Assembly (NCBI GenBank): GCA_031431155.1 | Contig: JANPCW010000204.1 | Span: 2,461-66,460, forward strand | DNA: 64,000 nt | DNA from: Janthinobacterium sp. | Lineage (GTDB): Bacteria; Pseudomonadota; Gammaproteobacteria; Burkholderiales; Burkholderiaceae_D | Direction of reading: 5' to 3' | In this document: piece after piece, positions 1 through 64,000 of the stretch | Numbering within the stretch: the stretch's first letter is position 1 | How the letters are laid out: each line of letters opens with the position of its first letter | Program-made: the position numbers and the translations under genes | The notes under the pieces: generated by a model | The model's database searches: none | Told to the model about the DNA's origin: nothing | What the model saw: only the letters and a program-made list of their open reading frames with translations

Positions 1-94
1 TGTACCCAACGATGCCGCAGCGCGCGCATGGGAGCGCGGCAATCAGGCGGCGGTAGGGCTCGCTTCGGACGGCGTTCTCTTTTGGGAACCTCAC
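1..94 (-). CDS. partial CDS (5' end only, continues past window start); Cys-containing nuclease-like N-terminus
   Basis: GTG at 94 overlaps the upstream stop (GTGA). Hand translation VRFPKENAVRSEPYRRLIAALPCARCGIVGY stays open to position 1. It is absent from the ORF track because it is truncated. Confidence 0.35.
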   Translation of the reverse strand, partial: MRFPKENAVRSEPYRRLIAALPCARCGIVGY

Positions 95-270
95 GCCGGC
101 ACTTTCAACGCCGCGCGGACGCGATCCTCCAGGCCAATCCATTCCTCATGCTCTCGCGCCAGCTTGCGGGCTTGCTCGCGCCACGCTGGCACCTGCGCCG
201 GGTACTGCCGGCAAAGGGCGACGTAGTGCTGCACGATCTTCGTGGTTTCGGCGTCGAAGTCGAAGCTCAT
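91..270 (-). CDS. hypothetical small protein (59 aa)
   Basis: Hand translation gives MSFDFDAETTKIVQHYVALCRQYPAQVPAWREQARKLAREHEEWIGLEDRVRAALKVPA. Its ATG overlaps the upstream stop (ATGA at 267-270). It falls below the 60-aa cutoff of the track. Confidence 0.5.
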   Translation of the reverse strand: MSFDFDAETTKIVQHYVALCRQYPAQVPAWREQARKLAREHEEWIGLEDRVRAALKVPA

Positions 271-743
271 ACGCCCAATCCCGAGAAGGGCGATGAGTAA
301 TTGCGCCGGGCCTCGCCGCGCGCAATGCGATAGAGATAGCTCGTTGGCACGTTCAGCGCAGCCAACTCGCTGTCATCGCCGGTCGTGCGGAATCGGGCCA
401 CCACGTCATCCGTGATGCGCGATCCGGCCCTGCGCGCCTTTGCAATCGCAGCAGTGTGCGCCAAGCTCTTTGGCTTGCCGACAAATACTGCGCTGCGTGT
501 GCGCGCAACCAAGTGCTCCGGGTGAGTGCAGCCGAGCACACAACTCAGCCGGGCGCCGACAAACTTCTTTCCGGGGCTTCGCTCGTTTACCAGCGCAAAC
601 AAGTCCCTGCGCACCAAGCGTGTGCCGATCCCCGATGCGTAGTATTGCGGTTGTCCTTGGGGGTTGATGTACCCGGTCCACACCCAGCAGCCGTCTTCCT
701 CGCGGACCCGAGATTGCAGCCAATCAAGCGTGAGTGCCTTCAT
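267..743 (-). CDS. HNH-type endonuclease-like DNA-binding protein
   Basis: N-terminal GCWVWTGY...LSCVLGCTHPEHL resembles the HNH_3 'CWxWtG...C..CvnPeHL' pattern. The C-terminal part is HTH-like (VPTSYLYRIARGE). The catalytic residues look degenerate. Confidence 0.55.
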   Translation of the reverse strand: MKALTLDWLQSRVREEDGCWVWTGYINPQGQPQYYASGIGTRLVRRDLFALVNERSPGKKFVGARLSCVLGCTHPEHLVARTRSAVFVGKPKSLAHTAAIAKARRAGSRITDDVVARFRTTGDDSELAALNVPTSYLYRIARGEARRNYSSPFSGLGV

Positions 744-937
744 GCTTTTGGCCCCGGTAGCGTCGCCGCGTCAATCGCCCGCCGAATCCACTCACCCCCC
801 GACACAGGCTTATTTCCGGCCCACCGCGCCAGCAGGCCGAGTTTCTGGCGCTGCGTTTTAGTCATCTGGAGCGAATACTGCGTGTCCAGGTACTTGGCCT
901 TGGGCCGGAAACCAGGATCGTCGATTTTTCGAGTCAT
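740..937 (-). CDS. hypothetical small protein
   Basis: ORF track entry with 4-nt overlaps to both neighbours, which suggests translational coupling. Confidence 0.5.
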   Translation of the reverse strand: MTRKIDDPGFRPKAKYLDTQYSLQMTKTQRQKLGLLARWAGNKPVSGGEWIRRAIDAATLPGPKA

Positions 938-1467
938 CCAAATACCTCTCCAGTTTCAGGGTCAATGTCGTGTCCGTCCCAAGTTTGCCAGTTCGGGACC
1001 GGGAACTCCACACCAAGGTCATTGATGGCGAAGGCTTGAAGCTGATCGAGGTACTTGGACATATCTCTCACGCCCAGGTCGGCCACACTCTTGAGTTTTC
1101 GCACGGTGCGCTTTTTTCGTTGGCCTGCAATCGTGATGATTTTGATGTCGTAGCCAAGGAACTGGCGCTTCATGGCCTCGTGCCACGCCTCGGCGGTCCA
1201 TTGTCCGCCAAGAGCCTGTCGCGCGATCACGCGCAGGCAAGGCCCAAAATAGAACCTCAGTTGCTTCAAGGTCTTGCTGTCCTCGAACTCCCCGGCCACC
1301 ACCACCACCTTCTTGCCGTCGGTGAGCATCTTCTTGCAGTAGGGCCAGATGCGGGTCTTGAACTCGACGTGCCCGTGCTCCTGGTTCTCCAGCAGGACGG
1401 TGAGGCCGGGCTTGACGTTGAGTTTCACACCCACCACGCCTTGATCCACTCCACAAAGCGCAGCCAC
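934..1467 (-). CDS. NinB/Orf-like recombination mediator (tentative)
   Basis: The segment LKQLRFYFGPCLRVIARQ..WTAEAWHEAMKRQFLG weakly resembles the NinB core by eye. A GTG at 1428 overlapping the upstream stop (GTGA) is a more likely start than 1467. Confidence 0.4.
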   Translation of the reverse strand: MAALCGVDQGVVGVKLNVKPGLTVLLENQEHGHVEFKTRIWPYCKKMLTDGKKVVVVAGEFEDSKTLKQLRFYFGPCLRVIARQALGGQWTAEAWHEAMKRQFLGYDIKIITIAGQRKKRTVRKLKSVADLGVRDMSKYLDQLQAFAINDLGVEFPVPNWQTWDGHDIDPETGEVFG

Positions 1468-1679
1468 AATGACCCGTGCTTGCGCACAAACTCGAAGCGC
1501 GCCACATAGCGGTCCTCAACCAACTCGATCACGCCTCGCTGCACCAAGCGCAGCGCAGCGGCGCGACGTTGCGGGATCGAATCAATCCAGGCCGGGTAAG
1601 CGGTGTCGTTCTCCACATGGGCAAGCACTTCTTGCTCGCGGCCGACGCGGGTGCGGAAGTCGGGCGGGGCAACGATCAT
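1425..1679 (-). CDS. hypothetical protein
   Basis: ORF track entry lying in an operon of overlapping genes. Confidence 0.5.
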   Translation of the reverse strand: MIVAPPDFRTRVGREQEVLAHVENDTAYPAWIDSIPQRRAAALRLVQRGVIELVEDRYVARFEFVRKHGSLWLRFVEWIKAWWV

Positions 1680-2020
1680 TTCGGCATCCTCTGCAAAATC
1701 AGGTTCCTGGTCATCAGCACGGCGGCCCCGCTCTTGATGTCTTCCTCGGTGAAGCGCAAGACGCTCCAGCCAAGAATGACCGCCGCGTTGTACTTGGTGC
1801 AGTCGTCAATGAAGCCCTGCGGCTGTTGATGCCGCCCTTTGGTCCAGACGCCGCCCTCACACTCCACCGCGATCTTGAACTCAGGCCAAGCGAAGTCAAA
1901 GCGCCACTTGCGCAACAGGTCGAACTTGAACTCGCGCATCGGCTCGGGCAGCTTGTGCGCCTTGACGTGCAGAGCGAACGCTTCTTCGAGGGCGCTGGGG
2001 GGCTTGGGGATTTTGGTCAT
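1676..2020 (-). CDS. DUF559/Vsr-like endonuclease-fold protein
   Basis: FDFAWPEFKIAVECEGGVW...GWSVLRFTEEDI matches the very-short-patch-repair/DUF559 restriction-endonuclease-like signature. Confidence 0.65.
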   Translation of the reverse strand: MTKIPKPPSALEEAFALHVKAHKLPEPMREFKFDLLRKWRFDFAWPEFKIAVECEGGVWTKGRHQQPQGFIDDCTKYNAAVILGWSVLRFTEEDIKSGAAVLMTRNLILQRMPK

Positions 2021-2418
2021 GCTGGCACCGCGATCCGATTCGCCACCCAGGTCCGCATGCGCGACCAGCGGCTCTCCTGGGTTTCATGGCCCCAGGAACC
2101 TTCGTCGTTCTCGTACACGATTTCAGCGGCCAGCGCGCGCGCCACGCCGAACAGTTTGCTGACGGCCTGGGCGTCTTCAATGTCCACCCCGGTCATGGGC
2201 AACCCACGCTTCTCTCCAAGCACACCAAGAGCGCAATACCCGCCCTCATGGACCAGTTCGTCCGCGATCAGTCTTTTCACCGGCATCGCGTCCAGGGCCT
2301 CAATCAGTTCGCGCAGCATGGCCTGCCCGCGCTGACCTCGGATGGCCGACTTCACGGCGCCACGCCACATGATGAGTTGCCAGCCATCGCAATCGTCGGA
2401 GTAGTTGCTGCGGCTCAT
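2017..2418 (-). CDS. hypothetical protein
   Basis: ORF track entry with an ATGA overlap to the downstream gene. Confidence 0.55.
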   Translation of the reverse strand: MSRSNYSDDCDGWQLIMWRGAVKSAIRGQRGQAMLRELIEALDAMPVKRLIADELVHEGGYCALGVLGEKRGLPMTGVDIEDAQAVSKLFGVARALAAEIVYENDEGSWGHETQESRWSRMRTWVANRIAVPA

Positions 2419-2570
2419 AGGTCGCGCTCAAAGAAAAACACAAACCCGAGGATTGTGAAAATCCATGTTTCGTACCATCCGCCAGCATCTTGGCGGCAAA
2501 AGTGCAGGATGTTCTTCGGCCTCCAGCAATGATGCCATTGGTCACGATTCCACAAGTTGACGCTCGACAT
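2415..2570 (-). CDS. hypothetical small Trp/Cys-rich protein with a hydrophobic C-terminus (51 aa)
   Basis: Hand translation gives MSSVNLWNRDQWHHCWRPKNILHFCRQDAGGWYETWIFTILGFVFFFERDL. Its stop overlaps the ATG at 2418 (ATGA). I see no clear SD sequence. Confidence 0.3.
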   Translation of the reverse strand: MSSVNLWNRDQWHHCWRPKNILHFCRQDAGGWYETWIFTILGFVFFFERDL

Positions 2571-2584
2571 GAATTTCAGTGGTT

Positions 2585-2914
2585 TCATTGGTTCACCTTC
2601 TTGACTGCGCCAGCCACCATGCGGGCGATGGATTGATTGATTTGCACCGCATAAGCGGCCTTTTCTCTCTGCCGGATGGCTTCAAGATCATGGCCGTCAC
2701 GTTTGATTTTGGGGTACACCGTGAGCCAGCCGTTGATGGCTGCTGTCCCCAATGCTTCGTTCATGTCCCAGCCCTCGGCGTGCATCTTGGTGATGCGGCC
2801 AATCATCAAGGCCTGGGCCTTGGGCGTGAACGGGTGTTGCTTTTTTGTGGCCTCTCGGCGTTCGAGAAAGGCAGCCCAAATTTCAGGGTCGATGAAAGCC
2901 GGGAGTTCAGTCAT
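2585..2914 (-). CDS. hypothetical protein
   Basis: This is the ORF 2585-2968 with the start moved to MTELPAF. That start overlaps the upstream stop by 8 nt. Confidence 0.55.
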   Translation of the reverse strand: MTELPAFIDPEIWAAFLERREATKKQHPFTPKAQALMIGRITKMHAEGWDMNEALGTAAINGWLTVYPKIKRDGHDLEAIRQREKAAYAVQINQSIARMVAGAVKKVNQ

Positions 2915-3122
2915 CGAAGTGAACCCCGTTTTGCCGCGCAACATTGATGCAGTTCTGGCAGACCTCATGCCCTAGAGTCTTGTCGGCCACGATGTACTTT
3001 TTCTTAGCCATGCCGCCAGTCGAATACATCCGACACCAGGAATCACCATCAACACCTGTTGGGCTTTCAATCCAAAGGTGAGCCCTCTTTTTGTTTTGCA
3101 TCCTTGGTACAAGGTATTTCAT
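2907..3122 (-). CDS. hypothetical small Cys-containing protein
   Basis: Start placed at MKYLVP, preceded by a GGAG 6 nt upstream. The longer ORF-track start at 3176 has no such support. Confidence 0.5.
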   Translation of the reverse strand: MKYLVPRMQNKKRAHLWIESPTGVDGDSWCRMYSTGGMAKKKYIVADKTLGHEVCQNCINVARQNGVHFDD

Positions 3123-3573
3123 TGTTTGCTCCAAGATTTCGAGCGGTTCGATGGCGAAGCCCCCCCTACCCCCCAAGCAAAGGAAGTAGTGAAGGCGTCA
3201 ATGTTGCTCCTGAGTTTCAGAGTCGGACATAGACGACCCGCGACCGGCTTTGCAGCCACCCTTTCGGGCTTCCATCTGTCTCGCGGGTAAGCCCCGACAG
3301 TTCCGCACATGGATTGCATGGTTGCCTTTCGGCAGCGGTGTCGAGGAAAGAAAAAACCCCCAAGGGTTCCGGCTTTCCTGCTGGCACAGTACCCACTGAA
3401 GGGCTTGAAAGCCGAAGCCGTTGGGGGCTTCGAGTCGTGTGCCAGCATCGACGGAACGGATGTTAGCACATCACCATGGCAGGCCGCAAGTACCCTTTGA
3501 ACTGCGCCCCGCCGGCCCTGACCGACCGACCCCTTGCGGGTTGGGGCGCAGATCAAAAAAGTCTGGCGCCGCG
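3123..3573 (-). promoter_or_regulatory. about 450-bp non-coding, highly structured region carrying a conserved 21-nt box
   Basis: No credible ORF is present. It contains a 9-bp inverted repeat (3380-3388/3438-3446) and several GNRA-type hairpins (minus-sense CCCGAAAGGG and GCCGAAAGGC). The box GACGGAACGGATGTTAGCACA at 3450-3470 recurs at 52680-52700. Confidence 0.4.
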
Positions 3574-3588
3574 TCACGCGATGCACCA
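3555..3588 (-). terminator. candidate intrinsic terminator after CDS 3574-3912
   Basis: On the minus sense, the arms TGGTGC and GCGCCA form a stem that includes one G-U pair. GAC and a TTTTTT tract follow it. Confidence 0.3.
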
Positions 3589-3912
3589 CACCTTGACCGG
3601 ATGTGCATGCGTCTTGACTGACGCCGCTGGCCTATAAACCGGCGACCCGTCTGGATGCATCGTTTGGCGTATCAGGCCATCCTTGGCCGCCAACAATGAC
3701 AGCGGCCCCCAAGCCTTGTGCGATGCCGGCTGCGTCTTTGCGACGGCGCGAAACTGCTCCATCGTCATCGTGGAGTGCCCTTGCGATTTTCGGATCAGCA
3801 ACCATGCTCGAAGCTCATTCACGACCTCATGGCGCCATTCTGGAGCAAACTCGATGGCAAGCTGCATCCCGCGTTCTTTAGCCTCGCGGCCTGCCGTTGC
3901 GTCTAGCGTCAT
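3574..3912 (-). CDS. hypothetical protein
   Basis: This is the ORF 3574-3990 with the start at MTLDATAG. That start overlaps the stop of the HTH gene (ATGA at 3909-3912). Confidence 0.55.
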   Translation of the reverse strand: MTLDATAGREAKERGMQLAIEFAPEWRHEVVNELRAWLLIRKSQGHSTMTMEQFRAVAKTQPASHKAWGPLSLLAAKDGLIRQTMHPDGSPVYRPAASVKTHAHPVKVWCIA

Positions 3913-4097
3913 TCCAGCACCTTCTTGACCGCCAGCAGAGTCTCCAGGCCGGGGTTTGCGACGTGCCCGTTCATAAATTTGCTGATCCACGAATAGGACA
4001 CGCCAGACGCATTTGCGACCCTTACCCAGTCGCCTTTGGAGCGCTTGAGCAGCGCCTTGACCGCCTTGTCGAGTCGAACGGGCTTGCTTGGGGTCAT
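3909..4097 (-). CDS. Cro/CI-type helix-turn-helix transcriptional regulator
   Basis: It is a 62-aa protein with an HTH-like segment VANASGVSYSWISKFMNGH. It is the first gene of a leftward operon at a divergent promoter region. Confidence 0.65.
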   Translation of the reverse strand: MTPSKPVRLDKAVKALLKRSKGDWVRVANASGVSYSWISKFMNGHVANPGLETLLAVKKVLE

Positions 4098-4127
4098 GGT
4101 GTTGCCTTGGTGGATGCCATAAACCGG

Positions 4128-4156
4128 ATGCTAAACCACGGAAAAGGATTCGTCAA
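4128..4156 (-). promoter_or_regulatory. candidate sigma70-type promoter (leftward)
   Basis: On the minus sense there is TTGACG (4156-4151), a 17-nt spacer and TAGCAT (4133-4128). Confidence 0.35.
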
Positions 4157-4182
4157 GGCCCATCGTGCCATCAATGTTTTGC

Positions 4183-4211
4183 TTGACACCGGAAAATAAT
4201 GCGCGTATTCT
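4183..4211 (+). promoter_or_regulatory. candidate sigma70-type promoter (rightward)
   Basis: TTGACA (4183-4188), a 17-nt spacer and TATTCT (4206-4211). The ATG at 4219 lies about where transcription would start. Confidence 0.4.
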
Positions 4212-4218
4212 CGCGCCC

Positions 4219-4386
4219 ATGTCCTGGCTCTACTCCATCTGGTTCGATGTCTTTGGCCGATTCTGGTTGCATCTGCAACTGGCGTACTACGAGACGGCCT
4301 TGGAGCAGGTCGATCCCCTGTCTGATGATGTCCCGTACATCGTCGGGCGCCTCTCTGAAATCCACGATCAACTCAACAAGGAATGA
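4219..4386 (+). CDS. hypothetical small protein (55 aa), possibly leaderless
   Basis: MSWLYSIWFDVFGRFW.... Its stop overlaps the next ATG (ATGA at 4383-4386). The longer start at 4165 would lie upstream of the predicted promoter. Confidence 0.45.
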   Translation: MSWLYSIWFDVFGRFWLHLQLAYYETALEQVDPLSDDVPYIVGRLSEIHDQLNKE

Positions 4387-4694
4387 CCATGCCCCTGCCA
4401 GCCCCTCCCGCACAGTTCTCCGACAAGCCGCGCCCACCCATCACAATGGACCCGGTTGAATCCAGTCAGATCGCAGCCATCGGCTATGACCCGGCCACCA
4501 AGACCCTGGCCGTGCAGTTCAAGCATGGCGCCGGGGCGATCTACCACTACCCCAACTTCGAGCCGGAAACATTCGAGGCCCTGCGCGCCGCCGAGTCGCC
4601 CGGCAAGTTCTTCGGGCAGCACATCAAGGGGCTGCCGTTTGAGAAGTACGCGCCCGAGCCCAAGGCGGACGAACCCAAGACCAGCCTCGAATAA
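4383..4694 (+). CDS. KTSC domain protein
   Basis: VESSQIAAIGYDPATKTLAVQFKHGAGAIYHYPNFEPETFEAL matches the KTSC domain pattern. Confidence 0.75.
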   Translation: MTMPLPAPPAQFSDKPRPPITMDPVESSQIAAIGYDPATKTLAVQFKHGAGAIYHYPNFEPETFEALRAAESPGKFFGQHIKGLPFEKYAPEPKADEPKTSLE

Positions 4695-4710
4695 CTACCA
4701 AGGAAATCTC

Positions 4711-5856
4711 ATGGACGAAACCAGCACCGAATTGATGAACGCCGATTCCGGCACCGTCGCGCTTCTGAACCGCTCAGAAATCGACATGCAAATTGCCACC
4801 GCGCACAAGTACCCGCGCAGCGTGGCGCAGTTCCGCAAAAACGTGTTCAACATGGTCGCCCTGTCCGAACAGGTTGCAGCCGAGTGCATTTATGCCGTCC
4901 CTAGGGATGGCAAGATGATTGAGGGGCCGTCGGCGCGCTTTGCCGAAGTCGTTGCCTCTGCCTGGGGCAACAGCCGGGCCGGCGCGCGCGTGGTCAGCGA
5001 CGTGGGTGAGTTCGTCACGGCGCAAGGCGTGTTCCATGACCTGGAGCAGAACGTCGCCATCACATATGAAGTGCAGCGGCGCATCATCAACAAGTCGGGT
5101 AAGCGATTCAGCGCCGACATGATCGGCGTCACCGCCAACGCAGCTTGCTCGATTGCGCTGCGCAACGCCATCCTCAAGGGCATCCCCAAGGCCTACTGGG
5201 TCGAAATGTACGACGGCGCCCGCAAGATGGCGCTGGGCGACAGCAAGACTCTCCCAACCCGCCGGGCCGACGTGTTGGCCGATTTGCTGCGCATGGGCGT
5301 GTCGCCGGAAATGGTCTATGCCAAGCTGGGCATTGTCGGCAAGGAAGACCTGGGCCTGGAGCAGTTGGGCCTGCTCAAGTTCACCATGACCGCCATCAAG
5401 GACGGCGACACCACCGCCGAGCAGGCGTTCGCGCCAGACGATGCGACCACCGGCAAGCCCGCCGTCAAAATGCCAACCGCCAAGCCGACCGCAGTGGCGG
5501 AAGATCGCGCGACCATCGTGGATCAGGCCACGGGCGAAATCACAAGCCAGCACAGCGCCCCGGTCAGCGCATCGGCAATGGTGAAGGTGAATCTGCCTTC
5601 ATCCGACGGAGAAAACCCGCCCTGGGAAATAGCGAAAGCCGCCATGGCGTCGCCCGGCGAACAAAGCCGCCCAGCGGGCAATGCCGCGCTCGCGTCCGAG
5701 GGCGAGCGCAAATTCATCATCAACCGCGCTCGCAGCAACGGCGCCGAAATGGCGCAGTTGATGATTGAGGCTGGCATCAGCGGGCTCCCGGCGGACTTGA
5801 AGGGCTTGACCACGGATGGATTCAATGCGCTCAAGGATGCGCTGGGGACGCATTGA
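4711..5856 (+). CDS. putative single-strand annealing / recombination protein (family uncertain)
   Basis: Start taken at MDETSTEL. The 85-codon upstream extension in the ORF track overlaps the KTSC gene and looks like noise. The function is inferred only from the position next to a PD-(D/E)XK exonuclease gene and a conserved-looking N-terminal domain (ECIYAVPRDGKMIEGPSARFAEVVASAWGN). Confidence 0.45.
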   Translation: MDETSTELMNADSGTVALLNRSEIDMQIATAHKYPRSVAQFRKNVFNMVALSEQVAAECIYAVPRDGKMIEGPSARFAEVVASAWGNSRAGARVVSDVGEFVTAQGVFHDLEQNVAITYEVQRRIINKSGKRFSADMIGVTANAACSIALRNAILKGIPKAYWVEMYDGARKMALGDSKTLPTRRADVLADLLRMGVSPEMVYAKLGIVGKEDLGLEQLGLLKFTMTAIKDGDTTAEQAFAPDDATTGKPAVKMPTAKPTAVAEDRATIVDQATGEITSQHSAPVSASAMVKVNLPSSDGENPPWEIAKAAMASPGEQSRPAGNAALASEGERKFIINRARSNGAEMAQLMIEAGISGLPADLKGLTTDGFNALKDALGTH

Positions 5857-6125
5857 TGCTTACCGCCCATCAGTACGTCAACAACTTCGTCTCCGAGGAA
5901 GTTCTGCTTCCGCTTGGTGACGATGGTGAGGCCGTTCCCGTTCGTGTTGTACGCAACATGGACTCGAACGGGATGGGGGAAATCGTCTTGTCGATCAACA
6001 GGCGGACGGTTTTCCAGTTCCCCGTCGGCAAGGACACAAGCGACGAATCCGTCCAGGCCATGCAGACGCTTGCCCGCATGATCGGCGACGTGGCCGGCGT
6101 CAATATGGACATCAAGACGTGCTGA
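5853..6125 (+). CDS. hypothetical protein
   Basis: ORF track entry that overlaps both of its neighbours. Confidence 0.6.
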   Translation: MMLTAHQYVNNFVSEEVLLPLGDDGEAVPVRVVRNMDSNGMGEIVLSINRRTVFQFPVGKDTSDESVQAMQTLARMIGDVAGVNMDIKTC

Positions 6126-6727
6126 CCTTCGATGACGGCCCGCACGAATACCGCTGGAACGGCGCAGTCGTGCCCAGCGTCACGCAGATTCTCAAGCCCC
6201 TGATGTCCGGGTTGCAGTTCGTGGACCCGGAAGTCCTGGAGGCGGCGTCGGCGTTCGGGACTGCGGTTCACAAAGCCTGTGAACTTTCAGACCTGGGCAC
6301 GCTGGACGAGGCCGATCTGGACCCGGCGCTGGCGCCGTATCTGGAGGGGTGGAAGAAGTTTCAGCGCGAACGTCGTTGCAAGTGGCGCAACATCGAAGTG
6401 CCTAAGTTCCACAAGCAGTTTCGGTACGCTGGCACGCCGGATCGGCACGGCACCGTTGACGAATGGGAATCTGTCGTGGACATCAAAAGCGGCACGGCCC
6501 TGTTCCAGTCGGTGGGGCCGCAGCTTGCCGCCTATGAGCGCATCTGCGCCGATCCAGAACTCAAGGGGATGTTCACCATGCGCCGCATCGCCATCCTTCT
6601 CAAGCCCGATGGCACTTACCGGATGGAGGAATACAAAGACCCCTCCGACTGGTCCGTTTTCATGTCGCTCATCACCCTGCGCGGGTGGTGCGCGAAGCAT
6701 TCCGTCACCCCGAACTTCAAGGATTGA
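6119..6727 (+). CDS. PD-(D/E)XK (Cas4/RecB-like) exonuclease
   Basis: It has HEY..PSVTQIL at the N-terminus, GTAVH, and the core RYAGTPD...VVDIKSG...QLAAY typical of phage RecB-family exonucleases. Confidence 0.7.
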   Translation: MLTFDDGPHEYRWNGAVVPSVTQILKPLMSGLQFVDPEVLEAASAFGTAVHKACELSDLGTLDEADLDPALAPYLEGWKKFQRERRCKWRNIEVPKFHKQFRYAGTPDRHGTVDEWESVVDIKSGTALFQSVGPQLAAYERICADPELKGMFTMRRIAILLKPDGTYRMEEYKDPSDWSVFMSLITLRGWCAKHSVTPNFKD

Positions 6728-6729
6728 GC

Positions 6730-7014
6730 ATGGCAAAGATCGACCCGGATGCACCACTCAAGCTGACGCCGCGATCATTCGACCCGGTGACGAGCAGAAC
6801 GATGGTTGGCGACGAGCGCGCCCGTGTCATCGAAGCAAAGGCCCGAGCCGATGCAGAGAAGGGACAGGAAGGATTCGACCCGCCAGCGCCGCGCTACTCC
6901 GCCGACACCTATATGGGCAGGGTGAGCAATTCTTTTGAGAGCAACGTGTACTTCGACCAATTCAAGAGGCGCCTTGAGCGCATCCAACGCATAGCAGAAA
7001 AGGAAACCACATGA
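6730..7014 (+). CDS. hypothetical protein
   Basis: Start at MAKIDPD, 3 nt after the upstream stop. Confidence 0.6.
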   Translation: MAKIDPDAPLKLTPRSFDPVTSRTMVGDERARVIEAKARADAEKGQEGFDPPAPRYSADTYMGRVSNSFESNVYFDQFKRRLERIQRIAEKETT

Positions 7015-7856
7015 TCGACTCAGCAGAAACCATCGTCACCAAGGGCCAAGTGGCCTATGACGCCGCCAGCGCCATTGTCCTGGGGCAGCAGGCACGGCGC
7101 ATGCTCGCCATGTCATCCGACTACATCATCGACTCCGACTCGCTGATGACAGCCGCAGGGGACGACCTTCGCAACATCAAGACCTTGCAAAAGCAGGTCG
7201 AGGAGCAGCGCACGGCCATCGCCGGGCCGCTCAACACCGCCGTCAAAGCGGTCAACGACCTGTTCCGCCCGGCCAAAGACTGGCTGGAGAAGGCCGAAGC
7301 CCAGATCAAGAGCGCCATGCACATTCGCATCGAGTACGTCGAGAAGACGGCGCGCGAGGAAGCGGCCAGGGCGGCAGAGCGTGAGCGGGTCGAGCGTGAG
7401 CGCATCGCCGCCGAGCAGCGCGAGCAGGAACGTCTCGCGCGCGAGGCCCAGGAAGCAGTGGCGGCAGCCCAGCGCGAGGTTGATGCCGCAGCGGCGCGCG
7501 GCGACGAGCAGGCAAGGCTTGCGGCGGAACAGCAGGCGCGCGAGGCCGAAGCCCAGGCCGAGGCCGCCAGCCAGAACGCAGCAGCAGCAGCCGTCCAGGC
7601 CGAAGTCATCAGCCTGCCCAGCGCCGCGCCAGCGCCGCTCAAGGTGGCCGGGGTGTCATCGTCCAAGACGCTGGACTATGAGGTCACGGACTTGCTGGCG
7701 ATCATCAAGCACGTCGCCGTCCACCCCGAGTTGGTCAACCTGTTGGTGGCTGACTCGGTGAAGCTGCGCGCCTACGTCCGCCTCGTCGGCGAGGCCAACA
7801 AAATCCCCGGCCTGCGCGTGTTCGAGAAGCGCAGCATGTCGGCTCGTAGCAAGTAA
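7011..7856 (+). CDS. hypothetical coiled-coil protein
   Basis: The central region is E/R/A-rich (AERERVERERIAAEQREQERLAREAQEA) and is flanked by globular ends. Confidence 0.6.
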   Translation: MIDSAETIVTKGQVAYDAASAIVLGQQARRMLAMSSDYIIDSDSLMTAAGDDLRNIKTLQKQVEEQRTAIAGPLNTAVKAVNDLFRPAKDWLEKAEAQIKSAMHIRIEYVEKTAREEAARAAERERVERERIAAEQREQERLAREAQEAVAAAQREVDAAAARGDEQARLAAEQQAREAEAQAEAASQNAAAAAVQAEVISLPSAAPAPLKVAGVSSSKTLDYEVTDLLAIIKHVAVHPELVNLLVADSVKLRAYVRLVGEANKIPGLRVFEKRSMSARSK

Positions 7857-7877
7857 CCAACCCACCAGGAGCTAGTC

Positions 7878-8753
7878 ATGCAAAACATCACCGAAGAAAA
7901 AATCACCCCTGCCAAGGCCGAAAAATACCTGAACCTCAACAAAGGCAACCGCTCCATGCGGGAAGGCGTGGCCGAGAAGTATGCCGCCGATATGCGCGGC
8001 GGCACCTGGACCGCCTGCGCGGCGCCGATTGTGTTCTACGATGACGGCGACTTGGCTGACGGCCAGCACCGGCTTTGGGCTATTGTGGAGGCACAAACAC
8101 CCCAAACTTTTCTCGTCGTTCGCGGTTTCCCGCGCCAGGCAGGGCTCAACATCGACGCCGGGCTCGCCCGCTCTTTGGTTGATAGCGGCCGGATCAGCGG
8201 CCGCGACACACATTTGTCGCACAATTTGATTGCCATTGCTCGCGCGGTCAACGACGGAGCGAGTGGGGGTATCGCCATTTCAAACGCCGCGAAGCTGGCT
8301 ATCGTTGAGAATCACCGCAATGCGGCCAACTTTGCAATGACCTTCGGCCCAAGGTCCAAGGGCTTGCGTAACGCGGTTGTTTTGAGCGCGATAGCAAGAG
8401 CGTGGTATCACGAAGCCGACAAGGATAAGCTGTGCCGTTTCGGCGAAGTGATGGGCAAGGGATTTGCCGATGGCGAACGAGAATCGGCAGCAGTGGCGAT
8501 CAGGAACTACATGATCACCAAAGGGCCGACTGCATCCACCACCGGATGCTGGCGCGAGACGTTTCTCAAGGTGCAAAACGCCATTTGGTATTTCATGCGC
8601 AGCAAGCCGTTGATGAACATTCGCGTCGTAAACGACGAGGCCTATGCGCTGGATAAGACAAGGTCTACCTCTGGCGGGGCCCGGAAAGCTGCCGCCAAGC
8701 CAAACTGGAAAGAAAGCGGGGTTTTGCGCGAAGCCAAAAAGTCGGTGGCGTGA
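7878..8753 (+). CDS. ParB-like nuclease domain protein
   Basis: The N-terminal domain carries the DGQHR motif (DLADGQHRLWAI). Confidence 0.7.
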   Translation: MQNITEEKITPAKAEKYLNLNKGNRSMREGVAEKYAADMRGGTWTACAAPIVFYDDGDLADGQHRLWAIVEAQTPQTFLVVRGFPRQAGLNIDAGLARSLVDSGRISGRDTHLSHNLIAIARAVNDGASGGIAISNAAKLAIVENHRNAANFAMTFGPRSKGLRNAVVLSAIARAWYHEADKDKLCRFGEVMGKGFADGERESAAVAIRNYMITKGPTASTTGCWRETFLKVQNAIWYFMRSKPLMNIRVVNDEAYALDKTRSTSGGARKAAAKPNWKESGVLREAKKSVA

Positions 8754-9103
8754 TGGAACGCCGCAGCTTTCTCGCCGGGATGCTCGCCGCATGCGCGGCG
8801 CCGGCCATCGTGCGCTCGGGCATCCTTATGCCCATTAGGCCTGCCGGGATCGACCTGTCGGCGGCGCCAAGCACGGCCGGGGTTTTCCTTGGCCCTGAGT
8901 TCGGGAGCTACGAGGGATTCAGGTTTGTCGAGTCGAAAGAGTTGGCCTGGATAGGTTCCGTCACAAACAACGACAGCGTGAGGATCAATCTATCGAAGGA
9001 GGGCAGCCGGGTGTTCGTCCCAAACAAGAGTGGCATTTTGAGAGTCTTCATGGATGGCTCGGCCACCATCAACGATCAGCAGCTTGGGCAAATGCCATCA
9101 TAG
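8750..9103 (+). CDS. small secreted protein with a twin-arginine (Tat) signal
   Basis: MMERRSFLAGMLAACAAPAIV fits the Tat consensus (S/T)RRxFL followed by a hydrophobic h-region. Confidence 0.55.
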   Translation: MMERRSFLAGMLAACAAPAIVRSGILMPIRPAGIDLSAAPSTAGVFLGPEFGSYEGFRFVESKELAWIGSVTNNDSVRINLSKEGSRVFVPNKSGILRVFMDGSATINDQQLGQMPS

Positions 9104-11137
9104 TAGCCAGCCGCCGCCTTCGGCAGGCTCCAATTCCCGATCCTCTGGCGGGATGTCCTTCACCGGGGCAGCGGGGATTTCATAGGCCCGGCTTTCCGAA
9201 TCGGCCTCCACCAACCTGGACTCGCGCAGCACGACGTAGATGCGTTGGCCCTTGGTGCCGTACACGGCATCCTGGTAGTCGCGCAGATAAAGGCGATCCA
9301 GCACATTCCCGGTGATGGCCACGCCAATCGTCGCGTCCATGAACTCGGTGAAGGCCAGCACGTCGGCCACCGCAGCGTTGAAGATCGCCGTGCCGGCGTA
9401 GGTGTCCGAAGGGGCCAGGGAATCGCTGACGGCGCCCACGGCCGCCAGGACGCTCGCTTGGCTATCCGCCGGAGCCAGGGAGTCACTGACCGCGTTGCTG
9501 GTGGTCAACAGCCCGGCCTGGGCATCCGAGACGGTCAGGGCATCCGCCACGGCCCCAGCAACCACCAGCAGGCCGGTCTGCGCGTCCGCAGGGGCCAGGG
9601 TATCCGCCACAGCCATGATGGTGCTGTTGATCAGCGCGGTCTGCGAGTCCGTGACCGTGAGGCTGTCGGTGACGGTCGAAAGCGTCGCAGCGTCGCCGGT
9701 CTGGCTGTCGGTGACGGTCAAGGAATCCGAAACCGTCATTACGACGGTGCTGATCAACCCTGTCTGGCTGTGCGATGGGGTCAGAGAGTCCGCTACGGCC
9801 CCTACAGCCGTGTTGAGCAATCCAGTTTGGGCGTCCGTGACGGTCAGGTTATCCGCCGCTGCACCGACGGCAGTGTTGAGCAGCCCAGTCTGTGAGTCAG
9901 CCGGGGTCAACGTGTCGGCCACGGCCATCACGACCGTAACGATCAGCGCAGTCTGCGAGTCGGCCGGCGTCAAGGCTTCAGAAACGGCTCCAATCGCTTC
10001 CAGGGCGCTGTTTTGGCTGTCCGCTGGTGTCAGAGTCTCGGTTCTGGCTCCGACGGCCACCAGGACGCTATTTTGCGAATCGGCTGGGGTTAGGGTTTCA
10101 GCGACATCGCCAATCCGCGTCAGGTTCGCCGTTTCGCTCTCAACTGGGGTCAGGGTATCGCTGACGGCACCGACCACCGTGGATAGGAGGCCGGTCTGGC
10201 TGTCGGCCGGCGTCAAGGTTTCTGTACGCGCGCTGACCGCAGTGCTCAACAACCCCGTCTGGGTGTCCGCTGGTGTCAGGGTGTCTGCGACGGCCAGGAC
10301 GGCGAAGTTGACAAGTCCGGCTTGACTGTCAGCCGGGGAGAGCGTTTCCGCCACCGCCCCCACAGCAACCAGGATACTTGTCTGTGAGTCCGCAGGCGTG
10401 AGAGTTTCCGTGCGCGTGTTGACCGCCGTGGACATCAGCCCAGTCTGGCTGTCAACCGGGGTAAGCGTGTCGGCAACAGCCAGGACGGCGAAATCCACCA
10501 GTCCGGTCTGGCTGTCCGCAGGCGTCAACGTGTCGGCTACGGCCATAACGACCGTGTTGATCAGCGCAGTTTGCGTGTCGGTTGGCGTCAGCGTATCGGC
10601 CACCGCCATGACGACCGTAGCGATCAGCGCAGTCTGGCTATCGACTGGGGACAGAGACTCACCGATAAGCGCGTCGCCCTCGACCGAGCCCCAGTCGCAT
10701 TGATCGACCAGGGCGGCGTCGGTGATGAGGCCGTAGTCCGGGTTGCTGTCCACCCCGGCTGTGATCAGGTCGTAGTCTTGGTTGACATCCCAGCAAGAGT
10801 GCTGAGCGATCTGAGTGTCGGCGACGGTAAGGGAGTCAGCACGCGCGCTGACGACGGCGTCGAGCAGCCCAGCCTGGGAATCAGCCGGGGATAGCGTCTC
10901 GGATACAGCCCCAACTGCTTCGAGCAGGGAGGTTTGCGAATCAACGACTGCGAGGCTGTCGGATACGGCCCCGACTGCGGTAGCAAGCAGGCCCGTCTGG
11001 GAGTCCGTGACGGCCAGGGTATCTGCCGCGGCGCCTGTGTACGTCGCTGGCGGCGGGACGTAAGCGGCTACTGCGACATTGATCCTCCGGGGCTTGCCCG
11101 GATACTTGACCTTCTGATAACTGAGGCGCTTGAGCAC
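9098..11137 (-). CDS. tandem-repeat fibrous virion protein (putative fibre or decoration)
   Basis: This is a 679-aa ORF and the last gene of the late operon. About 25 copies of a 19-21-aa unit (consensus near AVADTLTPADSQTGLLxTAVG) are flanked by unique N- and C-terminal domains. Confidence 0.7.
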   Translation of the reverse strand: MLKRLSYQKVKYPGKPRRINVAVAAYVPPPATYTGAAADTLAVTDSQTGLLATAVGAVSDSLAVVDSQTSLLEAVGAVSETLSPADSQAGLLDAVVSARADSLTVADTQIAQHSCWDVNQDYDLITAGVDSNPDYGLITDAALVDQCDWGSVEGDALIGESLSPVDSQTALIATVVMAVADTLTPTDTQTALINTVVMAVADTLTPADSQTGLVDFAVLAVADTLTPVDSQTGLMSTAVNTRTETLTPADSQTSILVAVGAVAETLSPADSQAGLVNFAVLAVADTLTPADTQTGLLSTAVSARTETLTPADSQTGLLSTVVGAVSDTLTPVESETANLTRIGDVAETLTPADSQNSVLVAVGARTETLTPADSQNSALEAIGAVSEALTPADSQTALIVTVVMAVADTLTPADSQTGLLNTAVGAAADNLTVTDAQTGLLNTAVGAVADSLTPSHSQTGLISTVVMTVSDSLTVTDSQTGDAATLSTVTDSLTVTDSQTALINSTIMAVADTLAPADAQTGLLVVAGAVADALTVSDAQAGLLTTSNAVSDSLAPADSQASVLAAVGAVSDSLAPSDTYAGTAIFNAAVADVLAFTEFMDATIGVAITGNVLDRLYLRDYQDAVYGTKGQRIYVVLRESRLVEADSESRAYEIPAAPVKDIPPEDRELEPAEGGGWLL
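9415..11032 (-). repeat. in-frame tandem coding repeats, about 60-63 bp period, about 25 units in two blocks
   Basis: There are 4 units at about 10823-11032 and 21 units at about 9415-10640. A unique Cys/Trp/Asp-rich insert (HSCWDVNQDYDLI...DQCDWGSVEGD) separates the two blocks. Confidence 0.8.
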
Positions 11138-11154
11138 TCAAGCTCCCCTTGGGT

Positions 11155-11634
11155 TTAACCGCCGATTTCGCGGAAACGGATGTAGCCGCTGAACGTCGTG
11201 GACGCCGCCGGGGCTGTGTGCAGGCCAATCGCGCAGCGAGAGGCAGAGCCCGCAGTCGGGCCGAGCACGAGCAACGGGTCGTCGAACGCGCCCTTCCAGA
11301 GCCAGCCGTTCAGGATGTTCTGCCCTTCCCGGCGCATGAGCGTCGTGACCGCCGAAGAAGCGGCAGCGAGCATGGTACGCGCCGTGCCGCCGTAGGCCGG
11401 AGAGCCGACTTCCAGTGGCGCGGGTGTGTTGGCTGTGCCCACTGCCTCGTTGCCGGTCGCCGTGCGCCAGAGCTTAAGGACAAGCTGCTCGCTGATCTCA
11501 ATGGTGTCCTGCGTGATGCAGATTTCCTCGACAAACGTCACGGCATCCGTGGGGTTTGAGAGGAAGAAGAACTCGATGGCCGTCGTTGCAGCAACGCCGT
11601 CGATGACTGAGGTATAGACACGTCCAAGGGCCAT
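11155..11634 (-). CDS. hypothetical virion-module protein
   Basis: ORF track entry lying within the late operon. Confidence 0.6.
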   Translation of the reverse strand: MALGRVYTSVIDGVAATTAIEFFFLSNPTDAVTFVEEICITQDTIEISEQLVLKLWRTATGNEAVGTANTPAPLEVGSPAYGGTARTMLAAASSAVTTLMRREGQNILNGWLWKGAFDDPLLVLGPTAGSASRCAIGLHTAPAASTTFSGYIRFREIGG

Positions 11635-11643
11635 AGGTTTCTC

Positions 11644-12390
11644 CTAAATTCTTACGCCGTAGGCGCGTCTTGCAAAAACTGGGTTGTGTACTGCCTCGAC
11701 TTCCCGCAGCCTGATTATATTTCCGCCACCCGTCTGCGCCACAGAGAGCGTCCAGCCGACAACGGGCGCAGCAGTAGCGGTGCCTGCGGTACAAGAAGCA
11801 GTGCTGGCTGATGCTTCGAGGTCGTTGCCGAGGGCGGTGGTGCCTTCTGTGGCTGGGCGCTCAGTGACCGCGCCGATGGTTGCCGATGCCGCTGTCAGCG
11901 TAGGCGTGCCAAAGGTGGAGTTGTCGCCAGCTATGACGGAGCCGGTGACAAGGAAGTCCCCGTTGGTGATGCCGGGGTTGGCGTCCATCGTAAGAGAAAA
12001 ACCCGTGCCGCTGGTGGTGTCCGAGCCTTTGGCAGCAGCGATGAGCCACTCTTTTCCTGCGGCCTTGCTGAACCCGCCCATGTAGCCCAGCGCAACGTTG
12101 CCCGATGTCACCGTCACCGTCACCGCAGCGTCACCGCTTCGCCAGAAGCGGTAAAACGATTTCCACAGCACCGAGCCAGTGTCGATGCCCGAGGCGGTTG
12201 AGCCGTTGGCTCCGTCACTGCCGGGGATAAGCTCCCACCCCGCAGGCACGACGATGTCGGCGTTGAATGGTTTGCAGCCGACGAAGATGATATTAACGTC
12301 ACCCGCTGCGTTACCCGTAGGCAAGGGTATGGATGCAACAGACGTAGTGCCTGCCGTCCACGCCCCTGGGGTGCGTGCTGCGATGGTCAT
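11644..12390 (-). CDS. hypothetical virion-module protein
   Basis: ORF track entry. The protein is Gly/Thr/Ala-rich and looks like a beta-rich protein. Confidence 0.6.
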   Translation of the reverse strand: MTIAARTPGAWTAGTTSVASIPLPTGNAAGDVNIIFVGCKPFNADIVVPAGWELIPGSDGANGSTASGIDTGSVLWKSFYRFWRSGDAAVTVTVTSGNVALGYMGGFSKAAGKEWLIAAAKGSDTTSGTGFSLTMDANPGITNGDFLVTGSVIAGDNSTFGTPTLTAASATIGAVTERPATEGTTALGNDLEASASTASCTAGTATAAPVVGWTLSVAQTGGGNIIRLREVEAVHNPVFARRAYGVRI

Positions 12391-12684
12391 TTATCTCAGC
12401 TTCCAATTACGGTACGCCACAAGCGCATACAAAACCGTCGCCGCCACGAGCAGGCCGTAGGCAATCCAAGGATAGCCCTGCCCCATGATGTGCAGGACGC
12501 CAAGCCAAACGATGGCGCAGGACACTACCTTGACCAAGAGCAACGCTTCCTTCACGCCGATCTTGTCCATCAACATTTTTAGTAATGGATTCGCTTCATA
12601 GTTGCCGGGTTTTTTTAATGCCAAAACTGTCGTGTAAGCATCTAAAACCTGAGCAACTACTAGGAGAAAAAATAGGGCGTTCAT
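12391..12684 (-). CDS. small integral membrane protein (DUF5658-like)
   Basis: It has three hydrophobic segments and a LDAYTT...EANPLL motif. The gene is visibly AT-richer than its surroundings. Confidence 0.6.
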   Translation of the reverse strand: MNALFFLLVVAQVLDAYTTVLALKKPGNYEANPLLKMLMDKIGVKEALLLVKVVSCAIVWLGVLHIMGQGYPWIAYGLLVAATVLYALVAYRNWKLR

Positions 12685-12845
12685 ACAGCCACCGCCACTT
12701 CCGGCTTGGGCGTCAGTTCTTCCACCTTTGCTCGCAGTACGGCGTTATCTGCCGCAAGGTTCAGGCATCGCTCGGTCGTGGCGTTGAACAGGGCTTGCAT
12801 TTCTGCAATTGCTGCGCGTAGGCGGGTTTCGGTTTCGTTTGGCAT
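12681..12845 (-). CDS. hypothetical small coiled-coil protein
   Basis: Start at MPNETETRL with an AGGA 5 nt upstream. The ORF-track start at 12923 would overlap the upstream gene. Confidence 0.5.
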   Translation of the reverse strand: MPNETETRLRAAIAEMQALFNATTERCLNLAADNAVLRAKVEELTPKPEVAVAV

Positions 12846-12852
12846 GGGGTTC

Positions 12853-13056
12853 CTAAGTGGGGCCAAAGTCGTCGTCAGTGATGGCCGTTTCAGCCACCCG
12901 TCTTTCCTGCTGATGGACAACACCGCGCATCTGCCCGATCAGCCACTGCTTGATGTCAGCAATAGTCGGGTCCGTAGGCATGCTCAGATGCTTTTTGAAG
13001 GCTCCTTGCGCGCGGGTTGCTTGGGCGTTGGTAAGGTCGATGGTTAGGCTTGGCAC
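12853..13056 (-). CDS. hypothetical protein
   Basis: ORF track entry. Confidence 0.55.
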   Translation of the reverse strand: MPSLTIDLTNAQATRAQGAFKKHLSMPTDPTIADIKQWLIGQMRGVVHQQERRVAETAITDDDFGPT

Positions 13057-13142
13057 AACGGCTCCTTGAGGTTAAAATAACGAAGCCGAACACGCGCTGA
13101 TAACGCGGCCCGGCCTCTGACCACAACGCGAGGAACCGCATC

Positions 13143-13664
13143 ATGGCTGCTGACAATCTTACCGCGCAACGTCTGCGCGAGCTTCTGAATTACGACCCCG
13201 ACACCGGCGTATTTACCCGCCGCTTGAAAAACGCGAATTGCGTCAAGGTTGGCGACGTGGCGGGAGGTCTCGACGGGCGAGGGTACTGCCGCTTCCGAAT
13301 CGACGGCAAGAAACACCGAGCGCACAGACTGGCATGGCTCTACATGCACGGAGACTGGCCGTTGGGGGAAATAGACCACATCAATGGCTTGCCCGCTGAT
13401 AACAGGATTTCCAATCTGCGCGATGTATCGCACGCCGAGAATGTTCAAAACGTGCATAAGCCGAACAAAGACAACGAATCCTGCGAATTTCGCGGAGTTC
13501 ACTGGCACAGGCGCGATCTGAAGTGGACGGCGCAAATCCGCGCCAATGGCAAGATTAAATGGCTTGGCGCCTTCCCCACGAAAGAGGCTGCGGCAGAAGC
13601 CTACAAACAGGCCAAGCGCGTTCATCATGTCAGCGCCGCCGTTGATAGCCACCCACCATCGTAG
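13143..13664 (+). CDS. HNH-AP2 homing endonuclease
   Basis: YDPDTGVFT, AHRLAWLYMHGDWPLGEIDHINGLPADNRISNL (HNH_3), then an AP2-type DNA-binding domain (FRGVHWHRRDLKWTAQIRANGKIKWLGAFPTKEAAAEAY). It lies on the opposite strand to the late operon. Confidence 0.85.
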   Translation: MAADNLTAQRLRELLNYDPDTGVFTRRLKNANCVKVGDVAGGLDGRGYCRFRIDGKKHRAHRLAWLYMHGDWPLGEIDHINGLPADNRISNLRDVSHAENVQNVHKPNKDNESCEFRGVHWHRRDLKWTAQIRANGKIKWLGAFPTKEAAAEAYKQAKRVHHVSAAVDSHPPS

Positions 13665-14845
13665 ATGTACAGCTTGTTGTTCGTGGTATCGAACTGGATA
13701 GCCACCTGTCCGGTCTTTGCCGCAGGGATGCCAGTCGGAGCGCCTGCGCTGGTTTGGATGTAAACGTGCCCTGTTGTCGCGCCTGTAGCCAAGGCCGCAG
13801 TTCCAAACCACGCGCCGCCATCAGCGTTAAATGTGCTTGTGGCGCTGAGAGTGCCTGTTACTGCTAGGCCGGTGGAGTCTAGGGTAGCCACAGTGGCAGC
13901 AGCCATTCCGCGACCTGCTTTGAAGTACAGCTTTGAGTCGGCGTTGATGGTTCCGATTGTCCATCTGTCAGCTATGGCGTCCTCAGTGAATGTCAGCTGT
14001 GCTGTTTTACCTGCGGCTGGGCGTAGGTGCCATTCGAGGCCCGTTGTGGATACCACAACGCCACCGATGGTGCCCAGTCCAGTGGGTGCTGTCATATTTA
14101 GCAGGCCAGACCAATTCGACGTTGCGGTTGATGTGCAGGTAATTGTTCCCGTGCTGCTGAGAGTGCCTGTTACTGCTAGGCCGCCTGCCATAATGACGCC
14201 CTGCGCGTCGGGGTCAATACTGACCAACTGCCCCGCCGACATTCCGATGACGCGAATGTCGGCGGAGTTGGCATTATTCCTAGCCGACAAGAACGATGCC
14301 GACGGCATCCGAAAAGCGCCTGTCGTCGCCGGAGTAGTGCCGGAAACGATTGCCGCAGCAGTCAGTGCGCCGCTCACCGTAACGTTGTTTGAAGCATCGA
14401 TCGAGATACCCGCCGAAGTTCCTGCACGACTAATGTAGTTCGCACCAAGAGTAATGCCGCCGTTTGGACTCAAGGCTCCGCTGAAACTACCAGTCCCCGT
14501 AACCCCCAACCCCGTAGCTGAAATATCCAGCACCTTCACGCCGCTGATCGCGTAGCCGTGGTTGTTGGCTCCGATGCGGTAGAGGCCGGAGCCTGTCTCA
14601 GCGTTCAGGTACAGGCTTGGGGCGGCTACGGTGCCAGAGGCAAAGTTGGCAACCCCGCTGAAGCTTTGGATACCTGCAAAGGTGTTGGCTGCGTGCGTTA
14701 CGGCAAGCGGGAATCCCCCCGCTGTCGCGCCGTCATGGACGACGACGGTTTTCTTGTCAGTATCAACCGTGACTTCGCCCAGCGCACCCGTGAAGGATGC
14801 GTGCTGGGCGGTCGTGCCGCGACGGCGTTTGACTTCAACTGCCAT
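13625..14845 (-). CDS. tail fibre protein
   Basis: The N-terminus RRRGTTAQHASFTGALGEVTVDTDKKTVVVHDGATAGGFPLA matches the conserved phage tail-fibre / Mtd-type N-terminal domain. The rest is Gly/Thr/Ala-rich. Confidence 0.75.
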   Translation of the reverse strand: MAVEVKRRRGTTAQHASFTGALGEVTVDTDKKTVVVHDGATAGGFPLAVTHAANTFAGIQSFSGVANFASGTVAAPSLYLNAETGSGLYRIGANNHGYAISGVKVLDISATGLGVTGTGSFSGALSPNGGITLGANYISRAGTSAGISIDASNNVTVSGALTAAAIVSGTTPATTGAFRMPSASFLSARNNANSADIRVIGMSAGQLVSIDPDAQGVIMAGGLAVTGTLSSTGTITCTSTATSNWSGLLNMTAPTGLGTIGGVVVSTTGLEWHLRPAAGKTAQLTFTEDAIADRWTIGTINADSKLYFKAGRGMAAATVATLDSTGLAVTGTLSATSTFNADGGAWFGTAALATGATTGHVYIQTSAGAPTGIPAAKTGQVAIQFDTTNNKLYIYDGGWLSTAALT

Positions 14846-14930
14846 GATGCGGCCCTACAATGCGCAACGCCCCAAGGTTTGCATCCAAGGGGCGCCACTT
14901 CCCACACCATTGCTTTGAAGGAGCAACAGC

Positions 14931-15434
14931 ATGAGCAAGCAGAATTCTACGTTGACGCAAGAGCGCCTTCGCGAGGTCTTGCACTATGACCCGGAGACTG
15001 GGATTTTCACCTGGAGAGTCAATCGCGCCCAGATGGTCGCGGGGAGCGTTGCAGGTGGCCCGAACGGCAAGGGGTACTGGTACATCAAGATCGACCGTTA
15101 CTCGTACCCGGCACACCGCCTCGCTTGGCTCTATGTTCACGGGGTATGGCCACCCTTTGACACCGATCACCACGACACCAAACCATCGAATAACCGCATC
15201 GATAATCTGCGCGAGGCAACGCGCGGCCAGAACCGCCAGAACATGCGCAAGGCGCACAAGAACAACAAGGCTGGGCTGCTTGGCGTCATGTGGCACAAGC
15301 AGAGCCAACGCTGGCGCGCGAAGATCACGGTCGATGGGAAAGGCATTCATCTTGGAAACTTTCTCACTCCTGAACTTGCCAGCGCGGCCTACGCTGAGGC
15401 CAAGCGCAAGTACCACCCGTTTGCAACAGTCTGA
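14931..15434 (+). CDS. HNH-AP2 homing endonuclease (paralog of 13143-13664)
   Basis: YDPETGIFT, AHRLAWLYVHGVWPPFDTDHHDTKPSNNRIDNL, and an AP2-like LLGVMWHKQSQRWRAKITVDGKGIHLGNFLTPELASAAY. Confidence 0.85.
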   Translation: MSKQNSTLTQERLREVLHYDPETGIFTWRVNRAQMVAGSVAGGPNGKGYWYIKIDRYSYPAHRLAWLYVHGVWPPFDTDHHDTKPSNNRIDNLREATRGQNRQNMRKAHKNNKAGLLGVMWHKQSQRWRAKITVDGKGIHLGNFLTPELASAAYAEAKRKYHPFATV

Positions 15435-15442
15435 ATAACCCT

Positions 15443-16270
15443 TCAAAGCGTGAGGGTATACGTGCAATTGAGAGTGTCACCGTTGATAACAGAGCGGCTA
15501 CCGCCCGAGAAATCACCAGCCGAGAACAAAATCCCGGTGGTGTTGTCCTTTGTCGCGCTGCCGCCGTTGTTGATGAAGCAACCGAACACCGTGCCGGTGG
15601 ACGTGATGGCAAAGGCCTGGGTCGGACTGGCCGAGGACCGAGCGCCGGCACCGGCGCCGGTCGCCGCGTTCATGGTCACGTCCTTGCGGTTGCCGGTGTA
15701 GGTCGGGGCGTTCGCCAAGCCCTGCTCCAGCCATGCGCCGTGGGAGGCTTGCGTGTCGCCCACAACCGCCGTGCCGGTGCCTTTGAGGCCCATGCGGATG
15801 GTCTGGGTGTAGGTCGAGCCCTTCATGTACTTGTCGAGCAAGTCCAGAGAGCCAACGTCGGTAACGATGTTGTCGAACGCCTCTGCGTGGAGCACGTCTT
15901 GAAACGGCCGCATCTGGGCTGTCAGCGCGGCTTCTTCGGCGCGCAGTGACACGAGTTCGGCCAGGGCCGTGTTGTACTCGCTGGCTTCCTCCAGCACGTC
16001 CTGGGCCAGCCCCAGAGCTTCGATCCAGGCCTTGAGCTTCTTCACGGGCGCTTCGAGTACAGCGGTTGTGAGGCTGAGTTGCTTGGGCACCAGCGGAAGC
16101 AGCATGCCCTCCATCCTGGTTTCGAGCGCAGCGATCTTCTCGGTCGATTCGTTGCGCGCAGTCCACAGCGGCCAGAACTTGGCATTCTTTTCGGGATCGG
16201 CGCTGGGGCGAAGGTGTTGCAGGCCGTATTGACCATGAACGCGCTTCTGGGGGGCTTGGATTTCGGACAT
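15443..16270 (-). CDS. hypothetical virion protein
   Basis: Start at MSEIQAPQ; the 77-codon extension in the track looks like noise. The C-terminal domain resembles that of CDS 40762-41268. Confidence 0.6.
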   Translation of the reverse strand: MSEIQAPQKRVHGQYGLQHLRPSADPEKNAKFWPLWTARNESTEKIAALETRMEGMLLPLVPKQLSLTTAVLEAPVKKLKAWIEALGLAQDVLEEASEYNTALAELVSLRAEEAALTAQMRPFQDVLHAEAFDNIVTDVGSLDLLDKYMKGSTYTQTIRMGLKGTGTAVVGDTQASHGAWLEQGLANAPTYTGNRKDVTMNAATGAGAGARSSASPTQAFAITSTGTVFGCFINNGGSATKDNTTGILFSAGDFSGGSRSVINGDTLNCTYTLTL

Positions 16271-16281
16271 GGCTTTCGCTC

Positions 16282-16560
16282 CTATCGTTGGACAATTCGT
16301 AGAGTCACCGACCGATCTTCCACCCTGGGGGTCGCGCCGGTGGTCGTAATCCGGCACGTTATGGTTTCGTTTGTCCCGGCGGTTCCGCCAGAGACGTAAA
16401 TTGTTGCAGTGTCCGCCGTGTTGGCTACCGCCACCTGGGTCAAGCCTGACGAAAGAACCCACGCCACCGAGGCGATGGAAACCCCAAGCGGGGTCAGCCA
16501 ATCCTGCCAGTCGAAGACATAGTCAAGCGTCGCGTTCGGGTCTTTCTTGAAGGTGGGCAT
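16282..16560 (-). CDS. hypothetical small virion protein
   Basis: Start at MPTFKKDPNATLDYVFDWQDWL. The protein looks like a beta-rich, Ig-like domain. Confidence 0.6.
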   Translation of the reverse strand: MPTFKKDPNATLDYVFDWQDWLTPLGVSIASVAWVLSSGLTQVAVANTADTATIYVSGGTAGTNETITCRITTTGATPRVEDRSVTLRIVQR

Positions 16561-16632
16561 ATTCAGTTCAGGAATGACAATGCCGGGGCATTGTAACTTT
16601 CGGTCCTTATGACCGCAACGCATAATGAGGGC

Positions 16633-16785
16633 ATGGAACTCCTGGCCCTATTGTGGTTGGCCTGTCTCGTCTGGGTGTTTGCCGCTCCCAGTGAGGGGCA
16701 TCGCCAACAGATGCTTCTGGCGTCTTGGGGGGTGTTGCTAATTCCCGTCATATTCGGTCTGCTCAAGCTGCTTTTCGGTCGGTGA
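16633..16785 (+). CDS. candidate 50-aa two-transmembrane peptide, antisense to the late operon
   Basis: Hand translation gives MELLALLWLACLVWVFAAPSEGHRQQMLLASWGVLLIPVIFGLLKLLFGR. It lies in the 200-bp gap after the giant gene and overlaps that gene's last codons. Only a poorly spaced GAGG precedes the ATG. Confidence 0.3.
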   Translation: MELLALLWLACLVWVFAAPSEGHRQQMLLASWGVLLIPVIFGLLKLLFGR

Positions 16786-19700
16786 CGGACCGCACCGCTT
16801 CATTGAATCGCCGCTGCTTGTTGGCGATCTGCTGCTCGATGAGCTTGACCGATTCCTTGCTGGCGTCCTTTGCCATCAGTTCGCGCTTGCGCTTGCGCAG
16901 TTGGCTCACGTCTCGCTCAACGGCATTGGCCATCATCACCAAGCGCGCTTCTGGGTTCTCTGTAAGGTACTCCGCAGTTGGCTCTCCTGCTTTCCTTCTG
17001 CCCTTCAATTCGGCCTCGTGCTCGTTGATGGCTTTCAGGTTGTTGTAGAAGGCGTTGGATTGGGATGATTGCTGCTCGGCGTCGCCGTAGAACCGACCCA
17101 ACAGAGGCACCTTGTACGTCGGCAAGTCTTCTCCGGTAAACGCGCTGGCAACGGTTTGTTCGGCCTTCATGGCTTCTCGTCCAACTCCGCCAGTCAACTG
17201 CCCGATCAGGTAGTCGATCTGGTCGGGCGTGGGGCTGAACAGGCCGGGCTTGTAGTGCGAGCCGCCGCTGATGTAGTTCAGCGCCTGAGAAACCATCTTG
17301 CTCGCACTGCTGGCCGTGTCCTTGGCCCTGGTGAATCCTGGCGTCGGGTTGAGCTTGTTGAAGTCCTCGCGGGCGATGGGCCTCCCAGTCCAGTCCTTGT
17401 TCTCGGACAAAGCCGCCAGCGGGTCGAGCACAGTCGGCGTGACGGTTTGAATCGACAACCCGGCATTGCCCGTGGGATTGAAGGCGTCGGCCACCATGCT
17501 TACCAGTTGGCCGATTCGCTTCGCCGGATTCCTGAACCCCGACAGGGTGAACTCGGCCGCGATCCGCCCGACCCCTGGAATGACATGCAAACCAAGAGGC
17601 ATCGGGACGGTTAGGTATTCCTTTCCGCCGATGGGCAGGATCAGGTTGCGCTCGCGCACAAAGTCAGGGGGTTCTTCGTCATCGAACCCGGCGGCGGCCA
17701 AGGCCAGGGCTTGCATCACGCCAAGCAAGGCCCCTCCAGCGATGATCTTTTTGCCCGCAGGCCCCTTGAGTGTTTTGGCAAGCCTGGCAGTTCCCTGGAC
17801 TGAGGCGTTGAAGAAGGCGTACAGAGCGCCGGCTTGAAGCCCAATCTCGCCCTTGCGATTGAAGTTCACCGTCAGGTTCTTAGCCATCGAGGCGGCACGC
17901 TGCTTGGTCATGCCCTGCTCTTTGCCGACCTTGTACGCCGCAAGTCTGACCGCGTTTTCCATCGCGGCGTTGTAGTCGCTCAACCAGTCGAACACGGCTC
18001 TGCCAAACCGGATGAACTTGCCCTCGCTGGCCTTTTTGAACTCGCGCTGAATCTCCTCGGCGCGCTCCTGACTGGTGCGAAACAAATCCCGAAATCCAGT
18101 CTGCCCGCCCTCGTTCTGAAATTCCTCCCACTCCTGCGCCCACGCCGAGACTGCTGAATTTCCAGCGCGCACGTCTCGCGCGTCAATGTAGATGCCCCGA
18201 AGCGCCGACAGCGTGTAACTCAACACCGCTGCTTGCTTGCCAGCAATCGGCGTGGTTGTCAGGTTCAACATCGCGCCCTGCAAGTCGCGCACCAGATTGA
18301 CAACGCCAAACACCGGGTTGTACTGGGTATTGATCGAGGCAAAGTACCGCGTCGCCTTGGCCGTTGTCCCAAGCACTTCACCCAACTGCGCGCCGTCCAG
18401 ATTCTTCAAGGTGCGGGCCATTCTCAAGGCCCTCGGGTCGCGCTCGTTGAACTCGACGCCACGCTGAACGATTCGCCCAGTGCCGTCAGGCGCCCTGAAC
18501 ATGATGACGTTTTCTTTTCCTTGGTAGGACATATCGAGCACGTCCACTGGGCTGCCGGTTTCCGTGCTGATGGCCGTCGTCACGCCGGGTTTGGCGATCT
18601 TCCAGAAATCCGAGTTCGGGTTCATCTTTGCAAGACCGTAGAGCGCCATGCCCACGCGGTTCTTTTCTCCGCGCACAACGGCCTTTTCCCGCTGTATGGC
18701 GATGTTGGCTAAGATGTTCACCACAGCCCGCTTGGAGCCCTTTCTTCGGCGCGTCTCAGGCCCGCGAATGGAGAAGCCCTGCCCGATGCCGGGGCCGTTC
18801 TCCATGCTCTCACGATGCAGCGGGACGTAGTGCTGGAATGCTTGCTCCATGCCGGCCACGTCATCCCTTGAAGTCAGGCCATAGTCAACCCAGGTCTGAC
18901 GGGTCTTGGCGGTGATGGCATCCACCCGAACAGCCAACGATTCATAGGCGCGCTTCGTGGCCGGGTCCAGGTTGGACAGGTAGTCAGCAGCCTCCTGCGT
19001 CTCCATGCCGGAGCCGTCGGTCACGGTCGGGTCGCGCGTCTCGATGGCGTCATTGGCTTCCTCGGCGTGCCTTGCATGCAGGTAGGCTTCAAAGTCATCC
19101 ATCTTCACGCCGCGCGTCGTCACATCTTCGATCAGTGGCCGGAGTTCCTTGTCGATGAAATCGTGCGTTCCCTTGGCCGCCCTACCGTAGTAAAGCTCCT
19201 CCTGGAGGTACACATCCAAAGCGTCCGCGATGGCCTGCCCCTGCGCAACAACGGCTTCCAAAACGCGCTTGCCGTCGATCATCTTATCCTGTAGGAAATA
19301 GATGAGGTTGTCCAGCTTGGATGGTTCTGGCGCAACCCAGGTGCCGTTTGCGCCGCCTGTCAGGCCAAGCGGCGTCTGACCGGCGGCCGGGGTGTACTGC
19401 CGATTGGTCTGGCCGGCGATCACGGCGCGGCTGTAGCGCACGCCGCTCCGCGCGTTGTCCACGATCCGCTCAAGTCTGTCCAGGCGCGCGCGCTGCATGT
19501 TTTTGCTGAACAGCGGCAGGCCCCACCGGACGTTCTCGCGCATCTTGTCGGTGATGGTGAAGCCGGGCTGCTGTCCTGGCGGCGCAATCCCGAGACGATC
19601 CCCACGGTCACGCGATTCTTTCAGCGCCACCGCTTTATCTGAATGTCCTGCGCCAGACGCCTGCCCGCTTGCGTCCTCAACATACCAAAGCCCATCAGCG

Positions 19701-22700
19701 TGGCGCTCAACACTGAACTGCATGTCTGTGTCTGCAAACGCAACGTCAGCCACCGCCCCACCCCCCAATTTCGCCAGCAGTTTGTTCACCGCTATCGGCA
19801 CAATCTTGTCGTAGAAGTCGAGCATGCCTTCGCCGCCGACTTTGAGGTCGAGGCCAGAATACTCGCCGCCGCCATCAGCAATGATCCGCGCGGCCAAGTC
19901 CTTACCGACCGTAGCCTCAAGCTCTGACTCTTTTACGTCTGTGTCGATGACGGTATCGCCATCCTTCTCTGCAAGGATGGCGTAACTACCTCCTTGTTTG
20001 CGGGCGACGAGCGTGTCAACCTGATTTATCAAAGCAAACATATCCGCAGCCTGATCGCCCGTGATGAACACCACGCCGTCATGGCCCTCTTGTGCTGCTG
20101 CGACCATGATGCGTTTGAGGGCCAGGGTGAGCCACTTGTCGGTGTGGGTGACGAATGGGGCGGCGGGCGGTCGGCGGGCGGTCTTGTTTCCGGCGTCATG
20201 TTCGCGCCGCTCCTTCTGGAGCCAGTCGCCCCGCAGGGCGGTCAATCGTTGCGCCGCCTGCTCCGGGGTCTGGTTGATGCGATCCGTCAACCGAGTGCGC
20301 TTACCATCTTCAAAGGTGGTCTGGAGCATGTCGTCAGGACCAAGTGGTCGCTCTTTCATGTCGGCGCGCATTTCGTTTCGCCCATCAAGCCACTCTTGCC
20401 CAGCAGCGCCTTCTCGCGCCAGCAGTTCGCGCACCGTTAGATTCTCGGCTGTGATTTTTGGCACCTTGCCGGTGAATGGCGTGGCAAACCCGACGGGCTT
20501 GCCGCCCGAGCCTTTCTTTTTGCTTGCCGCTTGCCAGTCGCTCTGCAACTCGATCACGCGCACATAGCTCTTGCCATCGTCCCCGATCACTACATCGCGG
20601 CGGACATGGGCAAGCACGTTGCGCTCGGCCCAGTGGCCGCCTTTGAATTTGTTTTCTGTCGTCGGCGCCGCCAGCGTCATCAATTCTTCTTTGTATTCGA
20701 TGCCGCCTGGGAGCCGCCATTTGGAAAATTTTGTTCTGTCAGGAACCAGGGTCATTGTTTCAACGGGCCGGCCTTCGGCGTCTGTGCTTGTCGTGCGGTT
20801 TTTTTCTCCGCCCTGCTCCAGCGTCACCACCTTAACCTGTACCCCATTGGCGTCCAGGTACTCGGCCACCTGTTCCTTGGTGATCCGGCCTTCCTGGAGC
20901 CCAAGCCATTCCTCGATGCCGCTCCAGGTCACTTCATCCTGCTTGATCTTTCCCTTGTTGATTAGGCTCTTGATCGCGCCCATCCAGCCCATGGCCGGCA
21001 GAGCTTTGGCTTCCAGGGTTGCAATTTCACGGGACAGGGCAGAGAAGAAGGTTGGGGCGCGCGTGCTGGCGCGCACCCTGCTGCCGCCACCTGGGGCCGC
21101 TGGGCCGCCGCCCTCAACGAACGCCCGAGCCGGGAGCAGGTAGTCGCGGATGATTTCAGCGTCACTCAGGCCCATCGACAGGCCTGGGATGTTCTCGCGC
21201 AGCCACGTCCTGATGGCGGCCACGGCGCGGCGCACCCAGCCCAGCGTGGGTTCGTTCTGCGCCATGTAGGCAAGCAATTCCTCGGCGGCCTCGCGCCGGC
21301 CGTCCAGGGTGTCGTAGTCGATCTTCAGGCGCGCAGCAGCAGCCTTGACCTTGGCCCCGTTCATGGCGATCAGTCCGTCCAGCACCGCATTGAGCCCGGC
21401 GCCGAACACGCCGCGCAGGCCGAAGTGCCCGAGGGTTTCGTGCATCACCACACGGCGCACGGCGCGGGCGTCTGGCAACCTGTCGGCAACCAGATAGACC
21501 GTGCCGTTATCGAACAACCCCTCAACCGACCCGCCCGAGTCAGAGGCCATGGCTCCGCCGCGCAAGTTGGCAGGCAACTCGCTTGCGGTGGAAACCACGA
21601 CGATCTTGGGGCCGTTCTTCCACTTGGACTTGATCTGCGCCGCGACCATGGACGCCATGCCGACGTTGGGCGTGTTGGTCCGGCCTGCCTTGCGACTGGC
21701 TGCTGGCGGGTTGGAGCCGTCGTTCCTGGCCGCCGGGCCGTCGTCCTTCTTGTTCGGGTCTTTCAACTCGACCAGCGGCTTTGTCTCGAAAATGCGATCC
21801 AGCACCTTCCAGCCGTCGGGGCCGACGGGGACGAACAGGCGCTCCGCCCATGCGATGCGCTCCTTGATGACGCCGTATGACACCAGTTCGCGCTGCGACG
21901 CCTCGTAGATCGTCCGGCCATTGCCGCCGATTTCGATGCGCAGTTCGTCCGACACCTTGGCGCGCGCCAGCTTCCAGCCGTTCGCCAGTTCGGCAACTTC
22001 GCCACGGAGAATCCGGCGCATCACTTCGGAAGTCTCGATCTTTGGCGCTGAGATATTCAGGCGCTTCTTGATGTCGTCAACGTCCTTCGGGTGGATGATC
22101 TTGCCCAGCAGGCGTCGTCCGTCCACGGTGTTCGTGCGCGCGACTTGAATGGTGCCGTCCGTTTCCAAGCGGTCCCAGATCGGCAGCATCGCGCCCACGA
22201 TCATGTGCAGCTTCTCGGTGAAAGTCGGCGGACGGGCCTGGGTTTCCTTGTCCCAAAGCGCTTCGGCTTCCTCTGGTGTGGCGGCGCGGTACTTGCCGTT
22301 CTTCACCCAGCGCCCACCGGAGATTTCCTCAAATTCCTCGCGCACTTTGATCGTGGTGCCGCCGGTCCCCAGCATGCGATAACGGTCGCTGATGCTGCCG
22401 TTCTTGTTCGTGATGGTGCCGCTCTTGACCTTGGCCCAGATACGACCGCTCTTGACGTTCACCACCCACTCAATGGGGGCGCCCTGCGTCTTTTCGCTCG
22501 GAAGGCTATAGAACCTATTGGGCTGCGTGACTTCCAACTCGACATAGGTGGTTTCGGCGCCGGTCCTTGGGTCGGTGTGGATTACTTCCTCTTGCGTCAC
22601 CTTGGTTTCGATGGCCTTGATGGTCTGCATCCCGGTGTCGAGTTCTCCACGGGAGCGCGCGACCTCCACCTTTTCCTCGATGCGAGACATGAAAGCGGCG

Positions 22701-25700
22701 AACACCAATTCCTGCATTTCCAAGCCCATCGACAGCAGGCGGTTCAAAAATTGCCGCGTCGGCGGGTACTTGGACTCGGCAATGTTTCCGGTGTTCGGAT
22801 CAACAATGTCTTCCAGGCCCATCTGTTCGAGGAAGTCCACAAACGACACCCCAACCACCTGCCCGCGCTTGATGTCGTCCACCAGTTGGCGGGTGGCCTG
22901 GGTCGCGTACTTGGACTCTAGGTTGTCGGACTCGTTGAACAGGCCGCCGCTGGACGTGTCACGTTGGCCCTTGGTCAAGGCTCCAAGTTGATCCAATCGA
23001 CGCGCGATAGCCGAAAGAAACCGCTTGTGGGCGGGTATGTCGGTTGATGCCAGCTTGTAGTGCGGCTCCGATGCTTGGTTGGTCCGGTGCGACCGGCCCA
23101 TACCCTGGACCGCCTTGTTGGCCCTCCATCCAGGCTGGATCAGGTAGTGCTGGCGCTTGCGCTGGTTTTTCTGCGTGCGGTCGGCGTGGAAGGAGTAGCC
23201 CGTCCCGCCGGCATCGGAGTACACGATGATGCGTTTCTTGTCCGCCATGAAGGCTTCCGCGTCGGCCTTGGCAGCAGAGGCGCCGCGCTGCTCAATCTGA
23301 GCCTTGATGTCGCCGTTCTTGTCTGGCTTGCGCACAACGCGCTGCTTGCGGCCGGTAACTTCGGCCGTGATGTCCGGCCCAAAGTGGTTCAAGATGATTT
23401 CAAGCGGGCCGTCAGGAACACGGATTTCGCGCAAGTCTTTAAGCAACTGCTCGCGCATCTTCACGGCTTCCTTGTTCAGCATCGGCGTGCCATCGGCGTT
23501 CATAACCGGCACGGATATTCTGTTGCCTTCTGGGTCCACGTCATCCTCGTACTGAATGACGGGGAAGGCCTTGGCAACCATTTCCAGCAGTTGATCGCGC
23601 GGCGTCAGGTCCAAGTCCTCCAGGTCGTCAGACTCGTCATCCTCTGCGCGCTTCGCAAGCGCCCGCTCCTGCTGGGCTTCGTTGGTGTTGACCAGTTGCA
23701 GAAGCACCGCGTCGCCTGCTTTCAGGTCTTGCTCGACGGCATCAATGATCGTCGGCATCTGCATGCTGGTGATGATCTGGTTGAAGAACCGTTGCTGGGC
23801 TCCCCAGTAGGCCGACTTCATGTTGGCCTTGGCGCGGTTCGGTTTCTTCTCTCCGTTCGGCCCTGCGGCGTCGGTCGTTGACATAGCCTCGTTCATCCGG
23901 CGAAGCGTGAGTTGCCACGCCTCCGCCAGTTTGTTGTAGATGTCACGCTGGAGAGGGGTCAACTTATGCTCAACCTCGGCGCGCGAGTAGGTCACGCCGT
24001 CGAAGGACAGGCTGCGGGCGATGTATGCGCCCATCTGCTTCATGTCGCGGGCAACAAGCTCCATGGTCGCAAGGCCGCCGGCCACCATCTTCTCGACAAA
24101 GCTATGGACGCTTGGGAACGGCGTGCCCATTCCCCACAACCCAAGGCGGGTCGCAAAGGACAGGTTGGACACTTCCGTCGCGCCGGTCGCAGACACATAG
24201 ACCACGCGGGCCTTGGGCAGTTGCTTTTGAAGCTCCACCACCGCCATAGCCTGGGCGGACGGCTGTGAAGCTCCGCGCTCGCCCTTGATGGCGATGGCGT
24301 TGCCGGCGTTGTGCGCTTCATCGAAGGCGATCACGCCATCGAAGTCTTTGCCGAGCCAATTGACAAGCTGGTCAAGCCTGGATTGTCCTTTGGCGACAAC
24401 GCTCATCCCGTGGATGGCGGCGCCTGTCCTCTGCGATTTAGCCGCGCTGCGCAGCGTCGAATAGGTTGTGAAAATGATGCCGTTTTTCGCGTCGATCTTG
24501 CCTTCGGCGCCGGTCTTGTTCTGATTGAAGATGATCGACTCGTCGCCACCGACTCCTTTGAAGTCGCGCTTTGCGTCGTTCATCAGGCCTTGCTTCTCAG
24601 AAACCCAAACGTGCTTCTTGCGGCCTTGGCGCAGGTTGTCCAGGAGGATGCCGCCGATCATTCTCCCTTTGCCGGTGTTGTGAGTGACGATCAGATCGTC
24701 GGTCAGGTACAGGTGCTGGTCATGCGCAACTGAAATGCACTGGCACTCGCGCTCGCCAATGGGCTCGACCGAGCGAAGGATTCGCTGCGGCGAGTATTTT
24801 TCCCAGGATGCGCGCACTCTGGTCGCCTTGCGCCCAAGCGAGAACGGGTTGACGCCGGACGGAAGTTTCACATAGACAACGTGGCAGTCCCTGTGCGTGG
24901 TTTTCTTAATGGAGCGCGTGGCCACGCCGCCCAGTGATCGGCACAGAAACACCACATCGTCGGCGAGTCGCGCAGAAATGGTGTAGTAAATCGCCGAGCC
25001 GTTGTGTTTGGCGGCATGCCCGTCGGTGTCCATCAGACCGCGCAGGATGGCCAGGCGTGTCTCGACTGAGTTGATCTTGTAGTCGTCGGGGATGAACTTA
25101 TCAGCGGCCCCCGCTCCGGCAAGTCCGAGGTTACGCAGGGCAACCAACAGCGGGTTCGATTGTCGGTCCATACCGGACCACTGGCGCCCGCCGGCTTTAA
25201 CGATGTCGTAGTGGTAATCGCGCGAAACAACCTTGCGAGCCATCAGACCGTGCGGCAGAGCAGCCTCCACCATTTCAACCATCTCTGGCTCGGCGCACAC
25301 CAGTTGCGCAGACGACTGCCGCAGGCATCCATCGCCAAGCAACACCCCCAGCAGCCACGGATTGATGCTCACCGGCTTCTTGGGAAATTGCACCGGAGCC
25401 ACCAAAGGAATGGAATGTAATTTACGAACATCGGTCGCCAGCATGTCGGTGGTCCTCAGCTTCGGAGGCCCGTATGTCACGCCCCTTCCTTGCTTCTGGA
25501 AACTGCGCTCCTGGCGCGTTTGCGTCAGCCACAGGTGCTCGCCGCTGGCCTCCGTGCTGGAGCCATCTGAGAACGTCAGCTTGTAAGTTGAAAGGACGCC
25601 CTGCGGGAATACGCCGGTCACTCGCGTTGGCGTTCCATCGACCGCGATTACCTCGTCGCCTTCGACCAAATCCCCCATGGTGCGCCAACCGGTGGGCGTG

Positions 25701-28700
25701 AGCACCTTGGCGGTCAACGGCTGCGGGCCGGTTCCATCGCCGATGAAGAATCCGCGCCGCGCCTCCACCAAATTGGAATCTCGCGGCAGCAGTTGCTCAT
25801 GGGCCTGCCCGGCATAGACCACGGCCTCAATCTGCGCCAGCGACAGCAGGCCGTCGGTGATGGTCTTTTTCGGCAGGTTCGGCGTGTAGGTTGGGGCCGG
25901 CGGCAGCACCGACGCCATGGCGGCGGATTGCACCAACGCGCCAGGATGCGGCTTGGCCCCTTCGACCTGCAAGCGCTGCGGCGTGTAGCCCTCGAAGATC
26001 GAGTCGGTCAGTTCCCCGGCCTGGGTCGTTTCCGATCCGACATTTACGCCGGTTGCGCCCCCGGCGGTATCAGGTCCACTACCAGCGTCAGGATCGCTCT
26101 GCCCGCCTCCTCCAGGCTTTTCGCTGTCTCGATTTCCGCGCTTTCCAGGTTGCGGTAAACGTCCTCCGGGTCGTCCCCCTCCACCTCCGCCACCGCCGCC
26201 TCCACGGCCTCCGCCCACACCGGGTCGGCCGCCAGGTTCTCCAGCGCCCACTCCAGCAGTTGGACCAGTATCAATCGGCCCGGCTGGACCGTCAGGTGTT
26301 GCTGCGTCATCAGGCGCATCACGTTCTGACTCAGCATCGTCGCGTTCAAGCTGGTCACGGTCGTTGGTTGCGCCTTTTGCATTTGGTCGGTCATTGCGGA
26401 CTCCTTCGAGTAGTGCGATCAGTTCTGTGTAGTCAGAAACTCCGGTTGTGATTGGCTTTGCCCCATCTTTCGGAGGGGCCACTTTGTCAATGACGATCAG
26501 GACGTTGTTGAACGTGGTTCCGTACTTGGCATATCCACTCCCGTCCACCGGGATCACCGCCCGAACGTGGTGCTTGGCGGCGATCCTTGCCCACCATTCA
26601 CGGAAGGCTGGCTTGCCCCACTCCATGCCCTCGCCAGAGATTGCGACAAGGCGCCCTCCATCCACCAGACTGCTGAGCCCTTGCTCAATGTGCTTGGCGC
26701 CGATGGCCGAGTTGTTTTTCAGATTGTTGGCGGCGGCCGAGAACGGTGGGTTCATCACCACCACTGTTGGCTGCGCGCTGTCGGGCAGGAAGTTGCTGAT
26801 GTGCTCGGCGTTTTCGTGATAGACCGTGGCGCCTGGGAACAGGTCTTGCAGCACAGCGGCGCGGCGGCTCGACAGTTCGTTCAAGATCAGCTTGGCGCCA
26901 GCGTTCTTGGCGAACACGGTCAGGCCACCAATGCCGGCCGATGGCTCCAGCATCGTGTCTGCGCTGGTGACGTTGGCGGCCCAGTTGGCGATGAACGCAA
27001 ACGGCGGCACCGTGCTGAACTGCTGGAACTTGTCCATTTCCTCCGTGCGCTTGGTCTGCGTCGGCAGCAGGGCGGTGATCTTCTTGAGCGACTCCACGGC
27101 CAGGATTGCGCTGGCTCGGTCGGTGTTCGGGTTGAACGTGATGCCATTGCGCATCAGGTGCAGGTTGACGCCCGCCTCCATGGCGTCGTAGGCGTCCTTC
27201 GGGGTGTACTTGCCCTCGGCCTGGGTGCCGCCGAAAGCCTCGTCCGCCTCCTCGAACAGCGCCCTCCAGTCGAACGCCAGCCCTTTCTCTAGGATGCCCT
27301 GCACGCGCTTGGCAAGCGTCATCGAGGCGCTTGACTTGGCTCCAAGCTGCGCCGTCAGGCCCTCGTCCTTTGCAAAGCGGATGGCGTATTCCTTGATGCC
27401 ATCACCGAACTGCTCGATCAGGAACTTGAACAACTCCTTGAGAGTCTTCCCGGCATCCTGGAACGCCTTGAGCGCTGCGGAAAAGTGGGGCTTGGCCTCT
27501 TTGTAGGCGTCCTCGTCAAAGCCGCCCGGAAACGAGTTCAACCGCCCCGGCTTGCTGCCGAACAGTTTGGCAAGCCCGGTGAGCGCTTCATTGATGCCGG
27601 TCACGCCAAGCTGCGCCGCCTGACCAATCAGGTTAGCAGCCGTCGGGTTCTCGCGCGCCAGCTTCTCAGGCGTCCACGCTCCCGAGTCGGCTTTGGGTGC
27701 TGGCTCCGGTGGTGCATCCGGGGTTTCCTGCTCCGATTCCGAAAGTTCGGCCGCCGCTTCGTCAAACAGGTTTTCCAGGTCGGTGTCGGTCAGGTCGCCG
27801 GATGGCTCTGCCGGCGCGTCCACTATCGGCGGCGCAAGTTCGGCCTCTTTTTCTTCCGCAAGGCGGTCCAGTTCCTCCTGCTCGGCCCTGGTCTTGGCTT
27901 CGGCTTCTTGGGCGCGTCGCGCAATTTCCTCTTGATAGAAAACTCGCATGTTCTCCGGGTCGGACAGGTCTTTCATGCGACGCTGGCCGTCCTGGATTTC
28001 TTCGGGAAGGTTCTTCTCGAAAGCCTCTCTGCTGACGGTCGGCTTCCCGTCCTTCCATGTGATGGACTTGAACAGAGTGGCGTACAGCTTGTTGAACAGC
28101 GCGCGCTCAGTGCCGGTGGGGTACGGGGTGCCTCGGAAGCCCTTGGCCTTTGTCACGTTGCCTTCGCCCACCCAGGCCGCGTTGACAAGGTAGTCGCTCC
28201 TGAATCCCAGCGTGTCGGCCACCCACGCCTCGCCCGCCCTGGCGAACAACTCCTTGTCGTTGCCCCAGTATTTCTTGCCCAGAATGTCGGCATTTTGTTT
28301 ATAGGCCGTGGATTTGTCGGAGAACCCGCGCGTCATGGCGTAGGTGGCATGATTCACCTTGTCTTTCCTGTCGCCCAGGTGCGTCCAATAGGTTCCACCG
28401 AACAGGAAATCCATGGCGCGCTTTTCTACGGCATCGACCGTGGGCGCCTGTTGTTTCAGGTAGCGCAGGAACATGCCGCGAACGGTGGCCCAGTCGCCCC
28501 CCATCATGTCGTCTATGGCGTGGTGCCACTCATGCGCCAGCGTGCCGTCGCCCTTGGTGTTGGTGACGTTGATGGCCTTCACCGGGCCGTTGGGGCTTGG
28601 GTGGGCTGGGTGGAATGTCGCCGCAAACTTGCCGCGCCCCAGGGCGCCAATAAGGAAGTGCATCTTCCCGCCAAAGCCAATCCCACTCAACGATGCTCCG

Positions 28701-31700
28701 ACGTGGCTCGCCAGATCGACAAAAGCGTCGTGCGAATAGTTCAGGTGGTCCTGGTCCTCTTTGGCCTTGACATAGGTGCCGAAGCCGATGTCGGCAAACG
28801 AGAAGCGTGTTTTTACACCCTCCGGGGTAACGTCTTTGCCTTCTCGAAGTTCTGGTCCATCGCGCACAACGATGTCCAAGCGCGGCGGGATCATCTGCGC
28901 GTTGCGCGTCGGCAGGGCGATGGTTTTCTCGTTCTCGATCAGGTGTTTTGTCCACTCTGATTTGGAGCGAAGCTGCTGGAAGTCTCTGTCCACTGGCCGC
29001 CAGATTTTGCTGTTGACAACCGCCAAGCCCTTGTCGTTCAACAAGCTGCTGTAGAAGCGTTGTTCGGCGTCGTGCTCTTTTTCTTTTGCCGCATCGACGT
29101 AGCGTTCATCGAATTGCTCGGCGGCCTCTTTCACGGATGACTTGCCTTGCGCAAACTCGATCAGCGCACGAACCTTGCCGACGTACTCGGCGGCCACGTC
29201 CTGGAGCCACTTGATGCGATAGGCGGAGTCAGATTGGAACTTGTCGCGGTCCTCTGATGTCAGGTTGCCTGGATACCTGTCGCCCTCAAGCATGTAGTCG
29301 GTGTTGCTCTTGTCGCTATTCCTCCACGCGGAATTTCCCAGCCAAAAATACGACTTGTCCAGCCATTCCTTGAAGGTTTCGGTGTTGCCGCGAATGTGCT
29401 CAATGTAGAGCCGGAAGCCTGGGCTCACGCCATCCGGGAGCAATGGCTCGAACAGGCTGGCCCGCGCAGTGGCGCGCTCGATCTGCGCCCATGCTGTGGT
29501 CGCGTCGCTCTCGTCGGCTTTCATCTGGTCGCGCAACTGCTCGTACCAGCGGCGAAGATCGACCCCGGTGTTCTCCAGCTTGTTGACTGGCACCCCTTCG
29601 TACCACGCATTGCCTTCGGTGGTTTTCATCCAGCGGCGGCCGGCTTTGTACCCAAGCATGCGCGATGGCATTTCGCCGCCGTGCATCGTGCTCTTGGTCT
29701 TGCCTCTGAGCGCGTGGTCCCACCCAGACGTGAATGCCACTTGCTGCTCGGGCGTCAGCACCGGGTCGATGCCCTTCATGGCGTCGTCGATGGCGCCCTG
29801 GCGGACTTCGGGCTTGCGGTGTTTCTGTTTTTCCAATTCGGCCTGCTTCACCTTGATCTTCTGTTCTGCGACTTTGACGAGGCGCTGAATCTGGAACGGC
29901 GCCAGCTTCGTGTCGCCAAGCAACTCCGTGACGCGGGCGATCAGTTCCTCGCGCGACTTTCCAACCATGTCTGGGTCGTTCGCCAGCGCGTTGAAAACTT
30001 CCGACTGCTTGATGCGCTTGGCCTTGGGCGTGTTGTCCTCTGCGGCCGGTGGCTTGGGTGTCGGCGGCGCTGGCTGGGTCTTGCTTGGCTCTGCCTTTTT
30101 CGGCGACCGCACCTTTCCTTGGATCACTGGGTCAAGCTCGTCCCATGGCGTGTTTGAGAACTGGCGGATTTGGTCGCCATCAACATAACCGGCATCGCGC
30201 AGCATCTTGGCTCGCACTGGCACTGCGGCTGCATCCCATCCGTCTTTGGTGGCGTCTTTCCCGGCAGGCTCCTTGGGCGGCTTTTGCGGCTCCGCTATCG
30301 TTCCTCCGCCACCAGTTCCGGTTGGTGGCGGCGGAGTCCCCGGCTTTGTCCATGGCATCATTCCGGCCCCTGGCGGATCGTCCTCGGTCCCCGGCTCGGT
30401 TTTGTCTTTGGGTGGCATGGCGGCCCCGCCGGCCGACGTAGATTCGCCGCCAATGGTTCCGCCGCCTTGTGCAGGTGGTGCTACCGGGCCGCTGCCTGAG
30501 ACACCAGTTCCACCCGCCGTTCCTGCGCCTGGCGTTTGCGGTCCCGCGCCAGGAGCATTGCCGCCACCTGGATTTCCAAGTCCTCCGGTGGGGGTGGGTG
30601 CTTGTCCGGGTGGCTGTTGCGCTTGGCCTTGCTGGGCTTCTGTTTTTTTACCATGTGCATCGCCCTTCGTTGTCGGAATGATGTTTTTTGCGACCGATGA
30701 CGGGCCTACAATAGGCGTCGCGGGTGGCGTTGATGCGTCACCCGCGACTGGCACATCATTACTGGTTGGAGTAACAGCATGCTTACTGTCAAGTGTAGTT
30801 GGTGCGGCGCCGCCGTCACTAGGCACCCGTCCCTCATTCTGAGGGCGCCCAACGTCTTCTGCTGTCGTCGATGTTCTGGACTGCACAGGGCTTCTGCCAC
30901 GCCCATCGTCAACAAAACCAGCGGCGCCTTTTATCCCTGCGTTCGTTGTGGCAAGGCCGTCTATAGGCAAGTCTGCCGAATGAAGACCCTCAAGGAGGGC
31001 AGGGTGTTTTGCGGCCACGCTTGCTACCAAGCGCATGATCGAGGAGGAGGCATCAACTCCGATGGTTACCGCGTTATCACCGTCGCCCCGTACACCACCA
31101 AAATCGAGCATCGATGGATCATGGAACAGCATCTCGGGCGTGAGCTTTTGGCGACTGAGCACGTTCACCACATCAACAGGGATAAGCTTGATAACCGCCT
31201 TGAGAACCTCGTCGTTCTTTCCGATAGCGAGCATATGTCGCTTCACAGAAGACACCGCCTCACTATCGATGACATCAAACCCTTTGTTTCCTGTGGTCGT
31301 ACTTCCACCGAAATCGCTGTTGCCTTCGGGGTTGACCGATCCACCGTCACTCGCTTGCTTCACTCCAATGGACTGATTGCCAGTCGAATCAGTCGGCAAT
31401 AAAGCGGTCGGCAGCAGTCCTGCTGCGATCTTGGAAATCGGGCCGACAACGGGGATGCCATTCCCAACGGGCGGCATCGGGCCAAGCTGCGGCCCATTGT
31501 TGTATCCCATCGCGCCAGCCGAAAGCGGCGGGGCGGGCGGCGGGATGACGGTGTTGGTCGCTGCCGTGATGGGGCCTGAGGGCGGCGGGATGGCGGCGAA
31601 GCCACCACCGAGAACGGCCCCAGCCAGAGCGCCCTCGGTCACGGCGCGAGCCATGCCCTCGGTGATTGGTTTGCCTTCGGCCCAGTTCTTCGCCGCCGAT

Positions 31701-32494
31701 TCGATGGCAGATTGCGGGCCTTCCTCGAACAAAGCCTCGCTCACCATGCCGCTTGGCACCCGCTTGTAAATCGGCGGGGCAACGGCGCCTGCTGTACGCG
31801 CACCACCGGCAATCGCCACGTCTGGGTCCAGGAATCCGAAGCGTTGCGCGATGCGGCCGCCGCCATAGCCAACGACGCCGCCAAGCGCTCCGGCGCCAAG
31901 CGATGCGAGGGCGGCCCTTTGCGGGTCCACGGCCGGGTCGATTTCCTTCATGGACCCGCCGGCAATGATGGAGCCTTCGCCAATCGCCGCGCGGGCTGGG
32001 CCTGATGCTATTCCGCCAATGACCCCCAGGGCACGGCCAGCCAACCCACCCGCAAACATTGGCGCGATTGAGCGCGCCACGGTCATGGCGGTGGCGCGTG
32101 GATTGTCGATGTATGCACGCGCCACGTCCCAGGCTGTAGTGTTTGGGTCTTTCCAGGCTGTATCAACGGCTCCTTGCTGGGCCTGCGTCTCGGTAGAAAG
32201 TTGCGCGTTTGTTTCGTCTTCCCACTTGCCGGGCTGAAACCCGGTGGCCGTGCCAACCCGGTCGGCCAAGCGGCTGATTGGACGGTCGAACCCAGCAAGA
32301 CCAAGCGGTATGTCCGCCACGCCCGTCAGTAGTCCGGGGATGCTTTGCACACCCTGCTTGAGCCCAGCCCCCAGGTCTTGCGTCAGTGTGCGTCGCGGCG
32401 CAAGTGTTGCCGTATCTGAATCGACGGCGACGCCGCCAAATTCATCGGTCCCGCCATCTACAAGTTCACCGCCAAATTGGTCTTTTGCCATCAT
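16763..32494 (-). CDS. giant polyvalent virion/ejection protein (5,243 aa): N6-adenine DNA methyltransferase, Sbno/SNF2-type helicase, two HExxH metallopeptidase-like modules and a C-terminal membrane-associated module
   Basis: The ORF is uninterrupted and its ATG overlaps the upstream stop (ATGA at 32491-32494). Motifs are located in the sub-features below. The hydrophobic segment IIAGGALLGVMQALALAAAGF lies near 17690-17760. The gene sits where podoviruses encode internal or ejection proteins. Confidence 0.85.
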   Translation of the reverse strand: MMAKDQFGGELVDGGTDEFGGVAVDSDTATLAPRRTLTQDLGAGLKQGVQSIPGLLTGVADIPLGLAGFDRPISRLADRVGTATGFQPGKWEDETNAQLSTETQAQQGAVDTAWKDPNTTAWDVARAYIDNPRATAMTVARSIAPMFAGGLAGRALGVIGGIASGPARAAIGEGSIIAGGSMKEIDPAVDPQRAALASLGAGALGGVVGYGGGRIAQRFGFLDPDVAIAGGARTAGAVAPPIYKRVPSGMVSEALFEEGPQSAIESAAKNWAEGKPITEGMARAVTEGALAGAVLGGGFAAIPPPSGPITAATNTVIPPPAPPLSAGAMGYNNGPQLGPMPPVGNGIPVVGPISKIAAGLLPTALLPTDSTGNQSIGVKQASDGGSVNPEGNSDFGGSTTTGNKGFDVIDSEAVSSVKRHMLAIGKNDEVLKAVIKLIPVDVVNVLSRQKLTPEMLFHDPSMLDFGGVRGDGDNAVTIGVDASSSIMRLVASVAAKHPALLEGLHSADLPIDGLATTNAGIKGAAGFVDDGRGRSPVQSRTSTTAEDVGRPQNEGRVPSDGGAAPTTLDSKHAVTPTSNDVPVAGDASTPPATPIVGPSSVAKNIIPTTKGDAHGKKTEAQQGQAQQPPGQAPTPTGGLGNPGGGNAPGAGPQTPGAGTAGGTGVSGSGPVAPPAQGGGTIGGESTSAGGAAMPPKDKTEPGTEDDPPGAGMMPWTKPGTPPPPTGTGGGGTIAEPQKPPKEPAGKDATKDGWDAAAVPVRAKMLRDAGYVDGDQIRQFSNTPWDELDPVIQGKVRSPKKAEPSKTQPAPPTPKPPAAEDNTPKAKRIKQSEVFNALANDPDMVGKSREELIARVTELLGDTKLAPFQIQRLVKVAEQKIKVKQAELEKQKHRKPEVRQGAIDDAMKGIDPVLTPEQQVAFTSGWDHALRGKTKSTMHGGEMPSRMLGYKAGRRWMKTTEGNAWYEGVPVNKLENTGVDLRRWYEQLRDQMKADESDATTAWAQIERATARASLFEPLLPDGVSPGFRLYIEHIRGNTETFKEWLDKSYFWLGNSAWRNSDKSNTDYMLEGDRYPGNLTSEDRDKFQSDSAYRIKWLQDVAAEYVGKVRALIEFAQGKSSVKEAAEQFDERYVDAAKEKEHDAEQRFYSSLLNDKGLAVVNSKIWRPVDRDFQQLRSKSEWTKHLIENEKTIALPTRNAQMIPPRLDIVVRDGPELREGKDVTPEGVKTRFSFADIGFGTYVKAKEDQDHLNYSHDAFVDLASHVGASLSGIGFGGKMHFLIGALGRGKFAATFHPAHPSPNGPVKAINVTNTKGDGTLAHEWHHAIDDMMGGDWATVRGMFLRYLKQQAPTVDAVEKRAMDFLFGGTYWTHLGDRKDKVNHATYAMTRGFSDKSTAYKQNADILGKKYWGNDKELFARAGEAWVADTLGFRSDYLVNAAWVGEGNVTKAKGFRGTPYPTGTERALFNKLYATLFKSITWKDGKPTVSREAFEKNLPEEIQDGQRRMKDLSDPENMRVFYQEEIARRAQEAEAKTRAEQEELDRLAEEKEAELAPPIVDAPAEPSGDLTDTDLENLFDEAAAELSESEQETPDAPPEPAPKADSGAWTPEKLARENPTAANLIGQAAQLGVTGINEALTGLAKLFGSKPGRLNSFPGGFDEDAYKEAKPHFSAALKAFQDAGKTLKELFKFLIEQFGDGIKEYAIRFAKDEGLTAQLGAKSSASMTLAKRVQGILEKGLAFDWRALFEEADEAFGGTQAEGKYTPKDAYDAMEAGVNLHLMRNGITFNPNTDRASAILAVESLKKITALLPTQTKRTEEMDKFQQFSTVPPFAFIANWAANVTSADTMLEPSAGIGGLTVFAKNAGAKLILNELSSRRAAVLQDLFPGATVYHENAEHISNFLPDSAQPTVVVMNPPFSAAANNLKNNSAIGAKHIEQGLSSLVDGGRLVAISGEGMEWGKPAFREWWARIAAKHHVRAVIPVDGSGYAKYGTTFNNVLIVIDKVAPPKDGAKPITTGVSDYTELIALLEGVRNDRPNAKGATNDRDQLERDDAESERDAPDDAATPDGPAGPIDTGPTAGVGAGEPGGRPGVGGGRGGGGGGGGGGRPGGRLPQPGKRGNRDSEKPGGGGQSDPDAGSGPDTAGGATGVNVGSETTQAGELTDSIFEGYTPQRLQVEGAKPHPGALVQSAAMASVLPPAPTYTPNLPKKTITDGLLSLAQIEAVVYAGQAHEQLLPRDSNLVEARRGFFIGDGTGPQPLTAKVLTPTGWRTMGDLVEGDEVIAVDGTPTRVTGVFPQGVLSTYKLTFSDGSSTEASGEHLWLTQTRQERSFQKQGRGVTYGPPKLRTTDMLATDVRKLHSIPLVAPVQFPKKPVSINPWLLGVLLGDGCLRQSSAQLVCAEPEMVEMVEAALPHGLMARKVVSRDYHYDIVKAGGRQWSGMDRQSNPLLVALRNLGLAGAGAADKFIPDDYKINSVETRLAILRGLMDTDGHAAKHNGSAIYYTISARLADDVVFLCRSLGGVATRSIKKTTHRDCHVVYVKLPSGVNPFSLGRKATRVRASWEKYSPQRILRSVEPIGERECQCISVAHDQHLYLTDDLIVTHNTGKGRMIGGILLDNLRQGRKKHVWVSEKQGLMNDAKRDFKGVGGDESIIFNQNKTGAEGKIDAKNGIIFTTYSTLRSAAKSQRTGAAIHGMSVVAKGQSRLDQLVNWLGKDFDGVIAFDEAHNAGNAIAIKGERGASQPSAQAMAVVELQKQLPKARVVYVSATGATEVSNLSFATRLGLWGMGTPFPSVHSFVEKMVAGGLATMELVARDMKQMGAYIARSLSFDGVTYSRAEVEHKLTPLQRDIYNKLAEAWQLTLRRMNEAMSTTDAAGPNGEKKPNRAKANMKSAYWGAQQRFFNQIITSMQMPTIIDAVEQDLKAGDAVLLQLVNTNEAQQERALAKRAEDDESDDLEDLDLTPRDQLLEMVAKAFPVIQYEDDVDPEGNRISVPVMNADGTPMLNKEAVKMREQLLKDLREIRVPDGPLEIILNHFGPDITAEVTGRKQRVVRKPDKNGDIKAQIEQRGASAAKADAEAFMADKKRIIVYSDAGGTGYSFHADRTQKNQRKRQHYLIQPGWRANKAVQGMGRSHRTNQASEPHYKLASTDIPAHKRFLSAIARRLDQLGALTKGQRDTSSGGLFNESDNLESKYATQATRQLVDDIKRGQVVGVSFVDFLEQMGLEDIVDPNTGNIAESKYPPTRQFLNRLLSMGLEMQELVFAAFMSRIEEKVEVARSRGELDTGMQTIKAIETKVTQEEVIHTDPRTGAETTYVELEVTQPNRFYSLPSEKTQGAPIEWVVNVKSGRIWAKVKSGTITNKNGSISDRYRMLGTGGTTIKVREEFEEISGGRWVKNGKYRAATPEEAEALWDKETQARPPTFTEKLHMIVGAMLPIWDRLETDGTIQVARTNTVDGRRLLGKIIHPKDVDDIKKRLNISAPKIETSEVMRRILRGEVAELANGWKLARAKVSDELRIEIGGNGRTIYEASQRELVSYGVIKERIAWAERLFVPVGPDGWKVLDRIFETKPLVELKDPNKKDDGPAARNDGSNPPAASRKAGRTNTPNVGMASMVAAQIKSKWKNGPKIVVVSTASELPANLRGGAMASDSGGSVEGLFDNGTVYLVADRLPDARAVRRVVMHETLGHFGLRGVFGAGLNAVLDGLIAMNGAKVKAAAARLKIDYDTLDGRREAAEELLAYMAQNEPTLGWVRRAVAAIRTWLRENIPGLSMGLSDAEIIRDYLLPARAFVEGGGPAAPGGGSRVRASTRAPTFFSALSREIATLEAKALPAMGWMGAIKSLINKGKIKQDEVTWSGIEEWLGLQEGRITKEQVAEYLDANGVQVKVVTLEQGGEKNRTTSTDAEGRPVETMTLVPDRTKFSKWRLPGGIEYKEELMTLAAPTTENKFKGGHWAERNVLAHVRRDVVIGDDGKSYVRVIELQSDWQAASKKKGSGGKPVGFATPFTGKVPKITAENLTVRELLAREGAAGQEWLDGRNEMRADMKERPLGPDDMLQTTFEDGKRTRLTDRINQTPEQAAQRLTALRGDWLQKERREHDAGNKTARRPPAAPFVTHTDKWLTLALKRIMVAAAQEGHDGVVFITGDQAADMFALINQVDTLVARKQGGSYAILAEKDGDTVIDTDVKESELEATVGKDLAARIIADGGGEYSGLDLKVGGEGMLDFYDKIVPIAVNKLLAKLGGGAVADVAFADTDMQFSVERHADGLWYVEDASGQASGAGHSDKAVALKESRDRGDRLGIAPPGQQPGFTITDKMRENVRWGLPLFSKNMQRARLDRLERIVDNARSGVRYSRAVIAGQTNRQYTPAAGQTPLGLTGGANGTWVAPEPSKLDNLIYFLQDKMIDGKRVLEAVVAQGQAIADALDVYLQEELYYGRAAKGTHDFIDKELRPLIEDVTTRGVKMDDFEAYLHARHAEEANDAIETRDPTVTDGSGMETQEAADYLSNLDPATKRAYESLAVRVDAITAKTRQTWVDYGLTSRDDVAGMEQAFQHYVPLHRESMENGPGIGQGFSIRGPETRRRKGSKRAVVNILANIAIQREKAVVRGEKNRVGMALYGLAKMNPNSDFWKIAKPGVTTAISTETGSPVDVLDMSYQGKENVIMFRAPDGTGRIVQRGVEFNERDPRALRMARTLKNLDGAQLGEVLGTTAKATRYFASINTQYNPVFGVVNLVRDLQGAMLNLTTTPIAGKQAAVLSYTLSALRGIYIDARDVRAGNSAVSAWAQEWEEFQNEGGQTGFRDLFRTSQERAEEIQREFKKASEGKFIRFGRAVFDWLSDYNAAMENAVRLAAYKVGKEQGMTKQRAASMAKNLTVNFNRKGEIGLQAGALYAFFNASVQGTARLAKTLKGPAGKKIIAGGALLGVMQALALAAAGFDDEEPPDFVRERNLILPIGGKEYLTVPMPLGLHVIPGVGRIAAEFTLSGFRNPAKRIGQLVSMVADAFNPTGNAGLSIQTVTPTVLDPLAALSENKDWTGRPIAREDFNKLNPTPGFTRAKDTASSASKMVSQALNYISGGSHYKPGLFSPTPDQIDYLIGQLTGGVGREAMKAEQTVASAFTGEDLPTYKVPLLGRFYGDAEQQSSQSNAFYNNLKAINEHEAELKGRRKAGEPTAEYLTENPEARLVMMANAVERDVSQLRKRKRELMAKDASKESVKLIEQQIANKQRRFNEAVRSVTDRKAA
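21425..21442 (-). other. HExxH motif 2 (HETLGH, aa 3685-3690) of the giant protein
   Basis: The context VRRVVMHETLGHFGLRGVFG resembles a SprT/ArdC-type metallopeptidase. Confidence 0.55.
23050..25860 (-). other. Strawberry-notch/SNF2-like superfamily-2 helicase domain of the giant protein (interrupted by an intein)
   Basis: The P-loop GFFIGDGTG|TGKGR is split at 24677-25726. DEAH lies at 24311-24322. C-terminal helicase motifs are YSDAGGTGYSFHAD and QGMGRSHRTNQ (about 23080-23250). Confidence 0.75.
24677..25726 (-). mobile_element. intein (350 aa) with a LAGLIDADG homing endonuclease, inserted in the helicase P-loop
   Basis: It spans P2257 to N2606. It ends in VTHN followed by a +1 Thr. LAGLIDADG motifs are LLGVLLGDGCL and LRGLMDTDGH. 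Block B is GEHLW and block F is ECQCISV. Removing it restores GDGTGTGKGR. Confidence 0.8.
26480..27040 (-). other. N6-adenine DNA methyltransferase domain of the giant protein
   Basis: Motif I is LEPSAGIGGL (about 26924-26947). Motif IV is NPPF (26741-26752, aa 1915-1918). Confidence 0.75.
28520..28534 (-). other. HExxH motif 1 (HEWHH, aa 1321-1325) of the giant protein
   Basis: The context GDGTLAHEWHHAIDDMMGG resembles the zincin-like modules of large polyvalent proteins. Confidence 0.5.
30779..31402 (+). CDS. HNH homing endonuclease (207 aa) encoded antisense within the giant ORF
   Basis: A GGAG at 30768-30771 lies 7 nt before the ATG. The N-terminus has two Cys4-type zinc-finger pairs. 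The HNH_3 core is GYRVITV...EHRWIMEQHLGRELLATEHVHHINRDKLDNRLENLVVLSDSEHMSLH. The C-terminal HTH is TSTEIAVAFGVDRSTVTRLL. Confidence 0.85.
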   Translation: MLTVKCSWCGAAVTRHPSLILRAPNVFCCRRCSGLHRASATPIVNKTSGAFYPCVRCGKAVYRQVCRMKTLKEGRVFCGHACYQAHDRGGGINSDGYRVITVAPYTTKIEHRWIMEQHLGRELLATEHVHHINRDKLDNRLENLVVLSDSEHMSLHRRHRLTIDDIKPFVSCGRTSTEIAVAFGVDRSTVTRLLHSNGLIASRISRQ

Positions 32495-34407
32495 GGCTTC
32501 CGGTACGTTTTTCCGTCGGCGCCCGTGTAGGTGGCTCCCTTGGGCAGTTTGTCAAACTCAGCCTGCGAGGCAATCTTGGGCGCGGCCTTCTGCGCCGTGG
32601 CCCCGATTTCTTCCCTTTGGCCGGTCTGCTCGTTGATGATCCAGACTCGATCTGGGGTCTTGATGATGTTGTTGTTGGCGTCCACGCTCTGCCCGCCAGC
32701 GGCGGTAACGACTTTGTGGGTTTCGGGAGACTTCCCGTGCATAGCCAGCAGGTTTTGCGCTGCCACCTGCCGCTCTTCCGGCGTCTTGGCGTTTGTGTAC
32801 TTGTCCTGCGCGGCGTTGATCTTCTGCGCTGCTTCGGCAGTGCGCTTCTCTCCGGCCTGGGCAATGCCCAGTTGCCCGCGCTCGATGTCCGTCCGTGCGG
32901 CTGCTGACTTGGCCTGGGCGTCGGTGTTGTATTTCGAGGTCGCCGATTGCGCGTCCTGGCCGCGCTGCGTGGTGGCGTTCTGCATGCCCGCGCGCGTGGT
33001 TTCCCCGGCGCTGCGCTCCATCGCTGCACGGCGTTCGTTCAGGGCCTGGATCACCTGGGATGCCCCAGCCTGCTGCGCCTTCGAGGAAAGGCTCGAACTC
33101 AGGGTGAAGTCGGCGCTGTGCTTGGCGTTGCGGTCATCAATGCCTTGTTCGTATGTCTTGGCGTTCGCAATGGTCCCCGCCAACTGCTTGTCTTGCTTGG
33201 CATAGGCCGCATCGGTTTCGGCCTTCGACGCGGCCAACTGGGCATTTATCTGGTCGGTTACGGCCATGCTGTTGCCGTAGGCGTCCGTGCGGCCGGCGGG
33301 CATGCCTGAAATTGGCCCAGCAGGCGCGGCGACTCCAGGCGTCGCCTGACTTCCGCTGAAACTGATATTCCCGCCACTTAGGCCGGGCTGGATCACGCCA
33401 TCAACTGTCTGGCCTGCATAGCGCGGGTCAAGTCCGGCGGCTGCGGCTTGGTTCTGCGCGCTGATTGGTCCGCCGCGCGCGGCCAGCGGGGCGCCGCTTG
33501 GGGATGCGAAGCTCACGGGGCCAGAGATATTCGTGCCGCTGTACGAGTTGCCGTCGCGCGTGACCTGACCGGACGAAATGGGTCCAGCGGGCGGCGGCGT
33601 GACAGCGCCGGGCAGTGCTGGAGTTGCTGGCGTTGCCGGGGTGGCGAGTTTGGCGGCCCCAGGAGCCGGGTTGTTCCTGCCCTCGTTGCTGTACGAGGCT
33701 TGCTGTGGCACAACAGGCGGCGCGGGTTTCGGCCCATAGTATTCCTCGATGGTCTTGCCGCCCCTGGCGGTTTGCCCAGAAAGCGCCGAGCCAATCGGAG
33801 CAAGCGGATTGGACGAAGGCGCCGTGCCGTCATCTTGCGCTTGTTGTTCAACGATTTGCCGTGTTGCCAGTTCGTCGGCGGTCATCGCGGCGGGCGCCTG
33901 GACAGCCACGGGCGCGGCGGCGGGCTGTTGCGCCAAAGTAAATCCACGGACTGGCCCTTGCGCCATCCCCAGGCCGCCGGGTTGCGTTGCCGCCTTTGGT
34001 AGGGCTTGCGGGACGGTTGGGATTTGCGTGGAGACGGACGGGTTGGTCGCTTGCGCGGGCGCGGCAGGCGGCGCGGCCATCACGGGGGCAGCGACAGGTG
34101 CCGGTGCTTCATTGCTGAACAGACTGGTGTTTGGCTTGGGCTGGTGGTAGTACCCATGCTCGGCCTTGAGCGTGCCGGTCTTGATGGCATCCTTGTTCGC
34201 CATCGCTGCGGTCTTGCCTTTGGGCAGGCTTTTTGCCCGAAGCGTCTTGAGCATTTCCAACAGGCCGGGGGCCTTGGCGAGCATCTTCTTGGAAACGACG
34301 AACTCGCCGGGCGTGTACTTGGCCGGGATTTTGTCGCCGCCGCCTTTGCCGGGCACGACGCCGGCCCGTTTAGAGATTGGGGTTGCCATGTCCATAGGTT
34401 TCTCCAT
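32491..34407 (-). CDS. internal virion / ejection protein (Ala/Pro/Gln-rich)
   Basis: This is a 638-aa ORF directly upstream of, and overlapping, the giant gene. A GGAG favours the MDMATP start at 34395. Confidence 0.6.
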   Translation of the reverse strand: MEKPMDMATPISKRAGVVPGKGGGDKIPAKYTPGEFVVSKKMLAKAPGLLEMLKTLRAKSLPKGKTAAMANKDAIKTGTLKAEHGYYHQPKPNTSLFSNEAPAPVAAPVMAAPPAAPAQATNPSVSTQIPTVPQALPKAATQPGGLGMAQGPVRGFTLAQQPAAAPVAVQAPAAMTADELATRQIVEQQAQDDGTAPSSNPLAPIGSALSGQTARGGKTIEEYYGPKPAPPVVPQQASYSNEGRNNPAPGAAKLATPATPATPALPGAVTPPPAGPISSGQVTRDGNSYSGTNISGPVSFASPSGAPLAARGGPISAQNQAAAAGLDPRYAGQTVDGVIQPGLSGGNISFSGSQATPGVAAPAGPISGMPAGRTDAYGNSMAVTDQINAQLAASKAETDAAYAKQDKQLAGTIANAKTYEQGIDDRNAKHSADFTLSSSLSSKAQQAGASQVIQALNERRAAMERSAGETTRAGMQNATTQRGQDAQSATSKYNTDAQAKSAAARTDIERGQLGIAQAGEKRTAEAAQKINAAQDKYTNAKTPEERQVAAQNLLAMHGKSPETHKVVTAAGGQSVDANNNIIKTPDRVWIINEQTGQREEIGATAQKAAPKIASQAEFDKLPKGATYTGADGKTYRKP

Positions 34408-34441
34408 TTTCCGCCGAATCTAGGCCGGCGGCAAGGTCAAA

Positions 34442-35479
34442 TTAAGCCGACTCGCGGGTGCCCCAGTCTGCACTGCCGCGTAGCGCGTTCATCGCCGCTG
34501 CCGAAGCCGTCCCCGCGCTCTGCGCTGCCGCCTGCACCAGCGCGACGCGCGCTTTGATGTTCTCCGTGTACGCCGAGAGGTTCGCCTTGCGAATGTCCAC
34601 GTCGGCGTTTGCGTCGGCAATCGCCACCCTGGCGGGCAGTTCGACGGCTGAGATTTGGGCGTTGTAGAACGCAATCAGGGCTTGCGCCATTTTTGTCTTG
34701 GACTCGACCATTGATGTCGCAAGCTGGGCGCCGAGTTGCGGGCCAAGGGCGAGGGTCTTGATGTAATCCCCAGCCGACTGAATCGCCGCGATGCGCAGCG
34801 CCAGCGCCTTGTCGATGGCGAACTTGATGTTCTCGATTTCGATTTCGGCTTGCTTGATTGCCACGTCGCGCGACGCCTGGGCGATCTTGTCTCGGGCGTC
34901 TTGGTCAATGACCATGGCCTGATGGACCAACGCCCCAGGCGGAAGCGGGTAGCCCTTGGCCGCCCACATGGCGCTTGCTTCGTCCATGGCTCTTGCCGAA
35001 TCTCTCAGCACGCGCGAGCGGTCGCGCTGCCAGATTTGATCCTCCACCGTGGCATTCATCCCGGTGCCGCCGTTGACGATGGCGTTCTCCACCCAGGCCC
35101 TCGCCGCCGCCAGTTCAGCCCCCAGCGGGAAGTAGGTCGTGAAAAAGGTGGCCAAGCCGTTGCCAAGCAGCGCGGTGATTTCATCTGCCGTGCTTTGGTA
35201 CAGGGCGGTGAGTTGCGCTTCGGTGTAGTCGGTGATGTCTGGCGCGGGCGGGATGTCCAGCATCGCCGCGATGTCAACCTCGGTCGCTTGCGGGGCATTC
35301 GGGATCAGCGCCAGCGCAGCTTGCGTCTGCTCGTCCTGGCGGTTGAGCAGGATTTGCGCCAGACGAAGCTGCTCATTGAACACGCCCGTAACGAACGTCC
35401 CGCCAACCGCCGACCCAGCATAGGTGAAGGCCCAGTCGCCGCCGTCGCCGTTAAGGACGGGGAAAGGTTCTGTTGCCAT
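34442..35479 (-). CDS. internal virion protein (predominantly helical)
   Basis: ORF track entry. The composition is Ala-rich and helical, and the gene lies between a tail protein gene and the ejection protein genes. Confidence 0.55.
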   Translation of the reverse strand: MATEPFPVLNGDGGDWAFTYAGSAVGGTFVTGVFNEQLRLAQILLNRQDEQTQAALALIPNAPQATEVDIAAMLDIPPAPDITDYTEAQLTALYQSTADEITALLGNGLATFFTTYFPLGAELAAARAWVENAIVNGGTGMNATVEDQIWQRDRSRVLRDSARAMDEASAMWAAKGYPLPPGALVHQAMVIDQDARDKIAQASRDVAIKQAEIEIENIKFAIDKALALRIAAIQSAGDYIKTLALGPQLGAQLATSMVESKTKMAQALIAFYNAQISAVELPARVAIADANADVDIRKANLSAYTENIKARVALVQAAAQSAGTASAAAMNALRGSADWGTRESA

Positions 35480-37737
35480 TATCTGACTCTCCTTGTGAGG
35501 ACCGCTGGCGTGAACTCAATCGAATCGAGTTCAAAGTCGGCGCCGACCTCGTTGAATAGCTCGAACGTGAAGTAGTTTGCAATCAGCCCTTTGCCGATTT
35601 TAATTCGCTGCGCTTGCAGGAAATCCTCGTTCCTGTTTGTCTGGTAGGTGTGGGTCACGCCATTGGCGGTCACTTGCAGGTACAGGTCGCCAGAGGACGA
35701 TGCGCCGATGTAGCAGTTCGGGATCGACTTCTTGGCCGAAGTGCCGAAGTCATGCTTGCCAAAGTTCACCGATGACCGGATGGGGGATGCCCCGTCACCG
35801 TCGCCTTCGAGCAGGTACACCCCGTCGGGCTTCACGCCGTAGCTTGCGCCACGGAATTGGGCGAAGCTGTTGAAGTCATAGCTCTCATAGGCAACCGAGG
35901 CGCCGGTTTCATCGTTCACCACCCAGACCTCCGCATCCTCCGCGTACACCGGGATGCCCGCGAACACCTGGGCCTCGAACTCCATCACGGCTTGCATGAT
36001 GGCGCTGTAGGTCATGGTGACGGTGCCTTCGATGGTGTCCTGGACCGCTGCGTCCAAGATCGTCAGCGTCGCCAAGGTGGAAGACCCGGTGATGCTGGAG
36101 TACATCGACACGTCGATCTGCCCGTAGAAGGTGATCGTGCTGGTCGGAACAACAAGCTCGCGCATGGCAGCCTGGGTGTTCCCCTCAAGCCCGCTGGCGC
36201 TCACAGTCAGCGGCAAGAACGACATGACGGCCTGGGCATACTTCCCGCTAGTCTTCTGGCTCGCCATCATTTCCAGTGGCTTGAAGCTCATGTACCCGCC
36301 GACCCCGTACCACACACTGAATGCCCCAAGCGGCTGGTTCGTGCTGCTGGTCATCGTGTAGGTGCCCGCTGCCGCAGCAGTCGTGGTTGTCGATCCGCTC
36401 TGGAAGTTCCCGCCTATAGGAGCCCCAGGCGCTGCGCCTGTTCCAGACACGGTGATGCTGCCGTTGGCGTTGAACGTGATTGTCTGGGTCTGAACGGAGC
36501 CGTTGGGCAGCGTCATGGTGATGACGACGGAGCCGGTTGTCGGCTCGTTCGGGCTCGACACGATGGTCAACAGCCCGTCCTCAATCGTCCCCGTTCGCAC
36601 TTCACCAGAAGGGAAAGTGATGCTCACCACGATTCCAGGCGCACCGCTAAGGATGACGGTGATCGCGCCAGTGATGTAGCCGCGCTCGACGCTGGTTGAC
36701 ACCTTCGCCGTCGTCTGGATTGACGACCCGAGGGCGCTCAAAGTCAGTGGTGCGAAGCTCATGGCTGCGATGGCGTAGGTCGGCACCAGATCAGCCGCCT
36801 CTTCCGCGCTGACGGTCAGTTCCTCGAACGACATCACAGCGCCATTGATACGCCCCGCCACACCAGCATTCATCGCCAGTGGCAAGAACGACATGGAGCC
36901 GGTCGAAGGCTTCGTGCCGACGTACTCGTCAGTGAGGGTCAGGCGTTCTGTCACGCCGCGCGTGTAGGGCGACGCCTCTGTGGTGGTGTTTTCCTTGGCG
37001 CTCAGTTCAAGCGCCTCGAACATCATCACGTTGTTGATGACTGGGGTATCGACGTAATCCCCGCCTGCGTACAGAGCAGCCGTCAGGAACACGCGGCCGG
37101 TGCTTTGCAATGCGCTCTGATGGACCACGCTCGCGCCGATAGCGTAGCGCACGACATTGTTCATGCGGCTGATCGACAACTCCGTGCCAGAAGCCACCGC
37201 TCCGACGTAGGCAATCTCGATGCCTTTTTCATAGATGCGGGCAATGCCGTGCGTGACGTAGAAGCCGTGCTCGATGTCCTGATAAATTCCGCGCCGCGCG
37301 TTCTCGCGCGCAAGCCCGGTCACGCTCCCGATGGTGCCGGGGTTGACGGTGAAGCGGGCGATGCCGTGGCGGTCAAAGTACCTGACTGACCCAGCACCAG
37401 CGTTCCAGCCCAGATTGAAGTCATAGGTGACTTGGTACGCGCCTGCTGGCTGGCCGGGAGTTGGGGCGACGCCGGGGTCGTAGGGGTAATAGGTTGGAAC
37501 AAGCTGGCGCTTGCATTCGTATGGTCCTACCACGCCGCTTGTCGGGTAGATAGGAATGTGCCGCCATGTGCCATCCGGGTCTTGCGCCCAGGTATAGACG
37601 ACATCACGGTACTTGCACACCGTCGCGTAAGCCCAGGACGTGTAGGCATTGCGCGCCGGGTATCCGGGGCTTGCGACGATGCCAGGGCTCCCCGGCGTGT
37701 AGGTTGCCTTGACGTTCTTGAGAAGTTGATTCGTCAT
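35479..37737 (-). CDS. large tail structural protein (nozzle/tubular-like, tentative)
   Basis: This is a 752-aa ORF with five copies of an MSFxPL motif. The C-terminus is NYFTFELFNEVGADFELDSIEF. The gene order resembles that of a T7-like tail module. Confidence 0.55.
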   Translation of the reverse strand: MTNQLLKNVKATYTPGSPGIVASPGYPARNAYTSWAYATVCKYRDVVYTWAQDPDGTWRHIPIYPTSGVVGPYECKRQLVPTYYPYDPGVAPTPGQPAGAYQVTYDFNLGWNAGAGSVRYFDRHGIARFTVNPGTIGSVTGLARENARRGIYQDIEHGFYVTHGIARIYEKGIEIAYVGAVASGTELSISRMNNVVRYAIGASVVHQSALQSTGRVFLTAALYAGGDYVDTPVINNVMMFEALELSAKENTTTEASPYTRGVTERLTLTDEYVGTKPSTGSMSFLPLAMNAGVAGRINGAVMSFEELTVSAEEAADLVPTYAIAAMSFAPLTLSALGSSIQTTAKVSTSVERGYITGAITVILSGAPGIVVSITFPSGEVRTGTIEDGLLTIVSSPNEPTTGSVVITMTLPNGSVQTQTITFNANGSITVSGTGAAPGAPIGGNFQSGSTTTTAAAAGTYTMTSSTNQPLGAFSVWYGVGGYMSFKPLEMMASQKTSGKYAQAVMSFLPLTVSASGLEGNTQAAMRELVVPTSTITFYGQIDVSMYSSITGSSTLATLTILDAAVQDTIEGTVTMTYSAIMQAVMEFEAQVFAGIPVYAEDAEVWVVNDETGASVAYESYDFNSFAQFRGASYGVKPDGVYLLEGDGDGASPIRSSVNFGKHDFGTSAKKSIPNCYIGASSSGDLYLQVTANGVTHTYQTNRNEDFLQAQRIKIGKGLIANYFTFELFNEVGADFELDSIEFTPAVLTRRVR

Positions 37738-38468
37738 TCGATTTCTCGTGTGCCGTCGTGACCTGCCCAGAACAAGTTGCCCAAGGTTCCGGCGCGGAAC
37801 TCTTTGATCGTGATGCCTGGAGCAAGGCCGTCACTGGTGAATTGGCGCAAGCCGAGCCCAACCCATGTCTGAACGTTCGCGCGCCAGGAACCGGTCATCG
37901 TGCGTGAAATCTTCGACACCCCATCAACAAACACGGTAGCAACGTCACCGCGGCACTCCACGCGCAGGGTGTGATCGCCAAAGGTGCCACCGGCCACGTT
38001 GTAGTTTCCAGAGCCGGTAAACAGATTGCCTTCGTCCCCAATGTCGATTTGTTCGTTGGAAGCGCCGTTTACCGGCGTCCACGTCACGCGCCCGTAGTCA
38101 CTATTTTCCGCCCCGTAAGCTGGGTTCGGTTGTGTCTTGATCTTGAAGTACAGATTGACGAATCCGACATCATCGTTCGCGCCAATGTTGACATCGACCT
38201 CCACGAAGTAATCCACCAAGTTAAGCGGGGTTGCGCACCACGCATCGGATGTCCCCTCGTTGTGAGGCTCAGTCGCCGCCCCTGAACCGTTCAGACGCAA
38301 GTAGCTATTCGTGTTGCCCTCATACCACTTGTCGCCAGTCTCGGAAACGTGGTCGTTCGGCCCGACCAGTCCTTGGCTATTCTGCACATGCACATTCCCG
38401 CGATACAGCGGTGCGACCGGCGTGCCACCTGCGGTGCCGACGAACGAATCTTGGATGATGGTGGTCAT
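37734..38468 (-). CDS. putative ConA-like lectin/LamG-fold protein
   Basis: HTLRVECRGDVATVFVDGV and the overall beta-rich pattern suggest this fold. The assignment is tentative and made by eye. Confidence 0.35.
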   Translation of the reverse strand: MTTIIQDSFVGTAGGTPVAPLYRGNVHVQNSQGLVGPNDHVSETGDKWYEGNTNSYLRLNGSGAATEPHNEGTSDAWCATPLNLVDYFVEVDVNIGANDDVGFVNLYFKIKTQPNPAYGAENSDYGRVTWTPVNGASNEQIDIGDEGNLFTGSGNYNVAGGTFGDHTLRVECRGDVATVFVDGVSKISRTMTGSWRANVQTWVGLGLRQFTSDGLAPGITIKEFRAGTLGNLFWAGHDGTREIE

Positions 38469-40078
38469 GGCTGGTCAAACTCTCCAGGGAATGCTGGAAA
38501 GACGTAGGGCTTTCGAGCGCCGCCAAAGTTGGTGAAGAACACATTGAAGTCCGGGTCCGCCGTTTCGTCCAGCCCGTTCCCAGGCGGCTTGAGTGAAGTC
38601 ACTTGCTTGAATTCAGTGAAGTCTCCGTCGGTGCTGAAAAACACCAGCTTGTCCAGATCGTAGTCTGGCACGGCGAAGACGATTTTGCCCTTGTTATCCG
38701 CGTCCACATAGGGCTCTATCACCGCGCCGAAGTTGGACAGGTTGTTGTCGTTCATGCGCCCAGGCAGCACGCCTGAGAAATTCCAGGTCGAGCCGTAGTC
38801 GCGCGTGAACATGATCTTGTTGTCGGTGCCGTCACGCCGAACAGGCATATACATGCACCCGTCGCCAAAACCAAACTGGCACGTCCGAAGGTCGTTGGTG
38901 TAGCCAAAGAACCGCAGGTAATCGCCTCCGAGCGAAGCACCGTTGGAACTGGTGAACCAATCATCCGGGGGCCATGTGATCCTGGCATAGCCAGCCCCAT
39001 CAGTCCCGAGGAACGCCATCGGCCCGAAGCGCGCGTCAGGTGGTGTGTCCATTGGGTCGCCCATCATGTCCTTGAACCCATTGGAAATTATCAGCAGCGA
39101 CTTGCCCTGCCCGAGATAGACGATCAGCGAACTGAATGCCAAGCCCGTGAGTTGCAGGTTTTCGTAGTAGGCACGGTCTGGGCCATCAATCGGGTACTCG
39201 AACAGGTATGTAGTCAGGAACGCAGCAGCGGCAGAGGCCCAGGTGTCGCCGTGATCGGTCGAGTTCACAAGGTATGGCGCGACCTTCGGCAGCACCAGGG
39301 TATCGTCTTCCTCCACCACATGAATGCCTTGAAGCCTGCCCAGGCCAATCACGAACGGCGCGAAGGCGATGTTGTTGCGCCCCGCGCTATACACGGGGGC
39401 GACCTGAGTCATGGTCTGCGTCCCGGTGTCACCCACATAGAAGATCGGCACCCGGTTGTCAACGTGCGGCGAGCCAGTCCAGTAGGTTGCGGCCAGCCCG
39501 AAGCGATACCGCTTCGTGTCGTCGTCCCATCCCGAGCAAGTAAAGTAGAAGGTGTGCAGGTCGGTGAGCAAGCCGCTGATCTGGATGTCATCAATGAAGG
39601 TGGTCGAGCGGCCCATTCTCTCGGGGTCGCTGGCAAGGTACTGCGCCCAGGACAAGGCCTGCATCATCACGGGCCAATGTGTCACTGCGTCGGTGTCTGC
39701 GCCGATGTCGTTCAGGTTGCTGAACAGCGCCAGGACGAATCCGTCGCCCACATAGGGCAGGCGCGCGAGCGTTGGATTCGCCGCCAGTGTGCCCAGCAGG
39801 TAGAACGGCGTCAGCTTGGTGATGCGGCCAGATTCGTCATCGTCGATGTCGATAGCAGCCGGAAAAATGGCCGCTGAATTGAGTTTGTAGAGCCCGATCA
39901 GTGACGGCTCACCGACGAACACTTCGCTCTCGTAGAACCCGTTCTTCTTGTACGTCCTCGACCCCGGAGACTCCTTCGTCAGGAACGGCGTATTTACCCG
40001 TGCGAGCGCATCCCGGTCGCCCTGCGAGCCACGGGCGTAACCATTGCGCTCCCTGGTGAAGTCATTCGGGTACTTCAT
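38465..40078 (-). CDS. BNR/Asp-box repeat (sialidase-like beta-propeller) protein, putative tailspike or receptor-binding protein
   Basis: Asp-boxes are STDHGDTW (39239-39262) and TRDYGSTW (38783-38806). A degenerate third box is STDGDFTEF. Confidence 0.55.
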   Translation of the reverse strand: MKYPNDFTRERNGYARGSQGDRDALARVNTPFLTKESPGSRTYKKNGFYESEVFVGEPSLIGLYKLNSAAIFPAAIDIDDDESGRITKLTPFYLLGTLAANPTLARLPYVGDGFVLALFSNLNDIGADTDAVTHWPVMMQALSWAQYLASDPERMGRSTTFIDDIQISGLLTDLHTFYFTCSGWDDDTKRYRFGLAATYWTGSPHVDNRVPIFYVGDTGTQTMTQVAPVYSAGRNNIAFAPFVIGLGRLQGIHVVEEDDTLVLPKVAPYLVNSTDHGDTWASAAAAFLTTYLFEYPIDGPDRAYYENLQLTGLAFSSLIVYLGQGKSLLIISNGFKDMMGDPMDTPPDARFGPMAFLGTDGAGYARITWPPDDWFTSSNGASLGGDYLRFFGYTNDLRTCQFGFGDGCMYMPVRRDGTDNKIMFTRDYGSTWNFSGVLPGRMNDNNLSNFGAVIEPYVDADNKGKIVFAVPDYDLDKLVFFSTDGDFTEFKQVTSLKPPGNGLDETADPDFNVFFTNFGGARKPYVFPAFPGEFDQP

Positions 40079-40102
40079 AACGCCCCCGTTCAGGGCAGAG
40101 GA

Positions 40103-40540
40103 TTACAGCGTCGGCAACGCGATGCTGAAATAGTCGATGGTGCGCGAAGCCGCAGCAGTGAACGTGGTCGATTCCAAGTTCAGGTCAGCGCCAGCCGTGC
40201 CGACGGACATCTGAATCCGGCGCTCCGTGGTGGACACGCCACCCGTGTCAGATGCCAGTACCACCAATCGGCCGTAGCCGGCCGTGCCGCTTGCGTTGCA
40301 GCTTGAGTCCTGCCACGTTTCCGCAGCCTTCGACAACACGCCGCCCGAGGCTGACGGGCCGAGGCTCAATCCCGTGCCGCCACCGCTGACAGTGAACTCG
40401 GCGAGCAGCGTGCCGGTGACGGCCGCATCCGCCGTGGCAGGCTCCGCGCCCGTATAGATGCGCAGCACGGCCAGGGCGAGGCCTGCCTTGACAGAGCCGG
40501 TATCGAGTGCGTAGTTTCTTAGACCTGTTGAGGCGCGCAT
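40103..40540 (-). CDS. hypothetical small virion protein
   Basis: ORF track entry for a beta-rich, Gly/Thr/Ala-rich protein. Confidence 0.6.
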   Translation of the reverse strand: MRASTGLRNYALDTGSVKAGLALAVLRIYTGAEPATADAAVTGTLLAEFTVSGGGTGLSLGPSASGGVLSKAAETWQDSSCNASGTAGYGRLVVLASDTGGVSTTERRIQMSVGTAGADLNLESTTFTAAASRTIDYFSIALPTL

Positions 40541-40541
40541 T

Positions 40542-40762
40542 TCATTTCTCCTGTGGTTGACCGGACCAAATGCGTCCGGCGATTACTTTGCAAATTGTGC
40601 TACCACTCACGCCGAACTCGGCAGCCAATGTGGCCTGTGTGACTGTGCCGCTGGAAAACCTGGCTCGAATTTCACGCGCCAACGTGACTCGAAGCTGGAA
40701 GCCGAGCCGATATACCGCTTGCCATCCAAGCGGTTGGTGATTGAATATATGCCGGTTTCCAT
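40542..40762 (-). pseudogene. decayed GIY-YIG homing endonuclease
   Basis: Hand translation from the ATG at 40762 gives METGIYSITNRLDGKRYIGSASSFESRW (canonical GIY..YIG), then nonsense and a stop at 40607. A shifted frame continues as AREIRARFSSGTVTQATLAAEFGVSGSTICKVIAGRIWSG (a typical HEase C-terminal HTH), with a stop at 40542-40544. The nuclease core between them is missing. Confidence 0.7.
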
Positions 40763-41268
40763 CACGCAGAAATGAGGGTGAAGCCGGCCGTCACGCGCAG
40801 CACTTCGTCGTCGGCCAGTGGTTTCGGCGAAGCAAATCTCACCGCCGACAACAGGGTGCCAGACGTTGCACCCTTGGCGGATGCCGATGTGATGAAGCCG
40901 CCATAGATCGTGACTGTGGTGTTTATGGTGAACTCGGCCCGCGACGCTGAATTGTCCACAGCGCCGGCAGCCACCGTGCCGAACACCAGAATCTCGCGCG
41001 TGGCCTCGTCATAGGCAGAACTCTCCGTCGCCGAACCTGGGAACGTAGCGGCGGTGTCGCCGTTGACGGGCGTGTAGTTGCCGCTGAACAGGCCCATGTA
41101 CCACGATGTCACCTGGGCGCCGCCCTTCAACTCGGTGTTGAGAAGGTGGTTCAGGCCTTCGGTGGGCATCAGGTTTTTGATGACCTCCGAGTCGCGCACG
41201 TTGCCGGCCTTGTCGATCACTTCGATCAGGTAGGTGAATGCGGCCTTCATTTCGTCTTTTGCTTGCAT
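40762..41268 (-). CDS. hypothetical small virion protein
   Basis: ORF track entry. Its C-terminal domain is similar to that of CDS 15443-16270. Confidence 0.6.
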   Translation of the reverse strand: MQAKDEMKAAFTYLIEVIDKAGNVRDSEVIKNLMPTEGLNHLLNTELKGGAQVTSWYMGLFSGNYTPVNGDTAATFPGSATESSAYDEATREILVFGTVAAGAVDNSASRAEFTINTTVTIYGGFITSASAKGATSGTLLSAVRFASPKPLADDEVLRVTAGFTLISA

Positions 41269-41283
41269 GATTTGCTCCTGAGT

Positions 41284-42540
41284 TTATAGCGGCGTCGCTG
41301 CTTTGCGCACGATTTCGCCGCTCATGTATGAATAGGCGGCGGCGCCGGTTTGTTCCACACCAAAGCCCGCTGCAACGATCTGTTTCATGCCATCGCGTTC
41401 TCGGTAGTATGAGGCTCCCGAGACGGCTGCATTCAAGGCGAGATTCTTTTCCTGGACGTTGTTCAATGAACCGTCGGCTGCGGTGACAACCACCCCCCGG
41501 TCGGACATCCAGAAGGCGCGCTCGCTGTCAGGCGTCATCCCGCCCGTGCGCGCGACGCCGCCATAGGGCAGCACTTCGTCGGCCTTTGCGGTGGCGATGT
41601 CGCCAGTGAAGCGGTACGTCAGCTTTTCCGTGGCGATGTAGGTGTGATCCGGGGTGCATTCGACCACGGTGATTGGGTCGGCGAACGGGATGAAGTTGCG
41701 CGAGGGCCGGTACAGGCCCAGGGCATACGGGTCCGAATAGAACAGGAACCGCCCAACAGCAACGAGCAGGCGGCCCGAGCCATAGCGCACGATTTCCCCG
41801 GCCGGCATGGGCGCGAGCAGCGCCGTCTGGCTTCGGCCTTGAAGCTGGGGCATGGTGGCAATGGTCAGGCTCGCCTGCGGCGCGATCAGCGCCCTGGCGA
41901 GAAACAATTGGTCGCCGTTGACCGGGCTCATAAACACCAGGATGCCCGTGATTCCCGTCGGGAAGGCCGCTGGCAGGCCCGAAATGATGATGCCCTGCCC
42001 AGCCACCACTTCGACCTGTTGGATGATCGTGGCGGCCGATTGCGCCAGTTGCACGTCATGGTAGGCAAGGCAGACTTGGTACAGGCCGGCAGCGAGCGAT
42101 CCAACCCCGCCAGCAGTCACCACGGGCTCCGGGTTGATCGTCGGAAGGGACAGGGCCTTGTCCACGCCGCCAACGACGCGCCGCAGCACAGAGCCGTCGG
42201 TGAAGATGACCTCGCCATTGGCATTGGTGTAGGACAGGCGCGCGCCCGGCGCGATGCCGGTTCGGACCTGGGTTTTGGTTGGGGCGTCCCGCTCGCCCGA
42301 GAGGGAATAGAGAACCGTGCCGTCAACAAAGAAGGACTGGTCCGCGCCGGACCAAAGGGAATGGCAGTCGGACCCGGCGACAACTTTCTCGGAGCCCAGG
42401 CGGCGCTTGATGGTTCCGTGCGCCGTCATGTCCACGTTCACGGCAGAGCGCAGGAAGGCGCCCTTCACGCGAGACAGTTCTTGGTCTTGCAGGCGGTTGT
42501 TCACCCCGAGGGTGAAGGGACCGAGTTTTTTCGGCTCCAT
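41284..42540 (-). CDS. tail/adaptor structural protein (tentative)
   Basis: This is a 418-aa ORF in the tail module. I recognise no diagnostic motif. Confidence 0.5.
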   Translation of the reverse strand: MEPKKLGPFTLGVNNRLQDQELSRVKGAFLRSAVNVDMTAHGTIKRRLGSEKVVAGSDCHSLWSGADQSFFVDGTVLYSLSGERDAPTKTQVRTGIAPGARLSYTNANGEVIFTDGSVLRRVVGGVDKALSLPTINPEPVVTAGGVGSLAAGLYQVCLAYHDVQLAQSAATIIQQVEVVAGQGIIISGLPAAFPTGITGILVFMSPVNGDQLFLARALIAPQASLTIATMPQLQGRSQTALLAPMPAGEIVRYGSGRLLVAVGRFLFYSDPYALGLYRPSRNFIPFADPITVVECTPDHTYIATEKLTYRFTGDIATAKADEVLPYGGVARTGGMTPDSERAFWMSDRGVVVTAADGSLNNVQEKNLALNAAVSGASYYRERDGMKQIVAAGFGVEQTGAAAYSYMSGEIVRKAATPL

Positions 42541-43203
42541 CTAAAAGTTCCCTTCAGCCTCGATGAAGTCGTGCTCGCGCTCCAGCCACAATTCATCAAT
42601 CGCACTGCTGCGCTTGCCGAACTCAGCCTCGAACTCGGCGAGGAAGGCGCCGGCTTTTTTCAGGTCGATGGTTTCCGCGTCCTGCTTCGAGTAGGCCCGA
42701 TACAGCATCCACGGGACCAAGTTCAGATGGAAGCGCGAGCGGATTTCAGGCTCGTCCTGGGCGGCGGCCATGTCCTCCAGCGGGAGCCGGGTGATGGTGA
42801 GATTCACCACACCAACAGCCGTCGGGATCGGGTAGGGCCTGAACATCAGGTTGTCCATGTCCGGGATGTAGCCGCGCGGCTCGCCCGTCTCGTCTTCCCA
42901 TCCTGGGCAGGTTTCGTCCAGGTCTTGGAAGCTCACTCGGCGCAGCACGGGCGCCCGCCCTACCAACTTGGCACGGCGGATAAACAGCACCTTTTCATGC
43001 AGTTCATAGGTTGGGTCGGCGATTGCCAGGGTGATCCGGCAGCACTCAAGCGTGGTCGAGTCGATGATGAGGCGCGCGCGCCGGCACGCCTCGCGCTCTG
43101 CTTCGTTGGCCCAGGACGTGAACTCCGCGTCCGACCAAAGCGACGGGGTTGCGTTGTCGTTCGCCCGGCTGCGCGCTTCTGCAAGTAGTTCGCCAAGGTT
43201 CAT
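42541..43203 (-). CDS. hypothetical head-tail joining protein (tentative)
   Basis: This is a 220-aa ORF between the capsid-proximal genes and the tail genes. Confidence 0.45.
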   Translation of the reverse strand: MNLGELLAEARSRANDNATPSLWSDAEFTSWANEAEREACRRARLIIDSTTLECCRITLAIADPTYELHEKVLFIRRAKLVGRAPVLRRVSFQDLDETCPGWEDETGEPRGYIPDMDNLMFRPYPIPTAVGVVNLTITRLPLEDMAAAQDEPEIRSRFHLNLVPWMLYRAYSKQDAETIDLKKAGAFLAEFEAEFGKRSSAIDELWLEREHDFIEAEGNF

Positions 43204-43204
43204 G

Positions 43205-44800
43205 TCATGCGGCCAATCTCATGTCCAGTTTCCAGTCTTCGTACCTGCGCATGATCGCAAGAAACACGCCGTTTGGCGAGATATTTTGCTGACACAGCGC
43301 GGCGCCGGTTTCGGCGTCTTCGTGGCAGAACTCCTTGCCGTAGTGCAGACGGTGGCACGGGTAGCAGTTCGTGCCCTGCGGCTCCATGACATCGGTGAGC
43401 TTCCAGTGCTTGGTCAAGTTTTCATGCGACGAGTGCGAGAGCATGATGACCTTGGGCACGGGCTCGAACGCCACGGAATTGAGAATCCCGGTTTCAGGTC
43501 CGACCACCAGATCAACCTGCTGGGCCAGCGTCAGGGAGTCGCGGATGCCCACTTCGCCAGAGGTACACATGATGCGCTCGGTTTCTTCCCAGCCGGCCTC
43601 AAGAATCTTGCACGGCTCGTCGCCGTTGAGAATCAGCAAAAGCTCCGGGATGTTGTCGAGCAGGCCCTGGATCACCGTGTCCTGGTGCGGATAGAACTTG
43701 TGGACGGATGACCCGGCAAGGCACCACAGCACGTTGAAGCGCTCCTTCGCCCTCATGGGGATGGGCAGGCCCGTGGCGAGCCGATTGCGGGCCGCACTGA
43801 GCATGGCGGCGGCTTTCTTCTTTTCCTCTGGGCTCGGGAAGAAGCGGGCTTCCTCGCTGTAGGGCAACTCGGCAAGCCGCGCCGTCCACTCCAGGTAGTT
43901 CTTGTTCAATTCCACCTTGCGCACGGAATGGGGCCAGCCGTGATTGGTCCTGCCGGGGAAGGCCAGCAGGGTTCCCTCGACCGACTCACTCAGGTTGATG
44001 AAGCGGTCAAAGCGCTTGGCCTGGGACGCCCAGAACAGCGGCAACTCATGGTTTGGAACCTGGTCCTCGTCTTGCAGCATGAACTCATCAATGTGCGGAT
44101 CGTGCTTGAGGATTTCGTGGCCCCTGGGCGTGGTCATAAAGACAACAAAATATCCCTGGCGCTTGAGTTCCGGCAGGATGCCGGCGGCCTGAATGGAATC
44201 GCCGAACCCGCCGTAGCGCACCACGCACGCGCTCTTGGCCGGGCGCACGCGCGGCGCCATGACCTGAAACCCGCTATCGTTCTTTTGGAACACCTGGAGG
44301 AAGCTGTACTCGCGGTCCTGGTCGCGCACTTCCTCGACCAGCAAAGTCCATGAGCCGATGTCGCTCATGGCGTCCAGGATGTCATCTTCGGTGAAGTCGT
44401 GAACGTGATCCGGGTTGGCGCCGAGCCTGCCGATGTTGGGGTACAGGTTGCGGTGGGGCAGGTACAAGACCAAGTGCCCGCCGACCTTGAGGCAGCGCCA
44501 CCAGTCTCTCAGGGCGGCATTGTGGTCAACGATATGCTCCAGCAAGTGGCTGCTGAACACGAAGTCCACCGATGCGTCCTTGACGCAATCGCTCAGATCG
44601 GCGGCGTCCTTGCAGACGACATCGGGCTTCATCTTGATGCCAAAAAGCTCGGTGTCCTTTTGGCTGTCGATGCCCAGGAAATGCGGGAAGGCCTTTTTTG
44701 GGCCGCAGCCAACATCGAGCCCGACGCCGCGCGTGTACTGAACGATGTCGTACTTGCACTTGTCGGCCTCATTGCCCTGGGGATCATCAAGCCGCCACAT
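43205..44800 (-). CDS. class I SAM-dependent methyltransferase fused to a GT9 (heptosyltransferase-like) glycosyltransferase
   Basis: The N-terminal part has GLDVGCGPKK, VDFVFSSHLLEHI and LKVGGHLVLYLP (Methyltransf_11-like). The C-terminal part has ACVVRYGGFGDSIQAAGILPELKRQG ... VVGPETGILNSVA (GT9 pattern). A Cys/His-rich tail follows. Confidence 0.7.
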   Translation of the reverse strand: MWRLDDPQGNEADKCKYDIVQYTRGVGLDVGCGPKKAFPHFLGIDSQKDTELFGIKMKPDVVCKDAADLSDCVKDASVDFVFSSHLLEHIVDHNAALRDWWRCLKVGGHLVLYLPHRNLYPNIGRLGANPDHVHDFTEDDILDAMSDIGSWTLLVEEVRDQDREYSFLQVFQKNDSGFQVMAPRVRPAKSACVVRYGGFGDSIQAAGILPELKRQGYFVVFMTTPRGHEILKHDPHIDEFMLQDEDQVPNHELPLFWASQAKRFDRFINLSESVEGTLLAFPGRTNHGWPHSVRKVELNKNYLEWTARLAELPYSEEARFFPSPEEKKKAAAMLSAARNRLATGLPIPMRAKERFNVLWCLAGSSVHKFYPHQDTVIQGLLDNIPELLLILNGDEPCKILEAGWEETERIMCTSGEVGIRDSLTLAQQVDLVVGPETGILNSVAFEPVPKVIMLSHSSHENLTKHWKLTDVMEPQGTNCYPCHRLHYGKEFCHEDAETGAALCQQNISPNGVFLAIMRRYEDWKLDMRLAA

Positions 44801-44990
44801 GCTCGTCTTCCTTGTAGAGGATGGCGCGGATCGCCTCGCGCGTCCAGGTTTTCAGCTTGCGCTTGCGGGATGGCGGCCTGTCCGACAAAACACGGTTGCC
44901 TTGTCGGTCGAATAGAAGACCGTCTTGCTCAAAAGCAAGTCTGGGGTCGCCGTGGATTTCTCCGAACGGCCTGTCTCGGTCGAGCCTCAT
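44787..44990 (-). CDS. hypothetical small protein
   Basis: ORF track entry. Confidence 0.45.
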   Translation of the reverse strand: MRLDRDRPFGEIHGDPRLAFEQDGLLFDRQGNRVLSDRPPSRKRKLKTWTREAIRAILYKEDEHVAA

Positions 44991-44993
44991 GGC

Positions 44994-45194
44994 TCAACTA
45001 TCGAGGTCTTTGCCGAACTTGGCGTCCTTGGCGTCGCTCTTGGCGTTGAACGAGCCGTGGCTATTCAATGCGCTCTGGGACAGGTCGGCGCCGTAGGTGT
45101 CGCCGTTCATGCCCGTGCCTGTGCCTGCGTCACCCATCTTGGTCTTGTCGCCCTGGACGGTGCCGTCGGGCTTGGGGTTGCTCAGTTTGTCCAT
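44994..45194 (-). CDS. hypothetical small low-complexity protein (Gly/Asp/Lys/Ser-rich)
   Basis: ORF track entry with a disordered-looking composition. Confidence 0.45.
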   Translation of the reverse strand: MDKLSNPKPDGTVQGDKTKMGDAGTGTGMNGDTYGADLSQSALNSHGSFNAKSDAKDAKFGKDLDS

Positions 45195-45198
45195 GATG

Positions 45199-45426
45199 TC
45201 ACCTTTCCCATCCGCCGGGGCGGGTCAAAAATCCCTGCGGACCTGGGGGCGAGTCAACAATCAGGGACGAGCCCTTCATGCCGCTGCCCGTGGGCTCATT
45301 CATCGAATGGTAGCCCTTTTTCAGGTCTGCCATGCTGGCGTCCCCAAGCGACCCAGAGGTCGCGCCCTCCGTGCTGCCCGATGATGCGGGCAGCGACGGG
45401 GACTTGTTGAGGTCTAGGCCTTTCAC
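45199..45426 (-). CDS. hypothetical small low-complexity protein (Ser/Gly-rich)
   Basis: ORF track entry. Its GTG start overlaps the upstream stop (GTGA). Confidence 0.45.
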   Translation of the reverse strand: MKGLDLNKSPSLPASSGSTEGATSGSLGDASMADLKKGYHSMNEPTGSGMKGSSLIVDSPPGPQGFLTRPGGWER

Positions 45427-45788
45427 GACTTCACCGCGTCAGGCAGGACTTCAAACTCGTACACGATCTGGGCCGTGCCGGTCGCATCCGCGCCAGAGGT
45501 AGCGCTGACCTGATCCATCGCCTCGACCGTCGAATTGATCACGCCGGAACTCACTTCGACCCCCGCCACGTTGGTTGAGAGAGTGATAAGGCCAACCGAA
45601 GTCGTGCCGTTTTTGATGGTGTAGGCGTGGGTGGTGGCCGTGCCCGCGACGACGACGGCGGCGTGCGCCTTCTTGAGCCGCATCTTCTGGAAGGAGCGAA
45701 ACTTCGAGCCCTCCGTGGTGGCGCCCGCCGTGGTGGGCGGCATGCAGGCTTCGCGGCGAATTGTGAAATCGGGATCAGAGTAACCCAT
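45423..45788 (-). CDS. hypothetical head-associated protein
   Basis: ORF track entry for a beta-rich small protein downstream of the capsid gene. Confidence 0.55.
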   Translation of the reverse strand: MGYSDPDFTIRREACMPPTTAGATTEGSKFRSFQKMRLKKAHAAVVVAGTATTHAYTIKNGTTSVGLITLSTNVAGVEVSSGVINSTVEAMDQVSATSGADATGTAQIVYEFEVLPDAVKS

Positions 45789-45806
45789 GATGATGCTCCT
45801 AAAAAA

Positions 45807-46328
45807 CTAAGTTCCAATCTCAGCCGTAGCATACCCTTTATTGAGTTTGATGCGACTGATCGTATTCTGTGTGACGCCAAATACAGCCCCGATTTTTTCT
45901 TGACTGATCCCGCCAATCTCCAGCATTTTTCTCACTTGCCTTGCCTGCTCATTTGTCAACAGCGCATTGTGGTTTGCTTCACCAATCAATCTCGCATGCT
46001 GCGCTCCAGAAAACTTGACTCGCTTTTGTTCTTCGCCAACCGGGTGAGCCGATTTGTGGCACCGGAAACAAAGCCAGTCAACATCCAGGGGGCGGCCGTA
46101 ATCATCGTGGTGTGCATGCACTTTCTCGGTCGCTGCGCAAAGCCGGCATGGTTGCCTAGCAAGAAGCCCTTGCCTGATCGCGTAATTGAGCCTGTTTTGC
46201 GCGGCAGTCTTTTCGCGATTTCTCGCTCGATATGCGCGCGCCAACTCAGCATGGCGTTCGGGATGGGCTTTTTTCCAGGCACGGGACATTTCTTTCTGCT
46301 GCTCGTACTGCTGTGGTTTGCGGTCCAT
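45807..46328 (-). CDS. HNH endonuclease with a C-terminal HTH
   Basis: CRLCAATEKVHAHHDDYGRPLDVDWLCFRCHKSAH is the HNH core. ISQEKIGAVFGVTQNTISRI is the HTH. Confidence 0.8.
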   Translation of the reverse strand: MDRKPQQYEQQKEMSRAWKKAHPERHAELARAYRARNREKTAAQNRLNYAIRQGLLARQPCRLCAATEKVHAHHDDYGRPLDVDWLCFRCHKSAHPVGEEQKRVKFSGAQHARLIGEANHNALLTNEQARQVRKMLEIGGISQEKIGAVFGVTQNTISRIKLNKGYATAEIGT

Positions 46329-46385
46329 GACGGCTCCTTTGGTTATGGAGCCCGCATTATGCCGTTTCCCACAGAAAGTACCTAG

Positions 46386-47396
46386 CTATGTCGCGCTATC
46401 CCACTTAACCACCCTGCTATTCTTGCTGGAGTTGGCTGCCACCAGGGGATGGACGAGGCCAAACCCGCCGATGTAGTACCACGCGATGCCACGATCCCGG
46501 CCGAAGTCGGACGGAATCTTGCCGCGCATTTCCTCGGGGACCGCAACACCCTCGGCCACCGTGTCGTTGCCCAAGAAGAAGGCCCAGCTTGACAGGGCGT
46601 TGTTCCATGGGTCGGCGGTGTCGGTGCTGGCATTGAACGTCCCTGAGTCAGCGGCGCCGCCCTTGGGAATGTTCGTCTGCTCGACAAACCGGGTGCTTTC
46701 GTAGCGCCCAACCTCGCCGTTCAGAATGAACTGGAAACCCGCGTCGGTGTACTGCTTGATCTGCTCAAGCTCGTCCTTGAAGGGCCTCCAGGTCGAGACG
46801 TGGCTGATTGCCACATAGTCGTCGGCCATGTAGGGCGGAATGTTCCGTTCCTTCATCAGGTCCACGATCAACTTGACGTGAGCCTTGCCCAGCGCGACGT
46901 TGTTCGTGGTGACGGACGTGCCGCTGGTGGACAGGACCAGGGAGGTCGTGGACGTGCCGGCCGTTGGCGTCACGCGCAGAGGCGTGGCGTTGAACTCGGT
47001 GAAGGCGGCCACGTCGAACGCTTTTTTGGCGTCGTTCTTGAGCACCTTGTCGATGATTTCCTTGATCGGCTGCTCGGACAGGTCATCGAGCTTGCCGGTG
47101 TAATCGACCGAGTTGCCGTACTCGGTGATCGTCATGGTGCCCTGCGTGATCGTGAAGTTCGTCTTGGGCATGACGGTGGTTTCCGTCAGGGTCGTCCCGC
47201 GAGTCGTCACGTCCGAATAGACGTTCCAGTGGAAGGTGTCGCCCTTGCCCTTGCCTTGGACGGCAGCGTCTTTGATGTCCGCAAACTGGCGGAACTTGAC
47301 GGTGGGCTGGACAGCATGCCGAAGCACTTTGGACAGGTTCGGCGACCACATATAGCCGCCGAGTGAATTGGTCAACCAGACTTGTTGAGCAGGCAT
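46386..47396 (-). CDS. major capsid protein (HK97 fold)
   Basis: This is the 336-aa reading from MPAQQVWLT, with a GGAG 6 nt upstream; the ORF-track TTG start at 47408 is less likely. The sequence pattern and its position after the scaffold gene are typical of HK97-family capsid proteins. Confidence 0.75.
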   Translation of the reverse strand: MPAQQVWLTNSLGGYMWSPNLSKVLRHAVQPTVKFRQFADIKDAAVQGKGKGDTFHWNVYSDVTTRGTTLTETTVMPKTNFTITQGTMTITEYGNSVDYTGKLDDLSEQPIKEIIDKVLKNDAKKAFDVAAFTEFNATPLRVTPTAGTSTTSLVLSTSGTSVTTNNVALGKAHVKLIVDLMKERNIPPYMADDYVAISHVSTWRPFKDELEQIKQYTDAGFQFILNGEVGRYESTRFVEQTNIPKGGAADSGTFNASTDTADPWNNALSSWAFFLGNDTVAEGVAVPEEMRGKIPSDFGRDRGIAWYYIGGFGLVHPLVAANSSKNSRVVKWDSAT

Positions 47397-47426
47397 TTGA
47401 ATCTCCAATCAAAAAATGGACGATGG

Positions 47427-48404
47427 CTATGCCGGGAGTCCTCTTGCCAGCCGCATTTCCTTGATGACATCGGTTGCGGTTGGCTCAACTACTTCGGGCG
47501 TTGCCGCCTTTGTTCCAAGGCCTCGCACGTTGTCGATGCGCGCCTTGCGGTCCAGCTTTGTCTGGCGATCCGTGGTCGGGGCTTCGTCGGCGATCTTCAT
47601 GCCCTTGCTTTTGGCCCAATCTCGCATCGCAGTGGCCGCCGTTTCCAATGATTCGGAGAATGACTTTCCCGTCTTCTTCGCCGCATCGAAATGCTGGTCT
47701 GCCATCTGCGCGAGGTATGGGTCATCCACAATGAACTTGTTGTTCACCGCGAAAGCGTCCAATGCACTCTCGTCTTCCATCTGCTGTCGGATTTGCGGCG
47801 TCAACTGGGCAGTCAACTGGGCAATGTCGAGGGTGGGATTTTCCGTCCGCCTCTGACTCACCAACGCGACCAACCGATCAACCGCAGCATCCTCGTCGCC
47901 CTCGAACATCGCTTTGACAGTGGCTCTCACCGTGTCTTGAAGCTCTGCCCCGCTGGCGTCTTGGGCGCCATTCTGCACTGGTTTCGGTGTTTCAGCAACA
48001 GGCTGTGGTGCGGACGCTATTTTTTGTGCTTCGGCCAGCAAACGCTCGGCATCGGCGCGCGCGCGGGCACCTTCCTCAAAGCGCTTGTCGGCCGCCAACC
48101 CTTTTTGGTAGGCGCGTTGCATTTCCGCAACAGTGACTTGGCTCTCGACGCCATCGACCTTGACGGTGACGAGCGTGTCCTCCTTGGCAAAAATATTTGC
48201 CGGCTTCTCTGTCGGCTCTGGCGCCAGTTGCGCGGCCAACTGATCGGGCTCGACGCCGCGCTCTTGGTCGTGCGAGTCGGACATCGCATCCATCGCCAGC
48301 AGGCGCGGATTGATGGGCGGGTCTTTCGGGGCTTCGCCACCTGGAAGGCTGTCGTTTCCTTCTGGTGACACGCCCGTTGGGGTAGCGTCTTGTTCGAGTG
48401 GCAT
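47427..48404 (-). CDS. scaffolding protein
   Basis: The protein is acidic, helical and Ala/Glu/Gln-rich, and the gene lies between the portal-region genes and the capsid gene. Confidence 0.6.
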   Translation of the reverse strand: MPLEQDATPTGVSPEGNDSLPGGEAPKDPPINPRLLAMDAMSDSHDQERGVEPDQLAAQLAPEPTEKPANIFAKEDTLVTVKVDGVESQVTVAEMQRAYQKGLAADKRFEEGARARADAERLLAEAQKIASAPQPVAETPKPVQNGAQDASGAELQDTVRATVKAMFEGDEDAAVDRLVALVSQRRTENPTLDIAQLTAQLTPQIRQQMEDESALDAFAVNNKFIVDDPYLAQMADQHFDAAKKTGKSFSESLETAATAMRDWAKSKGMKIADEAPTTDRQTKLDRKARIDNVRGLGTKAATPEVVEPTATDVIKEMRLARGLPA

Positions 48405-48429
48405 GAAAAAAGCTCCTTTGGTTGTTGAA

Positions 48430-48738
48430 TCAGTCGCTCATGTTTGCGAAGGATCGCTCCGCGTTCTCCCCCTCTGCGACGGCCTGCGCCATCCAGATGA
48501 GAAAGTTCTCTGCGCAGCGTGCATCGTTTTGCAGCTTGCGAATCTCTTTGGGGTTGTCCGCGTCGGCGTCCTTGAGTGCTTCAAGGGCCTGCTCGCGTTC
48601 ATCGTTCGCCCTGCCGGTCAGATACCGGCCCAGGGTTGAGTTCATAAACGCCTGGGCGTCCAGACCGAAGGCAATCGTGCCTCGGATCGCGGTCAGGTCG
48701 GCCTTCTCGACTTCTGCGTCTGGCTCTTGTTCATCCAT
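48430..48738 (-). CDS. hypothetical protein
   Basis: ORF track entry that overlaps the end of the portal gene by 8 nt. Confidence 0.55.
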   Translation of the reverse strand: MDEQEPDAEVEKADLTAIRGTIAFGLDAQAFMNSTLGRYLTGRANDEREQALEALKDADADNPKEIRKLQNDARCAENFLIWMAQAVAEGENAERSFANMSD

Positions 48739-50920
48739 TGGAGTCTGGCCTTACGGTTTGAATGCCCTGGTTCGCCCCAACGCCTGGGCTGGCTGGCGCC
48801 GCCGGCAATGCTGGCGTGAGCGGCGTCGTGTCTCCGGTCGCCTGCGCCGTCTCGATGCTCGTCTTGGGGTTGAACATCGGCTGGAGCGTCATGCCCGTCG
48901 CGTCAGCCATGGGCTGCGGGAAATTCGGGTCAATCGCAGCCGGATTGGGCGGGACATATCCAGCGGCCTTCATCAACTCGTCGGCGATAGGCGACACCTG
49001 TGGTGTGGCGGCAACAACCTGCGCCGCTTGCATGGCGGCGAAGATCGAGCGCATACTTTTCTCGACCTGGGTGGCGATGTTGTCCTTGGACTTGGTGCCG
49101 ATGTTGGCAATCTCCGCGTCCAGCTTCTCGATCTGCTTGGCGAGCATTTCGGGGGACACCTTTTGCTCCAGAGCCTTCTGCAACTCCTGGATTTCGGCCT
49201 GCGCAGCAAGCAGCGCCGGGTCTTGCGTCTCATCGAAGAAGCGGTCGCCGTCTTTGTAGCCCAGCTTGCCGAACAGTTCCTTGATGACTTCGCCGATGTC
49301 CAGGCCATATTTCTCCAGAACGCCGTCGGCCAAAAGCTCCTTGAGGTTCTTCATGCCCAGCATGAAGTTGGCGATCTGCTCTTGCGGGCTCGTCGCTCCA
49401 ATACCCACGTTCACGTTGAGCGTGAGTTCCCTGGACAACAGGTCGTCGGTCACGGCGTCCACGCCGAAGCGCTGGAACAGCTTGGCCTTCTTGCCGGCCA
49501 GCGCCAGGACCACGCTATCAGTTTCGTAGTGTTGCTCCAGCAAGATCATCTGCGACAGGACGGGCTCGACCCACGTCTCGACAAACGTGCGCAGTTGGTA
49601 GCTCGATACCTGCGATGCGTTGCCGGTCAGGATGTTCATGCCGCCGACGGTTTCGTTGAGCTTCCGATTGCTCTGAACCGATGACGGTGAAAACGTCCCC
49701 GCCACTTCATCAAAGTCCACGTTCAGGCGGTCCTGCTCCTGGTATGCAGAGGCCGTCACGTCGGGCGTGTTGATGACCAGCACGTCCTTCTCCGGGTCGT
49801 CCATCATGGTCACACTGCTGGGCGTGTTGCGCGTGAGGCTTCGGACATCAACTTGCTTGTTGCGCTTGACGAAGTAGCGCTTGTTCATGGCGAACTTCAC
49901 GTTGTCGATGCGCTGGTTTGCCACCTCGTTGATTTCGGACGCGAGGCTCTTGGTCACGTCGGCAACGCCTTCGGGATAGACCTTGTGCGTCTCGATCATG
50001 CAGAACCCCATGGCATAGGGGCGCCGGCCGTGCCAGTACGCGGCCTTGAGCGGCTCGGGGTCGGTGAGCATGTGAAACGTGCCCAGCGTGTAGAACAGCA
50101 AGTCCTGCCCGTCAACGGCTATGATGTTGCGGTGGACCCAGACAACCGTGAAGTCGCCGACGGACTGACTGACCTCCTTGGAGTCGGTGCGACCCCGCTC
50201 GCGCGTAAGCCGGGTGGAGTCGGAGTACAGCTTGGACGCCTGCAAGATTTGGGCGTCGGTCATAGTCTTCCAAGCTCGCGTACCCTCGCTCTTGATCGGA
50301 GTCCTGCGCATGCGGGCCTTCACGTCTTTGACGTACATCGGGATCAGTTGAATCAGGTACGGGCTGGTGTTGATCGGGTCGGACCACTCAGCAGCGGGGT
50401 CGAGCCGAAAGTTCTCCAGGGGAATCAACTCGATGCAGGGCTTGTCAACCCCGCGCTCGGCGTCGTAGTCCCAGTATTGGTAGGAGAGGCAAGCTCCCAG
50501 GGCCTGCGCGTCTTGGTACGCCCCCATCGAAATCAGGAACCATGGGACGGACTTCTTGAGCCGGTAGTTGATAAGCTCCATGACCACGGCGGCTGACGCC
50601 TGCTGAATTTCGTCGGAGTCATCCTGGGCGGAAATCGACAGCACGTCCTTGGCAGAGAACAGCGCCTCGGCGGCGATAGCCTCGTTCTTCCTGATCGTGG
50701 AGCGCGTCTTGGGCCGGTACAGCTTGGAGCGTCCCCGGTAGGCATCCGAGTGGTACTTCGAGCCGGCAGGGTGGACGCCCTGGAATTGCCGAAGGTTGGA
50801 CTCGATCTTGGCCCTGATGCTCGAATCGAAATAGGTGGTTGAGGCCGTGAATGCTTCGCGGGCCATCGCCAAGTAGTCCGTCGTGTCCTGGGTTTCTTCC
50901 TGCTCGATTGCGGTTTCCAT
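48731..50920 (-). CDS. portal protein
   Basis: This is a 729-aa ORF in the position downstream of terL. The pattern resembles a T7-type head-tail connector. Confidence 0.75.
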   Translation of the reverse strand: METAIEQEETQDTTDYLAMAREAFTASTTYFDSSIRAKIESNLRQFQGVHPAGSKYHSDAYRGRSKLYRPKTRSTIRKNEAIAAEALFSAKDVLSISAQDDSDEIQQASAAVVMELINYRLKKSVPWFLISMGAYQDAQALGACLSYQYWDYDAERGVDKPCIELIPLENFRLDPAAEWSDPINTSPYLIQLIPMYVKDVKARMRRTPIKSEGTRAWKTMTDAQILQASKLYSDSTRLTRERGRTDSKEVSQSVGDFTVVWVHRNIIAVDGQDLLFYTLGTFHMLTDPEPLKAAYWHGRRPYAMGFCMIETHKVYPEGVADVTKSLASEINEVANQRIDNVKFAMNKRYFVKRNKQVDVRSLTRNTPSSVTMMDDPEKDVLVINTPDVTASAYQEQDRLNVDFDEVAGTFSPSSVQSNRKLNETVGGMNILTGNASQVSSYQLRTFVETWVEPVLSQMILLEQHYETDSVVLALAGKKAKLFQRFGVDAVTDDLLSRELTLNVNVGIGATSPQEQIANFMLGMKNLKELLADGVLEKYGLDIGEVIKELFGKLGYKDGDRFFDETQDPALLAAQAEIQELQKALEQKVSPEMLAKQIEKLDAEIANIGTKSKDNIATQVEKSMRSIFAAMQAAQVVAATPQVSPIADELMKAAGYVPPNPAAIDPNFPQPMADATGMTLQPMFNPKTSIETAQATGDTTPLTPALPAAPASPGVGANQGIQTVRPDSNG

Positions 50921-50923
50921 GGA

Positions 50924-51274
50924 TTACCCCTTGTCGGCTTTGAGACGGCCAGCGAAATCGGTCGGCAGTGCTGATAGATGGTCGAGGTTGAGCTTGCCCG
51001 TGGTGAGACGGTAGCGATCCAAAAGCTCGCCCCCAGCGCGCATCACGCGCAGCTTGAACTCGCTCGCTGAGAACACCGTATCGAGCCTGATGCGAAAGCC
51101 CCAGTTGCCCGACAGCGCAAGGTTGCGGATGTCGGCAAAGCCGGTGGTCTTGCCATCCACTGCGACCGCCCAAAGGTGGCCTGGATACTTGGTGTGAAGC
51201 GTGTCGGCGATGTCTTTCGCCATCACAAGGTCATTGGCCGCGATCTGCGGGGAGTCGGTGACAAGTTCGCTCAT
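50924..51274 (-). CDS. hypothetical protein
   Basis: Start at MSELVTD, overlapping the upstream stop (ATGA at 51271-51274). Confidence 0.55.
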   Translation of the reverse strand: MSELVTDSPQIAANDLVMAKDIADTLHTKYPGHLWAVAVDGKTTGFADIRNLALSGNWGFRIRLDTVFSASEFKLRVMRAGGELLDRYRLTTGKLNLDHLSALPTDFAGRLKADKG

Positions 51275-51414
51275 TGGTCGTACTCCGGTTCGCACTCTCT
51301 GCGCTCAAGCGTGGCCTTTTCCCAGTCGGAAAGCCAGGACCACTGCTCGGGCGTGTAAAGAGTCTTTATGCTCTCGGGCAGAGCATCGTACTGCTCGTTA
51401 TGACCAGAAGGCAT
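51271..51414 (-). CDS. hypothetical small protein (47 aa)
   Basis: Start taken at MPSGHNEQYDAL. The longer ORF would overlap the HNH gene. Confidence 0.45.
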   Translation of the reverse strand: MPSGHNEQYDALPESIKTLYTPEQWSWLSDWEKATLERRECEPEYDQ

Positions 51415-51422
51415 ATGGTCTT

Positions 51423-52076
51423 TCACAACAGCAGTCCTCGTTCCCGCATGAAATCGGCGGGGTGTTTTGCACCTTTTTGGCCGTTGCATCGCTGACGAAG
51501 AAGCTGAATATTGTCGTCGGTGTTCGACCCGCCCAACGCGAGCGGCATGATGTGGTCAAGATGGTATTTCGCTCCAAGGGGTTGCGCGCAGCATGCGCAT
51601 TTTCCTTGCTGCAATATGAACAGCCTGTCGGAGAGGTTGCGCGAGAGAACGCCGCCAGCCAACCGACTGCGGCGATTCTGCGTTTGCAGCCTAGCCCATT
51701 CTGGGTTTTCTTTGCGTCGCCGCCGTGTATTGGCCGTTACCTTGGCGCGGTTGGCTATGCCCCATGCGGCATTCTTTGCGCGAACTTTGTCCTTGTTGGA
51801 GGAAGCCCATTTGGAAGTCCTGAAATTACACTTTTCTGGGTTGGCTTTTTGCCATGCTGCTGTGAGCGCTTTTACTCTATCAGGATATTTGCTCCTATAT
51901 GCTGCCGATCTGGTTTTTACAATATCCTGGTGCTCCAAATAGTACGTGGCATTGCGTTCTTTCAGCCGCTCCGCGTTTGCGACTCTCCATGCTGCGCCGC
52001 GCGACTTGGCGCATGCCTTGCAGTCACCTTTTTTGTTTCGGTCGGTGCTGCCGCATTTAATGCACGGTTTCATCAT
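51423..52076 (-). CDS. HNH endonuclease
   Basis: The C-terminal core is CACCAQPLGAKYHLDHIMPLALGGSNTDDNIQLLRQRCNGQKG. The N-terminus has a Cys4 zinc finger and repeated W..AN.E motifs. Confidence 0.85.
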   Translation of the reverse strand: MMKPCIKCGSTDRNKKGDCKACAKSRGAAWRVANAERLKERNATYYLEHQDIVKTRSAAYRSKYPDRVKALTAAWQKANPEKCNFRTSKWASSNKDKVRAKNAAWGIANRAKVTANTRRRRKENPEWARLQTQNRRSRLAGGVLSRNLSDRLFILQQGKCACCAQPLGAKYHLDHIMPLALGGSNTDDNIQLLRQRCNGQKGAKHPADFMRERGLLL

Positions 52077-52264
52077 GGTTGCGGAGGATCGGTGTTGTAG
52101 TGATTGCGCTCGTAAAACTTTCTGTTATTTGAAAAGTGGTAGGCCGCGTCATAGGGCTGCTTGATGACATCAATGCCATCCATGGCCTCGGCTGCCGCGA
52201 CGACTTCGGCCCAGAGCTTTTCGCTGGTTTTGACGGTGGATTGTGGTCCGAGGGGCATGGTCAA
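52073..52264 (-). CDS. hypothetical small protein
   Basis: ORF track entry that overlaps the start of the HNH gene. Confidence 0.5.
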   Translation of the reverse strand: MTMPLGPQSTVKTSEKLWAEVVAAAEAMDGIDVIKQPYDAAYHFSNNRKFYERNHYNTDPPQP

Positions 52265-52702
52265 TCTCCTTCGCGCGTGATTGTAGGCGCGTCAGATGCC
52301 CATAGGAAGACCCCGAGGCTCCCGACCTGACCCGGGTTTTGGAGCCTCTTTCGGCCATCCTTGCGGACTGCCGCTCGCTGAACGTCGCATTCGATTGTCA
52401 GGCGCCCGTCCGTGGGCCAAACGCTGCGTCGGTGTGCATTGCCTGTTTTTGTGGTCGCTGCGAAACGCCACGGCGCCGGGGTCTTGAACTGAAGCGTCAT
52501 CGGTACTTGGGTGCGGCCCCGACATTGGCCCATAAGCTGCGTCAACTGGCGCCCTGACCTCGGAAACGCAAAAAGGGTCTTTCTGCTGCGTTTACTTGGT
52601 GCGACCACACCACCCTTTCGGGACGTAAACGCATGAGAAAGACCCCTCATTCGTGTTGTCGCAGTGTGGTCGCACATTTGACGGAACGGATGGTAGCACA
52701 GT
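52265..52702 (-). promoter_or_regulatory. 438-bp non-coding structured region immediately downstream of terL
   Basis: No credible ORF is present. The 21-nt box at 52680-52700 also occurs at 3450-3470. There is a 12-bp perfect inverted repeat (52599-52610/52664-52675), a nested terminator hairpin, and further 8-bp stems such as GAGGCTCC/GGAGCCTC. Confidence 0.45.
52570..52645 (-). terminator. candidate intrinsic terminator with a composite stem
   Basis: On the minus sense, GGGUCUUUCU (52645-52636) pairs with AGAAAGACCC (52584-52575), and UUUUU (52574-52570) follows. Inside are the stem GCGUUUAC/GUAAACGC and a CCCGAAAGGG hairpin. Confidence 0.4.
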
Positions 52703-55414
52703 TTATGATCCATCGGTGAAGGTTTCAGGCTCAAGTGTACGCTGGTCAATGATGATTGGTCGAACTGGGTCCATGTCGTATATTCTGCTCGCACTATCCA
52801 TGAAGTCCTTTTTGGAACTGAACGGGTAGGTCAGGTATTCTTCGAGGAACCCCTTGTTCAGCGAGTACAGGTTCCCCTCATGGTCCTTGGCCTTGGTCGG
52901 CTTGAAGATGCGAAACGACTGCCCTTCTTCGCGGATTTTCTTCTGATTGGCCGTCTCGCCATCGGTTATGGCGGCCAGATAGTACCGGCCGGCGGCGAAA
53001 TCGGGCTGGAGACGCTGCACCCGGTCATCCTTGGCCGTGGTCCCGTCATGGGTCCAGGACAACTCGACAATCTCGAAGGAATCCTTGATCGCCTCCATCT
53101 TTTCCTCGAAATACTCCAGGTCCGACTGCATGCCGTACTTCTCGTAGCCGACCCGCACCATCTGGACCCCCACCGTGTTGACCCAGCGCTTGCGCAGCAG
53201 GTAAAGGTGCTCCCAGCGCTCCTTGAGCCCCATCTTGTGCCGAAATCCGTCGAGCAGATACTTGTTGCCACCCGAGTCGATCCCGGTTACAACCATGGCC
53301 GTGTTGTCCGAACCCTTCTTTTTCGAGTTCGCGGGGTCCACCGTGATGTAAATGTTCAGCGTCGCAGGGCGGATGTCGATGAAGCGCAGCCATTCCTTCT
53401 TGAACATCGCCTCGTTCCCGGCCGCCGGGTTCAAAAGCTGCTGGCAGGCAATCGTCGCCGGCCCCTGCTTCTGCTTCTTGTCCCCCCAGGCCTCGGGCGT
53501 GAGCAAAACCGGCTTGCCGTCCGCCGTGCCGTCATCGGTCGCCGGGTACAGCCTGACCTTGAGCGCCCCCTTGTCGATGATGTCCTGGTAGGTGTCGCCG
53601 AAGTGATACCGAGTCCCCGAGTGCCAAGCGCGCAGCGACCCATCCTCGCCCCGAGCCCCAAGGTTGTCCGACAACTCCCATGCGTCCGTCGTCTTCTTGA
53701 CCTGTTCGGGCGTGTTCACCGACGCCAGCGTCACCACGTCGTCATAGACCCGCAGCCGGTAGTGGGCGCCGGTAGGCTGCCCGTCCACCAGACCATGGGC
53801 CTCAATCGTCGCCTCCTTGGGGTTGGACTGCCTCTTGACAGTCAGCCCCTTTTCCTCCGACCATGTGGGGCTCTCGCGCTGGGGTTCGGCGTAAAAAATC
53901 TGTGGATAAGTCCTCTGCAACTCCCGGTTCGTCTCCAACTCCAACTTGATCTGGAGCATGAACTTTCGGGCAATCGGCTTGGTGTGCGAGAAAATCCCAA
54001 CCGTGACCTCCGGGTCGATGATGATTTCCTGGATGATCCCGGCGAACGTGATGATGGTGCTGTTGTGCGTGGTGACCATCTGCCGGCCGGCAAGGTACAG
54101 GCCGTCGGGGCGCTCCACCTGGATGCAGGACATTGGCACGGGCGCGATGGGCGTGCAATCCACTATGTAGCGGCGCGGGTGTGGCCGTGCGCCGGGCTTG
54201 GCACGCGCGGCCTTGCGCGGCAACCGGAAAGGGTTGGCTTCCTGATATGCCTGGAACGCCACTTGCCAGACCGGGCCGAACTCGTTTTTGTACTCGTAAA
54301 CCGATGGCTTGAGTCCCAGGCCGGTAGCCAACTCATAAACGTCGTGCACAAGACGCTCGTTGGTATTGGTGAAAGTCGCGGTGCCTCGGGTATTGCAGTG
54401 ACCGTCGGTGTCCATGAGTCCGCGCAACAGTTCCATGCGCTGGCGCGTGCTGCCACGCTGGTAGAAGACCGGGATGTGCTTGTCGCCCAGGATGCGTAGG
54501 CCTCGAAGCAGCGGTCGAAGCCCGTAAACCGTTCGCGTGACGGCATTTGGCTTGCTTGGAGCGGCGTCTGGGCCTACGATGTAGCCTTCTGCCTTGATGG
54601 CGTCGAATATCGCCTGGTCCTCGCCGGTTATGCGGCCATCGGCCGCCGATCCATCGCCAAGCCACGCGCCCAACGTGTACGGCTCGATGGGCAGCAAAGC
54701 ATCGGGCATGTTCAGCGGGGCATTGACCGGGATAGCCAGGCGGTTGTCAGCCGTGTGCTGGTGCGAATGAATATCGCGCGTGCTCAGTGTCACTGCTTCG
54801 CGGTACTGGCGCCCATTGGATGTGCCTGCAATGCGCTTGCGTGTCTTGCGCTCGACATCCCACAGATGGTCGGCGCCGGCCTGCATCACAGTCCCATCGT
54901 CAAAGCTGAGTTCAAAGGCATCGCCTTCCGTGAAGACCTCTGTGCAGGCCACAACGCGGGTCGGCATGCCATCCGGCCCGTACACCCAGTCACCATGCCT
55001 CAATGCTCCATGGGTGGTCCAGCCGCTTGGCGTTGGCACCGGCTCGTCAGTGCGCAGCATTTTGTAGTGTTCCCGAGCCCATAGGTCCAGGTATCCATCC
55101 GGGTCGAGTTCAACCTCGCGGCAGCGCGCGTAAATCCAGGGATGGACGGCATCAGAGCGGTGCAGCAGCTTCGTCAACAGGTAGAACCTGTCGTGGCGGC
55201 CCAGCCACCCCACCGCAATCTCCCCGAAACTGACCTCCAACTCGGCCCAAAGCTCCCGGATGCCAGTAAACGGCGCCGCCAGCAGCAACGGCTTGAACCG
55301 ATCCAGCACCGCCAAACGCTGCGCCAGCGTCAGTTCTGGAGCCTTCGGAGCCTTCTCGACCTCCTTCTTGGGTCGCCCACGCTTCTTCACGGGGGCATCA
55401 ACGTCAGCTTCCAT
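52703..55414 (-). CDS. terL: terminase large subunit (intein-containing)
   Basis: The Walker A region LWAREHYK|STIITFAG is split by an intein. Walker B is LRVYDDV. The nuclease half contains YITVDPA and MVVTGID. Confidence 0.85.
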   Translation of the reverse strand: MEADVDAPVKKRGRPKKEVEKAPKAPELTLAQRLAVLDRFKPLLLAAPFTGIRELWAELEVSFGEIAVGWLGRHDRFYLLTKLLHRSDAVHPWIYARCREVELDPDGYLDLWAREHYKMLRTDEPVPTPSGWTTHGALRHGDWVYGPDGMPTRVVACTEVFTEGDAFELSFDDGTVMQAGADHLWDVERKTRKRIAGTSNGRQYREAVTLSTRDIHSHQHTADNRLAIPVNAPLNMPDALLPIEPYTLGAWLGDGSAADGRITGEDQAIFDAIKAEGYIVGPDAAPSKPNAVTRTVYGLRPLLRGLRILGDKHIPVFYQRGSTRQRMELLRGLMDTDGHCNTRGTATFTNTNERLVHDVYELATGLGLKPSVYEYKNEFGPVWQVAFQAYQEANPFRLPRKAARAKPGARPHPRRYIVDCTPIAPVPMSCIQVERPDGLYLAGRQMVTTHNSTIITFAGIIQEIIIDPEVTVGIFSHTKPIARKFMLQIKLELETNRELQRTYPQIFYAEPQRESPTWSEEKGLTVKRQSNPKEATIEAHGLVDGQPTGAHYRLRVYDDVVTLASVNTPEQVKKTTDAWELSDNLGARGEDGSLRAWHSGTRYHFGDTYQDIIDKGALKVRLYPATDDGTADGKPVLLTPEAWGDKKQKQGPATIACQQLLNPAAGNEAMFKKEWLRFIDIRPATLNIYITVDPANSKKKGSDNTAMVVTGIDSGGNKYLLDGFRHKMGLKERWEHLYLLRKRWVNTVGVQMVRVGYEKYGMQSDLEYFEEKMEAIKDSFEIVELSWTHDGTTAKDDRVQRLQPDFAAGRYYLAAITDGETANQKKIREEGQSFRIFKPTKAKDHEGNLYSLNKGFLEEYLTYPFSSKKDFMDSASRIYDMDPVRPIIIDQRTLEPETFTDGS
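54062..55060 (-). mobile_element. intein (333 aa) with a LAGLIDADG homing endonuclease, in the terL P-loop
   Basis: It spans aa 119-451. It ends in VTTHN followed by a +1 Ser. LAGLIDADG motifs are LGAWLGDGSA and LRGLMDTDGH. Block B is ADHLW and block F is PMSCIQV. Confidence 0.8.
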
Positions 55415-55556
55415 TTACCAGACCCCTTCTTCCAAAAATTTTTCCGGCGCCGCGCAGAAATGGGAATAGTAACGGTACTCTTTTGGAACCGTTACCCCCA
55501 CCACTCTTTCCTGGGATTTTTTTTGGCGGCGGCGGATCGAGGCAGGGGCGATCATT

Positions 55557-55585
55557 GTTATAGGCAGAGGGGCTAAAGCCCCCAA
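55557..55585 (-). promoter_or_regulatory. weak candidate sigma70-type promoter upstream of terL
   Basis: On the minus sense there is TTGGGG (55585-55580), a 17-nt spacer and TATAAC (55562-55557). Confidence 0.2.
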
Positions 55586-55843
55586 GTCGCGGTCGCGGTC
55601 GGGCGCGCGGGACGGGAAAGCATGCTTCGTCCGGCTCGACCCACCCACCCCAGGTCCATCCTGCCCAGCACGCGCGCATCGTGCCTTGATCGAGTCGCGG
55701 CGCGCGATGTCATGCCTCATATACCCTGCTGTCCATGGTGTGTGTGGCCCTGGCCATGCTGTCCGCCCCTGTTCTGTCGCGCCTGGAACAGTCGGAGGGT
55801 GTAAACCCGCGTTTTCCCGCACTTCCTGTCCTGTTTGCGACCA

Positions 55844-56641
55844 TCAGGCCTGTATTTGGCTGGCCACCTGGGGCGCTGGAGCCGCCTTCTTGCCCGTCAA
55901 CTCCTCGATCCTGCGCTCGAACTTGAGCCGCAAGGCCTCCGCCCCAGCCTCGAAGTCCTCAAAGATCACATGCGCCGACCTGCCCAACGGTGGCGGTTCT
56001 GGTGCCACTGCCTGCCCGATGTTGAATGCCGTGCGCTCAATCTCCACCAGCTTCCCGAGGGCGTCCGCCAGCGTCTTGGCTGTCACTGCCCGATTGCCCA
56101 GGTTTGCAGCACGTTTGACCATCAACATAATGTCCCGTTTTTCGTCCATTCCCATGGGCTCCCCGTCAACTGGGTCAGCCGTCAGAAGGGCGTAGGCTCG
56201 TTCAAATACGTCCCGATTGAGGGTGATGGCCTCTAGCTCCTCAAAGAGCGCCTGCACGATTCCTAGTGCCTTTCCGGCATGCTGCCTATGCCCTCGGATC
56301 ACTTCGGCGATGGCTCGGGCGCTGGCCTCGACTACCTCGGCCTCCTTGGCCGGTGTGACCATTCCTTTGCCTTTTCTGACATTATTGGCAACATGCTCGG
56401 TCAGAAGTACCCTAGCCCGCTCCTCAACTCGTTCGCGCAGGTTGCGAGTCCAGCCGTAGCGCTTGGCTCGGTTCAGGATCGCGCTATGGGTCAGGTTGTG
56501 CTGCGCCGCTAGGTGTCTCAGGGTCTTGATGCCTGCCCTGTAGTCCGCTTCGATGGTGTCCCAATCCAGCGGCGCTGTGGGCCTAGCCTTGCGTGGGCGC
56601 GGTTGTTCTGGGGTTTTGGCCTTATGCAATGTTTTGGGCAT
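55844..56641 (-). CDS. terS: terminase small subunit
   Basis: The N-terminal HTH is IEADYRAGIKTLRHLAAQHNLTHSAILNRAKRYGW. It is the first gene of the late operon, upstream of terL. Confidence 0.7.
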   Translation of the reverse strand: MPKTLHKAKTPEQPRPRKARPTAPLDWDTIEADYRAGIKTLRHLAAQHNLTHSAILNRAKRYGWTRNLRERVEERARVLLTEHVANNVRKGKGMVTPAKEAEVVEASARAIAEVIRGHRQHAGKALGIVQALFEELEAITLNRDVFERAYALLTADPVDGEPMGMDEKRDIMLMVKRAANLGNRAVTAKTLADALGKLVEIERTAFNIGQAVAPEPPPLGRSAHVIFEDFEAGAEALRLKFERRIEELTGKKAAPAPQVASQIQA

Positions 56642-56769
56642 GTTGGGCGTTGCTTATGAGCAAATTATCTACTCTAGCGTAGAAATCTCTTGCGTTATCC
56701 AGTCTAAAGCGTACATTACGGGGTGTCGAAAGACATTCTATCAACCCTTCACTGACCTGGAGTAACCCC
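56642..56769. promoter_or_regulatory. AT-rich divergent intergenic region (likely promoters for terS leftward and early genes rightward)
   Basis: This is the only markedly AT-rich stretch between two divergent operons. One example is TTGCGT, a 16-nt spacer and TACATT on the plus strand. Confidence 0.35.
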
Positions 56770-57084
56770 ATGAAACACACACCTACACCTTGGACATTTG
56801 CCAGCAAAAATGTTTTCCCGCTGCGCATCCAGTCCGATGATGACCTGCCCACGCACATTTGCGAGATGATTACCGTCAACCCGGCATTATTTGCCGATGC
56901 CGCCCTGATCGTCCGCGCAGTCAATAGCCATCAAGCCCTTGTCGATGCGTTGGATGCCATTGCCTGTTATGACAGCAACACCGCACTCACGTTGATGCTG
57001 GCCGGCGAAATCACGGCGGCCATGGACGAAATCCGCAACATGCAGACCATCGCGCGCGCCGCCCTTACCAACACGATGGACTGA
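56770..57084 (+). CDS. hypothetical protein
   Basis: ORF track entry with a GGAG upstream. Confidence 0.6.
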   Translation: MKHTPTPWTFASKNVFPLRIQSDDDLPTHICEMITVNPALFADAALIVRAVNSHQALVDALDAIACYDSNTALTLMLAGEITAAMDEIRNMQTIARAALTNTMD

Positions 57085-57087
57085 GCC

Positions 57088-57459
57088 ATGGCCTACGCTG
57101 ACCTCGACCGCCTCGCCAACCAGATCAACGCTTGCGCCGGAACCCCGGCCAATATGTTCGACGCGCCCGTCGTGGCGCATGCTGGGCTCATTATGAGCCA
57201 ACCGCGCAACCCCGGCCACTACTTTTTTGAGTCCGCCAATGGCGGGTACTGCCTGCGTCAGATCACCCACGCGCACGGCGAGCGCAACGTGATGGCCCTG
57301 GGCTATCTGCCCCATGGGCAAACCCTGTTGCTTGGCCGTGCCTTCCTGGAAGGCCTACGCGAAGCTCTGCGCGCTGCTGAACAGGCCAACACTGACACCG
57401 ATGCGCCCGAAACCATTGACACCCTGGCGCGCGCCTGGGGCGTCGCCAACTTCGCTTGA
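57088..57459 (+). CDS. hypothetical protein
   Basis: ORF track entry. Confidence 0.6.
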   Translation: MAYADLDRLANQINACAGTPANMFDAPVVAHAGLIMSQPRNPGHYFFESANGGYCLRQITHAHGERNVMALGYLPHGQTLLLGRAFLEGLREALRAAEQANTDTDAPETIDTLARAWGVANFA

Positions 57460-57483
57460 CCCCACTGCCCAAGGAGCCCCACC

Positions 57484-57696
57484 ATGTACGACGATGACCA
57501 AGGTGCAGTTTATATGCGCCGCCGCATGTTCGCCGACCCTGGCGGTAAATCCGCCCTGCGCGCGGCCAGCAACCGCAACCCGCGCAATCTGCCCTGCCCA
57601 ACGTGCAAAGAGCCCAACCGCTTGACCCCTGCCGACCGCGCCAATGGCTACCAGTGCAATGCCTGCGCCAACCGTGCCGAGGGTGGCGGCTGGTAG
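57484..57696 (+). CDS. small zinc-ribbon protein
   Basis: It has CPTC...CNAC Cys pairs. Confidence 0.55.
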   Translation: MYDDDQGAVYMRRRMFADPGGKSALRAASNRNPRNLPCPTCKEPNRLTPADRANGYQCNACANRAEGGGW

Positions 57697-58071
57697 ATGA
57701 CGCCCTGCATGCCCTCTGCGAAGGGTATGCGGATGCGCCATCCGGCCATCATAAACCAACCAGAGCATCTGACCATGCAACAACCTATTCCCATCGTGTT
57801 CCACACTGACCTGGGTTTCGGCCATCAGATCAGCGCCTACAGCTACGTCGATGCGAGCGCATCGCACGACCTGAGCGCCGCCCGCGTGTTCCTTGAGGAG
57901 GATTGCGACGCCGCCCTGTGGATCAACGCCCTGAAAAATGAGGATCGCGTCCTGGTGTCCAAGAACATCCACACCAATCACGACAGCTTCATCCGGTCCC
58001 TGCCGCGCTGGCCCGGCCCGCTGCGCGCCTTCGCAGTCAAGCCCCTCGACGTTCCTGAACTGGAGGCCTGA
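57697..58071 (+). CDS. hypothetical protein
   Basis: ORF track entry. The start is uncertain; an alternative is MQQPIPIV at 57775. Confidence 0.5.
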   Translation: MTPCMPSAKGMRMRHPAIINQPEHLTMQQPIPIVFHTDLGFGHQISAYSYVDASASHDLSAARVFLEEDCDAALWINALKNEDRVLVSKNIHTNHDSFIRSLPRWPGPLRAFAVKPLDVPELEA

Positions 58072-58074
58072 GCC

Positions 58075-58587
58075 ATGGGCAAACTACTCTCCATCAGCGG
58101 CAAGTGTATCCACTATCCAGGCGGCACCAGCCGCCCCTGGGGAGTGACCGACATCGGCGACCACTGGGCGATAGTCCACACCGAAACCTTGGCGACTGTG
58201 CTTATGGGCAAGTTCAAGCTCGCCGGTCGAAACAGCTTCGACAGGGCTCTGGCCGAGGCCGCGCGCCGCAATGGCCCGACGCCTGCCGCGCAAGCGCCCG
58301 CCAAACTCGCCACCGCCCGGCCTGAACTGTCCTTTGACGGTTTCGGCATCAACGGCCCCGACACCTACCGCTCGCGCATTGTGACATTCCCCAACAACGT
58401 GATCGACGCCGACCGCGCCAAGTATGGCCCGCTGTTTGAGGCCGCGCCTGATCTGCTGGCTGCGCTGAAAAACATCATGGATGTTTGGCCCAACACAGAC
58501 AAGGTTCCCGGTTGGATTGACAGATGGACGAACGCACTGGCGCAAGCCCGCGCCGCAATCGCTCAGGCCACCAAGGGAACGCTATGA
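58075..58587 (+). CDS. hypothetical protein
   Basis: ORF track entry. Confidence 0.6.
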   Translation: MGKLLSISGKCIHYPGGTSRPWGVTDIGDHWAIVHTETLATVLMGKFKLAGRNSFDRALAEAARRNGPTPAAQAPAKLATARPELSFDGFGINGPDTYRSRIVTFPNNVIDADRAKYGPLFEAAPDLLAALKNIMDVWPNTDKVPGWIDRWTNALAQARAAIAQATKGTL

Positions 58588-59078
58588 CTCAAGCCCACTC
58601 CAATGACCCTGTGCCCTACGGCCCCGTTGCGCCCGCAAAGGCCGACCAGACCATCATCGACACCGCTTTAATGATCCTGGCGCGGCGCATGCGCCAACCG
58701 GGTGAAGCACTGAGCCGCCCCGATGACACCAAAGCCTACTGCCGCCTGCGCCTGGGCGCGCTGGAGCGCGAAGTCTTTGCCGTGCTGCTGCTTGACGCGC
58801 AGCACCGCATGATCGAGTTCGTGGAGCTTTTCAGTGGAACCTTGACGCAAACGGCAGTGTACCCGCGCGAAGTGGTCAAGCTGGCCCTGGCGCACAACGC
58901 CGCAGGCGTGATATTCACCCACAACCACCCCAGCGGCACCACATCGCCATCGCGCGCGGACGTGCATCTGACCGCGACGCTAAAGGCCGCGCTGGCGCTG
59001 GTTGATGTTCGCGTCCTGGATCATGTTGTTGTATCCGCTGACGACGCCCTAAGCATGGTCGAGACGGGGATGCTATGA
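58584..59078 (+). CDS. radC: RadC-like JAB/MPN domain protein
   Basis: Start at MTQAHSN (ATGA overlap). It carries the JAMM motif HNHPSGTTSPSRAD together with EVFAVLLLDAQHRMI. Confidence 0.75.
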   Translation: MTQAHSNDPVPYGPVAPAKADQTIIDTALMILARRMRQPGEALSRPDDTKAYCRLRLGALEREVFAVLLLDAQHRMIEFVELFSGTLTQTAVYPREVVKLALAHNAAGVIFTHNHPSGTTSPSRADVHLTATLKAALALVDVRVLDHVVVSADDALSMVETGML

Positions 59079-59290
59079 GCAAGTATTGCATTCTGCACCG
59101 CCCGGCATGGTCGAAGCCGCACGACGAGCCGCAAGCCTACACCTGTGAGGCCGACAACGCCGTGCAGGCCCGCGCAACCGTGGCGCGCGACTGGCCCGAC
59201 AGCGCCATCGTGTTCGTGTTCGCGCAGCTTGATCTGGTCGAGTGCGCGCGCCTTGCGTGGCGCGACAGCCAGCAACGGCGGCAAGCATGA
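59075..59290 (+). CDS. hypothetical protein
   Basis: ORF track entry. Confidence 0.55.
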   Translation: MSKYCILHRPAWSKPHDEPQAYTCEADNAVQARATVARDWPDSAIVFVFAQLDLVECARLAWRDSQQRRQA

Positions 59291-59505
59291 GCGTCGCCGA
59301 CCAACTGCGCGCGCGCACTGGCGCACCCATGGACATCATTCTGTTCCAGCGCATCGGTGGACGCTGGGAATACCACTACACCGCCCAGGACGGCGAGAAG
59401 TATGTGGGCGAGGGTGAGGACCACGCCGACGCCCGCGCCCGCCTACGCGCCCGCCTGGGCTGGACTGGATACCGTTTTGACCGTGCAAATTTCAGGAGAT
59501 TCTAA
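59287..59505 (+). CDS. hypothetical protein
   Basis: Start at MSVADQL (ATGA overlap). Confidence 0.55.
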   Translation: MSVADQLRARTGAPMDIILFQRIGGRWEYHYTAQDGEKYVGEGEDHADARARLRARLGWTGYRFDRANFRRF

Positions 59506-60066
59506 ATGCCCGCATATCTTTTCGACATCAAACTGTACGCCGCAATTCGCGTTACAGCACCGACCGAGGACGATGCCCGCGCCATGCTCGACCAGCACCT
59601 TGATGCTGCCGACTGCAACGCAGGCACTTGGCCCGATGGCACCCCGATCACGTTCGAGGCATCAGCAGACAGGGAAAACTCATACGACCTGATCGAGGAC
59701 GACGAACCCGACGACAGCATCACCATCGACGGGGAAGAATTTGAATATCTCACCCTGCGCAGCCGGCCCGGTGGCATTGACATCTTGGGCTGGGACACTT
59801 ACGAGAGCAGTTCAGTCCTGGCCGGGCAGGCGCGCAAGGTATTCCTGCATGGCATCGAAGGCTCCGACAACAACGAAGCTGCCGCCCGCGCGTGGATTGC
59901 CAAAGCCCTGGTGGATGAAGGATGGGGCAAGGAATACGCCGACAACTATGTCGCCGAAGTCCAGTTCAGCAACTATTGGACCGAGCCGCGAGTGTCCCTG
60001 GCCCACCTTCCCGGCGAGGATGATCCTGTCTCCGGCGGTATGTACCCCGACGACTGCAAGGATTGA
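59506..60066 (+). CDS. hypothetical acidic protein
   Basis: ORF track entry. Confidence 0.6.
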   Translation: MPAYLFDIKLYAAIRVTAPTEDDARAMLDQHLDAADCNAGTWPDGTPITFEASADRENSYDLIEDDEPDDSITIDGEEFEYLTLRSRPGGIDILGWDTYESSSVLAGQARKVFLHGIEGSDNNEAAARAWIAKALVDEGWGKEYADNYVAEVQFSNYWTEPRVSLAHLPGEDDPVSGGMYPDDCKD

Positions 60067-60069
60067 ACC

Positions 60070-60210
60070 ATGAAAACCTGGACCCTATTCTGGAGCCCCG
60101 AGGGGCGAGCAATCGCCACGGTGCAAGCCAAGACCGCGCGCGCGGCCATTCGCAAGGCACCGCTCCCCTACCGCAAATACTTGGGCGAGATTTACGCCCT
60201 GGAGGTCTGA
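60070..60210 (+). CDS. hypothetical small protein (46 aa)
   Basis: Hand translation gives MKTWTLFWSPEGRAIATVQAKTARAAIRKAPLPYRKYLGEIYALEV, with an AAGGA upstream. This reading is preferred over the implausible N-terminal half of ORF 60063-60458. Confidence 0.45.
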   Translation: MKTWTLFWSPEGRAIATVQAKTARAAIRKAPLPYRKYLGEIYALEV

Positions 60211-60212
60211 CC

Positions 60213-60458
60213 ATGGCACGATTGACCGAGAACGAACTGCGCCAGGGCTACGAAGCCGAGGGCATGAGCGAAGCCGAGCAGGAGCGCGCGCTTGATGCGT
60301 ATGAAGCGGCGAACCCGGACGACGAGTCGAACGACAAACCGGCGCCCATGACCGTGGACGAAATCGCCGTCTTGTGGGCGCGCATCCAGGCCGGGGCCTA
60401 TGCCAGCCTGTTGACGCGCATTGTTGAGCTTGTGCGCGAAGTGGAAGCTCGCCAATGA
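60213..60458 (+). CDS. hypothetical protein
   Basis: Start at MARLTENEL within ORF 60063-60458. Confidence 0.55.
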   Translation: MARLTENELRQGYEAEGMSEAEQERALDAYEAANPDDESNDKPAPMTVDEIAVLWARIQAGAYASLLTRIVELVREVEARQ

Positions 60459-60688
60459 CCACCAAATCCGACAAGCCAGTCACCCGCGAAACATCGGCCT
60501 ACGTTCGTGATCGCGGCATGCGCGCCGTGATCGCCACCATCGAGCATGGCATCTTGATTCTCCGAGCCAAGGGCTTGCGCTCGCGCGAGACGCTGGACTT
60601 GGCCTGGGCCTACCAGTTTGCCGTGAAGCAACGCATAGCCATGGAGCGCGCGGAGAAGAAGGCCGCGCGCAAAGGAGCAAAGAAGTGA
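60455..60688 (+). CDS. hypothetical protein
   Basis: ORF track entry. Confidence 0.55.
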   Translation: MTTKSDKPVTRETSAYVRDRGMRAVIATIEHGILILRAKGLRSRETLDLAWAYQFAVKQRIAMERAEKKAARKGAKK

Positions 60689-60942
60689 ACAAGCCACGGT
60701 ACAAAAGCCCGACCGTCACGGTCGAAGCCGAGTGCAGCCTGAACGAGTTTGACGACGAGCAGCTTGAGGCCGAACTGGCGCACCGACGCGCGAACGTCCA
60801 CATGCTCCCCGACACCCTGGCCGTGCCAGAGGCCGACGTGCATCGAGTCAAGCATCTACGGATGATTGGTCAAAACACCGAGGCCGACAAGCTCGCCATC
60901 GACATCATCACCGAACTCATCAACGCCGAAGAAACATTCTGA
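60685..60942 (+). CDS. hypothetical protein
   Basis: ORF track entry. Confidence 0.55.
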   Translation: MNKPRYKSPTVTVEAECSLNEFDDEQLEAELAHRRANVHMLPDTLAVPEADVHRVKHLRMIGQNTEADKLAIDIITELINAEETF

Positions 60943-60952
60943 AAGGATTGCC

Positions 60953-61255
60953 ATGCTCGAAAAAGGACAAATCACCCACCACGACGGGGGCACCATGATG
61001 GTCGGACCCAAGGCCGTCAACGTGTTCCGCCTCATCACGATCCAGGCGGGGTTGAAGATGCTGCACCGTACCAACGGGCGCATGCTCATCACGCGCACGG
61101 CGACGCCCACGGCGCTGTTCCGGCTCGCGTCCGAAGTCACCGGCGCGAAGTACAAGAGAGGCCAATACGAGAAGGCCATCGCCGAACTCCAAATCACCAT
61201 CGACTTGCGCCGCTCCGAGGAATGCGTCGAAGTTGACGAACGGAGCCGCGCTTGA
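60953..61255 (+). CDS. hypothetical protein
   Basis: Start at MLEKGQITHH within ORF 60866-61255. Confidence 0.55.
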   Translation: MLEKGQITHHDGGTMMVGPKAVNVFRLITIQAGLKMLHRTNGRMLITRTATPTALFRLASEVTGAKYKRGQYEKAIAELQITIDLRRSEECVEVDERSRA

Positions 61256-61482
61256 CGAACGAGCAGTTCACCGTGATCGGCAACCTGATCCGGTCGCGGC
61301 CTGGGCCAGTGCAGAAGGCCGCGCAAGCGGTGCTGGTGGACGGATTCTCGCCGCTGGATGCCGCCGAGCGATTCGGTATCCAGCGGCGGCAGGTTTACAA
61401 CACCGTCCGCGCTTTTCGCTTGGCTGCGGCGAAAATCCTATCAACCACCTGGGACGCTGCGCCCGGAACATTGGAGAGTTGA
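61252..61482 (+). CDS. KorA/TrfB-like HTH transcriptional regulator (tentative)
   Basis: FTVIGNLIRSR..VQKAAQAVLVDGFSPLDAAERFGIQRRQVYNTVRAF resembles TrfB-family repressors. The start codon is TTG. Confidence 0.45.
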   Translation: MTNEQFTVIGNLIRSRPGPVQKAAQAVLVDGFSPLDAAERFGIQRRQVYNTVRAFRLAAAKILSTTWDAAPGTLES

Positions 61483-61483
61483 A

Positions 61484-61663
61484 ATGCCATTCAATGAATT
61501 TACATACGGGCTCGCCTTGGGCCTTCCCATCGGCGCGTTCATCATGCTGGTCGTGCTGTCCATCGCGTCGGCCGGCAAGGACTGGAACAGCGCGCATTCG
61601 GCCTGCACTGGGGATTGCGACCAGGGCAGGAACTGCAACTGTCAAACCAAAGGAACGACATGA
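61484..61663 (+). CDS. small membrane protein with a Cys-rich tail (59 aa)
   Basis: MPFNEFTYGLALGLPIGAFIMLVVLSIASAG...CTGDCDQGRNCNC. Confidence 0.5.
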   Translation: MPFNEFTYGLALGLPIGAFIMLVVLSIASAGKDWNSAHSACTGDCDQGRNCNCQTKGTT

Positions 61664-61878
61664 AAACCGTACCACTGCCGAAGGGCGAAATCATGGGGTC
61701 AAAGATCGAGCTTGGCGCGCGGGTGTTTCTTGTCCGTTACACCGATGCCGAGCTTCGCGCCTACGGCGATGACCGCGTCCGTGCTGTGCTGGAAGCTGCG
61801 ATTGAGGTTTGCGAAGCACAGCCTGACGGCGTTGATCCACGTACCTGCGCGACGCTCATTAGGAGACTGATGCCATGA
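61660..61878 (+). CDS. hypothetical protein (paralog of 62561-62749)
   Basis: The two proteins share a core: LRAYGDDRVRAVLEAAIEV...IRRLMP here and LKAYGDARVRAALEAAVEL...IRRLMP in the paralog. Confidence 0.55.
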   Translation: MKTVPLPKGEIMGSKIELGARVFLVRYTDAELRAYGDDRVRAVLEAAIEVCEAQPDGVDPRTCATLIRRLMP

Positions 61879-61939
61879 CCCGCGAATTGATACAGCAGGC
61901 GCTTGCCGTGCCCGAAAACGTGTGAAAGGAGAATGAAAC

Positions 61940-62389
61940 GTGAAAACCAATCTTGAACTAGCGCAACAATGCGGGTTCACGCCAACCATCGACCCCGCCT
62001 TTGGGTACGCTGACGCTTATAAGCGCGCTGACGCCTTCGCCGCCCTAGTCGAGCAGCGTTACCGCGAGAGGCTGATGGAGATGAAGGTGGAGCCGGTGGG
62101 GTGGCGCTATCCTGACCCTAAAGGCTCAGTTATGCACTGGGACTTGCGTTTTTGGCTTGACCGGCCAAGTGAAAAATGGCGCGAGGGAGAAGAAGCGCTC
62201 TACACCGCCGAACAGTGCGCCGCGAAGGTGGCGCAGGCAATGCCCCAGCGGTTGACGCGGGAGCAGGTTGATGCCTGCCGGGGCAAGGCGATCACGCGGA
62301 CTGATACGAATGCCTTGCCCTTCAGCGATCAGGCTTTCGCCGACGCAATCCAAGACGCGCTTGGCATTAAGGAGCCAGATCATGGGTGA
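61940..62389 (+). CDS. hypothetical protein
   Basis: ORF track entry with a GTG start and a GGAG upstream. Confidence 0.55.
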   Translation: MKTNLELAQQCGFTPTIDPAFGYADAYKRADAFAALVEQRYRERLMEMKVEPVGWRYPDPKGSVMHWDLRFWLDRPSEKWREGEEALYTAEQCAAKVAQAMPQRLTREQVDACRGKAITRTDTNALPFSDQAFADAIQDALGIKEPDHG

Positions 62390-62564
62390 CATGGGCGACA
62401 TCTTCAACGAATGGCGGGCACACAAGAAAGCCCGCCGCGAAAGCCTTGGTCTGCCATGCCCAGCCTGCAAGGTGAATCTACCCAAGGCCCAGCCGAAGAT
62501 TCTGCTGCCGGGACAACGCTGCTGGTGCGGGTATCAAGACCGGCGCATTAAGGAGCAACCATGA
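62382..62564 (+). CDS. small zinc-ribbon protein
   Basis: Start at MGDMGDIF. It has CPAC...CWC Cys pairs. Confidence 0.5.
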   Translation: MGDMGDIFNEWRAHKKARRESLGLPCPACKVNLPKAQPKILLPGQRCWCGYQDRRIKEQP

Positions 62565-62749
62565 CCAAAGTACCACTGCCGATGGTCTTCCAATTCGAGC
62601 CAGGACCAGTGCGTTATAGCGCCGACCAACTCAAAGCCTACGGCGATGCCCGCGTCCGTGCTGCGCTTGAGGCGGCGGTTGAACTTGTCGAACAGATGGG
62701 CAGCAAGCCGCTGTCCTGCGCCGACGCCATCAGGAGATTGATGCCATGA
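62561..62749 (+). CDS. hypothetical protein (paralog of 61660-61878)
   Basis: ORF track entry. The similarity is described under the paralog. Confidence 0.55.
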   Translation: MTKVPLPMVFQFEPGPVRYSADQLKAYGDARVRAALEAAVELVEQMGSKPLSCADAIRRLMP

Positions 62750-63066
62750 CCGACTTGCAGATCGACCGCGCCCTGGCTCTGGCTATTGGGTGGAGGCAGG
62801 AGCAGATGCACGTTAGCGGTTCGTGGCTCTACGTGCATTTCGCTCCGTCCAGGTCCATTAATTCCGGATGGCGTCGCCTCTTCCACAAAGACCCCACCGT
62901 GATCTGGCCCATCGCGGAGCGATTTGATTGCTTTCCGTATGTGATTACTTTTGGCGTGTGGCGGTCGCGCTGCGAAATCAACGGGCAGGCTACCTTTCGC
63001 ATCCACATCAACCCCTGCACCGCTGTAGCCCTTGCCGTGATTGCGGCTCATGGAGGTGGGAAATGA
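62746..63066 (+). CDS. DUF2591-like phage protein (tentative)
   Basis: The N-terminus LQIDRALALAIGW resembles that family. Confidence 0.45.
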   Translation: MTDLQIDRALALAIGWRQEQMHVSGSWLYVHFAPSRSINSGWRRLFHKDPTVIWPIAERFDCFPYVITFGVWRSRCEINGQATFRIHINPCTAVALAVIAAHGGGK

Positions 63067-63329
63067 AAGTCTATTTCATGTACGACAACCATACCTTTTC
63101 GCCTGTTGGCGGTAGTCAGACGCCGCGACAAACCATGCAACAGAACCTGACCGCGCTGTTTCAAGAAGATGGCTGCGGTGTGGCCTTCGCGCGTAACAGT
63201 CAAGGTAGCGGCATAGGCAAGCCTTTGCATGGCAGGCGGCTGGATTCAGGCAGGTACGGAGCAACAACGCAAAGCATTGATGAGTTCCTCGACGCCGTGG
63301 AAGAAGAGTTAAATTGGGAGTGCAGATGA
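63063..63329 (+). CDS. hypothetical protein
   Basis: Start at MKVYFMYD (ATGA overlap). Confidence 0.5.
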   Translation: MKVYFMYDNHTFSPVGGSQTPRQTMQQNLTALFQEDGCGVAFARNSQGSGIGKPLHGRRLDSGRYGATTQSIDEFLDAVEEELNWECR

Positions 63330-63616
63330 CAAAAATCCCAACATGGCGGGAGCGGTGCAACCGGCATCCCGACCACCAAAGCGGCATGGTCACCAGCACC
63401 ATGATTCAGGCGCGGATGAACGAAGAGATCGCCGACCTGCGCGCTGCGCTCACCAAGGCCCGCAGGATGGCGAGGAAGCCTGATTGCAAGTGGACGTTCG
63501 ATGACGATGGCTTCTGGCTATCCAAGTGCGGCGAGGCGTATTGCTTCAATGATGGCGGGCCGAAAGAGAATGAAGTCAAGTTCTGCCACGGTTGTGGCGG
63601 AAAGGTGAAGCTATGA
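63326..63616 (+). CDS. hypothetical protein with a C-terminal Cys cluster
   Basis: Start at MTKIPTWRERC (ATGA overlap with the upstream stop). The protein ends in CHGCGG. Confidence 0.55.
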   Translation: MTKIPTWRERCNRHPDHQSGMVTSTMIQARMNEEIADLRAALTKARRMARKPDCKWTFDDDGFWLSKCGEAYCFNDGGPKENEVKFCHGCGGKVKL

Positions 63617-64000
63617 CCCGCGCCCTGATACAGCAGCTTCGTGATGCGCTAACGGTTTGCAAGACCGCAGAGTCGCTGCGGAGCGTTCCAACGATGGCCG
63701 TCATCCAGATTGCAGGCGACGCCATCGCAGCAGCAGACGCCGCCCTTGCGCAGCCTGAGCAGGAGCCGATTGGTTGGGTTGACCCTATAGACCTGATGCG
63801 CTTAAAGCACTGCGCGTTTATGTCTATCGGTGTCGAGGGCGGCTGGGGTGGGAACCAGAAAGACTTTCCCCAAAAGGCGCCTATTTACACCGCCCCACCA
63901 GTCCCCGCAAGGGTGCCGATGACACCCGATGAAATGCGGAATCTCATCGGTTGGAAGATGACTACCCATGAAGTAGTCCGCGCAGTCGAAGCGTATCACG
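63613..64000 (+). CDS. hypothetical protein, partial (runs off the window end)
   Basis: Hand translation MTRALIQQLRDALTVCKTAESL... stays open to 64000. Its ATG overlaps the upstream stop. Confidence 0.5.
   Translation, partial: MTRALIQQLRDALTVCKTAESLRSVPTMAVIQIAGDAIAAADAALAQPEQEPIGWVDPIDLMRLKHCAFMSIGVEGGWGGNQKDFPQKAPIYTAPPVPARVPMTPDEMRNLIGWKMTTHEVVRAVEAYH

Follow-up and report, generated by a model that had tools for sequence, protein, structure and literature searches.

The window, a stretch of 64,000 nucleotides, contains an insert that is very probably a full-length intein of class 3, carrying a LAGLIDADG homing endonuclease and lodged inside the Walker A motif (motif I) of a strawberry-notch helicase domain. 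The insert corresponds to residues 2257-2606 of a 5243-aa ORF, is exactly 350 codons long and lies in frame; positions 24647-25756 of the minus strand translate to RGFFIGDGTG↓PQPLTAKVLTPTGW...ASGEHLWLT...ECQCISVAHDQHLYLTDDLIVTHN↓TGKGRMIGGI, where ↓ marks a junction between extein and intein. The initial annotation had described an insert that begins with Pro, ends in THN before a +1 Thr and contains two LAGLIDADG motifs, and translation bears this out; apart from the coding strand, which is the minus strand, every other sequence statement made there also agrees with the translation. As is generally expected of an intein, the insert is absent from close homologues and its removal restores a conserved host motif. 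The host, whose gene is located in a phage structural module, combines AAA_34, Helicase_C_4 and a GxGKGR P-loop, as do strawberry notch/DarB-like helicases. Features and coordinates are collected in Table 1. This is an intein of a well-described kind, and the position of its insertion is the sole unusual point.

Table 1. Intein, host gene and P-loop features, in positions of the window
Feature	Position	Strand	Remarks
Host gene, polyvalent protein	16763..32494	-	5243 aa; LPD1, NPPF methyltransferase motif, Sbno helicase, LPD38
Helicase_C_4, C-terminal domain of strawberry notch helicases	22625..23404	-	same host protein
Strawberry-notch-type helicase ATPase domain (Pfam AAA_34)	23930..25951	-	split by the intein
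GDGTG	25727..25741	-	N-extein half of helicase P-loop
Intein	24677..25726	-	350 aa; HINT splicing domain split by LAGLIDADG homing endonuclease domain
Pro1	25724..25726	-	non-nucleophilic first intein residue; scissile bond Gly2256-Pro2257
Block B, ASGEHLWLT	25523..25549	-	Ser61 (B:7), His64 (B:10), Trp66 (B:12, "W" of WCT)
LAGLIDADG motif 1, WLLGVLLGDGCL	25322..25357	-	residues 124-135; G131-D132-G133 invariant in family
LAGLIDADG motif 2, LAILRGLMDTDGHA	25013..25054	-	residues 225-238; D233, D235, G236 invariant
Block F, ECQCISVAHDQHLYL	24704..24748	-	Cys330 (F:4) at 24737-24739, proposed branch-forming nucleophile
Block G, LIVTHN	24677..24694	-	Thr348 (G:5), His349, Asn350
Thr+1 (host Thr2607)	24674..24676	-	first C-extein residue, putative second nucleophile
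TGKGR	24662..24676	-	C-extein half of helicase P-loop

Class 3 features of the insert

The assignment to class 3 had been proposed from a W-C-T signature, and it stands on all the defining sequence features given by Tori et al. 2010 (PMC2807308). Residue 1 is not Cys, Ser or Thr (Pro1), a Trp is found two residues past the block B His (His64, Trp66), position 4 of block F is a Cys (Cys330), the Thr at position 5 of block G is followed by His-Asn (Thr348-His349-Asn350), and the +1 residue is Thr. His64-x-Trp66, Cys330 and Thr348-His-Asn are invariant in 118 of 118 complete database homologues, in which the +1 residue is Thr (111) or Ser (7). With two partial homologues added, the His and Trp of block B remain invariant (120/120), and the class 3 signature with a +1 Thr or Ser is present in 79 of 79 genome loci. 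In the family alignment, too, the signature positions are invariant columns.

The best PDB sequence matches are class 3 inteins, namely 6rix/6riy (MchDnaB1, E=3e-11) and 6bs8 (Msm DnaBi1). Their alignment with the insert runs position by position through blocks A, B, F and G and takes in H-x-W, the catalytic Cys and THN. The AAHQW of MchDnaB1 is paired with the block B His-x-Trp, its VRCVEV is paired with ECQCISV so that Cys330 falls on the catalytic Cys, and Pro1 is in register both with Ala1 of these two inteins and with Ala1/Ser1 of the database homologues. Both also reside in a helicase P-loop, but they are mini-inteins without an endonuclease, begin with Ala1, occupy the DnaB GK↓S/T site and belong to bacterial chromosomal genes. 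Splicing through Cys330 would follow by homology.

The predicted structure (AF2; mean pLDDT 91.3, pTM 0.91) adopts the HINT fold, with Foldseek matches to inteins at a probability of 1.00. Whole-chain comparison of the HINT domains of Msm DnaBi1 and MchDnaB1 with the model gave TM-scores of 0.77-0.81 normalised to the target (0.81 for MchDnaB1), and local alignments gave an rmsd of 1.6-2.1 A with 94 aligned columns. The top matches are the intein-endonucleases PI-SceI, TliVMA and PI-PfuI. The PI-SceI/VMA type (E=1.6e-19, TM-score about 0.6-0.7) shares HINT and LAGLIDADG domains with the model, and sequence similarity as well over the endonuclease domain, but differs in being class 1 (Cys1 and a block F of the Asp type), in its 13-19% identity and in its host protein. 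As predicted by AlphaFold, then, the element is a PI-SceI-like intein-endonuclease.

Two class 3 examples had been named in the initial annotation, a phage DnaB and a Deinococcus Snf2, and both are correct. The MP-Be DnaB intein of mycobacteriophage Bethlehem is the class 3 prototype, and its block F Cys is absolutely required (PMC2807308). By its published description it resembles our intein in Pro1, Thr+1, the Ser, His and Trp at B:7, B:10 and B:12, the Cys at F:4 that an aromatic residue follows ten positions later, the terminal Thr-His-Asn, the embedded LAGLIDADG endonuclease, the phage helicase host and the length (341 versus 350 aa); it differs in residing in DnaB rather than in a strawberry-notch helicase and in having Gln rather than Gly at -1 (PMC2807308). 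The Dra Snf2 intein of Deinococcus radiodurans is likewise a class 3 intein that has been characterised; it is housed in a helicase of the Snf2 type, and detection of its branched intermediate on block F is reported (Brace et al. 2010).

The WCT triplet alone is no guarantee of activity: when a class 1 intein was converted by introducing just W, C and T, productive splicing did not follow (PMC7664689). The insert might be a decayed, splicing-dead or cleavage-only intein, in which case the helicase would stay split or inactive for good and the insert would be no more than a self-cleavage point of the polyvalent protein. Gly-1 and Pro1 would fit such a state, since almost every relative has Lys/Arg at -1 and Ala/Ser at 1, as would the unusual Met at +6 of the C-extein. 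This Met is present in 0 of 247 homologues and could represent either adaptation of the helicase or decay. Further, class 3 inteins are prone to N-terminal cleavage in vitro (PMC7664689), and the pattern search of IMG/VR and JGI described below found no relative at the same site that would show evolutionary upkeep. However, the six catalytic and signature residues and both LAGLIDADG motifs are all intact, a Gly-1↓Pro1 junction is seen in two other members of the intein family, and the 15.7-kb host ORF is uninterrupted by stops or frameshifts. The flanking helicase domains score as strongly as those of intein-less proteins (AAA_34, E=5.6e-115; Helicase_C_4, E=6.4e-80), which argues against a dead intein, since around a dead P-loop one would expect such domains to decay. 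We consider such a loss of splicing quite unlikely. That the intein is still functional seems likely from the sequence, in view of the intact ORF, the Helicase_C_4 match, the presence of DEAH-type (AFDEAHN) and SATGA stretches in the host translation, the conserved LAGLIDADG acidic residues (LGDG, with D132, and MDTDG, with D233 and D235, are invariant alignment columns) and a composition like that of the host. The GC and GC3 values are 0.606 and 0.737 for the intein and 0.611 and 0.735 for the host, and they give no sign of recent acquisition.

An intein that lacks an N-terminal nucleophile could also follow the class 2 (KlbA-like) route, in which the N-terminal junction would be attacked by Thr+1 itself, with no branch on block F; class 2 inteins lack this nucleophile too (PMC2807308). 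These inteins do not possess the WCT triplet, which is complete in the insert, and the known ones start with Ala1 and are found in archaeal KlbA (PMC2807308). Moreover, the nearest solved relatives of the insert are class 3 and, in the class 3 inteins tested, the +1 residue is reported to be no substitute for the block F Cys (PMC5222942). A class 2 route is for these reasons very improbable.

Boundaries of the insert and the helicase P-loop

Removal of the insert in silico yields GDGTGTGKGR, which the initial annotation had called a canonical Walker A. This description is right as to the length of the loop and less so as to its composition, in that Thr is rare at the +1 position of the 247 intein-less homologues (V 158, A 71, T 5, S 3). 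In all of these the D-G-x-G-x-GKGR loop is of constant length, as it is in 28 of 28 phage homologues from IMG/VR. The spliced product gives one AAA_34 match that covers the whole profile (1-306 of 306, 383.9 bits), and in the unspliced protein the same profile is split exactly between positions 70 and 71, at the intein junction. The alignment of the spliced DNA with a 77%-identical intein-less homologue (locus L001) likewise runs through the junction with no gap.

A nucleophile a few residues from the proposed start had been named beforehand as the finding that would overturn the boundary. The boundary is upheld by the register of P-Q-P-L with the A/S-Q-P-L of the homologues, by the constant-length loop of the intein-less homologues and by the gap-free alignment with the empty site. 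Although a Thr lies two residues upstream and some homologous helicases (P0142, P0293, P0372) do have class-1-type inteins at GDG↓TGVGKGR, it is scarcely credible that the insert is a class 1 intein with a mis-set boundary that truly starts at a nearby nucleophile such as the Thr of GDG↓TGPQPL, since that start would shorten the loop to GDGTGKGR, two residues less than in the 247 homologues, and would forfeit the full-length AAA_34 match, all relatives begin A/S-Q-P-L directly after the extein, block F has Cys instead of Asp with the W and T positions invariant, and the GDG↓T class 1 inteins carry another block F (DFYDMYV).

The intein DNA is flanked by a 6-bp direct repeat, ACCGGC. We rejected this repeat as a target-site duplication, because removal of one copy cuts the P-loop by two residues relative to the constant-length consensus.

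Relatives and the insertion site

The insert is no chance feature: a phmmer search with the intein against 5.8 billion proteins returned 478 matches at E<=1e-5 (best E=4e-83). Class 3 had been thought a small group, which is not borne out: a single peptide pattern retrieved at least 548 loci in GTDB species genomes, and 815 phage records contain relatives. Among these at least 548 GTDB loci of the intein family no identity exceeds 46%, and the distribution of the intein is sporadic. In a six-frame scan of the window the family HMM matched only the host ORF (7.9e-129) and one other ORF. Neither the PLSDB plasmids nor the GenBank phages gave a megablast match to the region, and in these two collections the window lacks a near relative.

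The nearest relatives are 52-54% identical over 350 aa, no relative above 54% was found, and they reside in the same helicase family at the site GKGR↓T. These inteins (P0328, P0241, P0262 and L002, a Saprospiraceae MAG) occur in other giant proteins with the same host domain family and exteins 40-50% identical to ours, and they share the endonuclease and the signature of WCT, THN and +1 Thr. They differ in being placed after GKGR, with Arg-1 and Ala1/Ser1, whereas in our protein GKGR comes after the intein. What sets our intein apart is the site alone, G↓TGKGR with Gly-1 and Pro1, the relatives being inserted five residues downstream. No other instance of the G↓TGKGR site was found in IMG/VR or in JGI metagenome contigs with the pattern THN↓TGKGR, which misses inteins with Ser+1 or another block G. 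This pattern had 3 and 56 matches, respectively. As candidate same-site inteins all were chance or out-of-frame matches except L162, and there an unrelated class-3-like intein is followed by TGKGS in a different host. Most inteins of the class 3 kind sit in helicase P-loops (PMC2807308). The present site is a third insertion point in the strawberry-notch P-loop, the other two being GDG↓T, used by class-1-type inteins, and GKGR↓T, used by class 3 inteins.

It may be supposed that the intein is a site-shifted derivative of the GKGR↓T clade and, in addition, that Cys330 together with Cys328 forms a redox toggle that delays the activation of a virion-delivered anti-restriction helicase. The catalytic Cys of Msm DnaBi1 has been shown to be a redox toggle (PMC6195587), and Cys328, which lies two residues from Cys330 in block F, is not invariant. 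We regard this combined proposal as rather doubtful. If true, the shift would be a relocation by five residues upstream within the P-loop, from Arg-1/Ala1 to Gly-1/Pro1, and a natural case in which a class 3 intein, together with its endonuclease, was retargeted within one motif. Our literature search found no paper that joins an intein with strawberry notch, and nothing relevant for polyvalent protein or DarB.

Proposed splicing pathway and implications

By homology to MP-Be DnaB, Dra Snf2, Msm DnaBi1 and MchDnaB1, we infer each chemical step of splicing as follows. The thiol of Cys330, positioned with His64, Trp66 and Thr348, would attack the Gly2256-Pro2257 bond, and the 2256-residue N-extein would shift to Cys330 as a thioester branch. 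It would then be handed to the side-chain oxygen of Thr+1, cyclisation of Asn350 would release the intein, and an O-to-N acyl shift would produce a Gly-Thr peptide bond. The mature host protein is predicted to contain 4893 aa, its GDGTGTGKGR loop being intact. Once released, the intein would presumably work as a homing endonuclease against the intein-less alleles of co-infecting relatives.

The practical value of these observations is modest, and the understanding of the splicing mechanism is unchanged by them. Engineers who seek class 3 inteins tolerant of small -1 residues could be interested in the Gly-Pro scissile bond of this one. TIGR01443 reaches 14.1 bits on the intein, below its cut-off of 15.6, and Pfam detects only the LAGLIDADG domain (LAGLIDADG_3, E=5.5e-8). 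Since the standard intein models miss the element, pipelines would call a homing endonuclease or break up the 4893-aa helicase-methyltransferase protein at the ATP-binding loop. The window holds a second class 3 intein, in the terminase gene, so that two distinct P-loop ATPases of one phage are interrupted by inteins of this class.

Boundaries of the insert in the helicase gene

Minus-strand translation of 24647-25756 reads RGFFIGDGTG/PQPLTAKVLTPTGW…ASGEHLWLT…WLLGVLLGDGCL…LAILRGLMDTDGHA…ECQCISVAHDQHLYLTDDLIVTHN/TGKGRMIGGI, the slashes marking the junctions of the helicase intein with its host, and what the initial annotation had stated about the sequence of this insert is correct in every particular. 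Pfam recognizes only LAGLIDADG_3 and Hom_end in it, and the NCBIfam model intein_Cterm reaches 14.1 bits, below its cut-off of 15.6; the splicing domain is unrecognized by standard models. Homologues carry public names such as "LAGLIDADG family homing endonuclease", "PhoH" and "DarB-like antirestriction".

The boundaries may be judged from Pfam AAA_34, which models the P-loop domain in helicases of the strawberry-notch type. Before excision, profile positions 1-70 end at the last N-extein residue and 71-306 begin at the first C-extein residue. Excision in silico yields one unbroken full-length match (1-306/306, 383.9 bits, E=5.6e-115), which bears out the earlier proposal that removing the insert restores GDGTGTGKGR. 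The loop D-G-x-G-x-GKGR is of constant length in 247 intein-less database proteins and in all 28 related intein-less IMG/VR phage loci. The closest intein-less homologue, P0187 (locus L001), is 77% identical in the best local BLASTP alignment, which covers 37% of the spliced query. Its empty site reads …GGCGATGGAACCGGC/GTGGGCAAGGGGCGT…, and its DNA aligns with the spliced DNA without a gap across the junction (GDGTG^VGKGR vs GDGTG/TGKGR). The initial annotation had named as a refuting result a canonical nucleophile within a few residues of its boundary. Starting the intein at the Thr two residues upstream is rejected because the loop would then come out two residues too short, and the boundary therefore stands.

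Among the 247 intein-less homologues Thr at +1 is rare (5), and Met at +6 occurs in none (E in 144, Q in 95). Differences from the closest intein-less homologue are concentrated directly after the junction, at C-extein positions +1 to +8 (24653-24676, minus strand; TGKGRMIG vs VGKGREIS), and about 30 identical residues then follow. Possible causes are drift, a co-conversion tract and adaptation to the presence of the intein. An identical hexamer, ACCGGC (Thr-Gly), lies on either side of the intein DNA, at 24671-24676 and 25727-25732. We rejected a target-site duplication as its origin; the need for Thr+1, together with common codons, probably produced the repeat by chance.

Assignment to class 3

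A search of 5.8 billion proteins returned 478 relatives of the helicase intein at E<=1e-5 (best E=4e-83). Among the best 120 of these, 118 homologues are complete, and all of them (118/118) have the block B His with Trp two residues on, the block F Cys and Thr-His-Asn at the end; the +1 residue is Thr in 111 and Ser in 7. The same signature is present in 79/79 loci from GTDB species genomes, and the class 3 signature positions are invariant columns of the family alignment. Of the proteins with solved structures, two class 3 inteins match best, MchDnaB1 (6rix/6riy, E=3e-11) and Msm DnaBi1 (6bs8), with GEHLW aligned to AAHQW, ECQCISV to VRCVEV and VTHN to PTHN. The Trp-Cys-Thr (WCT) signature read by the initial annotation is upheld by these comparisons, and its class 3 interpretation of the insert is supported. 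The features found are the class 3 criteria of Tori et al. 2010 (PMC2807308), according to whom inteins of this kind lie mostly in P-loops of helicase-like proteins, SNF2 included. The class 3 prototype, the DnaB intein of mycobacteriophage Bethlehem, has Pro1 and Thr+1 as well (PMC2807308). A confident AlphaFold2 model, built from an alignment of 57 sequences (pLDDT 91.3, pTM 0.91), resembles the intein-endonucleases PI-SceI, TliVMA and PI-PfuI, and in its HINT portion it is similar to the class 3 structures.

Characterization of class 3 inteins goes back to 2010, and the earlier description of them as a small group no longer holds: a single peptide pattern finds at least 548 loci in GTDB species genomes, and 815 phage records contain relatives.

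An insertion point not seen before

In almost all relatives the residue before the intein is basic, the site being GxGK/T, the "classic" P-loop site (PMC5050341), or PhoH YMRGR/T, and the intein begins with Ala or Ser. Unlike nearly all of them, the helicase intein has Gly at -1 and Pro as its first residue. An exhaustive HMMER search, for which the query was the entire precursor region, placed the closest relatives of this intein (52-54% identity) in the same helicase family, in the giant proteins P0328, P0241 and P0262, where they follow GKGR, five residues downstream of the site described here; the intein of L002, a Saprospiraceae MAG locus, likewise follows GKGR. A third site, GDG/TG(VGKGR), two residues upstream, is occupied in the homologous helicases P0142, P0293 and P0372 by different inteins of class 1 type (block F DFYDMYV, end VNHN); a split intein or a chimera of assembly may be involved. 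Neither IMG/VR, the JGI metagenome contigs nor the top 150 representatives of the protein search yielded a second G/TGKGR insertion. The helicase intein is a class 3 intein of an already known kind, at an insertion point not seen before.

Two family members do have a Gly-1/Pro1 junction at sites other than this one (one intein each in P0299 and P0379), which suggests that this combination is workable. Ala1 or Ser1 accompanies Lys or Arg at -1, and in P0299 and P0379 Pro1 accompanies Gly-1, a hint that the residues at 1 and -1 covary. Related class 3 inteins occur two or three to a protein in P0299, P0379 and P0386.

Host protein, second intein and proposed splicing

Features of the host gene and its surroundings
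Feature	Position	Strand	Remarks
Host polyvalent protein	16763-32494	minus	5243 aa; LPD1 beside HEWHH motif, NPPF methyltransferase motif, strawberry-notch helicase, C-terminal LPD38
Helicase intein	24677-25726	minus	exactly 350 codons, host residues 2257-2606, within single 5243-aa ORF
NPPF methyltransferase motif	26741-26752	minus	within 5243-aa host
531-aa ORF	43205-44800	minus	N-terminal SAM-dependent methyltransferase domain (Methyltransf_11), amid head/connector genes
Second class-3-type intein	54062-55060	minus	333 aa, in terminase large subunit, ORF 52703..55414 (minus)

Because it combines LPD1, LPD38, the NPPF motif and a helicase, the host is a polyvalent protein like DarB of phage P1, which is packaged in the virion and counteracts restriction (PMC11437467). 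Its neighbours are phage structural genes (terminase large subunit, SU10-type portal, major head protein, head-closure protein and tail protein). Giant proteins related to it, 2000-6400 aa long, turn up often in the top matches of the representative protein search.

The terminase intein, LWAREHYK/MLRTDEPVPTPSGW…GADHLWDV…PMSCIQVERPDGLYLAGRQMVTTHN/STIITFAG, has Met1, H-x-W, the block F Cys, THN, Ser+1 and a LAGLIDADG_3 domain, and lies at a classic Walker A K/S site. It is distinct from the helicase intein (31% identity), and after splicing in silico the terminase PHROG match continues across the junction.

By homology with characterized class 3 inteins, we infer that Cys330 would attack the Gly2256-Pro2257 bond to form a thioester branch, that the N-extein would be transferred to Thr+1, that cyclization of Asn350 would release the intein, and that an acyl shift would leave a 4893-aa protein with GDGTGTGKGR. 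The WCT triplet by itself does not suffice to redirect a class 1 intein to the class 3 splicing pathway (PMC7664689). Since both LAGLIDADG motifs retain their acidic residues in the alignment and related phages (IMG/VR loci) lack the insert, the intein fits a mobile homing element. The intact 15.7-kb reading frame, the strong profile scores of the flanking helicase domains and a GC and GC3 the same as those of the host gene suggest that this copy is maintained and is not decaying.

Follow-up and report, generated by a model that had tools for sequence, protein, structure and literature searches.

An HNH endonuclease gene, probably inserted antisense and in frame, within a gene for a giant polyvalent protein

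Introduction

To our knowledge, three lifestyles have been described for homing endonuclease genes (HEGs), namely residence in introns, residence in inteins, and an intergenic location. The T4 seg and mob genes are said to be free-standing HEGs, and mobE reportedly splits nrdA in Aeromonas phage Aeh1. Homing endonuclease genes in antisense orientation reside in group I introns of nuclear rDNA (PMC9548176), and long antisense overlapping gene pairs, of 957 nt and 1,536 nt, have been described in Pseudomonas aeruginosa (PMC8850804; reviewed in PMC7457138).

Here, we analyze an HNH gene located in a 64,000-nucleotide stretch of DNA (hereafter, the window) that occupies none of the three described residences: it lies inside a continuous host open reading frame (ORF), on the opposite strand, in neither an intron nor an intein, and it is not intergenic. 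Judging from the sequence, this is probably a homing-type gene that resides, antisense and in frame, within the gene of a giant polyvalent protein, and the best reading is that translation of the giant protein includes the reverse strand of the insert.

Results

An HNH endonuclease gene with its own leader

The HNH_3 endonuclease gene spans positions 30779..31402 of the plus strand (207 codons, from the ATG at 30779 to the TAA ending at 31402) and is supported by Pfam, homologs, and an AF2 model. Both the gene and its Shine-Dalgarno sequence, GGAG at 30768..30771 on the plus strand (7 bases 5' of the ATG), had been proposed in the first-pass annotation and were borne out by the ORF and the sequence. 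The encoded protein carries two N-terminal Cys4 zinc-ribbon motifs, an HNH core, and a probable C-terminal helix-turn-helix (HTH). The two fingers and the HNH_3 core claimed earlier stand, the former as two CxxC...CxxC motifs (C54, C57, C78, and C82 are unvarying among homologs) and the latter as a match of residues 111–153 to Pfam HNH_3 (PF13392; E = 1.1e-12, 47.8 bits versus a cut-off of 24.8), whereas Pfam matches to the claimed HTH are weak and fall below the cut-off. Homologs of the window copy are 57–62% identical to it. H111, H128/130/131, N133, N139, N143, and H152 are unvarying in a five-sequence alignment; among 39 HNH sequences, H131 and N143 are unvarying and H111, H130, N133, N139, and H152 nearly so. 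The AF2 model has a pLDDT of 89.5, and its best Foldseek match in the PDB is I-HmuI (1u3e; probability 0.97, but E = 0.048 and TM 0.29–0.34); a search of the PDB with the HNH sequence returned no match.

The GGAG element is part of an ACT(A/G)GxxGGAGTAAC box, which is kept in the related loci L002, L004, and L005, with a looser match in L011, and which on the minus strand reads as a conserved peptide, VTPTS. Upstream of it, alignment suggests a putative −10 box of the HNH transcript (TACAAT, 30707..30712, plus strand), which reads TACAAT in L002, TATAAT in L005, and AGTAAT in L004. The leader region 30716–30790 is conserved at all three codon positions. A scan for the sigma-70 consensus yielded no full promoter for the HNH gene, and only weak terminator-like sites were found. 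As the first-pass annotation had noted by eye, the segment is AT-richer than its surroundings (GC 0.50–0.60 versus 0.66–0.71 in the immediate flanks), and the GC3 of the HNH gene is below that of the giant host gene. Gene callers either dropped the HNH gene or truncated the giant gene.

The host is a giant polyvalent-protein gene

The giant polyvalent-protein ORF (16763..32494, minus strand; 5,243 aa) encodes, in order, an N-terminal Gly/Ala-rich module, the antisense-HNH segment, a Pro/Gly linker, LPD1, an intein-split AAA_34/Helicase_C_4 helicase, and LPD38. With LPD1, AAA_34 plus Helicase_C_4, and LPD38 in an ORF of this size, it has the make-up of a large polyvalent protein, and it adjoins portal, terminase, and head-closure genes. 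The “essential virion gene” of the first-pass annotation calls for refinement: the host is a large polyvalent-protein gene with a Sbno-like helicase, situated at the end of the structural operon. The start of the giant ORF is translationally coupled to the upstream gene, with its ATG overlapping the stop of that gene (ATGA). A probable LAGLIDADG intein, one of two probable inteins in this genome, occupies aa 2257–2606 (24677..25726, minus strand), where it terminates in ..THN|T and splits the helicase P-loop (GDGTG | ... THN | TGKGR); all six Cys of the giant ORF are located inside it.

Codons 365–572 of the giant ORF (30779..31402, minus strand) are the reverse complement of the HNH gene, and the two frames are in exact antiparallel codon register, as previously claimed. 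Since the codons are exactly complementary, only a TTA, CTA, or TCA codon of the HNH gene could create a stop in the host frame, and the gene, again in agreement with the earlier reading, contains none of them; its own stop codon in turn corresponds to a Leu or Ser codon of the host frame, so that the insert leaves the host ORF unbroken. The antisense peptide (aa 365–572) has 0 stops, 0 Cys, and 0 Trp, and its predicted tryptic peptides include HMLAIGK, LIPVDVVNVLSR, and LTPEMLFHDPSMLDFGGVR. A Pfam search of these minus-frame codons matched no family and no Hint domain. In a single-sequence AF2 prediction, the segment has a pLDDT of 41, with a central stretch predicted to be helical (pLDDT about 70); the low confidence is weak support for disorder, because a low score is expected without an alignment.

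Under an alternative reading, the segment would be lost on the way to the mature protein, either as an intron with an antisense endonuclease gene spliced from the giant mRNA (an option raised in the first-pass annotation) or as an intein-like or protease-excised peptide. Such removal has precedents in the antisense endonuclease genes of nuclear rDNA group I introns (PMC9548176) and in the two probable inteins already present in this genome, and a sister lineage of the HNH gene sits between the catalytic motifs of ART-PolyVal, a kind of site typical of introns and inteins. However, an Rfam cmscan of 29500–32800 on both strands (E ≤ 1) detected no family and no group I or group II ribozyme, the minus-frame peptide matched neither a Hint domain nor any other Pfam family, and no nucleophile or border residues are conserved across loci. 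Moreover, the segment lacks Cys, whereas the probable LAGLIDADG intein of the same protein freely holds six. The intron alternative is further disfavored because a spliced segment needs neither a maintained frame nor avoidance of stops, Cys, and Trp, yet all embedded copies show these properties. We therefore regard removal as very unlikely.

Recurrence of the arrangement

Considered by itself, the open antisense frame of this window could be due to chance (P about 0.1–0.2): in-register antisense stops are absent from 23% of 207-codon windows of real genes in this window, and the probability of an open antisense frame, conditional on the HNH residues and the codon usage of the host, is 0.09–0.15. 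The joint absence of stops, Cys, and Trp from the window peptide (0 observed versus 2.3 + 3.3 + 1.6 expected) has P of about 7e-4 by a Poisson estimate. It is the comparative data, that is, recurrence, spread, insertion sites, and dual selection, that exclude chance for the open frame.

Searches by HNH homology or antisense-peptide homology assembled about 20 loci in which the HNH gene lies antisense and in register within a frame that lacks stops over about 400 to 5,262 codons. They include 16 IMG/VR and ENA loci, retrieved on HNH homology only and not on context, whose open frames range in length from about 415 to more than 4,000 codons. Most HNH genes returned by a scan of a genome collection were distant and free-standing; a single one, on contig L088, was embedded in the same arrangement. 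The HNH copies have diverged to 33–62% identity among loci and are still intact. The antisense peptide matches internal stretches, at varied positions, of 149 protein clusters, 121 of which are at least 1,000 aa in length; the two clusters inspected at the DNA level both carry intact antisense HNH genes. In L009, a second HNH copy (L009b) is a pseudogene on the plus strand with the host frame still open. L012 and L007 are free-standing members of the clade, their HNH genes lying just beyond the end of a large minus-strand ORF.

Several further searches added no embedded copy. Comparison of 29500–32800 with a phage GenBank DNA collection by blastn gave no match; tblastn of giant aa 1–1600 against phage GenBank matched only the LPD region of Stx phages, which is uninformative on the insert; and a search of viral contigs with aa 1100–1600 (the LPD1 region) found no relative. 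None of the 8,000 word candidates for the N-terminal module (aa 1–364) was significant, probably because the module is of low complexity. The HNH protein had no embedded match in the phage collection. Its matches annotated as “methyltransferase” in Mycobacterium phage Mantra and Cylindrospermopsis phage Cr-LKS3 lie on the sense strand and hence represent a different arrangement.

These data bear on whether the 5,243-codon ORF might be an accidental fusion, a chance shadow frame in which the HNH gene would lie between two separate minus-strand genes. A codon-aligned antisense frame is often open in GC-rich DNA, as the window frequencies above illustrate, and long plus-strand shadow ORFs occur elsewhere in the giant gene. 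Furthermore, the N-terminal module and the HNH-containing ORF of L001 occupy different frames, which overlap near the HNH gene, indicating either that host continuity is not universal or that the assembly contains an indel; the position of the L012 and L007 genes just past a large minus-strand ORF also counts in favor of a chance frame. Against this stand the about 20 independent in-register, stop-free loci, in which the host frame continues for hundreds to thousands of codons to either side of the insert. No stop in the window ends an upstream gene, and the N-terminal and downstream modules are in one ORF in both L005 and L021; together with the translational coupling of the giant's start, the latter suggests that continuity is needed. 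Across the 16 intact embedded loci, the summed log10 P(open) is −31.5, a stop statistic that is partly circular because this set was picked for openness; the long in-frame flanks and the depletion of antisense Cys and Trp codons, including the NCA codons considered below, are independent of openness. Accidental fusion is accordingly extremely improbable.

Selection acts on both reading frames

The first-pass annotation had proposed comparing codon positions on the two strands. Between the window and L002, mismatches within the HNH ORF are most frequent at HNH codon position 3 (0.46), followed by position 1, and least frequent at position 2 (0.22), whereas in the flanks the maximum shifts to host position 3 (0.75). 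Identity is 57–62% in the plus frame versus 37–46% in the minus frame. These sequence comparisons show purifying selection on the HNH frame. They also address the converse possibility that the HNH reading is the shadow, the minus segment being a conserved polyvalent-protein domain and the plus ORF non-functional. The presence of the minus peptide in 149 clusters and its helical central stretch would fit such a domain, but the plus frame belongs to a curated HNH_3 family that includes free-standing genes, and it exceeds the minus frame in both identity and pLDDT (89.5 versus 41), the latter frame having no Pfam family. The substitution maximum at plus position 3 already refutes this possibility, to which we attach next to no credence.

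As a null for the minus frame, HNH genes were synonymously resampled with host codon usage. Over 16 embedded loci, the antisense frame contains 0 stops versus 64.8 expected, 4 Cys versus 73.6, and 2 Trp versus 19.2, and Ser is enriched (316 versus 171); the antisense peptide is also rich in Lys and Gly and poor in Phe, His, and Tyr. Within their codon families, ACA, CCA, and GCA together make up 1.3% of the codons of embedded genes and 21% of those of GC-matched free relatives (Fisher p = 1.6e-21), with GGA and CGA used equally in the two groups. Avoidance of antisense Cys matches the nearly Cys-free composition of the host giants, which contain 0.027% Cys overall and none at all in 76 of 121 cases. 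A natural control is provided by L012, the free-standing sister of the L010 HNH gene: read antisense, it yields 3 stops, 3 Cys, and 2 Trp, whereas L010 yields none. The choice of synonymous codons in the HNH genes thus shows avoidance of antisense stops, Cys, and Trp, a compositional signal that the minus frame is under selection as well.

Insertion sites and insert-free alleles

Insertion sites fall into at least three classes, two of which have insert-free alleles. At site B, flanked by the DLKVGGEGM..KLGGG and QPGFTITP..GLPLFS motifs, an antisense HNH unit lies exactly between the motifs in L005 and P0047, and the site is empty in L019 and in the window, where motif comparison places the insert-free allele at aa 4233–4330 of the giant protein (19505..19798, minus strand). 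At the ART-PolyVal site, L008, L010, L020, L029, and several P-clusters have an insert of about 170 aa separating ‘..YR..LS’ from ‘G.LY.VE’; insert-free P0056 has only four residues there. Alignment with insert-free relatives, suggested in the first-pass annotation, yielded precise borders at site B and ART-PolyVal, with the presence/absence polymorphism known for homing endonuclease genes, and for the window's own site only the divergent insert-free L005, no close insert-free allele having been found. HNH sequence clusters track the site class. The earlier proposal of a tolerant linker fits the sites in the window, L002, and L021, but not those of sister lineages, whose inserts lie inside the conserved ART-PolyVal catalytic domain. 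Whether that domain remains functional with about 170 extra residues is a question that counts against the explanation we favor.

The polymorphism is also informative as to whether the HNH gene, or an antisense RNA, serves the phage and is kept by phage-level selection instead of homing, for instance as an antisense RNA controlling expression of the giant protein or as a nuclease directed against competing phages or host DNA. The arrangement is old, its HNH copies being intact despite their divergence; conservation of the leader extends to every codon position; the two genes must be coupled through their convergent transcription; and polyvalent proteins are themselves conflict proteins (PMC5512222). 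Such a domesticated or regulatory role is nevertheless unlikely. Presence and absence at several unrelated sites and the site-specific sublineages fit a selfish cycle of invasion and decay, as do the decayed L009b and the L012 copy, which outlived deletion of its host domain, and the GC3 of the HNH gene lies under that of the host gene.

Recurrence, polymorphism, and codon statistics instead support the original proposal of a free-standing HNH gene inserted antisense and in frame, whose host would carry about 200 antisense-derived residues. In this explanation, an element with an I-HmuI-like layout (zinc ribbons, an HNH core, then an HTH) would be crossed by ribosomes on the giant mRNA, adding about 200 “reverse-complement” residues to the protein. 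The plus frame would be held as a working endonuclease, with synonymous sites keeping the minus peptide free of stops, Cys, and Trp. The HNH gene would probably be expressed from its own leader by way of the conserved Shine-Dalgarno sequence and −10-like box. Its spread would probably begin with the cleavage or nicking of alleles that lack the insert and proceed through their repair by recombination, and different HNH sublineages may aim at different conserved sites of polyvalent-protein genes.

Discussion

We consider it likely that these genes follow a fourth, “read-through” lifestyle of HEGs, in which the element enters backward and in register, codons that would read as host stops are purged, the host translates the reverse complement, and more than 100 giant families have been colonized. 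Selfish genes would then have a route into coding DNA that needs no splicing machinery and has apparently not been described before, its only requirement being a property of the genetic code, whereby a codon-aligned antisense frame is kept open by synonymous Leu and Ser changes. The first-pass annotation had suggested that the arrangement was undescribed, and no description of antisense in-frame endonuclease genes was found in the full-text literature searched, whose coverage excludes most subscription journals.

Dual coding by long antisense overlapping genes is disputed, and the loci offer a large, replicated natural test set for antisense coding, in which one strand encodes a known enzyme and the other bears a clear compositional signal. 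If the proposal is true, they make up the largest collection in nature of long antiparallel regions that code on both strands and show selection on each; well over 100 families of giant, Cys-free polyvalent proteins have been colonized, including the catalytic core of ART-PolyVal; and decayed copies may supply new linker or protein sequence to the giants. With about 200 residues specified by a nuclease gene through its reverse complement, the insert would be an unusual source of protein sequence. The giant host proteins are probably delivered into host cells, and the strict absence of Cys and the tolerance of inserts of about 170–200 residues, even inside an ART domain, are leads both for engineering and for understanding polyvalent-protein delivery.

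Among described systems, HEGs borne by inteins and introns, such as the probable LAGLIDADG inteins of the window and I-HmuI of the SPO1 DNA polymerase intron, likewise place a selfish gene within a host coding sequence and preserve the host protein; they often occupy conserved catalytic sites, and alleles with and without the insert coexist, as observed here. I-HmuI also resembles the window HNH in the probable HNH-plus-HTH layout of the latter and is its best structural match (1u3e). In contrast to these elements, the window HNH shows no self-splicing RNA or protein and lies on the opposite strand, and its reverse complement would be translated instead of removed. It resembles T4 seg/mob and mobE in being an HNH-family, stand-alone ORF, putatively with its own promoter, that invades phage genes or intergenic regions, and it has free-standing sisters in L007 and L012; however, classical free-standing HEGs sit between genes or split one gene into two polypeptides, whereas the host ORF of the window stays continuous. 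The antisense HEGs of rDNA (PMC9548176) are, like the window HNH, opposite to the host gene, but the host gene encodes a non-coding rRNA, the intron carrying them is spliced out, and they entail neither dual coding nor an in-frame constraint.

The host itself has LPD1, LPD38, and a Sbno-like helicase in common with the large polyvalent proteins of Iyer et al. 2017 (PMC5512222), and its relatives contain ART-PolyVal, GGDEF, or Eco57I-like modules joined by linkers, as in those proteins; a term search within PMC5512222 found no mention of antisense, homing, or intein elements of these genes. As in the antisense overlaps of P. aeruginosa, both strands of several hundred nucleotides seem to be coding and the antisense frame is codon-aligned. 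Those pairs are thought to stem from de novo overprinting with one orphan partner, whereas here an old enzyme family appears to have been inserted: the embedded HNH belongs to a widespread family with free-standing relatives, the polymorphic sites indicate that the overlap was born by insertion, and the new sequence would be the host-strand peptide. Unlike the P. aeruginosa pairs, this type of overlap is replicated across more than 100 protein clusters.

The HNH gene and the giant ORF share codons on opposite strands

The window holds a tailed-phage structural region in which terminase, portal, head-closure, and virion proteins are all encoded on the minus strand. The same strand carries a single ORF of 5,243 codons (16763-32494) encoding a "large polyvalent protein" with LPD1, AAA_34 and Helicase_C_4 (Sbno-like), and LPD38 domains; its ATG overlaps the stop codon of the preceding gene (ATGA), suggesting translational coupling. 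Opposite to it, a plus-strand ORF of 207 codons (30779-31402, ATG to TAA), preceded by GGAG at 30768-30771, was assigned to HNH_3 (Pfam, E = 1.1e-12, 47.8 bits; cut-off 24.8); HTH matches at its C-terminus are weak and fall below threshold. Reverse-complemented, the HNH codons give exactly codons 365-572 of the giant ORF, with 30779-30781 forming a codon on both strands, and the HNH gene contains no TTA, CTA, or TCA codons. The GC content of the segment is 0.50-0.60 versus 0.66-0.71 in the flanks, and its minus-frame peptide matched no Pfam family. The first-pass annotation, made from the sequence alone, had described the 207-codon HNH_3 gene with its GGAG, the codon-for-codon antiparallel register, the missing codons, and the AT-richer composition; the ORF scan, Pfam, codon counts, and GC values agree with it throughout.

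Downstream of the insert, a Pro/Gly-rich linker (30155-30778, minus strand) has a host-frame GC3 of 0.52, compared with 0.75-0.78 elsewhere in the giant ORF; the conserved HNH leader (about 30700-30778) accounts for part of this linker. At 24677-25726 (minus strand; aa 2257-2606 of the giant ORF), a LAGLIDADG element splits the P-loop of the Sbno-like AAA_34 helicase (GDGTG / VTHN / TGKGR) and is a probable intein, with a non-canonical apparent first residue (Pro) that makes its N-terminal border or splicing competence uncertain. In the 903-aa terminase large subunit (52703-55414, minus strand), the ATPase and nuclease parts are separated by a LAGLIDADG_3 / Hom_end domain, probably a second intein (LAGLIDADG_3 at aa 326-383, about 54266-54439); if so, the window harbors three homing-type elements.

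The HNH gene is under purifying selection

The zinc-ribbon cysteines and catalytic His/Asn residues are kept in the homologous proteins P0001 and P0002 (57-62% identity) and in many more distant homologs. The AlphaFold2 model of the HNH protein (pLDDT 89.5, 39-sequence alignment) has the HNH homing endonuclease I-HmuI as its best PDB fold match (probability 0.97, E = 0.048), with HTH DNA-binding domains ranking next. When the window and the related locus L002 are aligned by codon, mismatches inside the ORF are 0.46/0.22/0.31 at HNH positions 3/2/1, whereas in the flanks the maximum shifts to host position 3 (0.75); thus, the selected frame changes over near the HNH borders, around 31400 on one side and around 30715-30790 on the other. 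Between these two loci, all positions are conserved in the 75 bases preceding the HNH ATG, and several loci share a Shine-Dalgarno box (ACTAGxxGGAGTAAC) and a -10-like box (TACAAT at 30707-30712 in the window, TATAAT in locus L005); a consensus sigma-70 scan found no full promoter for the gene. These mismatches identify a real gene under purifying selection, with the HNH position 3 maximum confined to the ORF.

The embedded arrangement is recurrent

Openness of the antisense frame in this window alone is not beyond chance: with this genome's codon usage, the probability of an open frame for this HNH amino acid sequence is 0.09-0.15, and in-register antisense stops are absent from 23% of 207-codon windows of real genes. 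The antisense peptide has no stops, Cys, or Trp, where synonymous resampling expects 2.3, 3.3, and 1.6, respectively (joint P about 7e-4, Poisson estimate).

The arrangement recurs in related loci. The two closest HNH homologs share the antisense-in-ORF context, with in-register frames open for at least 2,306 (L001) and at least 415 codons (L002). Scanning IMG/VR with the HNH alignment, using no context information, returned 80 loci, the closest of which carry the HNH gene antisense and in register inside a stop-free frame of at least 667 (L003), at least 1,459 (L004), 4,241 (L005), 4,072 (L006), 2,046 (L008), 2,299 (L009), 1,045 (L010), at least 3,503 (L011), 3,299 (L019), 1,683 (L020), at least 2,998 (L021), 2,641 (L029), and 647 codons (L030/L031), whereas antisense stops are numerous in HNH_3 genes further removed. 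One genome-collection contig (L088) likewise carries the HNH in this way, in a frame of 3,671 codons. An exhaustive HMMER search of 1.84 billion cluster representatives with the antisense peptide matched 149 proteins, 18 of them at E ≤ 1e-10, at widely differing internal positions; 121 of the 149 reach 1,000 aa or more, 84 reach 2,000, and 15 reach 4,000. A DNA-level check, covering 2 of the 149, found an intact opposite-strand HNH gene at the predicted place in both P0102 (5,005 aa; Eco57I-like, WH_1, helicase) and P0047 (2,972 aa; GGDEF, ART-PolyVal).

In L001, the frame changes beside the HNH gene: the N-terminal-module ORF (9790..6524) overlaps the ORF covering the HNH and the rest of the giant (6920..3) by about 400 nt (6524-6920) in a different frame, which may stem from an indel in a low-coverage assembly, programmed frameshifting, or a gene that is really split. 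No N-terminal module lies upstream in the L002 contig (4x coverage). Gene callers differ in how they handle the overlap, calling the HNH and truncating or missing the giant gene around it (L001, L002) or calling the giant gene and omitting the HNH (L083, L084). HNH_3-like sequence also occurs on the sense strand of genes annotated as methyltransferase or DNA methylase in Mycobacterium phage Mantra (L086, gene 64) and Cylindrospermopsis phage Cr-LKS3 (L087, g59), an arrangement unlike antisense embedding that may represent an in-frame sense fusion or intein-type insert.

Insertion sites are polymorphic

The L005 and L021 giants share the N-terminal module, the LPD1 region, and the C-terminal 900 residues with the window giant (48% identity over the latter for L005); their HNH lies elsewhere. 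Three site classes were distinguished. Class A, a Pro/Ala/Gly-rich linker after the N-terminal module, is occupied in the window, L002, and L021 and is a plain Pro-rich linker in L005; no close insert-free allele of the window's own site was found. Class B, between "DLKVGGEGM..FYD.IV..VL.KLG" and "QPGFDITP..R..A..GLPLFS," is occupied in L005 and P0047 and insert-free in L019 and the window's own giant gene (aa 4233-4330). Class C lies inside the ART-PolyVal domain: the first and third motifs are 210-224 residues apart in L008, L010, L020, L029, and several cluster representatives, versus 50 in the insert-free P0056 ("..GLYFASRREVAEYYRDSLS-DGKE-GHLYKVEIPEDD.."), amounting to a precise insertion of ~170 residues between ART motifs 2 and 3. 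Comparison with insert-free relatives, suggested in the first-pass annotation, accordingly reveals presence/absence at classes B and C. In a rough neighbor-joining tree, the embedded HNH genes form at least 4 groups following site class, as would be expected of site-specific homing lineages.

L006/P0054 carries a different insertion of ~50 residues in the ART-PolyVal domain (aa about 2882-2990), predicted to be coiled-coil-like (RRAELQQQIDSLLAKESRARGE...), in the loop occupied by the antisense HNH of other loci; it may represent a remnant, or else the loop expanded independently.

The host frame also bears a signature of selection

For 16 intact embedded HNH genes, we resampled every codon synonymously according to codon frequencies in the flanking giant ORF. 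Antisense Stop (expected 64.8, observed 0; z = -8.8), Cys (73.6, 4; -9.5), Trp (19.2, 2; -5.1), Phe (128, 75; -6.8), and His (99, 48; -8.1) were depleted, and Ser (171, 316; +13.2) and Lys (78, 146; +9.6) enriched; the stop statistic is partly circular, a weakness not shared by the Cys/NCA tests, the long flanks, or the unbiased locus retrieval. A-ending codons giving antisense TGN make up 1-3% of their four-fold families (CCA 2/76, ACA 2/163, GCA 2/209), with GGA + CGA (antisense Ser), an internal control, at 24%. Embedded genes use (A/C/G)CA in 6/448 cases versus 72/346 in GC-matched free-standing relatives (Fisher p = 1.6e-21), the two sets being alike in GGA and CGA. In the host giants, Cys constitutes 0.027% of 316,738 residues, and 76 of 121 have none. 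This near-absence in the giants P0044-P0192 may relate to their packaging and delivery; other structural proteins of the window contain 0-2.4% Cys.

All 6 Cys of the window giant ORF lie at aa 2390-2586, inside the probable LAGLIDADG intein, which would be spliced out; the antisense-derived segment thus conforms to the near-absence of Cys in the mature protein, unlike the intein. Such conformity would be unneeded in a segment that is removed, which argues against the first-pass alternative that the segment is excised as an intron, and Rfam detected no RNA family, and hence no intron, in 29500-32800. Judging from codon choice, the host frame is under selection as well, which implies that the segment is translated.

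Two loci separate the frames. A second HNH copy in L009 (11336-11749) is a pseudogene with two plus-strand stops, yet the 2,299-codon host ORF stays open through it; it looks like a decaying insert kept as host protein sequence. In L012, whose HNH is a close sister of that in L010, the host ART domain is largely deleted, and the in-register antisense frame has 3 stops, 3 Cys, 2 Trp, and 7 NCA codons, versus none in L010. Thus, the host ORF outlasts a decayed HNH, and the antisense bias disappears together with the host ORF.

A model for antisense embedding and comparison with known systems

I-HmuI-type HNH genes lie antisense and in register within giant polyvalent-protein ORFs, and the recurrent loci, site polymorphism, and selection on both frames favor the antisense in-frame insertion envisaged in the first-pass annotation. 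Ribosomes on the giant mRNA would continue across the insert and lengthen the protein by a hydrophilic, Cys-free stretch of about 170-210 residues, most of it probably flexible (pLDDT 41 in a single-sequence AF2 model, weak evidence on flexibility). The HNH would be expressed from its own leader and spread by cutting or nicking empty alleles during co-infection. Antisense orientation makes sense: the host frame reads the HNH stop codon as Leu or Ser, synonymous choice at Leu and Ser codons alone is enough to avoid host-frame stops, and the HNH retains a start and stop of its own that do not depend on the host protein.

The enzyme is an ordinary HNH_3 member and the host an ordinary large polyvalent protein; their association is unusual. 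Homing endonuclease genes have been described as intron-borne, intein-borne, or free-standing, the last located intergenically or splitting a gene. Endonuclease genes in antisense orientation have been described only within rDNA introns, which are spliced (PMC9548176), and long antisense overlapping genes of bacteria have been attributed to overprinting (PMC8850804, PMC7457138). An endonuclease gene antisense and in frame within a translated ORF was absent from the literature searched, most subscription journals lying outside its coverage, and a term search of the founding polyvalent-protein paper (PMC5512222) returned none. We rate antisense in-frame embedding as a probable new lifestyle of homing endonuclease genes.

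Follow-up and report, generated by a model that had tools for sequence, protein, structure and literature searches.

The gene studied here, MT-GT, occupies positions 43205..44800 on the − strand of the window, the 64,000-nucleotide stretch of Janthinobacterium sp. DNA that was analysed, and encodes a complete protein of 531 residues plus a stop. The reading frame begins with ATG and has a GC3 of 0.82. Database searches returned matches to more than 2,800 proteins, of which the top 120 are nearly all full length (56–70% identity; two cover 84–91% of the query). MT-GT is thus confirmed as a real gene, far beyond what chance would produce. The protein is acidic overall. A Kyte-Doolittle survey found neither a transmembrane segment nor a signal peptide, with the highest 19-residue average at 1.05. 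An AlphaFold model of the protein was confident (pLDDT 84.6, pTM 0.83).

MT-GT in the late head operon

On the − strand the genes run in the order small terminase, large terminase, portal, major capsid protein (MCP), HNH endonuclease, four small ORFs, MT-GT, head-tail adaptor and head-closure protein. This order supports the earlier proposal, made from the letters of the DNA before any database search (the sequence-only reading), that the gene sits in a head-tail structural operon, between the capsid-proximal genes and the adaptor, and is expressed late. The start of MT-GT overlaps the upstream ORF (44787-44990) by 14 nt, its stop lies 1 nt from the ATG of the adaptor (TGAcATG), and no promoter-like site was found within 8.5 kb. 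By this arrangement, translation of MT-GT is tied into that of the late head operon. The adaptor directly downstream (42541..43203, − strand, 220 aa) matches phrog_399 with an E value of 2.6e-36, and its homolog in a related locus, L001, carries PF24175 SU10_adaptor.

Several neighbours are candidate acceptors for a transferred sugar. The MCP (46386..47408, − strand, 340 aa, phrog_1357) has a Thr/Ser-rich patch at aa 149-168, in which 13 of 20 residues are Ser or Thr, the densest such stretch among the structural proteins of the window. Two tail proteins, p752 and an Mtd-like fibre, also have Ser/Thr-rich stretches, each with 12 such residues in 20. Four small, conserved ORFs fill 44787..45788 on the − strand: s121 (45423-45788) and s75 (45199-45426), which are both rich in Ser and Thr (23%) and are alternative candidate acceptors, s66 (44994-45194), and s67 (44787-44990), the one that overlaps the MT-GT start. 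None of the four has a match in PHROG or Pfam. All of them are part of the ancestral module. We considered the small ORFs as specific partners or substrates of the enzyme and rejected this, since an s67-like ORF and positional equivalents occur in Vibrio phage D65, which lacks MT-GT.

To look for an acceptor feature in the capsid protein itself, we compared 39 MCPs from loci that carry the glycosyltransferase with 26 from loci without it. The differences in Ser/Thr columns were modest and were confounded by phylogeny. The Thr/Ser-rich patch was also present in the relatives L214, L202 and L221, which lack the glycosyltransferase. Therefore, no acceptor feature of the MCP tracks the enzyme, and both the patch and the Ser/Thr columns were rejected as such markers.

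Methyltransferase, glycosyltransferase and metal finger

The N-terminal domain (aa 1-183; 44252..44800, − strand) was delimited by its Pfam match, its invariant columns and a domain model. A class I methyltransferase had been proposed for this half of the protein, and Pfam agrees: Methyltransf_11 (PF08241) matches residues 28-112 over profile positions 1-95 of 95 with an E value of 6.3e-11 and 43.2 bits against a cut-off of 21.2, and 30 of 30 relatives of MT-GT match it as well. The motifs on which that proposal rested were all found, GLDVGCG at 27-33, VDFVFSSHLLEHI at 78-90 and LKVGGHLVLYLP at 104-115. Motif I, D29-x-G31-C32-G33, reads G-C-G-P and not GxGxG; it is invariant, as are D45, D65 and FSSHLLEH (82-89), and a family-specific loop follows at 113-136 (LYLPH..YPNIG..GANPDH.HDF). 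The domain model, at pLDDT 87, finds its best folds in Trm9, METTL6 and small-molecule methyltransferases, with E values of about 1e-8. On sequence and model, the domain has the Rossmann-like, seven-strand fold of class I, and SAM binding is predicted. As a type-11 domain it resembles small-molecule and tRNA methyltransferases, not DNA methyltransferases. A fold search with the methyltransferase alone was abandoned as a guide to the class of substrate, as it returned only generic class I enzymes and did not discriminate between substrates.

The C-terminal half of the single MT-GT sequence had no match in Pfam, NCBIfam, PHROGs or the PDB sequences, and MT-GT itself did not match PF01075, the GT9 family, at E <= 1. 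However, 7 of the 30 relatives did match PF01075 (best E 2.3e-5). The full-length family profile retrieved only methyltransferases from the PDB sequences, and only the more diverse profile of standalone genes that encode a glycosyltransferase with a finger (GT-finger genes) reached GT9 there; this profile matched the GT9 enzyme 3tov over both lobes with an E value of 1.5e-6, and WaaF at 0.004. When the MT-GT model was searched against the PDB with Foldseek, the best matches were GT9 enzymes, 1psw (WaaF) at 1.1e-12, 3tov at 8.6e-12 and 2h1h (WaaC) at 2.7e-9, with 4rap (TibC) ranked below WaaF and WaaC at 2.5e-7. The best viral structure match was an RfaF-like phage protein (8.5e-14). The GT9 likeness that had been suspected in the C-terminal half is thus borne out by the PF01075 matches of relatives, by the family profile, and by the AlphaFold model searched with Foldseek.

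The two halves of the GT-B fold can be followed in the model. The N-lobe, the acceptor-binding half (aa 185-345; 43766..44248, − strand), was assigned from invariant columns, profile alignment and DSSP. Its motif GGFGD, in which D201 (nt 44198-44200) is the putative catalytic base, lies within VVRYGGFGDSIQAAGILPELKRQG, another of the quoted motifs, at 193-216. G197, G198, G200 and D201 are invariant, and in the profile alignment GafGD is aligned with HLGD of 3tov and VGD of WaaF. Only four β-strands were assigned to the lobe by DSSP (190-194, 218-223, 239-242 and 266-269), and a helical insert follows them at about aa 270-345. The C-lobe, the nucleotide-sugar-binding half (aa 346-472; 43385..43765, − strand), was assigned from invariant columns, profile alignment and Foldseek. 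Its AGSSVHKFYP motif contains the invariant K368 (nt 43697-43699) and is aligned with ..EKRWP / KRWP of 3tov and WaaF. The third motif, in the quoted GPETGILNSVA at 434-444, departs from the family: in place of the canonical GT9 D-S/T-G-x-x-H, seen as NDSGpMH in 3tov and WaaF, MT-GT reads G-P-E436-T-G-I-L-N441 (E436 at nt 43493-43495, followed by T437 and G438). E436-T437-G438 is invariant among 30 members, and a GPETG-type motif occurs in most of the 150 best 50%-identity representatives; a minority have none and a few have D-S/T-G variants. Taken together, the conserved positions and the predicted structure show that the C-terminal two-thirds of MT-GT is a GT9-type (ADP-heptose-type) inverting GT-B glycosyltransferase, with the predicted catalytic Asp, D201, and the phosphate-binding Lys, K368, intact. 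ADP-heptose is a plausible donor for this domain, on the indirect grounds of its GT9 fold and of a methyltransferase homolog encoded in a phage heptose cluster (S-T4, below). The departure from D-S/T-G..H to E-T-G..N means, however, that another sugar may be used.

A Cys/His-rich tail had also been noted, and it is present as CYPCHRLHYGKEFCHEDAETGAALC at residues 479-503 (43292..43366, − strand). These residues form a predicted Cys4(His2) metal finger with the pattern C479-x2-C482-H483-x2-H486-x5-C492-x10-C503, in which the six Cys and His are invariant in 30 family members. In a motif scan, CxxC...C...C was kept in about two-thirds of the 150 best 50%-identity representatives, and those that keep it include standalone and large architectures. 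The finger region, modelled without metal and with low pLDDT, separates the last strand of the C-lobe from the C-terminal helix (aa 509-531; 43208..43276, − strand; DSSP helix 509-530, pLDDT about 90). In GT-B enzymes this helix usually returns across to the N-lobe.

The finger invites comparison with TibC and AAH, enzymes of the BAHT family, which are GT9-like, O-heptosylate proteins and have a Cys4 iron finger (PMC4358343; PDB 4RAP/4RB4). These enzymes modify folded proteins and not lipid A; the natural substrates of TibC are β-helical passengers, and TibC itself has an N-terminal β-barrel, a β-hairpin thumb, a ring-shaped dodecameric assembly and an autotransporter-linked gene (PMC4358343). 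The four conserved Cys of the BAHT finger in the C-lobe have counterparts in C479, C482, C492 and C503, which are predicted to bind a metal. Both proteins are GT9-like GT-B enzymes whose N-lobe holds the catalytic Asp and whose C-lobe holds the phosphate-binding Lys. The N-lobe sheet has four strands in each, an additional domain precedes it at the N-terminus, and in both the Cys4 finger lies just ahead of the C-terminal helix, 111 residues from Lys to first Cys in MT-GT (K368-C479) and 109 in TibC (Lys230-Cys339). TibC is soluble and cytoplasmic, as MT-GT is predicted to be.

There are also clear differences. The N-terminal domain is a methyltransferase in MT-GT and a β-barrel in TibC; the MT-GT N-lobe has an extra helical insert; and the finger is CX2CX9CX10C with two invariant His in MT-GT, compared with CX2CX15CX11C in TibC. 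Since the Cys spacing differs, the two fingers may be convergent. Neither family profile retrieved TibC from the PDB sequences at E <= 10, so the likeness is one of fold; homology to TibC or AAH in sequence, including Arg286, Trp305 and Thr226, was not found, and no counterparts of TibC Arg286, Trp305 and Pro300 were mapped in MT-GT. Finally, MT-GT is encoded by a phage and has no autotransporter partner, its neighbours being head or adaptor genes in all loci examined. The premise of the sequence-only reading that GT9 enzymes are normally builders of the LPS core overlooked the BAHT protein O-heptosyltransferases, to whose finger the Cys/His-rich tail of MT-GT corresponds in position.

Distribution of the family and related systems

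The MT-GT family is large, with more than 2,800 database matches that form 772 clusters at 50% identity and with members on more than 500 contigs of IMG/VR. When IMG/VR was scanned a second time, using the standalone profile, most of what was recovered belonged to the same podovirus lineage. Of 87 related loci, 81 have an MCP homolog upstream of the gene and on its strand. Median identities in related loci were 56% for MT-GT, 52% for the portal, 61% for the large terminase, 41% for the adaptor and 32% for the scaffold, so that by sequence MT-GT is about as conserved as the portal. The gene stands beside head genes in at least three unrelated types of structural module; the order is protease-MCP fusion, MT-GT and a lambda FII-like protein in L024, protease-MCP fusion and MT-GT in L031, and large terminase, MT-GT and a lambda-type portal in L029. 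Standalone GT-finger genes fill the same slot ahead of the SU10 adaptor, and fused and standalone forms both abut the adaptor. Across lineages the GT-finger is the constant unit, whereas the methyltransferase may be joined to it, split, encoded separately, degenerate or missing.

MT-GT is missing from about 29 related capsid modules, which indicates that the gene is dispensable for building this type of capsid. Carriers often lie on large contigs of betaproteobacterial assemblies, which is consistent with temperate phages, and related prophages are apparently present in three cultured hosts, Aromatoleum anaerobium LuFRes1 (NZ_WTVG02000039, at about 310-331 kb), Paraburkholderia rhynchosiae WSM 3937 and Paraburkholderia sp. 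C35. Morons of the gtr/Oac type, which modify surface glycans in lysogenic conversion, have their own expression signals, lie outside late operons and often encode membrane proteins. MT-GT has none of these features, although it is variably present.

The nearest solved relatives are the WaaC/WaaF/GT9 enzymes (PF01075; 2H1H, 1PSW, 3TOV), which match best by fold, at E values of 1e-12 to 3e-9. No other solved relatives were reached by a sequence profile, and the GD and K-x-[WY]-P motifs are conserved. MT-GT differs from them in having GPETG..N where GT9 has xDSG..H, in its additional Cys4 finger and its fusion to a methyltransferase, and in lying in a phage head operon, whereas WaaC and WaaF lie in an LPS core locus.

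Among phages, the type-11 methyltransferase of cyanophage S-T4 (AXQ70513, MH412654) is the closest homolog of the MT-GT methyltransferase in a deposited phage (hhalign probability 99%, E 4.5e-18), and the signature FSSHxLEH...LYLP...N..HKH.F.P is common to both. It differs in being a standalone protein of 164 aa from a T4-like myovirus, unfused to GT9. Its gene adjoins an ADP-heptose synthase/kinase, with a cytidylyltransferase and GmhA nearby, in the heptose-activation cluster of S-T4; by analogy, this homolog gives a context in which MT-GT might produce a methylated heptose. We considered whether the 253-aa protein next to the S-T4 methyltransferase is the glycosyltransferase-like protein seen in BFVD and rejected this, as no sequence similarity to the glycosyltransferase was found.

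The P. aeruginosa siphovirus prophages vB_PaeS-D14C, D14O and D14Q have adjacent genes for a GT9 enzyme and a SAM methyltransferase (PMC10449497; BK061477), for which the published reading, a prediction, is DNA or O-antigen modification (PMC10449497). The GT9-annotated and class I methyltransferase genes lie side by side inside the structural module, between the head-tail adaptor and the tail genes, a pairing and a location that recall MT-GT, but they are separate genes in the opposite order, and the 275-aa glycosyltransferase has neither GPETG nor the Cys4 finger. Because the pair adjoins an annotated anti-CRISPR gene, it seems to occupy a spot for accessory genes. We rejected both proteins as members of the MT-GT family on hhalign probabilities of 19% and 9%.

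Glycosylation of phage virions has its precedent in mycobacteriophages, whose glycosyltransferases decorate capsid and tail-tube subunits (Freeman et al. 2023, as described in PMC12619734). In these phages glycosylation affects immune recognition. Their capsid and tail-tube glycans establish that a tailed phage is able to add sugars to its own particle. The hosts in that system are Actinobacteria. In the literature searched we found neither a GT9-finger-methyltransferase fusion nor a characterised equivalent, and the earlier remark that no phage methyltransferase-GT9 fusion has been characterised in a structural module holds within that scope.

A proposed acceptor and role for the enzyme

We interpret MT-GT as an enzyme of late infection that would attach a sugar, probably heptose, to a head protein of the virion and would methylate that sugar, an interpretation to which we give slightly less than an even chance. 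The protein would be a soluble, cytoplasmic, bifunctional enzyme that installs a glycan and is produced late, alongside the head proteins. Its glycosyltransferase domain would draw most likely on the ADP-heptose of the host and transfer heptose, or another sugar, to Ser or Thr of a virion protein; the acceptor would most likely be the MCP or a small head-associated protein, and might be the adaptor. The finger, as in TibC, would hold an oligomer together and grip the protein substrate. More tentatively, the N-terminal methyltransferase may methylate the transferred sugar to give an O-methyl-heptose cap. The outcome would be a particle with a glycan coat, for which stability, shielding from host or environmental recognition and reduced re-adsorption are candidate benefits. 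The features of MT-GT that resemble those of enzymes with protein acceptors are the finger at the topological site seen in TibC, the four-stranded N-lobe and the extra N-terminal domain. Against this interpretation stand the fold ranking, in which the LPS enzymes WaaF and WaaC come before TibC, the failure of the sequence profiles to reach TibC, the different Cys spacing of the finger, the MCP patch in relatives without the enzyme, the capsid modules that lack the gene, the E-T-G..N motif, a methyltransferase fold that singles out no substrate, and the lineages whose methyltransferase has degenerated or is missing.

The fold ranking also supports the principal alternative, in which the GT9 domain, working at the cytoplasmic face of the inner membrane, would extend the LPS inner core or an envelope glycolipid of the host and the methyltransferase would cap it. 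We consider such remodelling of the host surface, which would block superinfection or keep progeny off debris, unlikely. Fold and profile searches alike place the LPS heptosyltransferases WaaF and WaaC and one uncharacterised GT9 enzyme first, the automatic JGI names of relatives read "ADP-heptose:LPS heptosyltransferase", the carrier contigs would suit temperate phages, and the annotation of the P. aeruginosa prophages reads their gene pair in this way, as a prediction only (PMC10449497). However, a gene for lysogenic conversion would not be expected in a late head operon without a promoter-like site, either by its timing or by its location, and new core made late in infection would reach the surface too late to be there in quantity. 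MT-GT has no membrane segment, its N-lobe is not basic (net +1), the Cys4 finger is missing from the aligned regions of WaaC and WaaF, and no homology to the P. aeruginosa pair could be detected. The neighbourhood of head genes across unrelated modules and the portal-like conservation are likewise unlike those of morons. Modification of a virion protein is therefore favoured over LPS remodelling, because the gene overlaps or abuts late genes without a promoter-like site, is conserved like a core morphogenesis gene, and keeps head genes as neighbours in unrelated types of module.

Another acceptor altogether, such as a tail fibre or spike, the 5,243-aa polyvalent protein, or a small molecule or peptide, is rather improbable, as is a mainly non-catalytic role as an assembly factor. 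Phage fibres and spikes are often β-helical. The substrates of TibC are β-helical too (PMC4358343), and several of the tail proteins here have Ser/Thr-rich stretches. However, the constant neighbourhood comprises head genes or the head-tail joint, and not tail fibres, in every module type examined, and the giant polyvalent protein is missing from the siphovirus-type loci examined. The invariant catalytic residues speak against a purely structural role.

Hypermodification of phage DNA, in which a sugar would be added to a hydroxymethylated base as protection against restriction and the methyltransferase would belong to the pathway, is very unlikely. T4 β-GT is an enzyme of this kind. Recently described phage GT-B enzymes place heptose or other sugars on 5hmC and are encoded in clusters of which some lie close to structural genes (bioRxiv 10.1101/2023.12.21.572611). 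A gene next to those for packaging and the head could also be well placed if the DNA were modified while being packaged. However, such a pathway needs a C5-cytosine methyltransferase with a TET-like oxygenase, or a hydroxymethylase, none of which adjoins MT-GT in the loci examined, the methyltransferase present is of type 11, the fold is GT9 with T4 β-GT absent from the 50 best PDB matches, and the protein is acidic. Among the 10 non-structural ORFs of the window that were scanned, none encodes an enzyme for hydroxymethylated bases. Both LPS remodelling and DNA glycosylation are less likely than virion glycosylation and rank below it.

If virion glycosylation is the function of MT-GT, many environmental podoviruses and siphoviruses would carry sugars on their particles, whereas self-glycosylation of tailed-phage virions has been demonstrated experimentally, as far as the literature searched goes, only in mycobacteriophages. 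The mechanism of the BAHT-style protein heptosyltransferases would gain a viral counterpart beyond bacterial adhesins, and an enzyme that combines glycosylation and methylation in so compact a form would be of use in glyco-engineering. The hypothesis is directly testable, since three cultured hosts appear to carry related prophages. It is possible, at a level of confidence that stays below even, that these phage enzymes form a large family, so far overlooked, which coats the capsids of phages of Gram-negative bacteria with a heptose-type, often methylated sugar; its core would be a GT9-like glycosyltransferase with a metal finger of the TibC type, in most cases fused to a methyltransferase. 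A sugar coat on capsids would then be a common and overlooked feature of phages that infect Proteobacteria in the sea, in soil and in wastewater. It would matter for the stability of particles and their adsorption, for immune clearance in phage therapy and for the annotation of structural proteins.

The fusion gene and the head operon

The open reading frame at 43205-44800 (- strand) encodes 531 aa from an ATG start, has a GC3 of 0.82, and contains every motif quoted in the sequence-only reading at the position assigned to it. A search of a 5.8-billion-protein collection returned more than 2,800 matches, the best 120 of which show 56–70% identity and are nearly all full length, two spanning just 84–91% of the query. 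This methyltransferase-glycosyltransferase fusion, MT-GT, is a real gene.

Annotation of the neighbors with PHROG and Pfam confirmed its proposed location inside the head-tail structural operon. Along the - strand, the small terminase (55844-56641) is followed by the large terminase (52703-55414), the portal (48731-50920), a probable scaffold, the major capsid protein (MCP, 46386-47408), an HNH endonuclease with a C-terminal HTH (45807-46328, phrog_2340), four small ORFs, MT-GT, a phrog_399 structural protein whose homologs carry Pfam SU10_adaptor (the adaptor, 42541-43203), and a head-closure protein. The HNH endonuclease gene is inserted directly 3' of the MCP gene, a position where most related loci have no such gene. 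The start of MT-GT overlaps the upstream ORF by 14 nt, and 1 nt separates its stop from the adaptor ATG (TGAcATG). Window 40000-48500 yielded no sigma-70-like promoter, and its terminator-like matches were at chance level only. The overlap, the 1-nt gap and the lack of a detected promoter indicate that MT-GT is translationally embedded in the late head operon.

Near-full-length relatives were present in 113 loci. Enough upstream sequence was available for 87 of these, and 81 of the 87 have an MCP homolog encoded upstream in the same orientation; an adaptor homolog lies immediately downstream of the relative wherever detectable. The median identity to the window protein in the 113 loci is 56% for the enzyme, 65% for the MCP, 61% for the large terminase, 52% for the portal, 41% for the adaptor and 32% for the scaffold; MT-GT is conserved like a core morphogenesis gene. 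The six loci without an upstream MCP homolog come from other kinds of phage, and in those examined the gene again has head genes as neighbors. In locus L024, the order is lambda-type portal, protease-MCP fusion, MT-GT, lambda FII-like head-tail attachment protein, tail terminator and tape measure; in L031, MT-GT follows a protease-MCP fusion; and in L029, it stands between the large terminase and a lambda-family portal. Its presence beside head genes in unrelated modules indicates that the gene has moved between structural modules while retaining this neighborhood. MT-GT is not indispensable for this capsid type: Vibrio phage D65 has the same module and a 50% identical MCP with no such enzyme, and a scan seeded with the D65 MCP found a glycosyltransferase between MCP and adaptor in 40 loci and the adaptor directly after the small ORFs, with no glycosyltransferase, in about 29.

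Other features were observed in these regions. Two related 100-kb contigs (L001 and L002) carry, between portal and scaffold (2429-4949), an N6_N4 DNA methyltransferase and a PAPS_reduct-family gene, an insertion that is separate from MT-GT and may concern DNA modification. In L001, a 156-aa ORF (11602-12072) with a weak Proteasome-subunit (Ntn-hydrolase) Pfam match (E 1.5e-5) lies between MT-GT and the adaptor, as in some relatives. In the window, the structural module ends in a single 5,243-aa ORF (16763-32494, - strand), a polyvalent protein with LPD1 (about aa 1406-1478), a Strawberry-notch-type helicase (AAA_34 and Helicase_C_4, about aa 2600-3290), LPD38 (about aa 4940-5132), and a LAGLIDADG_3 domain (about aa 2479-2538) that precedes or interrupts the helicase and may be an intein or homing endonuclease. 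A 406-aa protein (13625-14845, - strand) has the Mtd_N domain of the Bordetella phage BPP-1 major tropism determinant; it is flanked by paralogous, possibly homing-endonuclease-like + strand ORFs (13143-13664 and 14931-15434) with similar N-termini (LRELLNYDPDTGVFTRR, LREVLHYDPETGIFTWR). The early region encodes a RadC-like JAB-domain protein (58524-59078, + strand; E 1e-41).

Domain identities and the Cys4 finger

Single-sequence searches found no match to the C-terminal part in Pfam, NCBIfam, PHROGs or PDB sequences, and a full-length family profile also missed it against PDB sequences. Four lines of evidence identify it as a GT9-type GT-B glycosyltransferase. PF01075 was matched by 7 of 30 relatives (best E 2.3e-5), and JGI COG-based names of relatives read 'ADP-heptose:LPS heptosyltransferase / SAM-dependent methyltransferase'. 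A more diverse profile, built from standalone family members, reached 3tov, a GT9 enzyme of known structure, at E 1.5e-6 across both lobes and the LPS heptosyltransferase WaaF at 0.004, aligning GafGD with HLGD/VGD, SGSsvhKiyP with ..EKRWP/KRWP, and GPETGvLN with NDSGpMH. The full-length AlphaFold model is confident (pLDDT 84.6, pTM 0.83), and its best PDB fold matches are WaaF (1.1e-12), 3tov, WaaC (2.7e-9) and TibC (2.5e-7); among viral matches, an RfaF-like phage protein ranks first. The GT9 assignment of the sequence-only reading was thus borne out by relatives, profile and fold search, the structural comparison it had suggested placing GT9 enzymes at the top. Invariant residues include D201 (putative catalytic base), K368 (phosphate-binding, by alignment), E436-T437-G438 and N441. 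Most of the family has E-T-G..N in place of the canonical D-S/T-G..H sugar motif, so that the identity of the donor sugar cannot simply be assumed.

The Cys/His-rich tail noticed earlier is an invariant finger (C479-x2-C482-H483-x2-H486-x5-C492-x10-C503) that sits after the last C-lobe strand and precedes a C-terminal helix. Overall the protein is acidic, with neither a signal-like N-terminus nor a membrane-spanning hydrophobic segment. That GT9 enzymes build LPS, the earlier premise, does not hold for the BAHT family (TibC, AAH), whose members are GT9-like yet work in the cytoplasm as O-heptosyltransferases on serines of folded autotransporter passengers (PMC4358343). In TibC, Asp110 and Lys230 are catalytic, the N-lobe sheet is atypical in having four strands, and there is an added N-terminal domain; its Cys4 iron finger (Cys339, 342, 358, 370), a C-lobe insertion, is required for oligomerisation and touches the protein substrate (PMC4358343). 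MT-GT likewise has an additional domain at its N-terminus, here a methyltransferase where TibC has a beta-barrel, just four N-lobe strands in its predicted structure, and a Cys4 finger starting 111 residues past the Lys, compared with 109 in TibC. The aligned regions of WaaC, WaaF and 3tov, in contrast, have no such finger. However, the cysteine spacing differs from that of TibC, which was not reached by sequence from the MT-GT family; the likeness is one of position and architecture, and the two fingers may be convergent.

Residues 1-183 form a class I SAM methyltransferase, as first read, on the evidence of Pfam Methyltransf_11 (43.2 bits; cut-off 21.2), invariant motifs (D29-x-G-C-G33, D45, D65, FSSHLLEH) and the domain model (pLDDT 87). 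Fold matches of this model include Trm9, METTL6 and many small-molecule methyltransferases and do not distinguish the substrate type. The one independent clue to the methylation target is a type-11 methyltransferase of the T4-like cyanophage S-T4, a true homolog (hhalign probability 99%, E 4.5e-18) with the same family-specific signature, FSSHxLEH...LYLP...HKH.F.P. It directly adjoins an ADP-heptose synthase / heptose-7-phosphate kinase, and a cytidylyltransferase and a phosphoheptose isomerase are near it in the same sugar gene cluster. This setting suggests that the subfamily is tied to heptose and glycan chemistry and not to DNA or protein methylation.

Distribution and nearest known systems

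Relatives occur on 514 IMG/VR contigs by the family profile and on 579 by the glycosyltransferase-finger part alone, and 772 clusters of a library clustered at 50% identity were matched at E <= 1e-3. Genome matches include many MAGs, as well as large contigs from cultured Aromatoleum anaerobium and from two Paraburkholderia strains that would be consistent with integrated prophages; deposited phage genomes contained no full-length relative. G[GA]xGD and GPETG are kept in most members across architectures, and the CxPCHx[LM]H...C...C finger in roughly two-thirds of 150 representatives scanned. The methyltransferase is usually fused. In L269 it is encoded on its own, three ORFs further upstream; it is shortened with a degenerate motif I in four loci (L133, L135, L129, L185), and is absent from marine standalone forms. 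In L149 (6783-8978), insertion of a 226-aa ORF bearing the GIY-YIG-like motif IRYIGQT splits the fusion into 172-aa methyltransferase and 352-aa glycosyltransferase-finger genes, so the halves can evidently exist as separate polypeptides. The constancy of the glycosyltransferase-finger against a variable methyltransferase marks it as the functional core and the methyltransferase as a frequent accessory.

Full-text literature searches found neither a phage TibC-like enzyme nor, in line with the sequence-only reading, a characterised phage methyltransferase-GT9 fusion. The nearest mention is of adjacent 'GT9' and 'SAM methyltransferase' genes, at annotation level, in three P. aeruginosa siphovirus prophages; its authors took the pair, with no tests, to serve the modification of DNA or O-antigen (PMC10449497). 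In P. aeruginosa phage vB_PaeS-D14C (BK061477, 23060-24818), an annotated anti-CRISPR, a 275-aa GT9-annotated and a 185-aa SAM methyltransferase gene stand in a row between head-tail adaptor and tail genes of the structural module; the arrangement is similar, with no detectable homology to the MT-GT family.

Acceptor and function

The domain identities, intact catalytic motifs, late-operon embedding and head-gene association are observed, and we infer which donor, acceptor and methylation target the enzyme uses. The most likely function, which we put forward tentatively, is glycosylation of virion proteins. The enzyme would be made late in infection, take up a nucleotide sugar, probably host ADP-heptose, and put the sugar on a head or head-tail-joint protein with its TibC-like finger; the methyltransferase might then cap the sugar. 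The densest Ser/Thr patch among the window structural proteins (MCP aa 149-168, 13 of 20 residues) is also present in relatives lacking the glycosyltransferase, and no S/T column of the MCP cleanly tracks enzyme presence. The four small ORFs upstream of MT-GT belong to the ancestral form of the module and were rejected as specific partners.

Remodelling of the LPS core, the other function proposed earlier for this architecture and late setting, both of which stood, is unlikely: LPS enzymes are the closest folds, but timing and operon context, portal-level conservation and the Cys4 finger argue against it, as does the absence of any membrane or basic surface feature. Another acceptor, or a non-catalytic role, seems a little less probable still. 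Phage GT-B enzymes can put heptose on 5hmC (bioRxiv 10.1101/2023.12.21.572611), but DNA glycosylation is very improbable here, because no base-hydroxymethylation gene was found beside MT-GT in the loci examined or among 10 non-structural window ORFs scanned, and its methyltransferase is not a DNA methyltransferase.

Virion glycosylation is established in mycobacteriophages (Freeman et al. 2023, as described in PMC12619734). The MT-GT family would join two known kinds, a GT9/BAHT-type glycosyltransferase and the glycosylation of phage virions. Its members are widespread and so far uncharacterised, and cultured hosts make direct tests possible.
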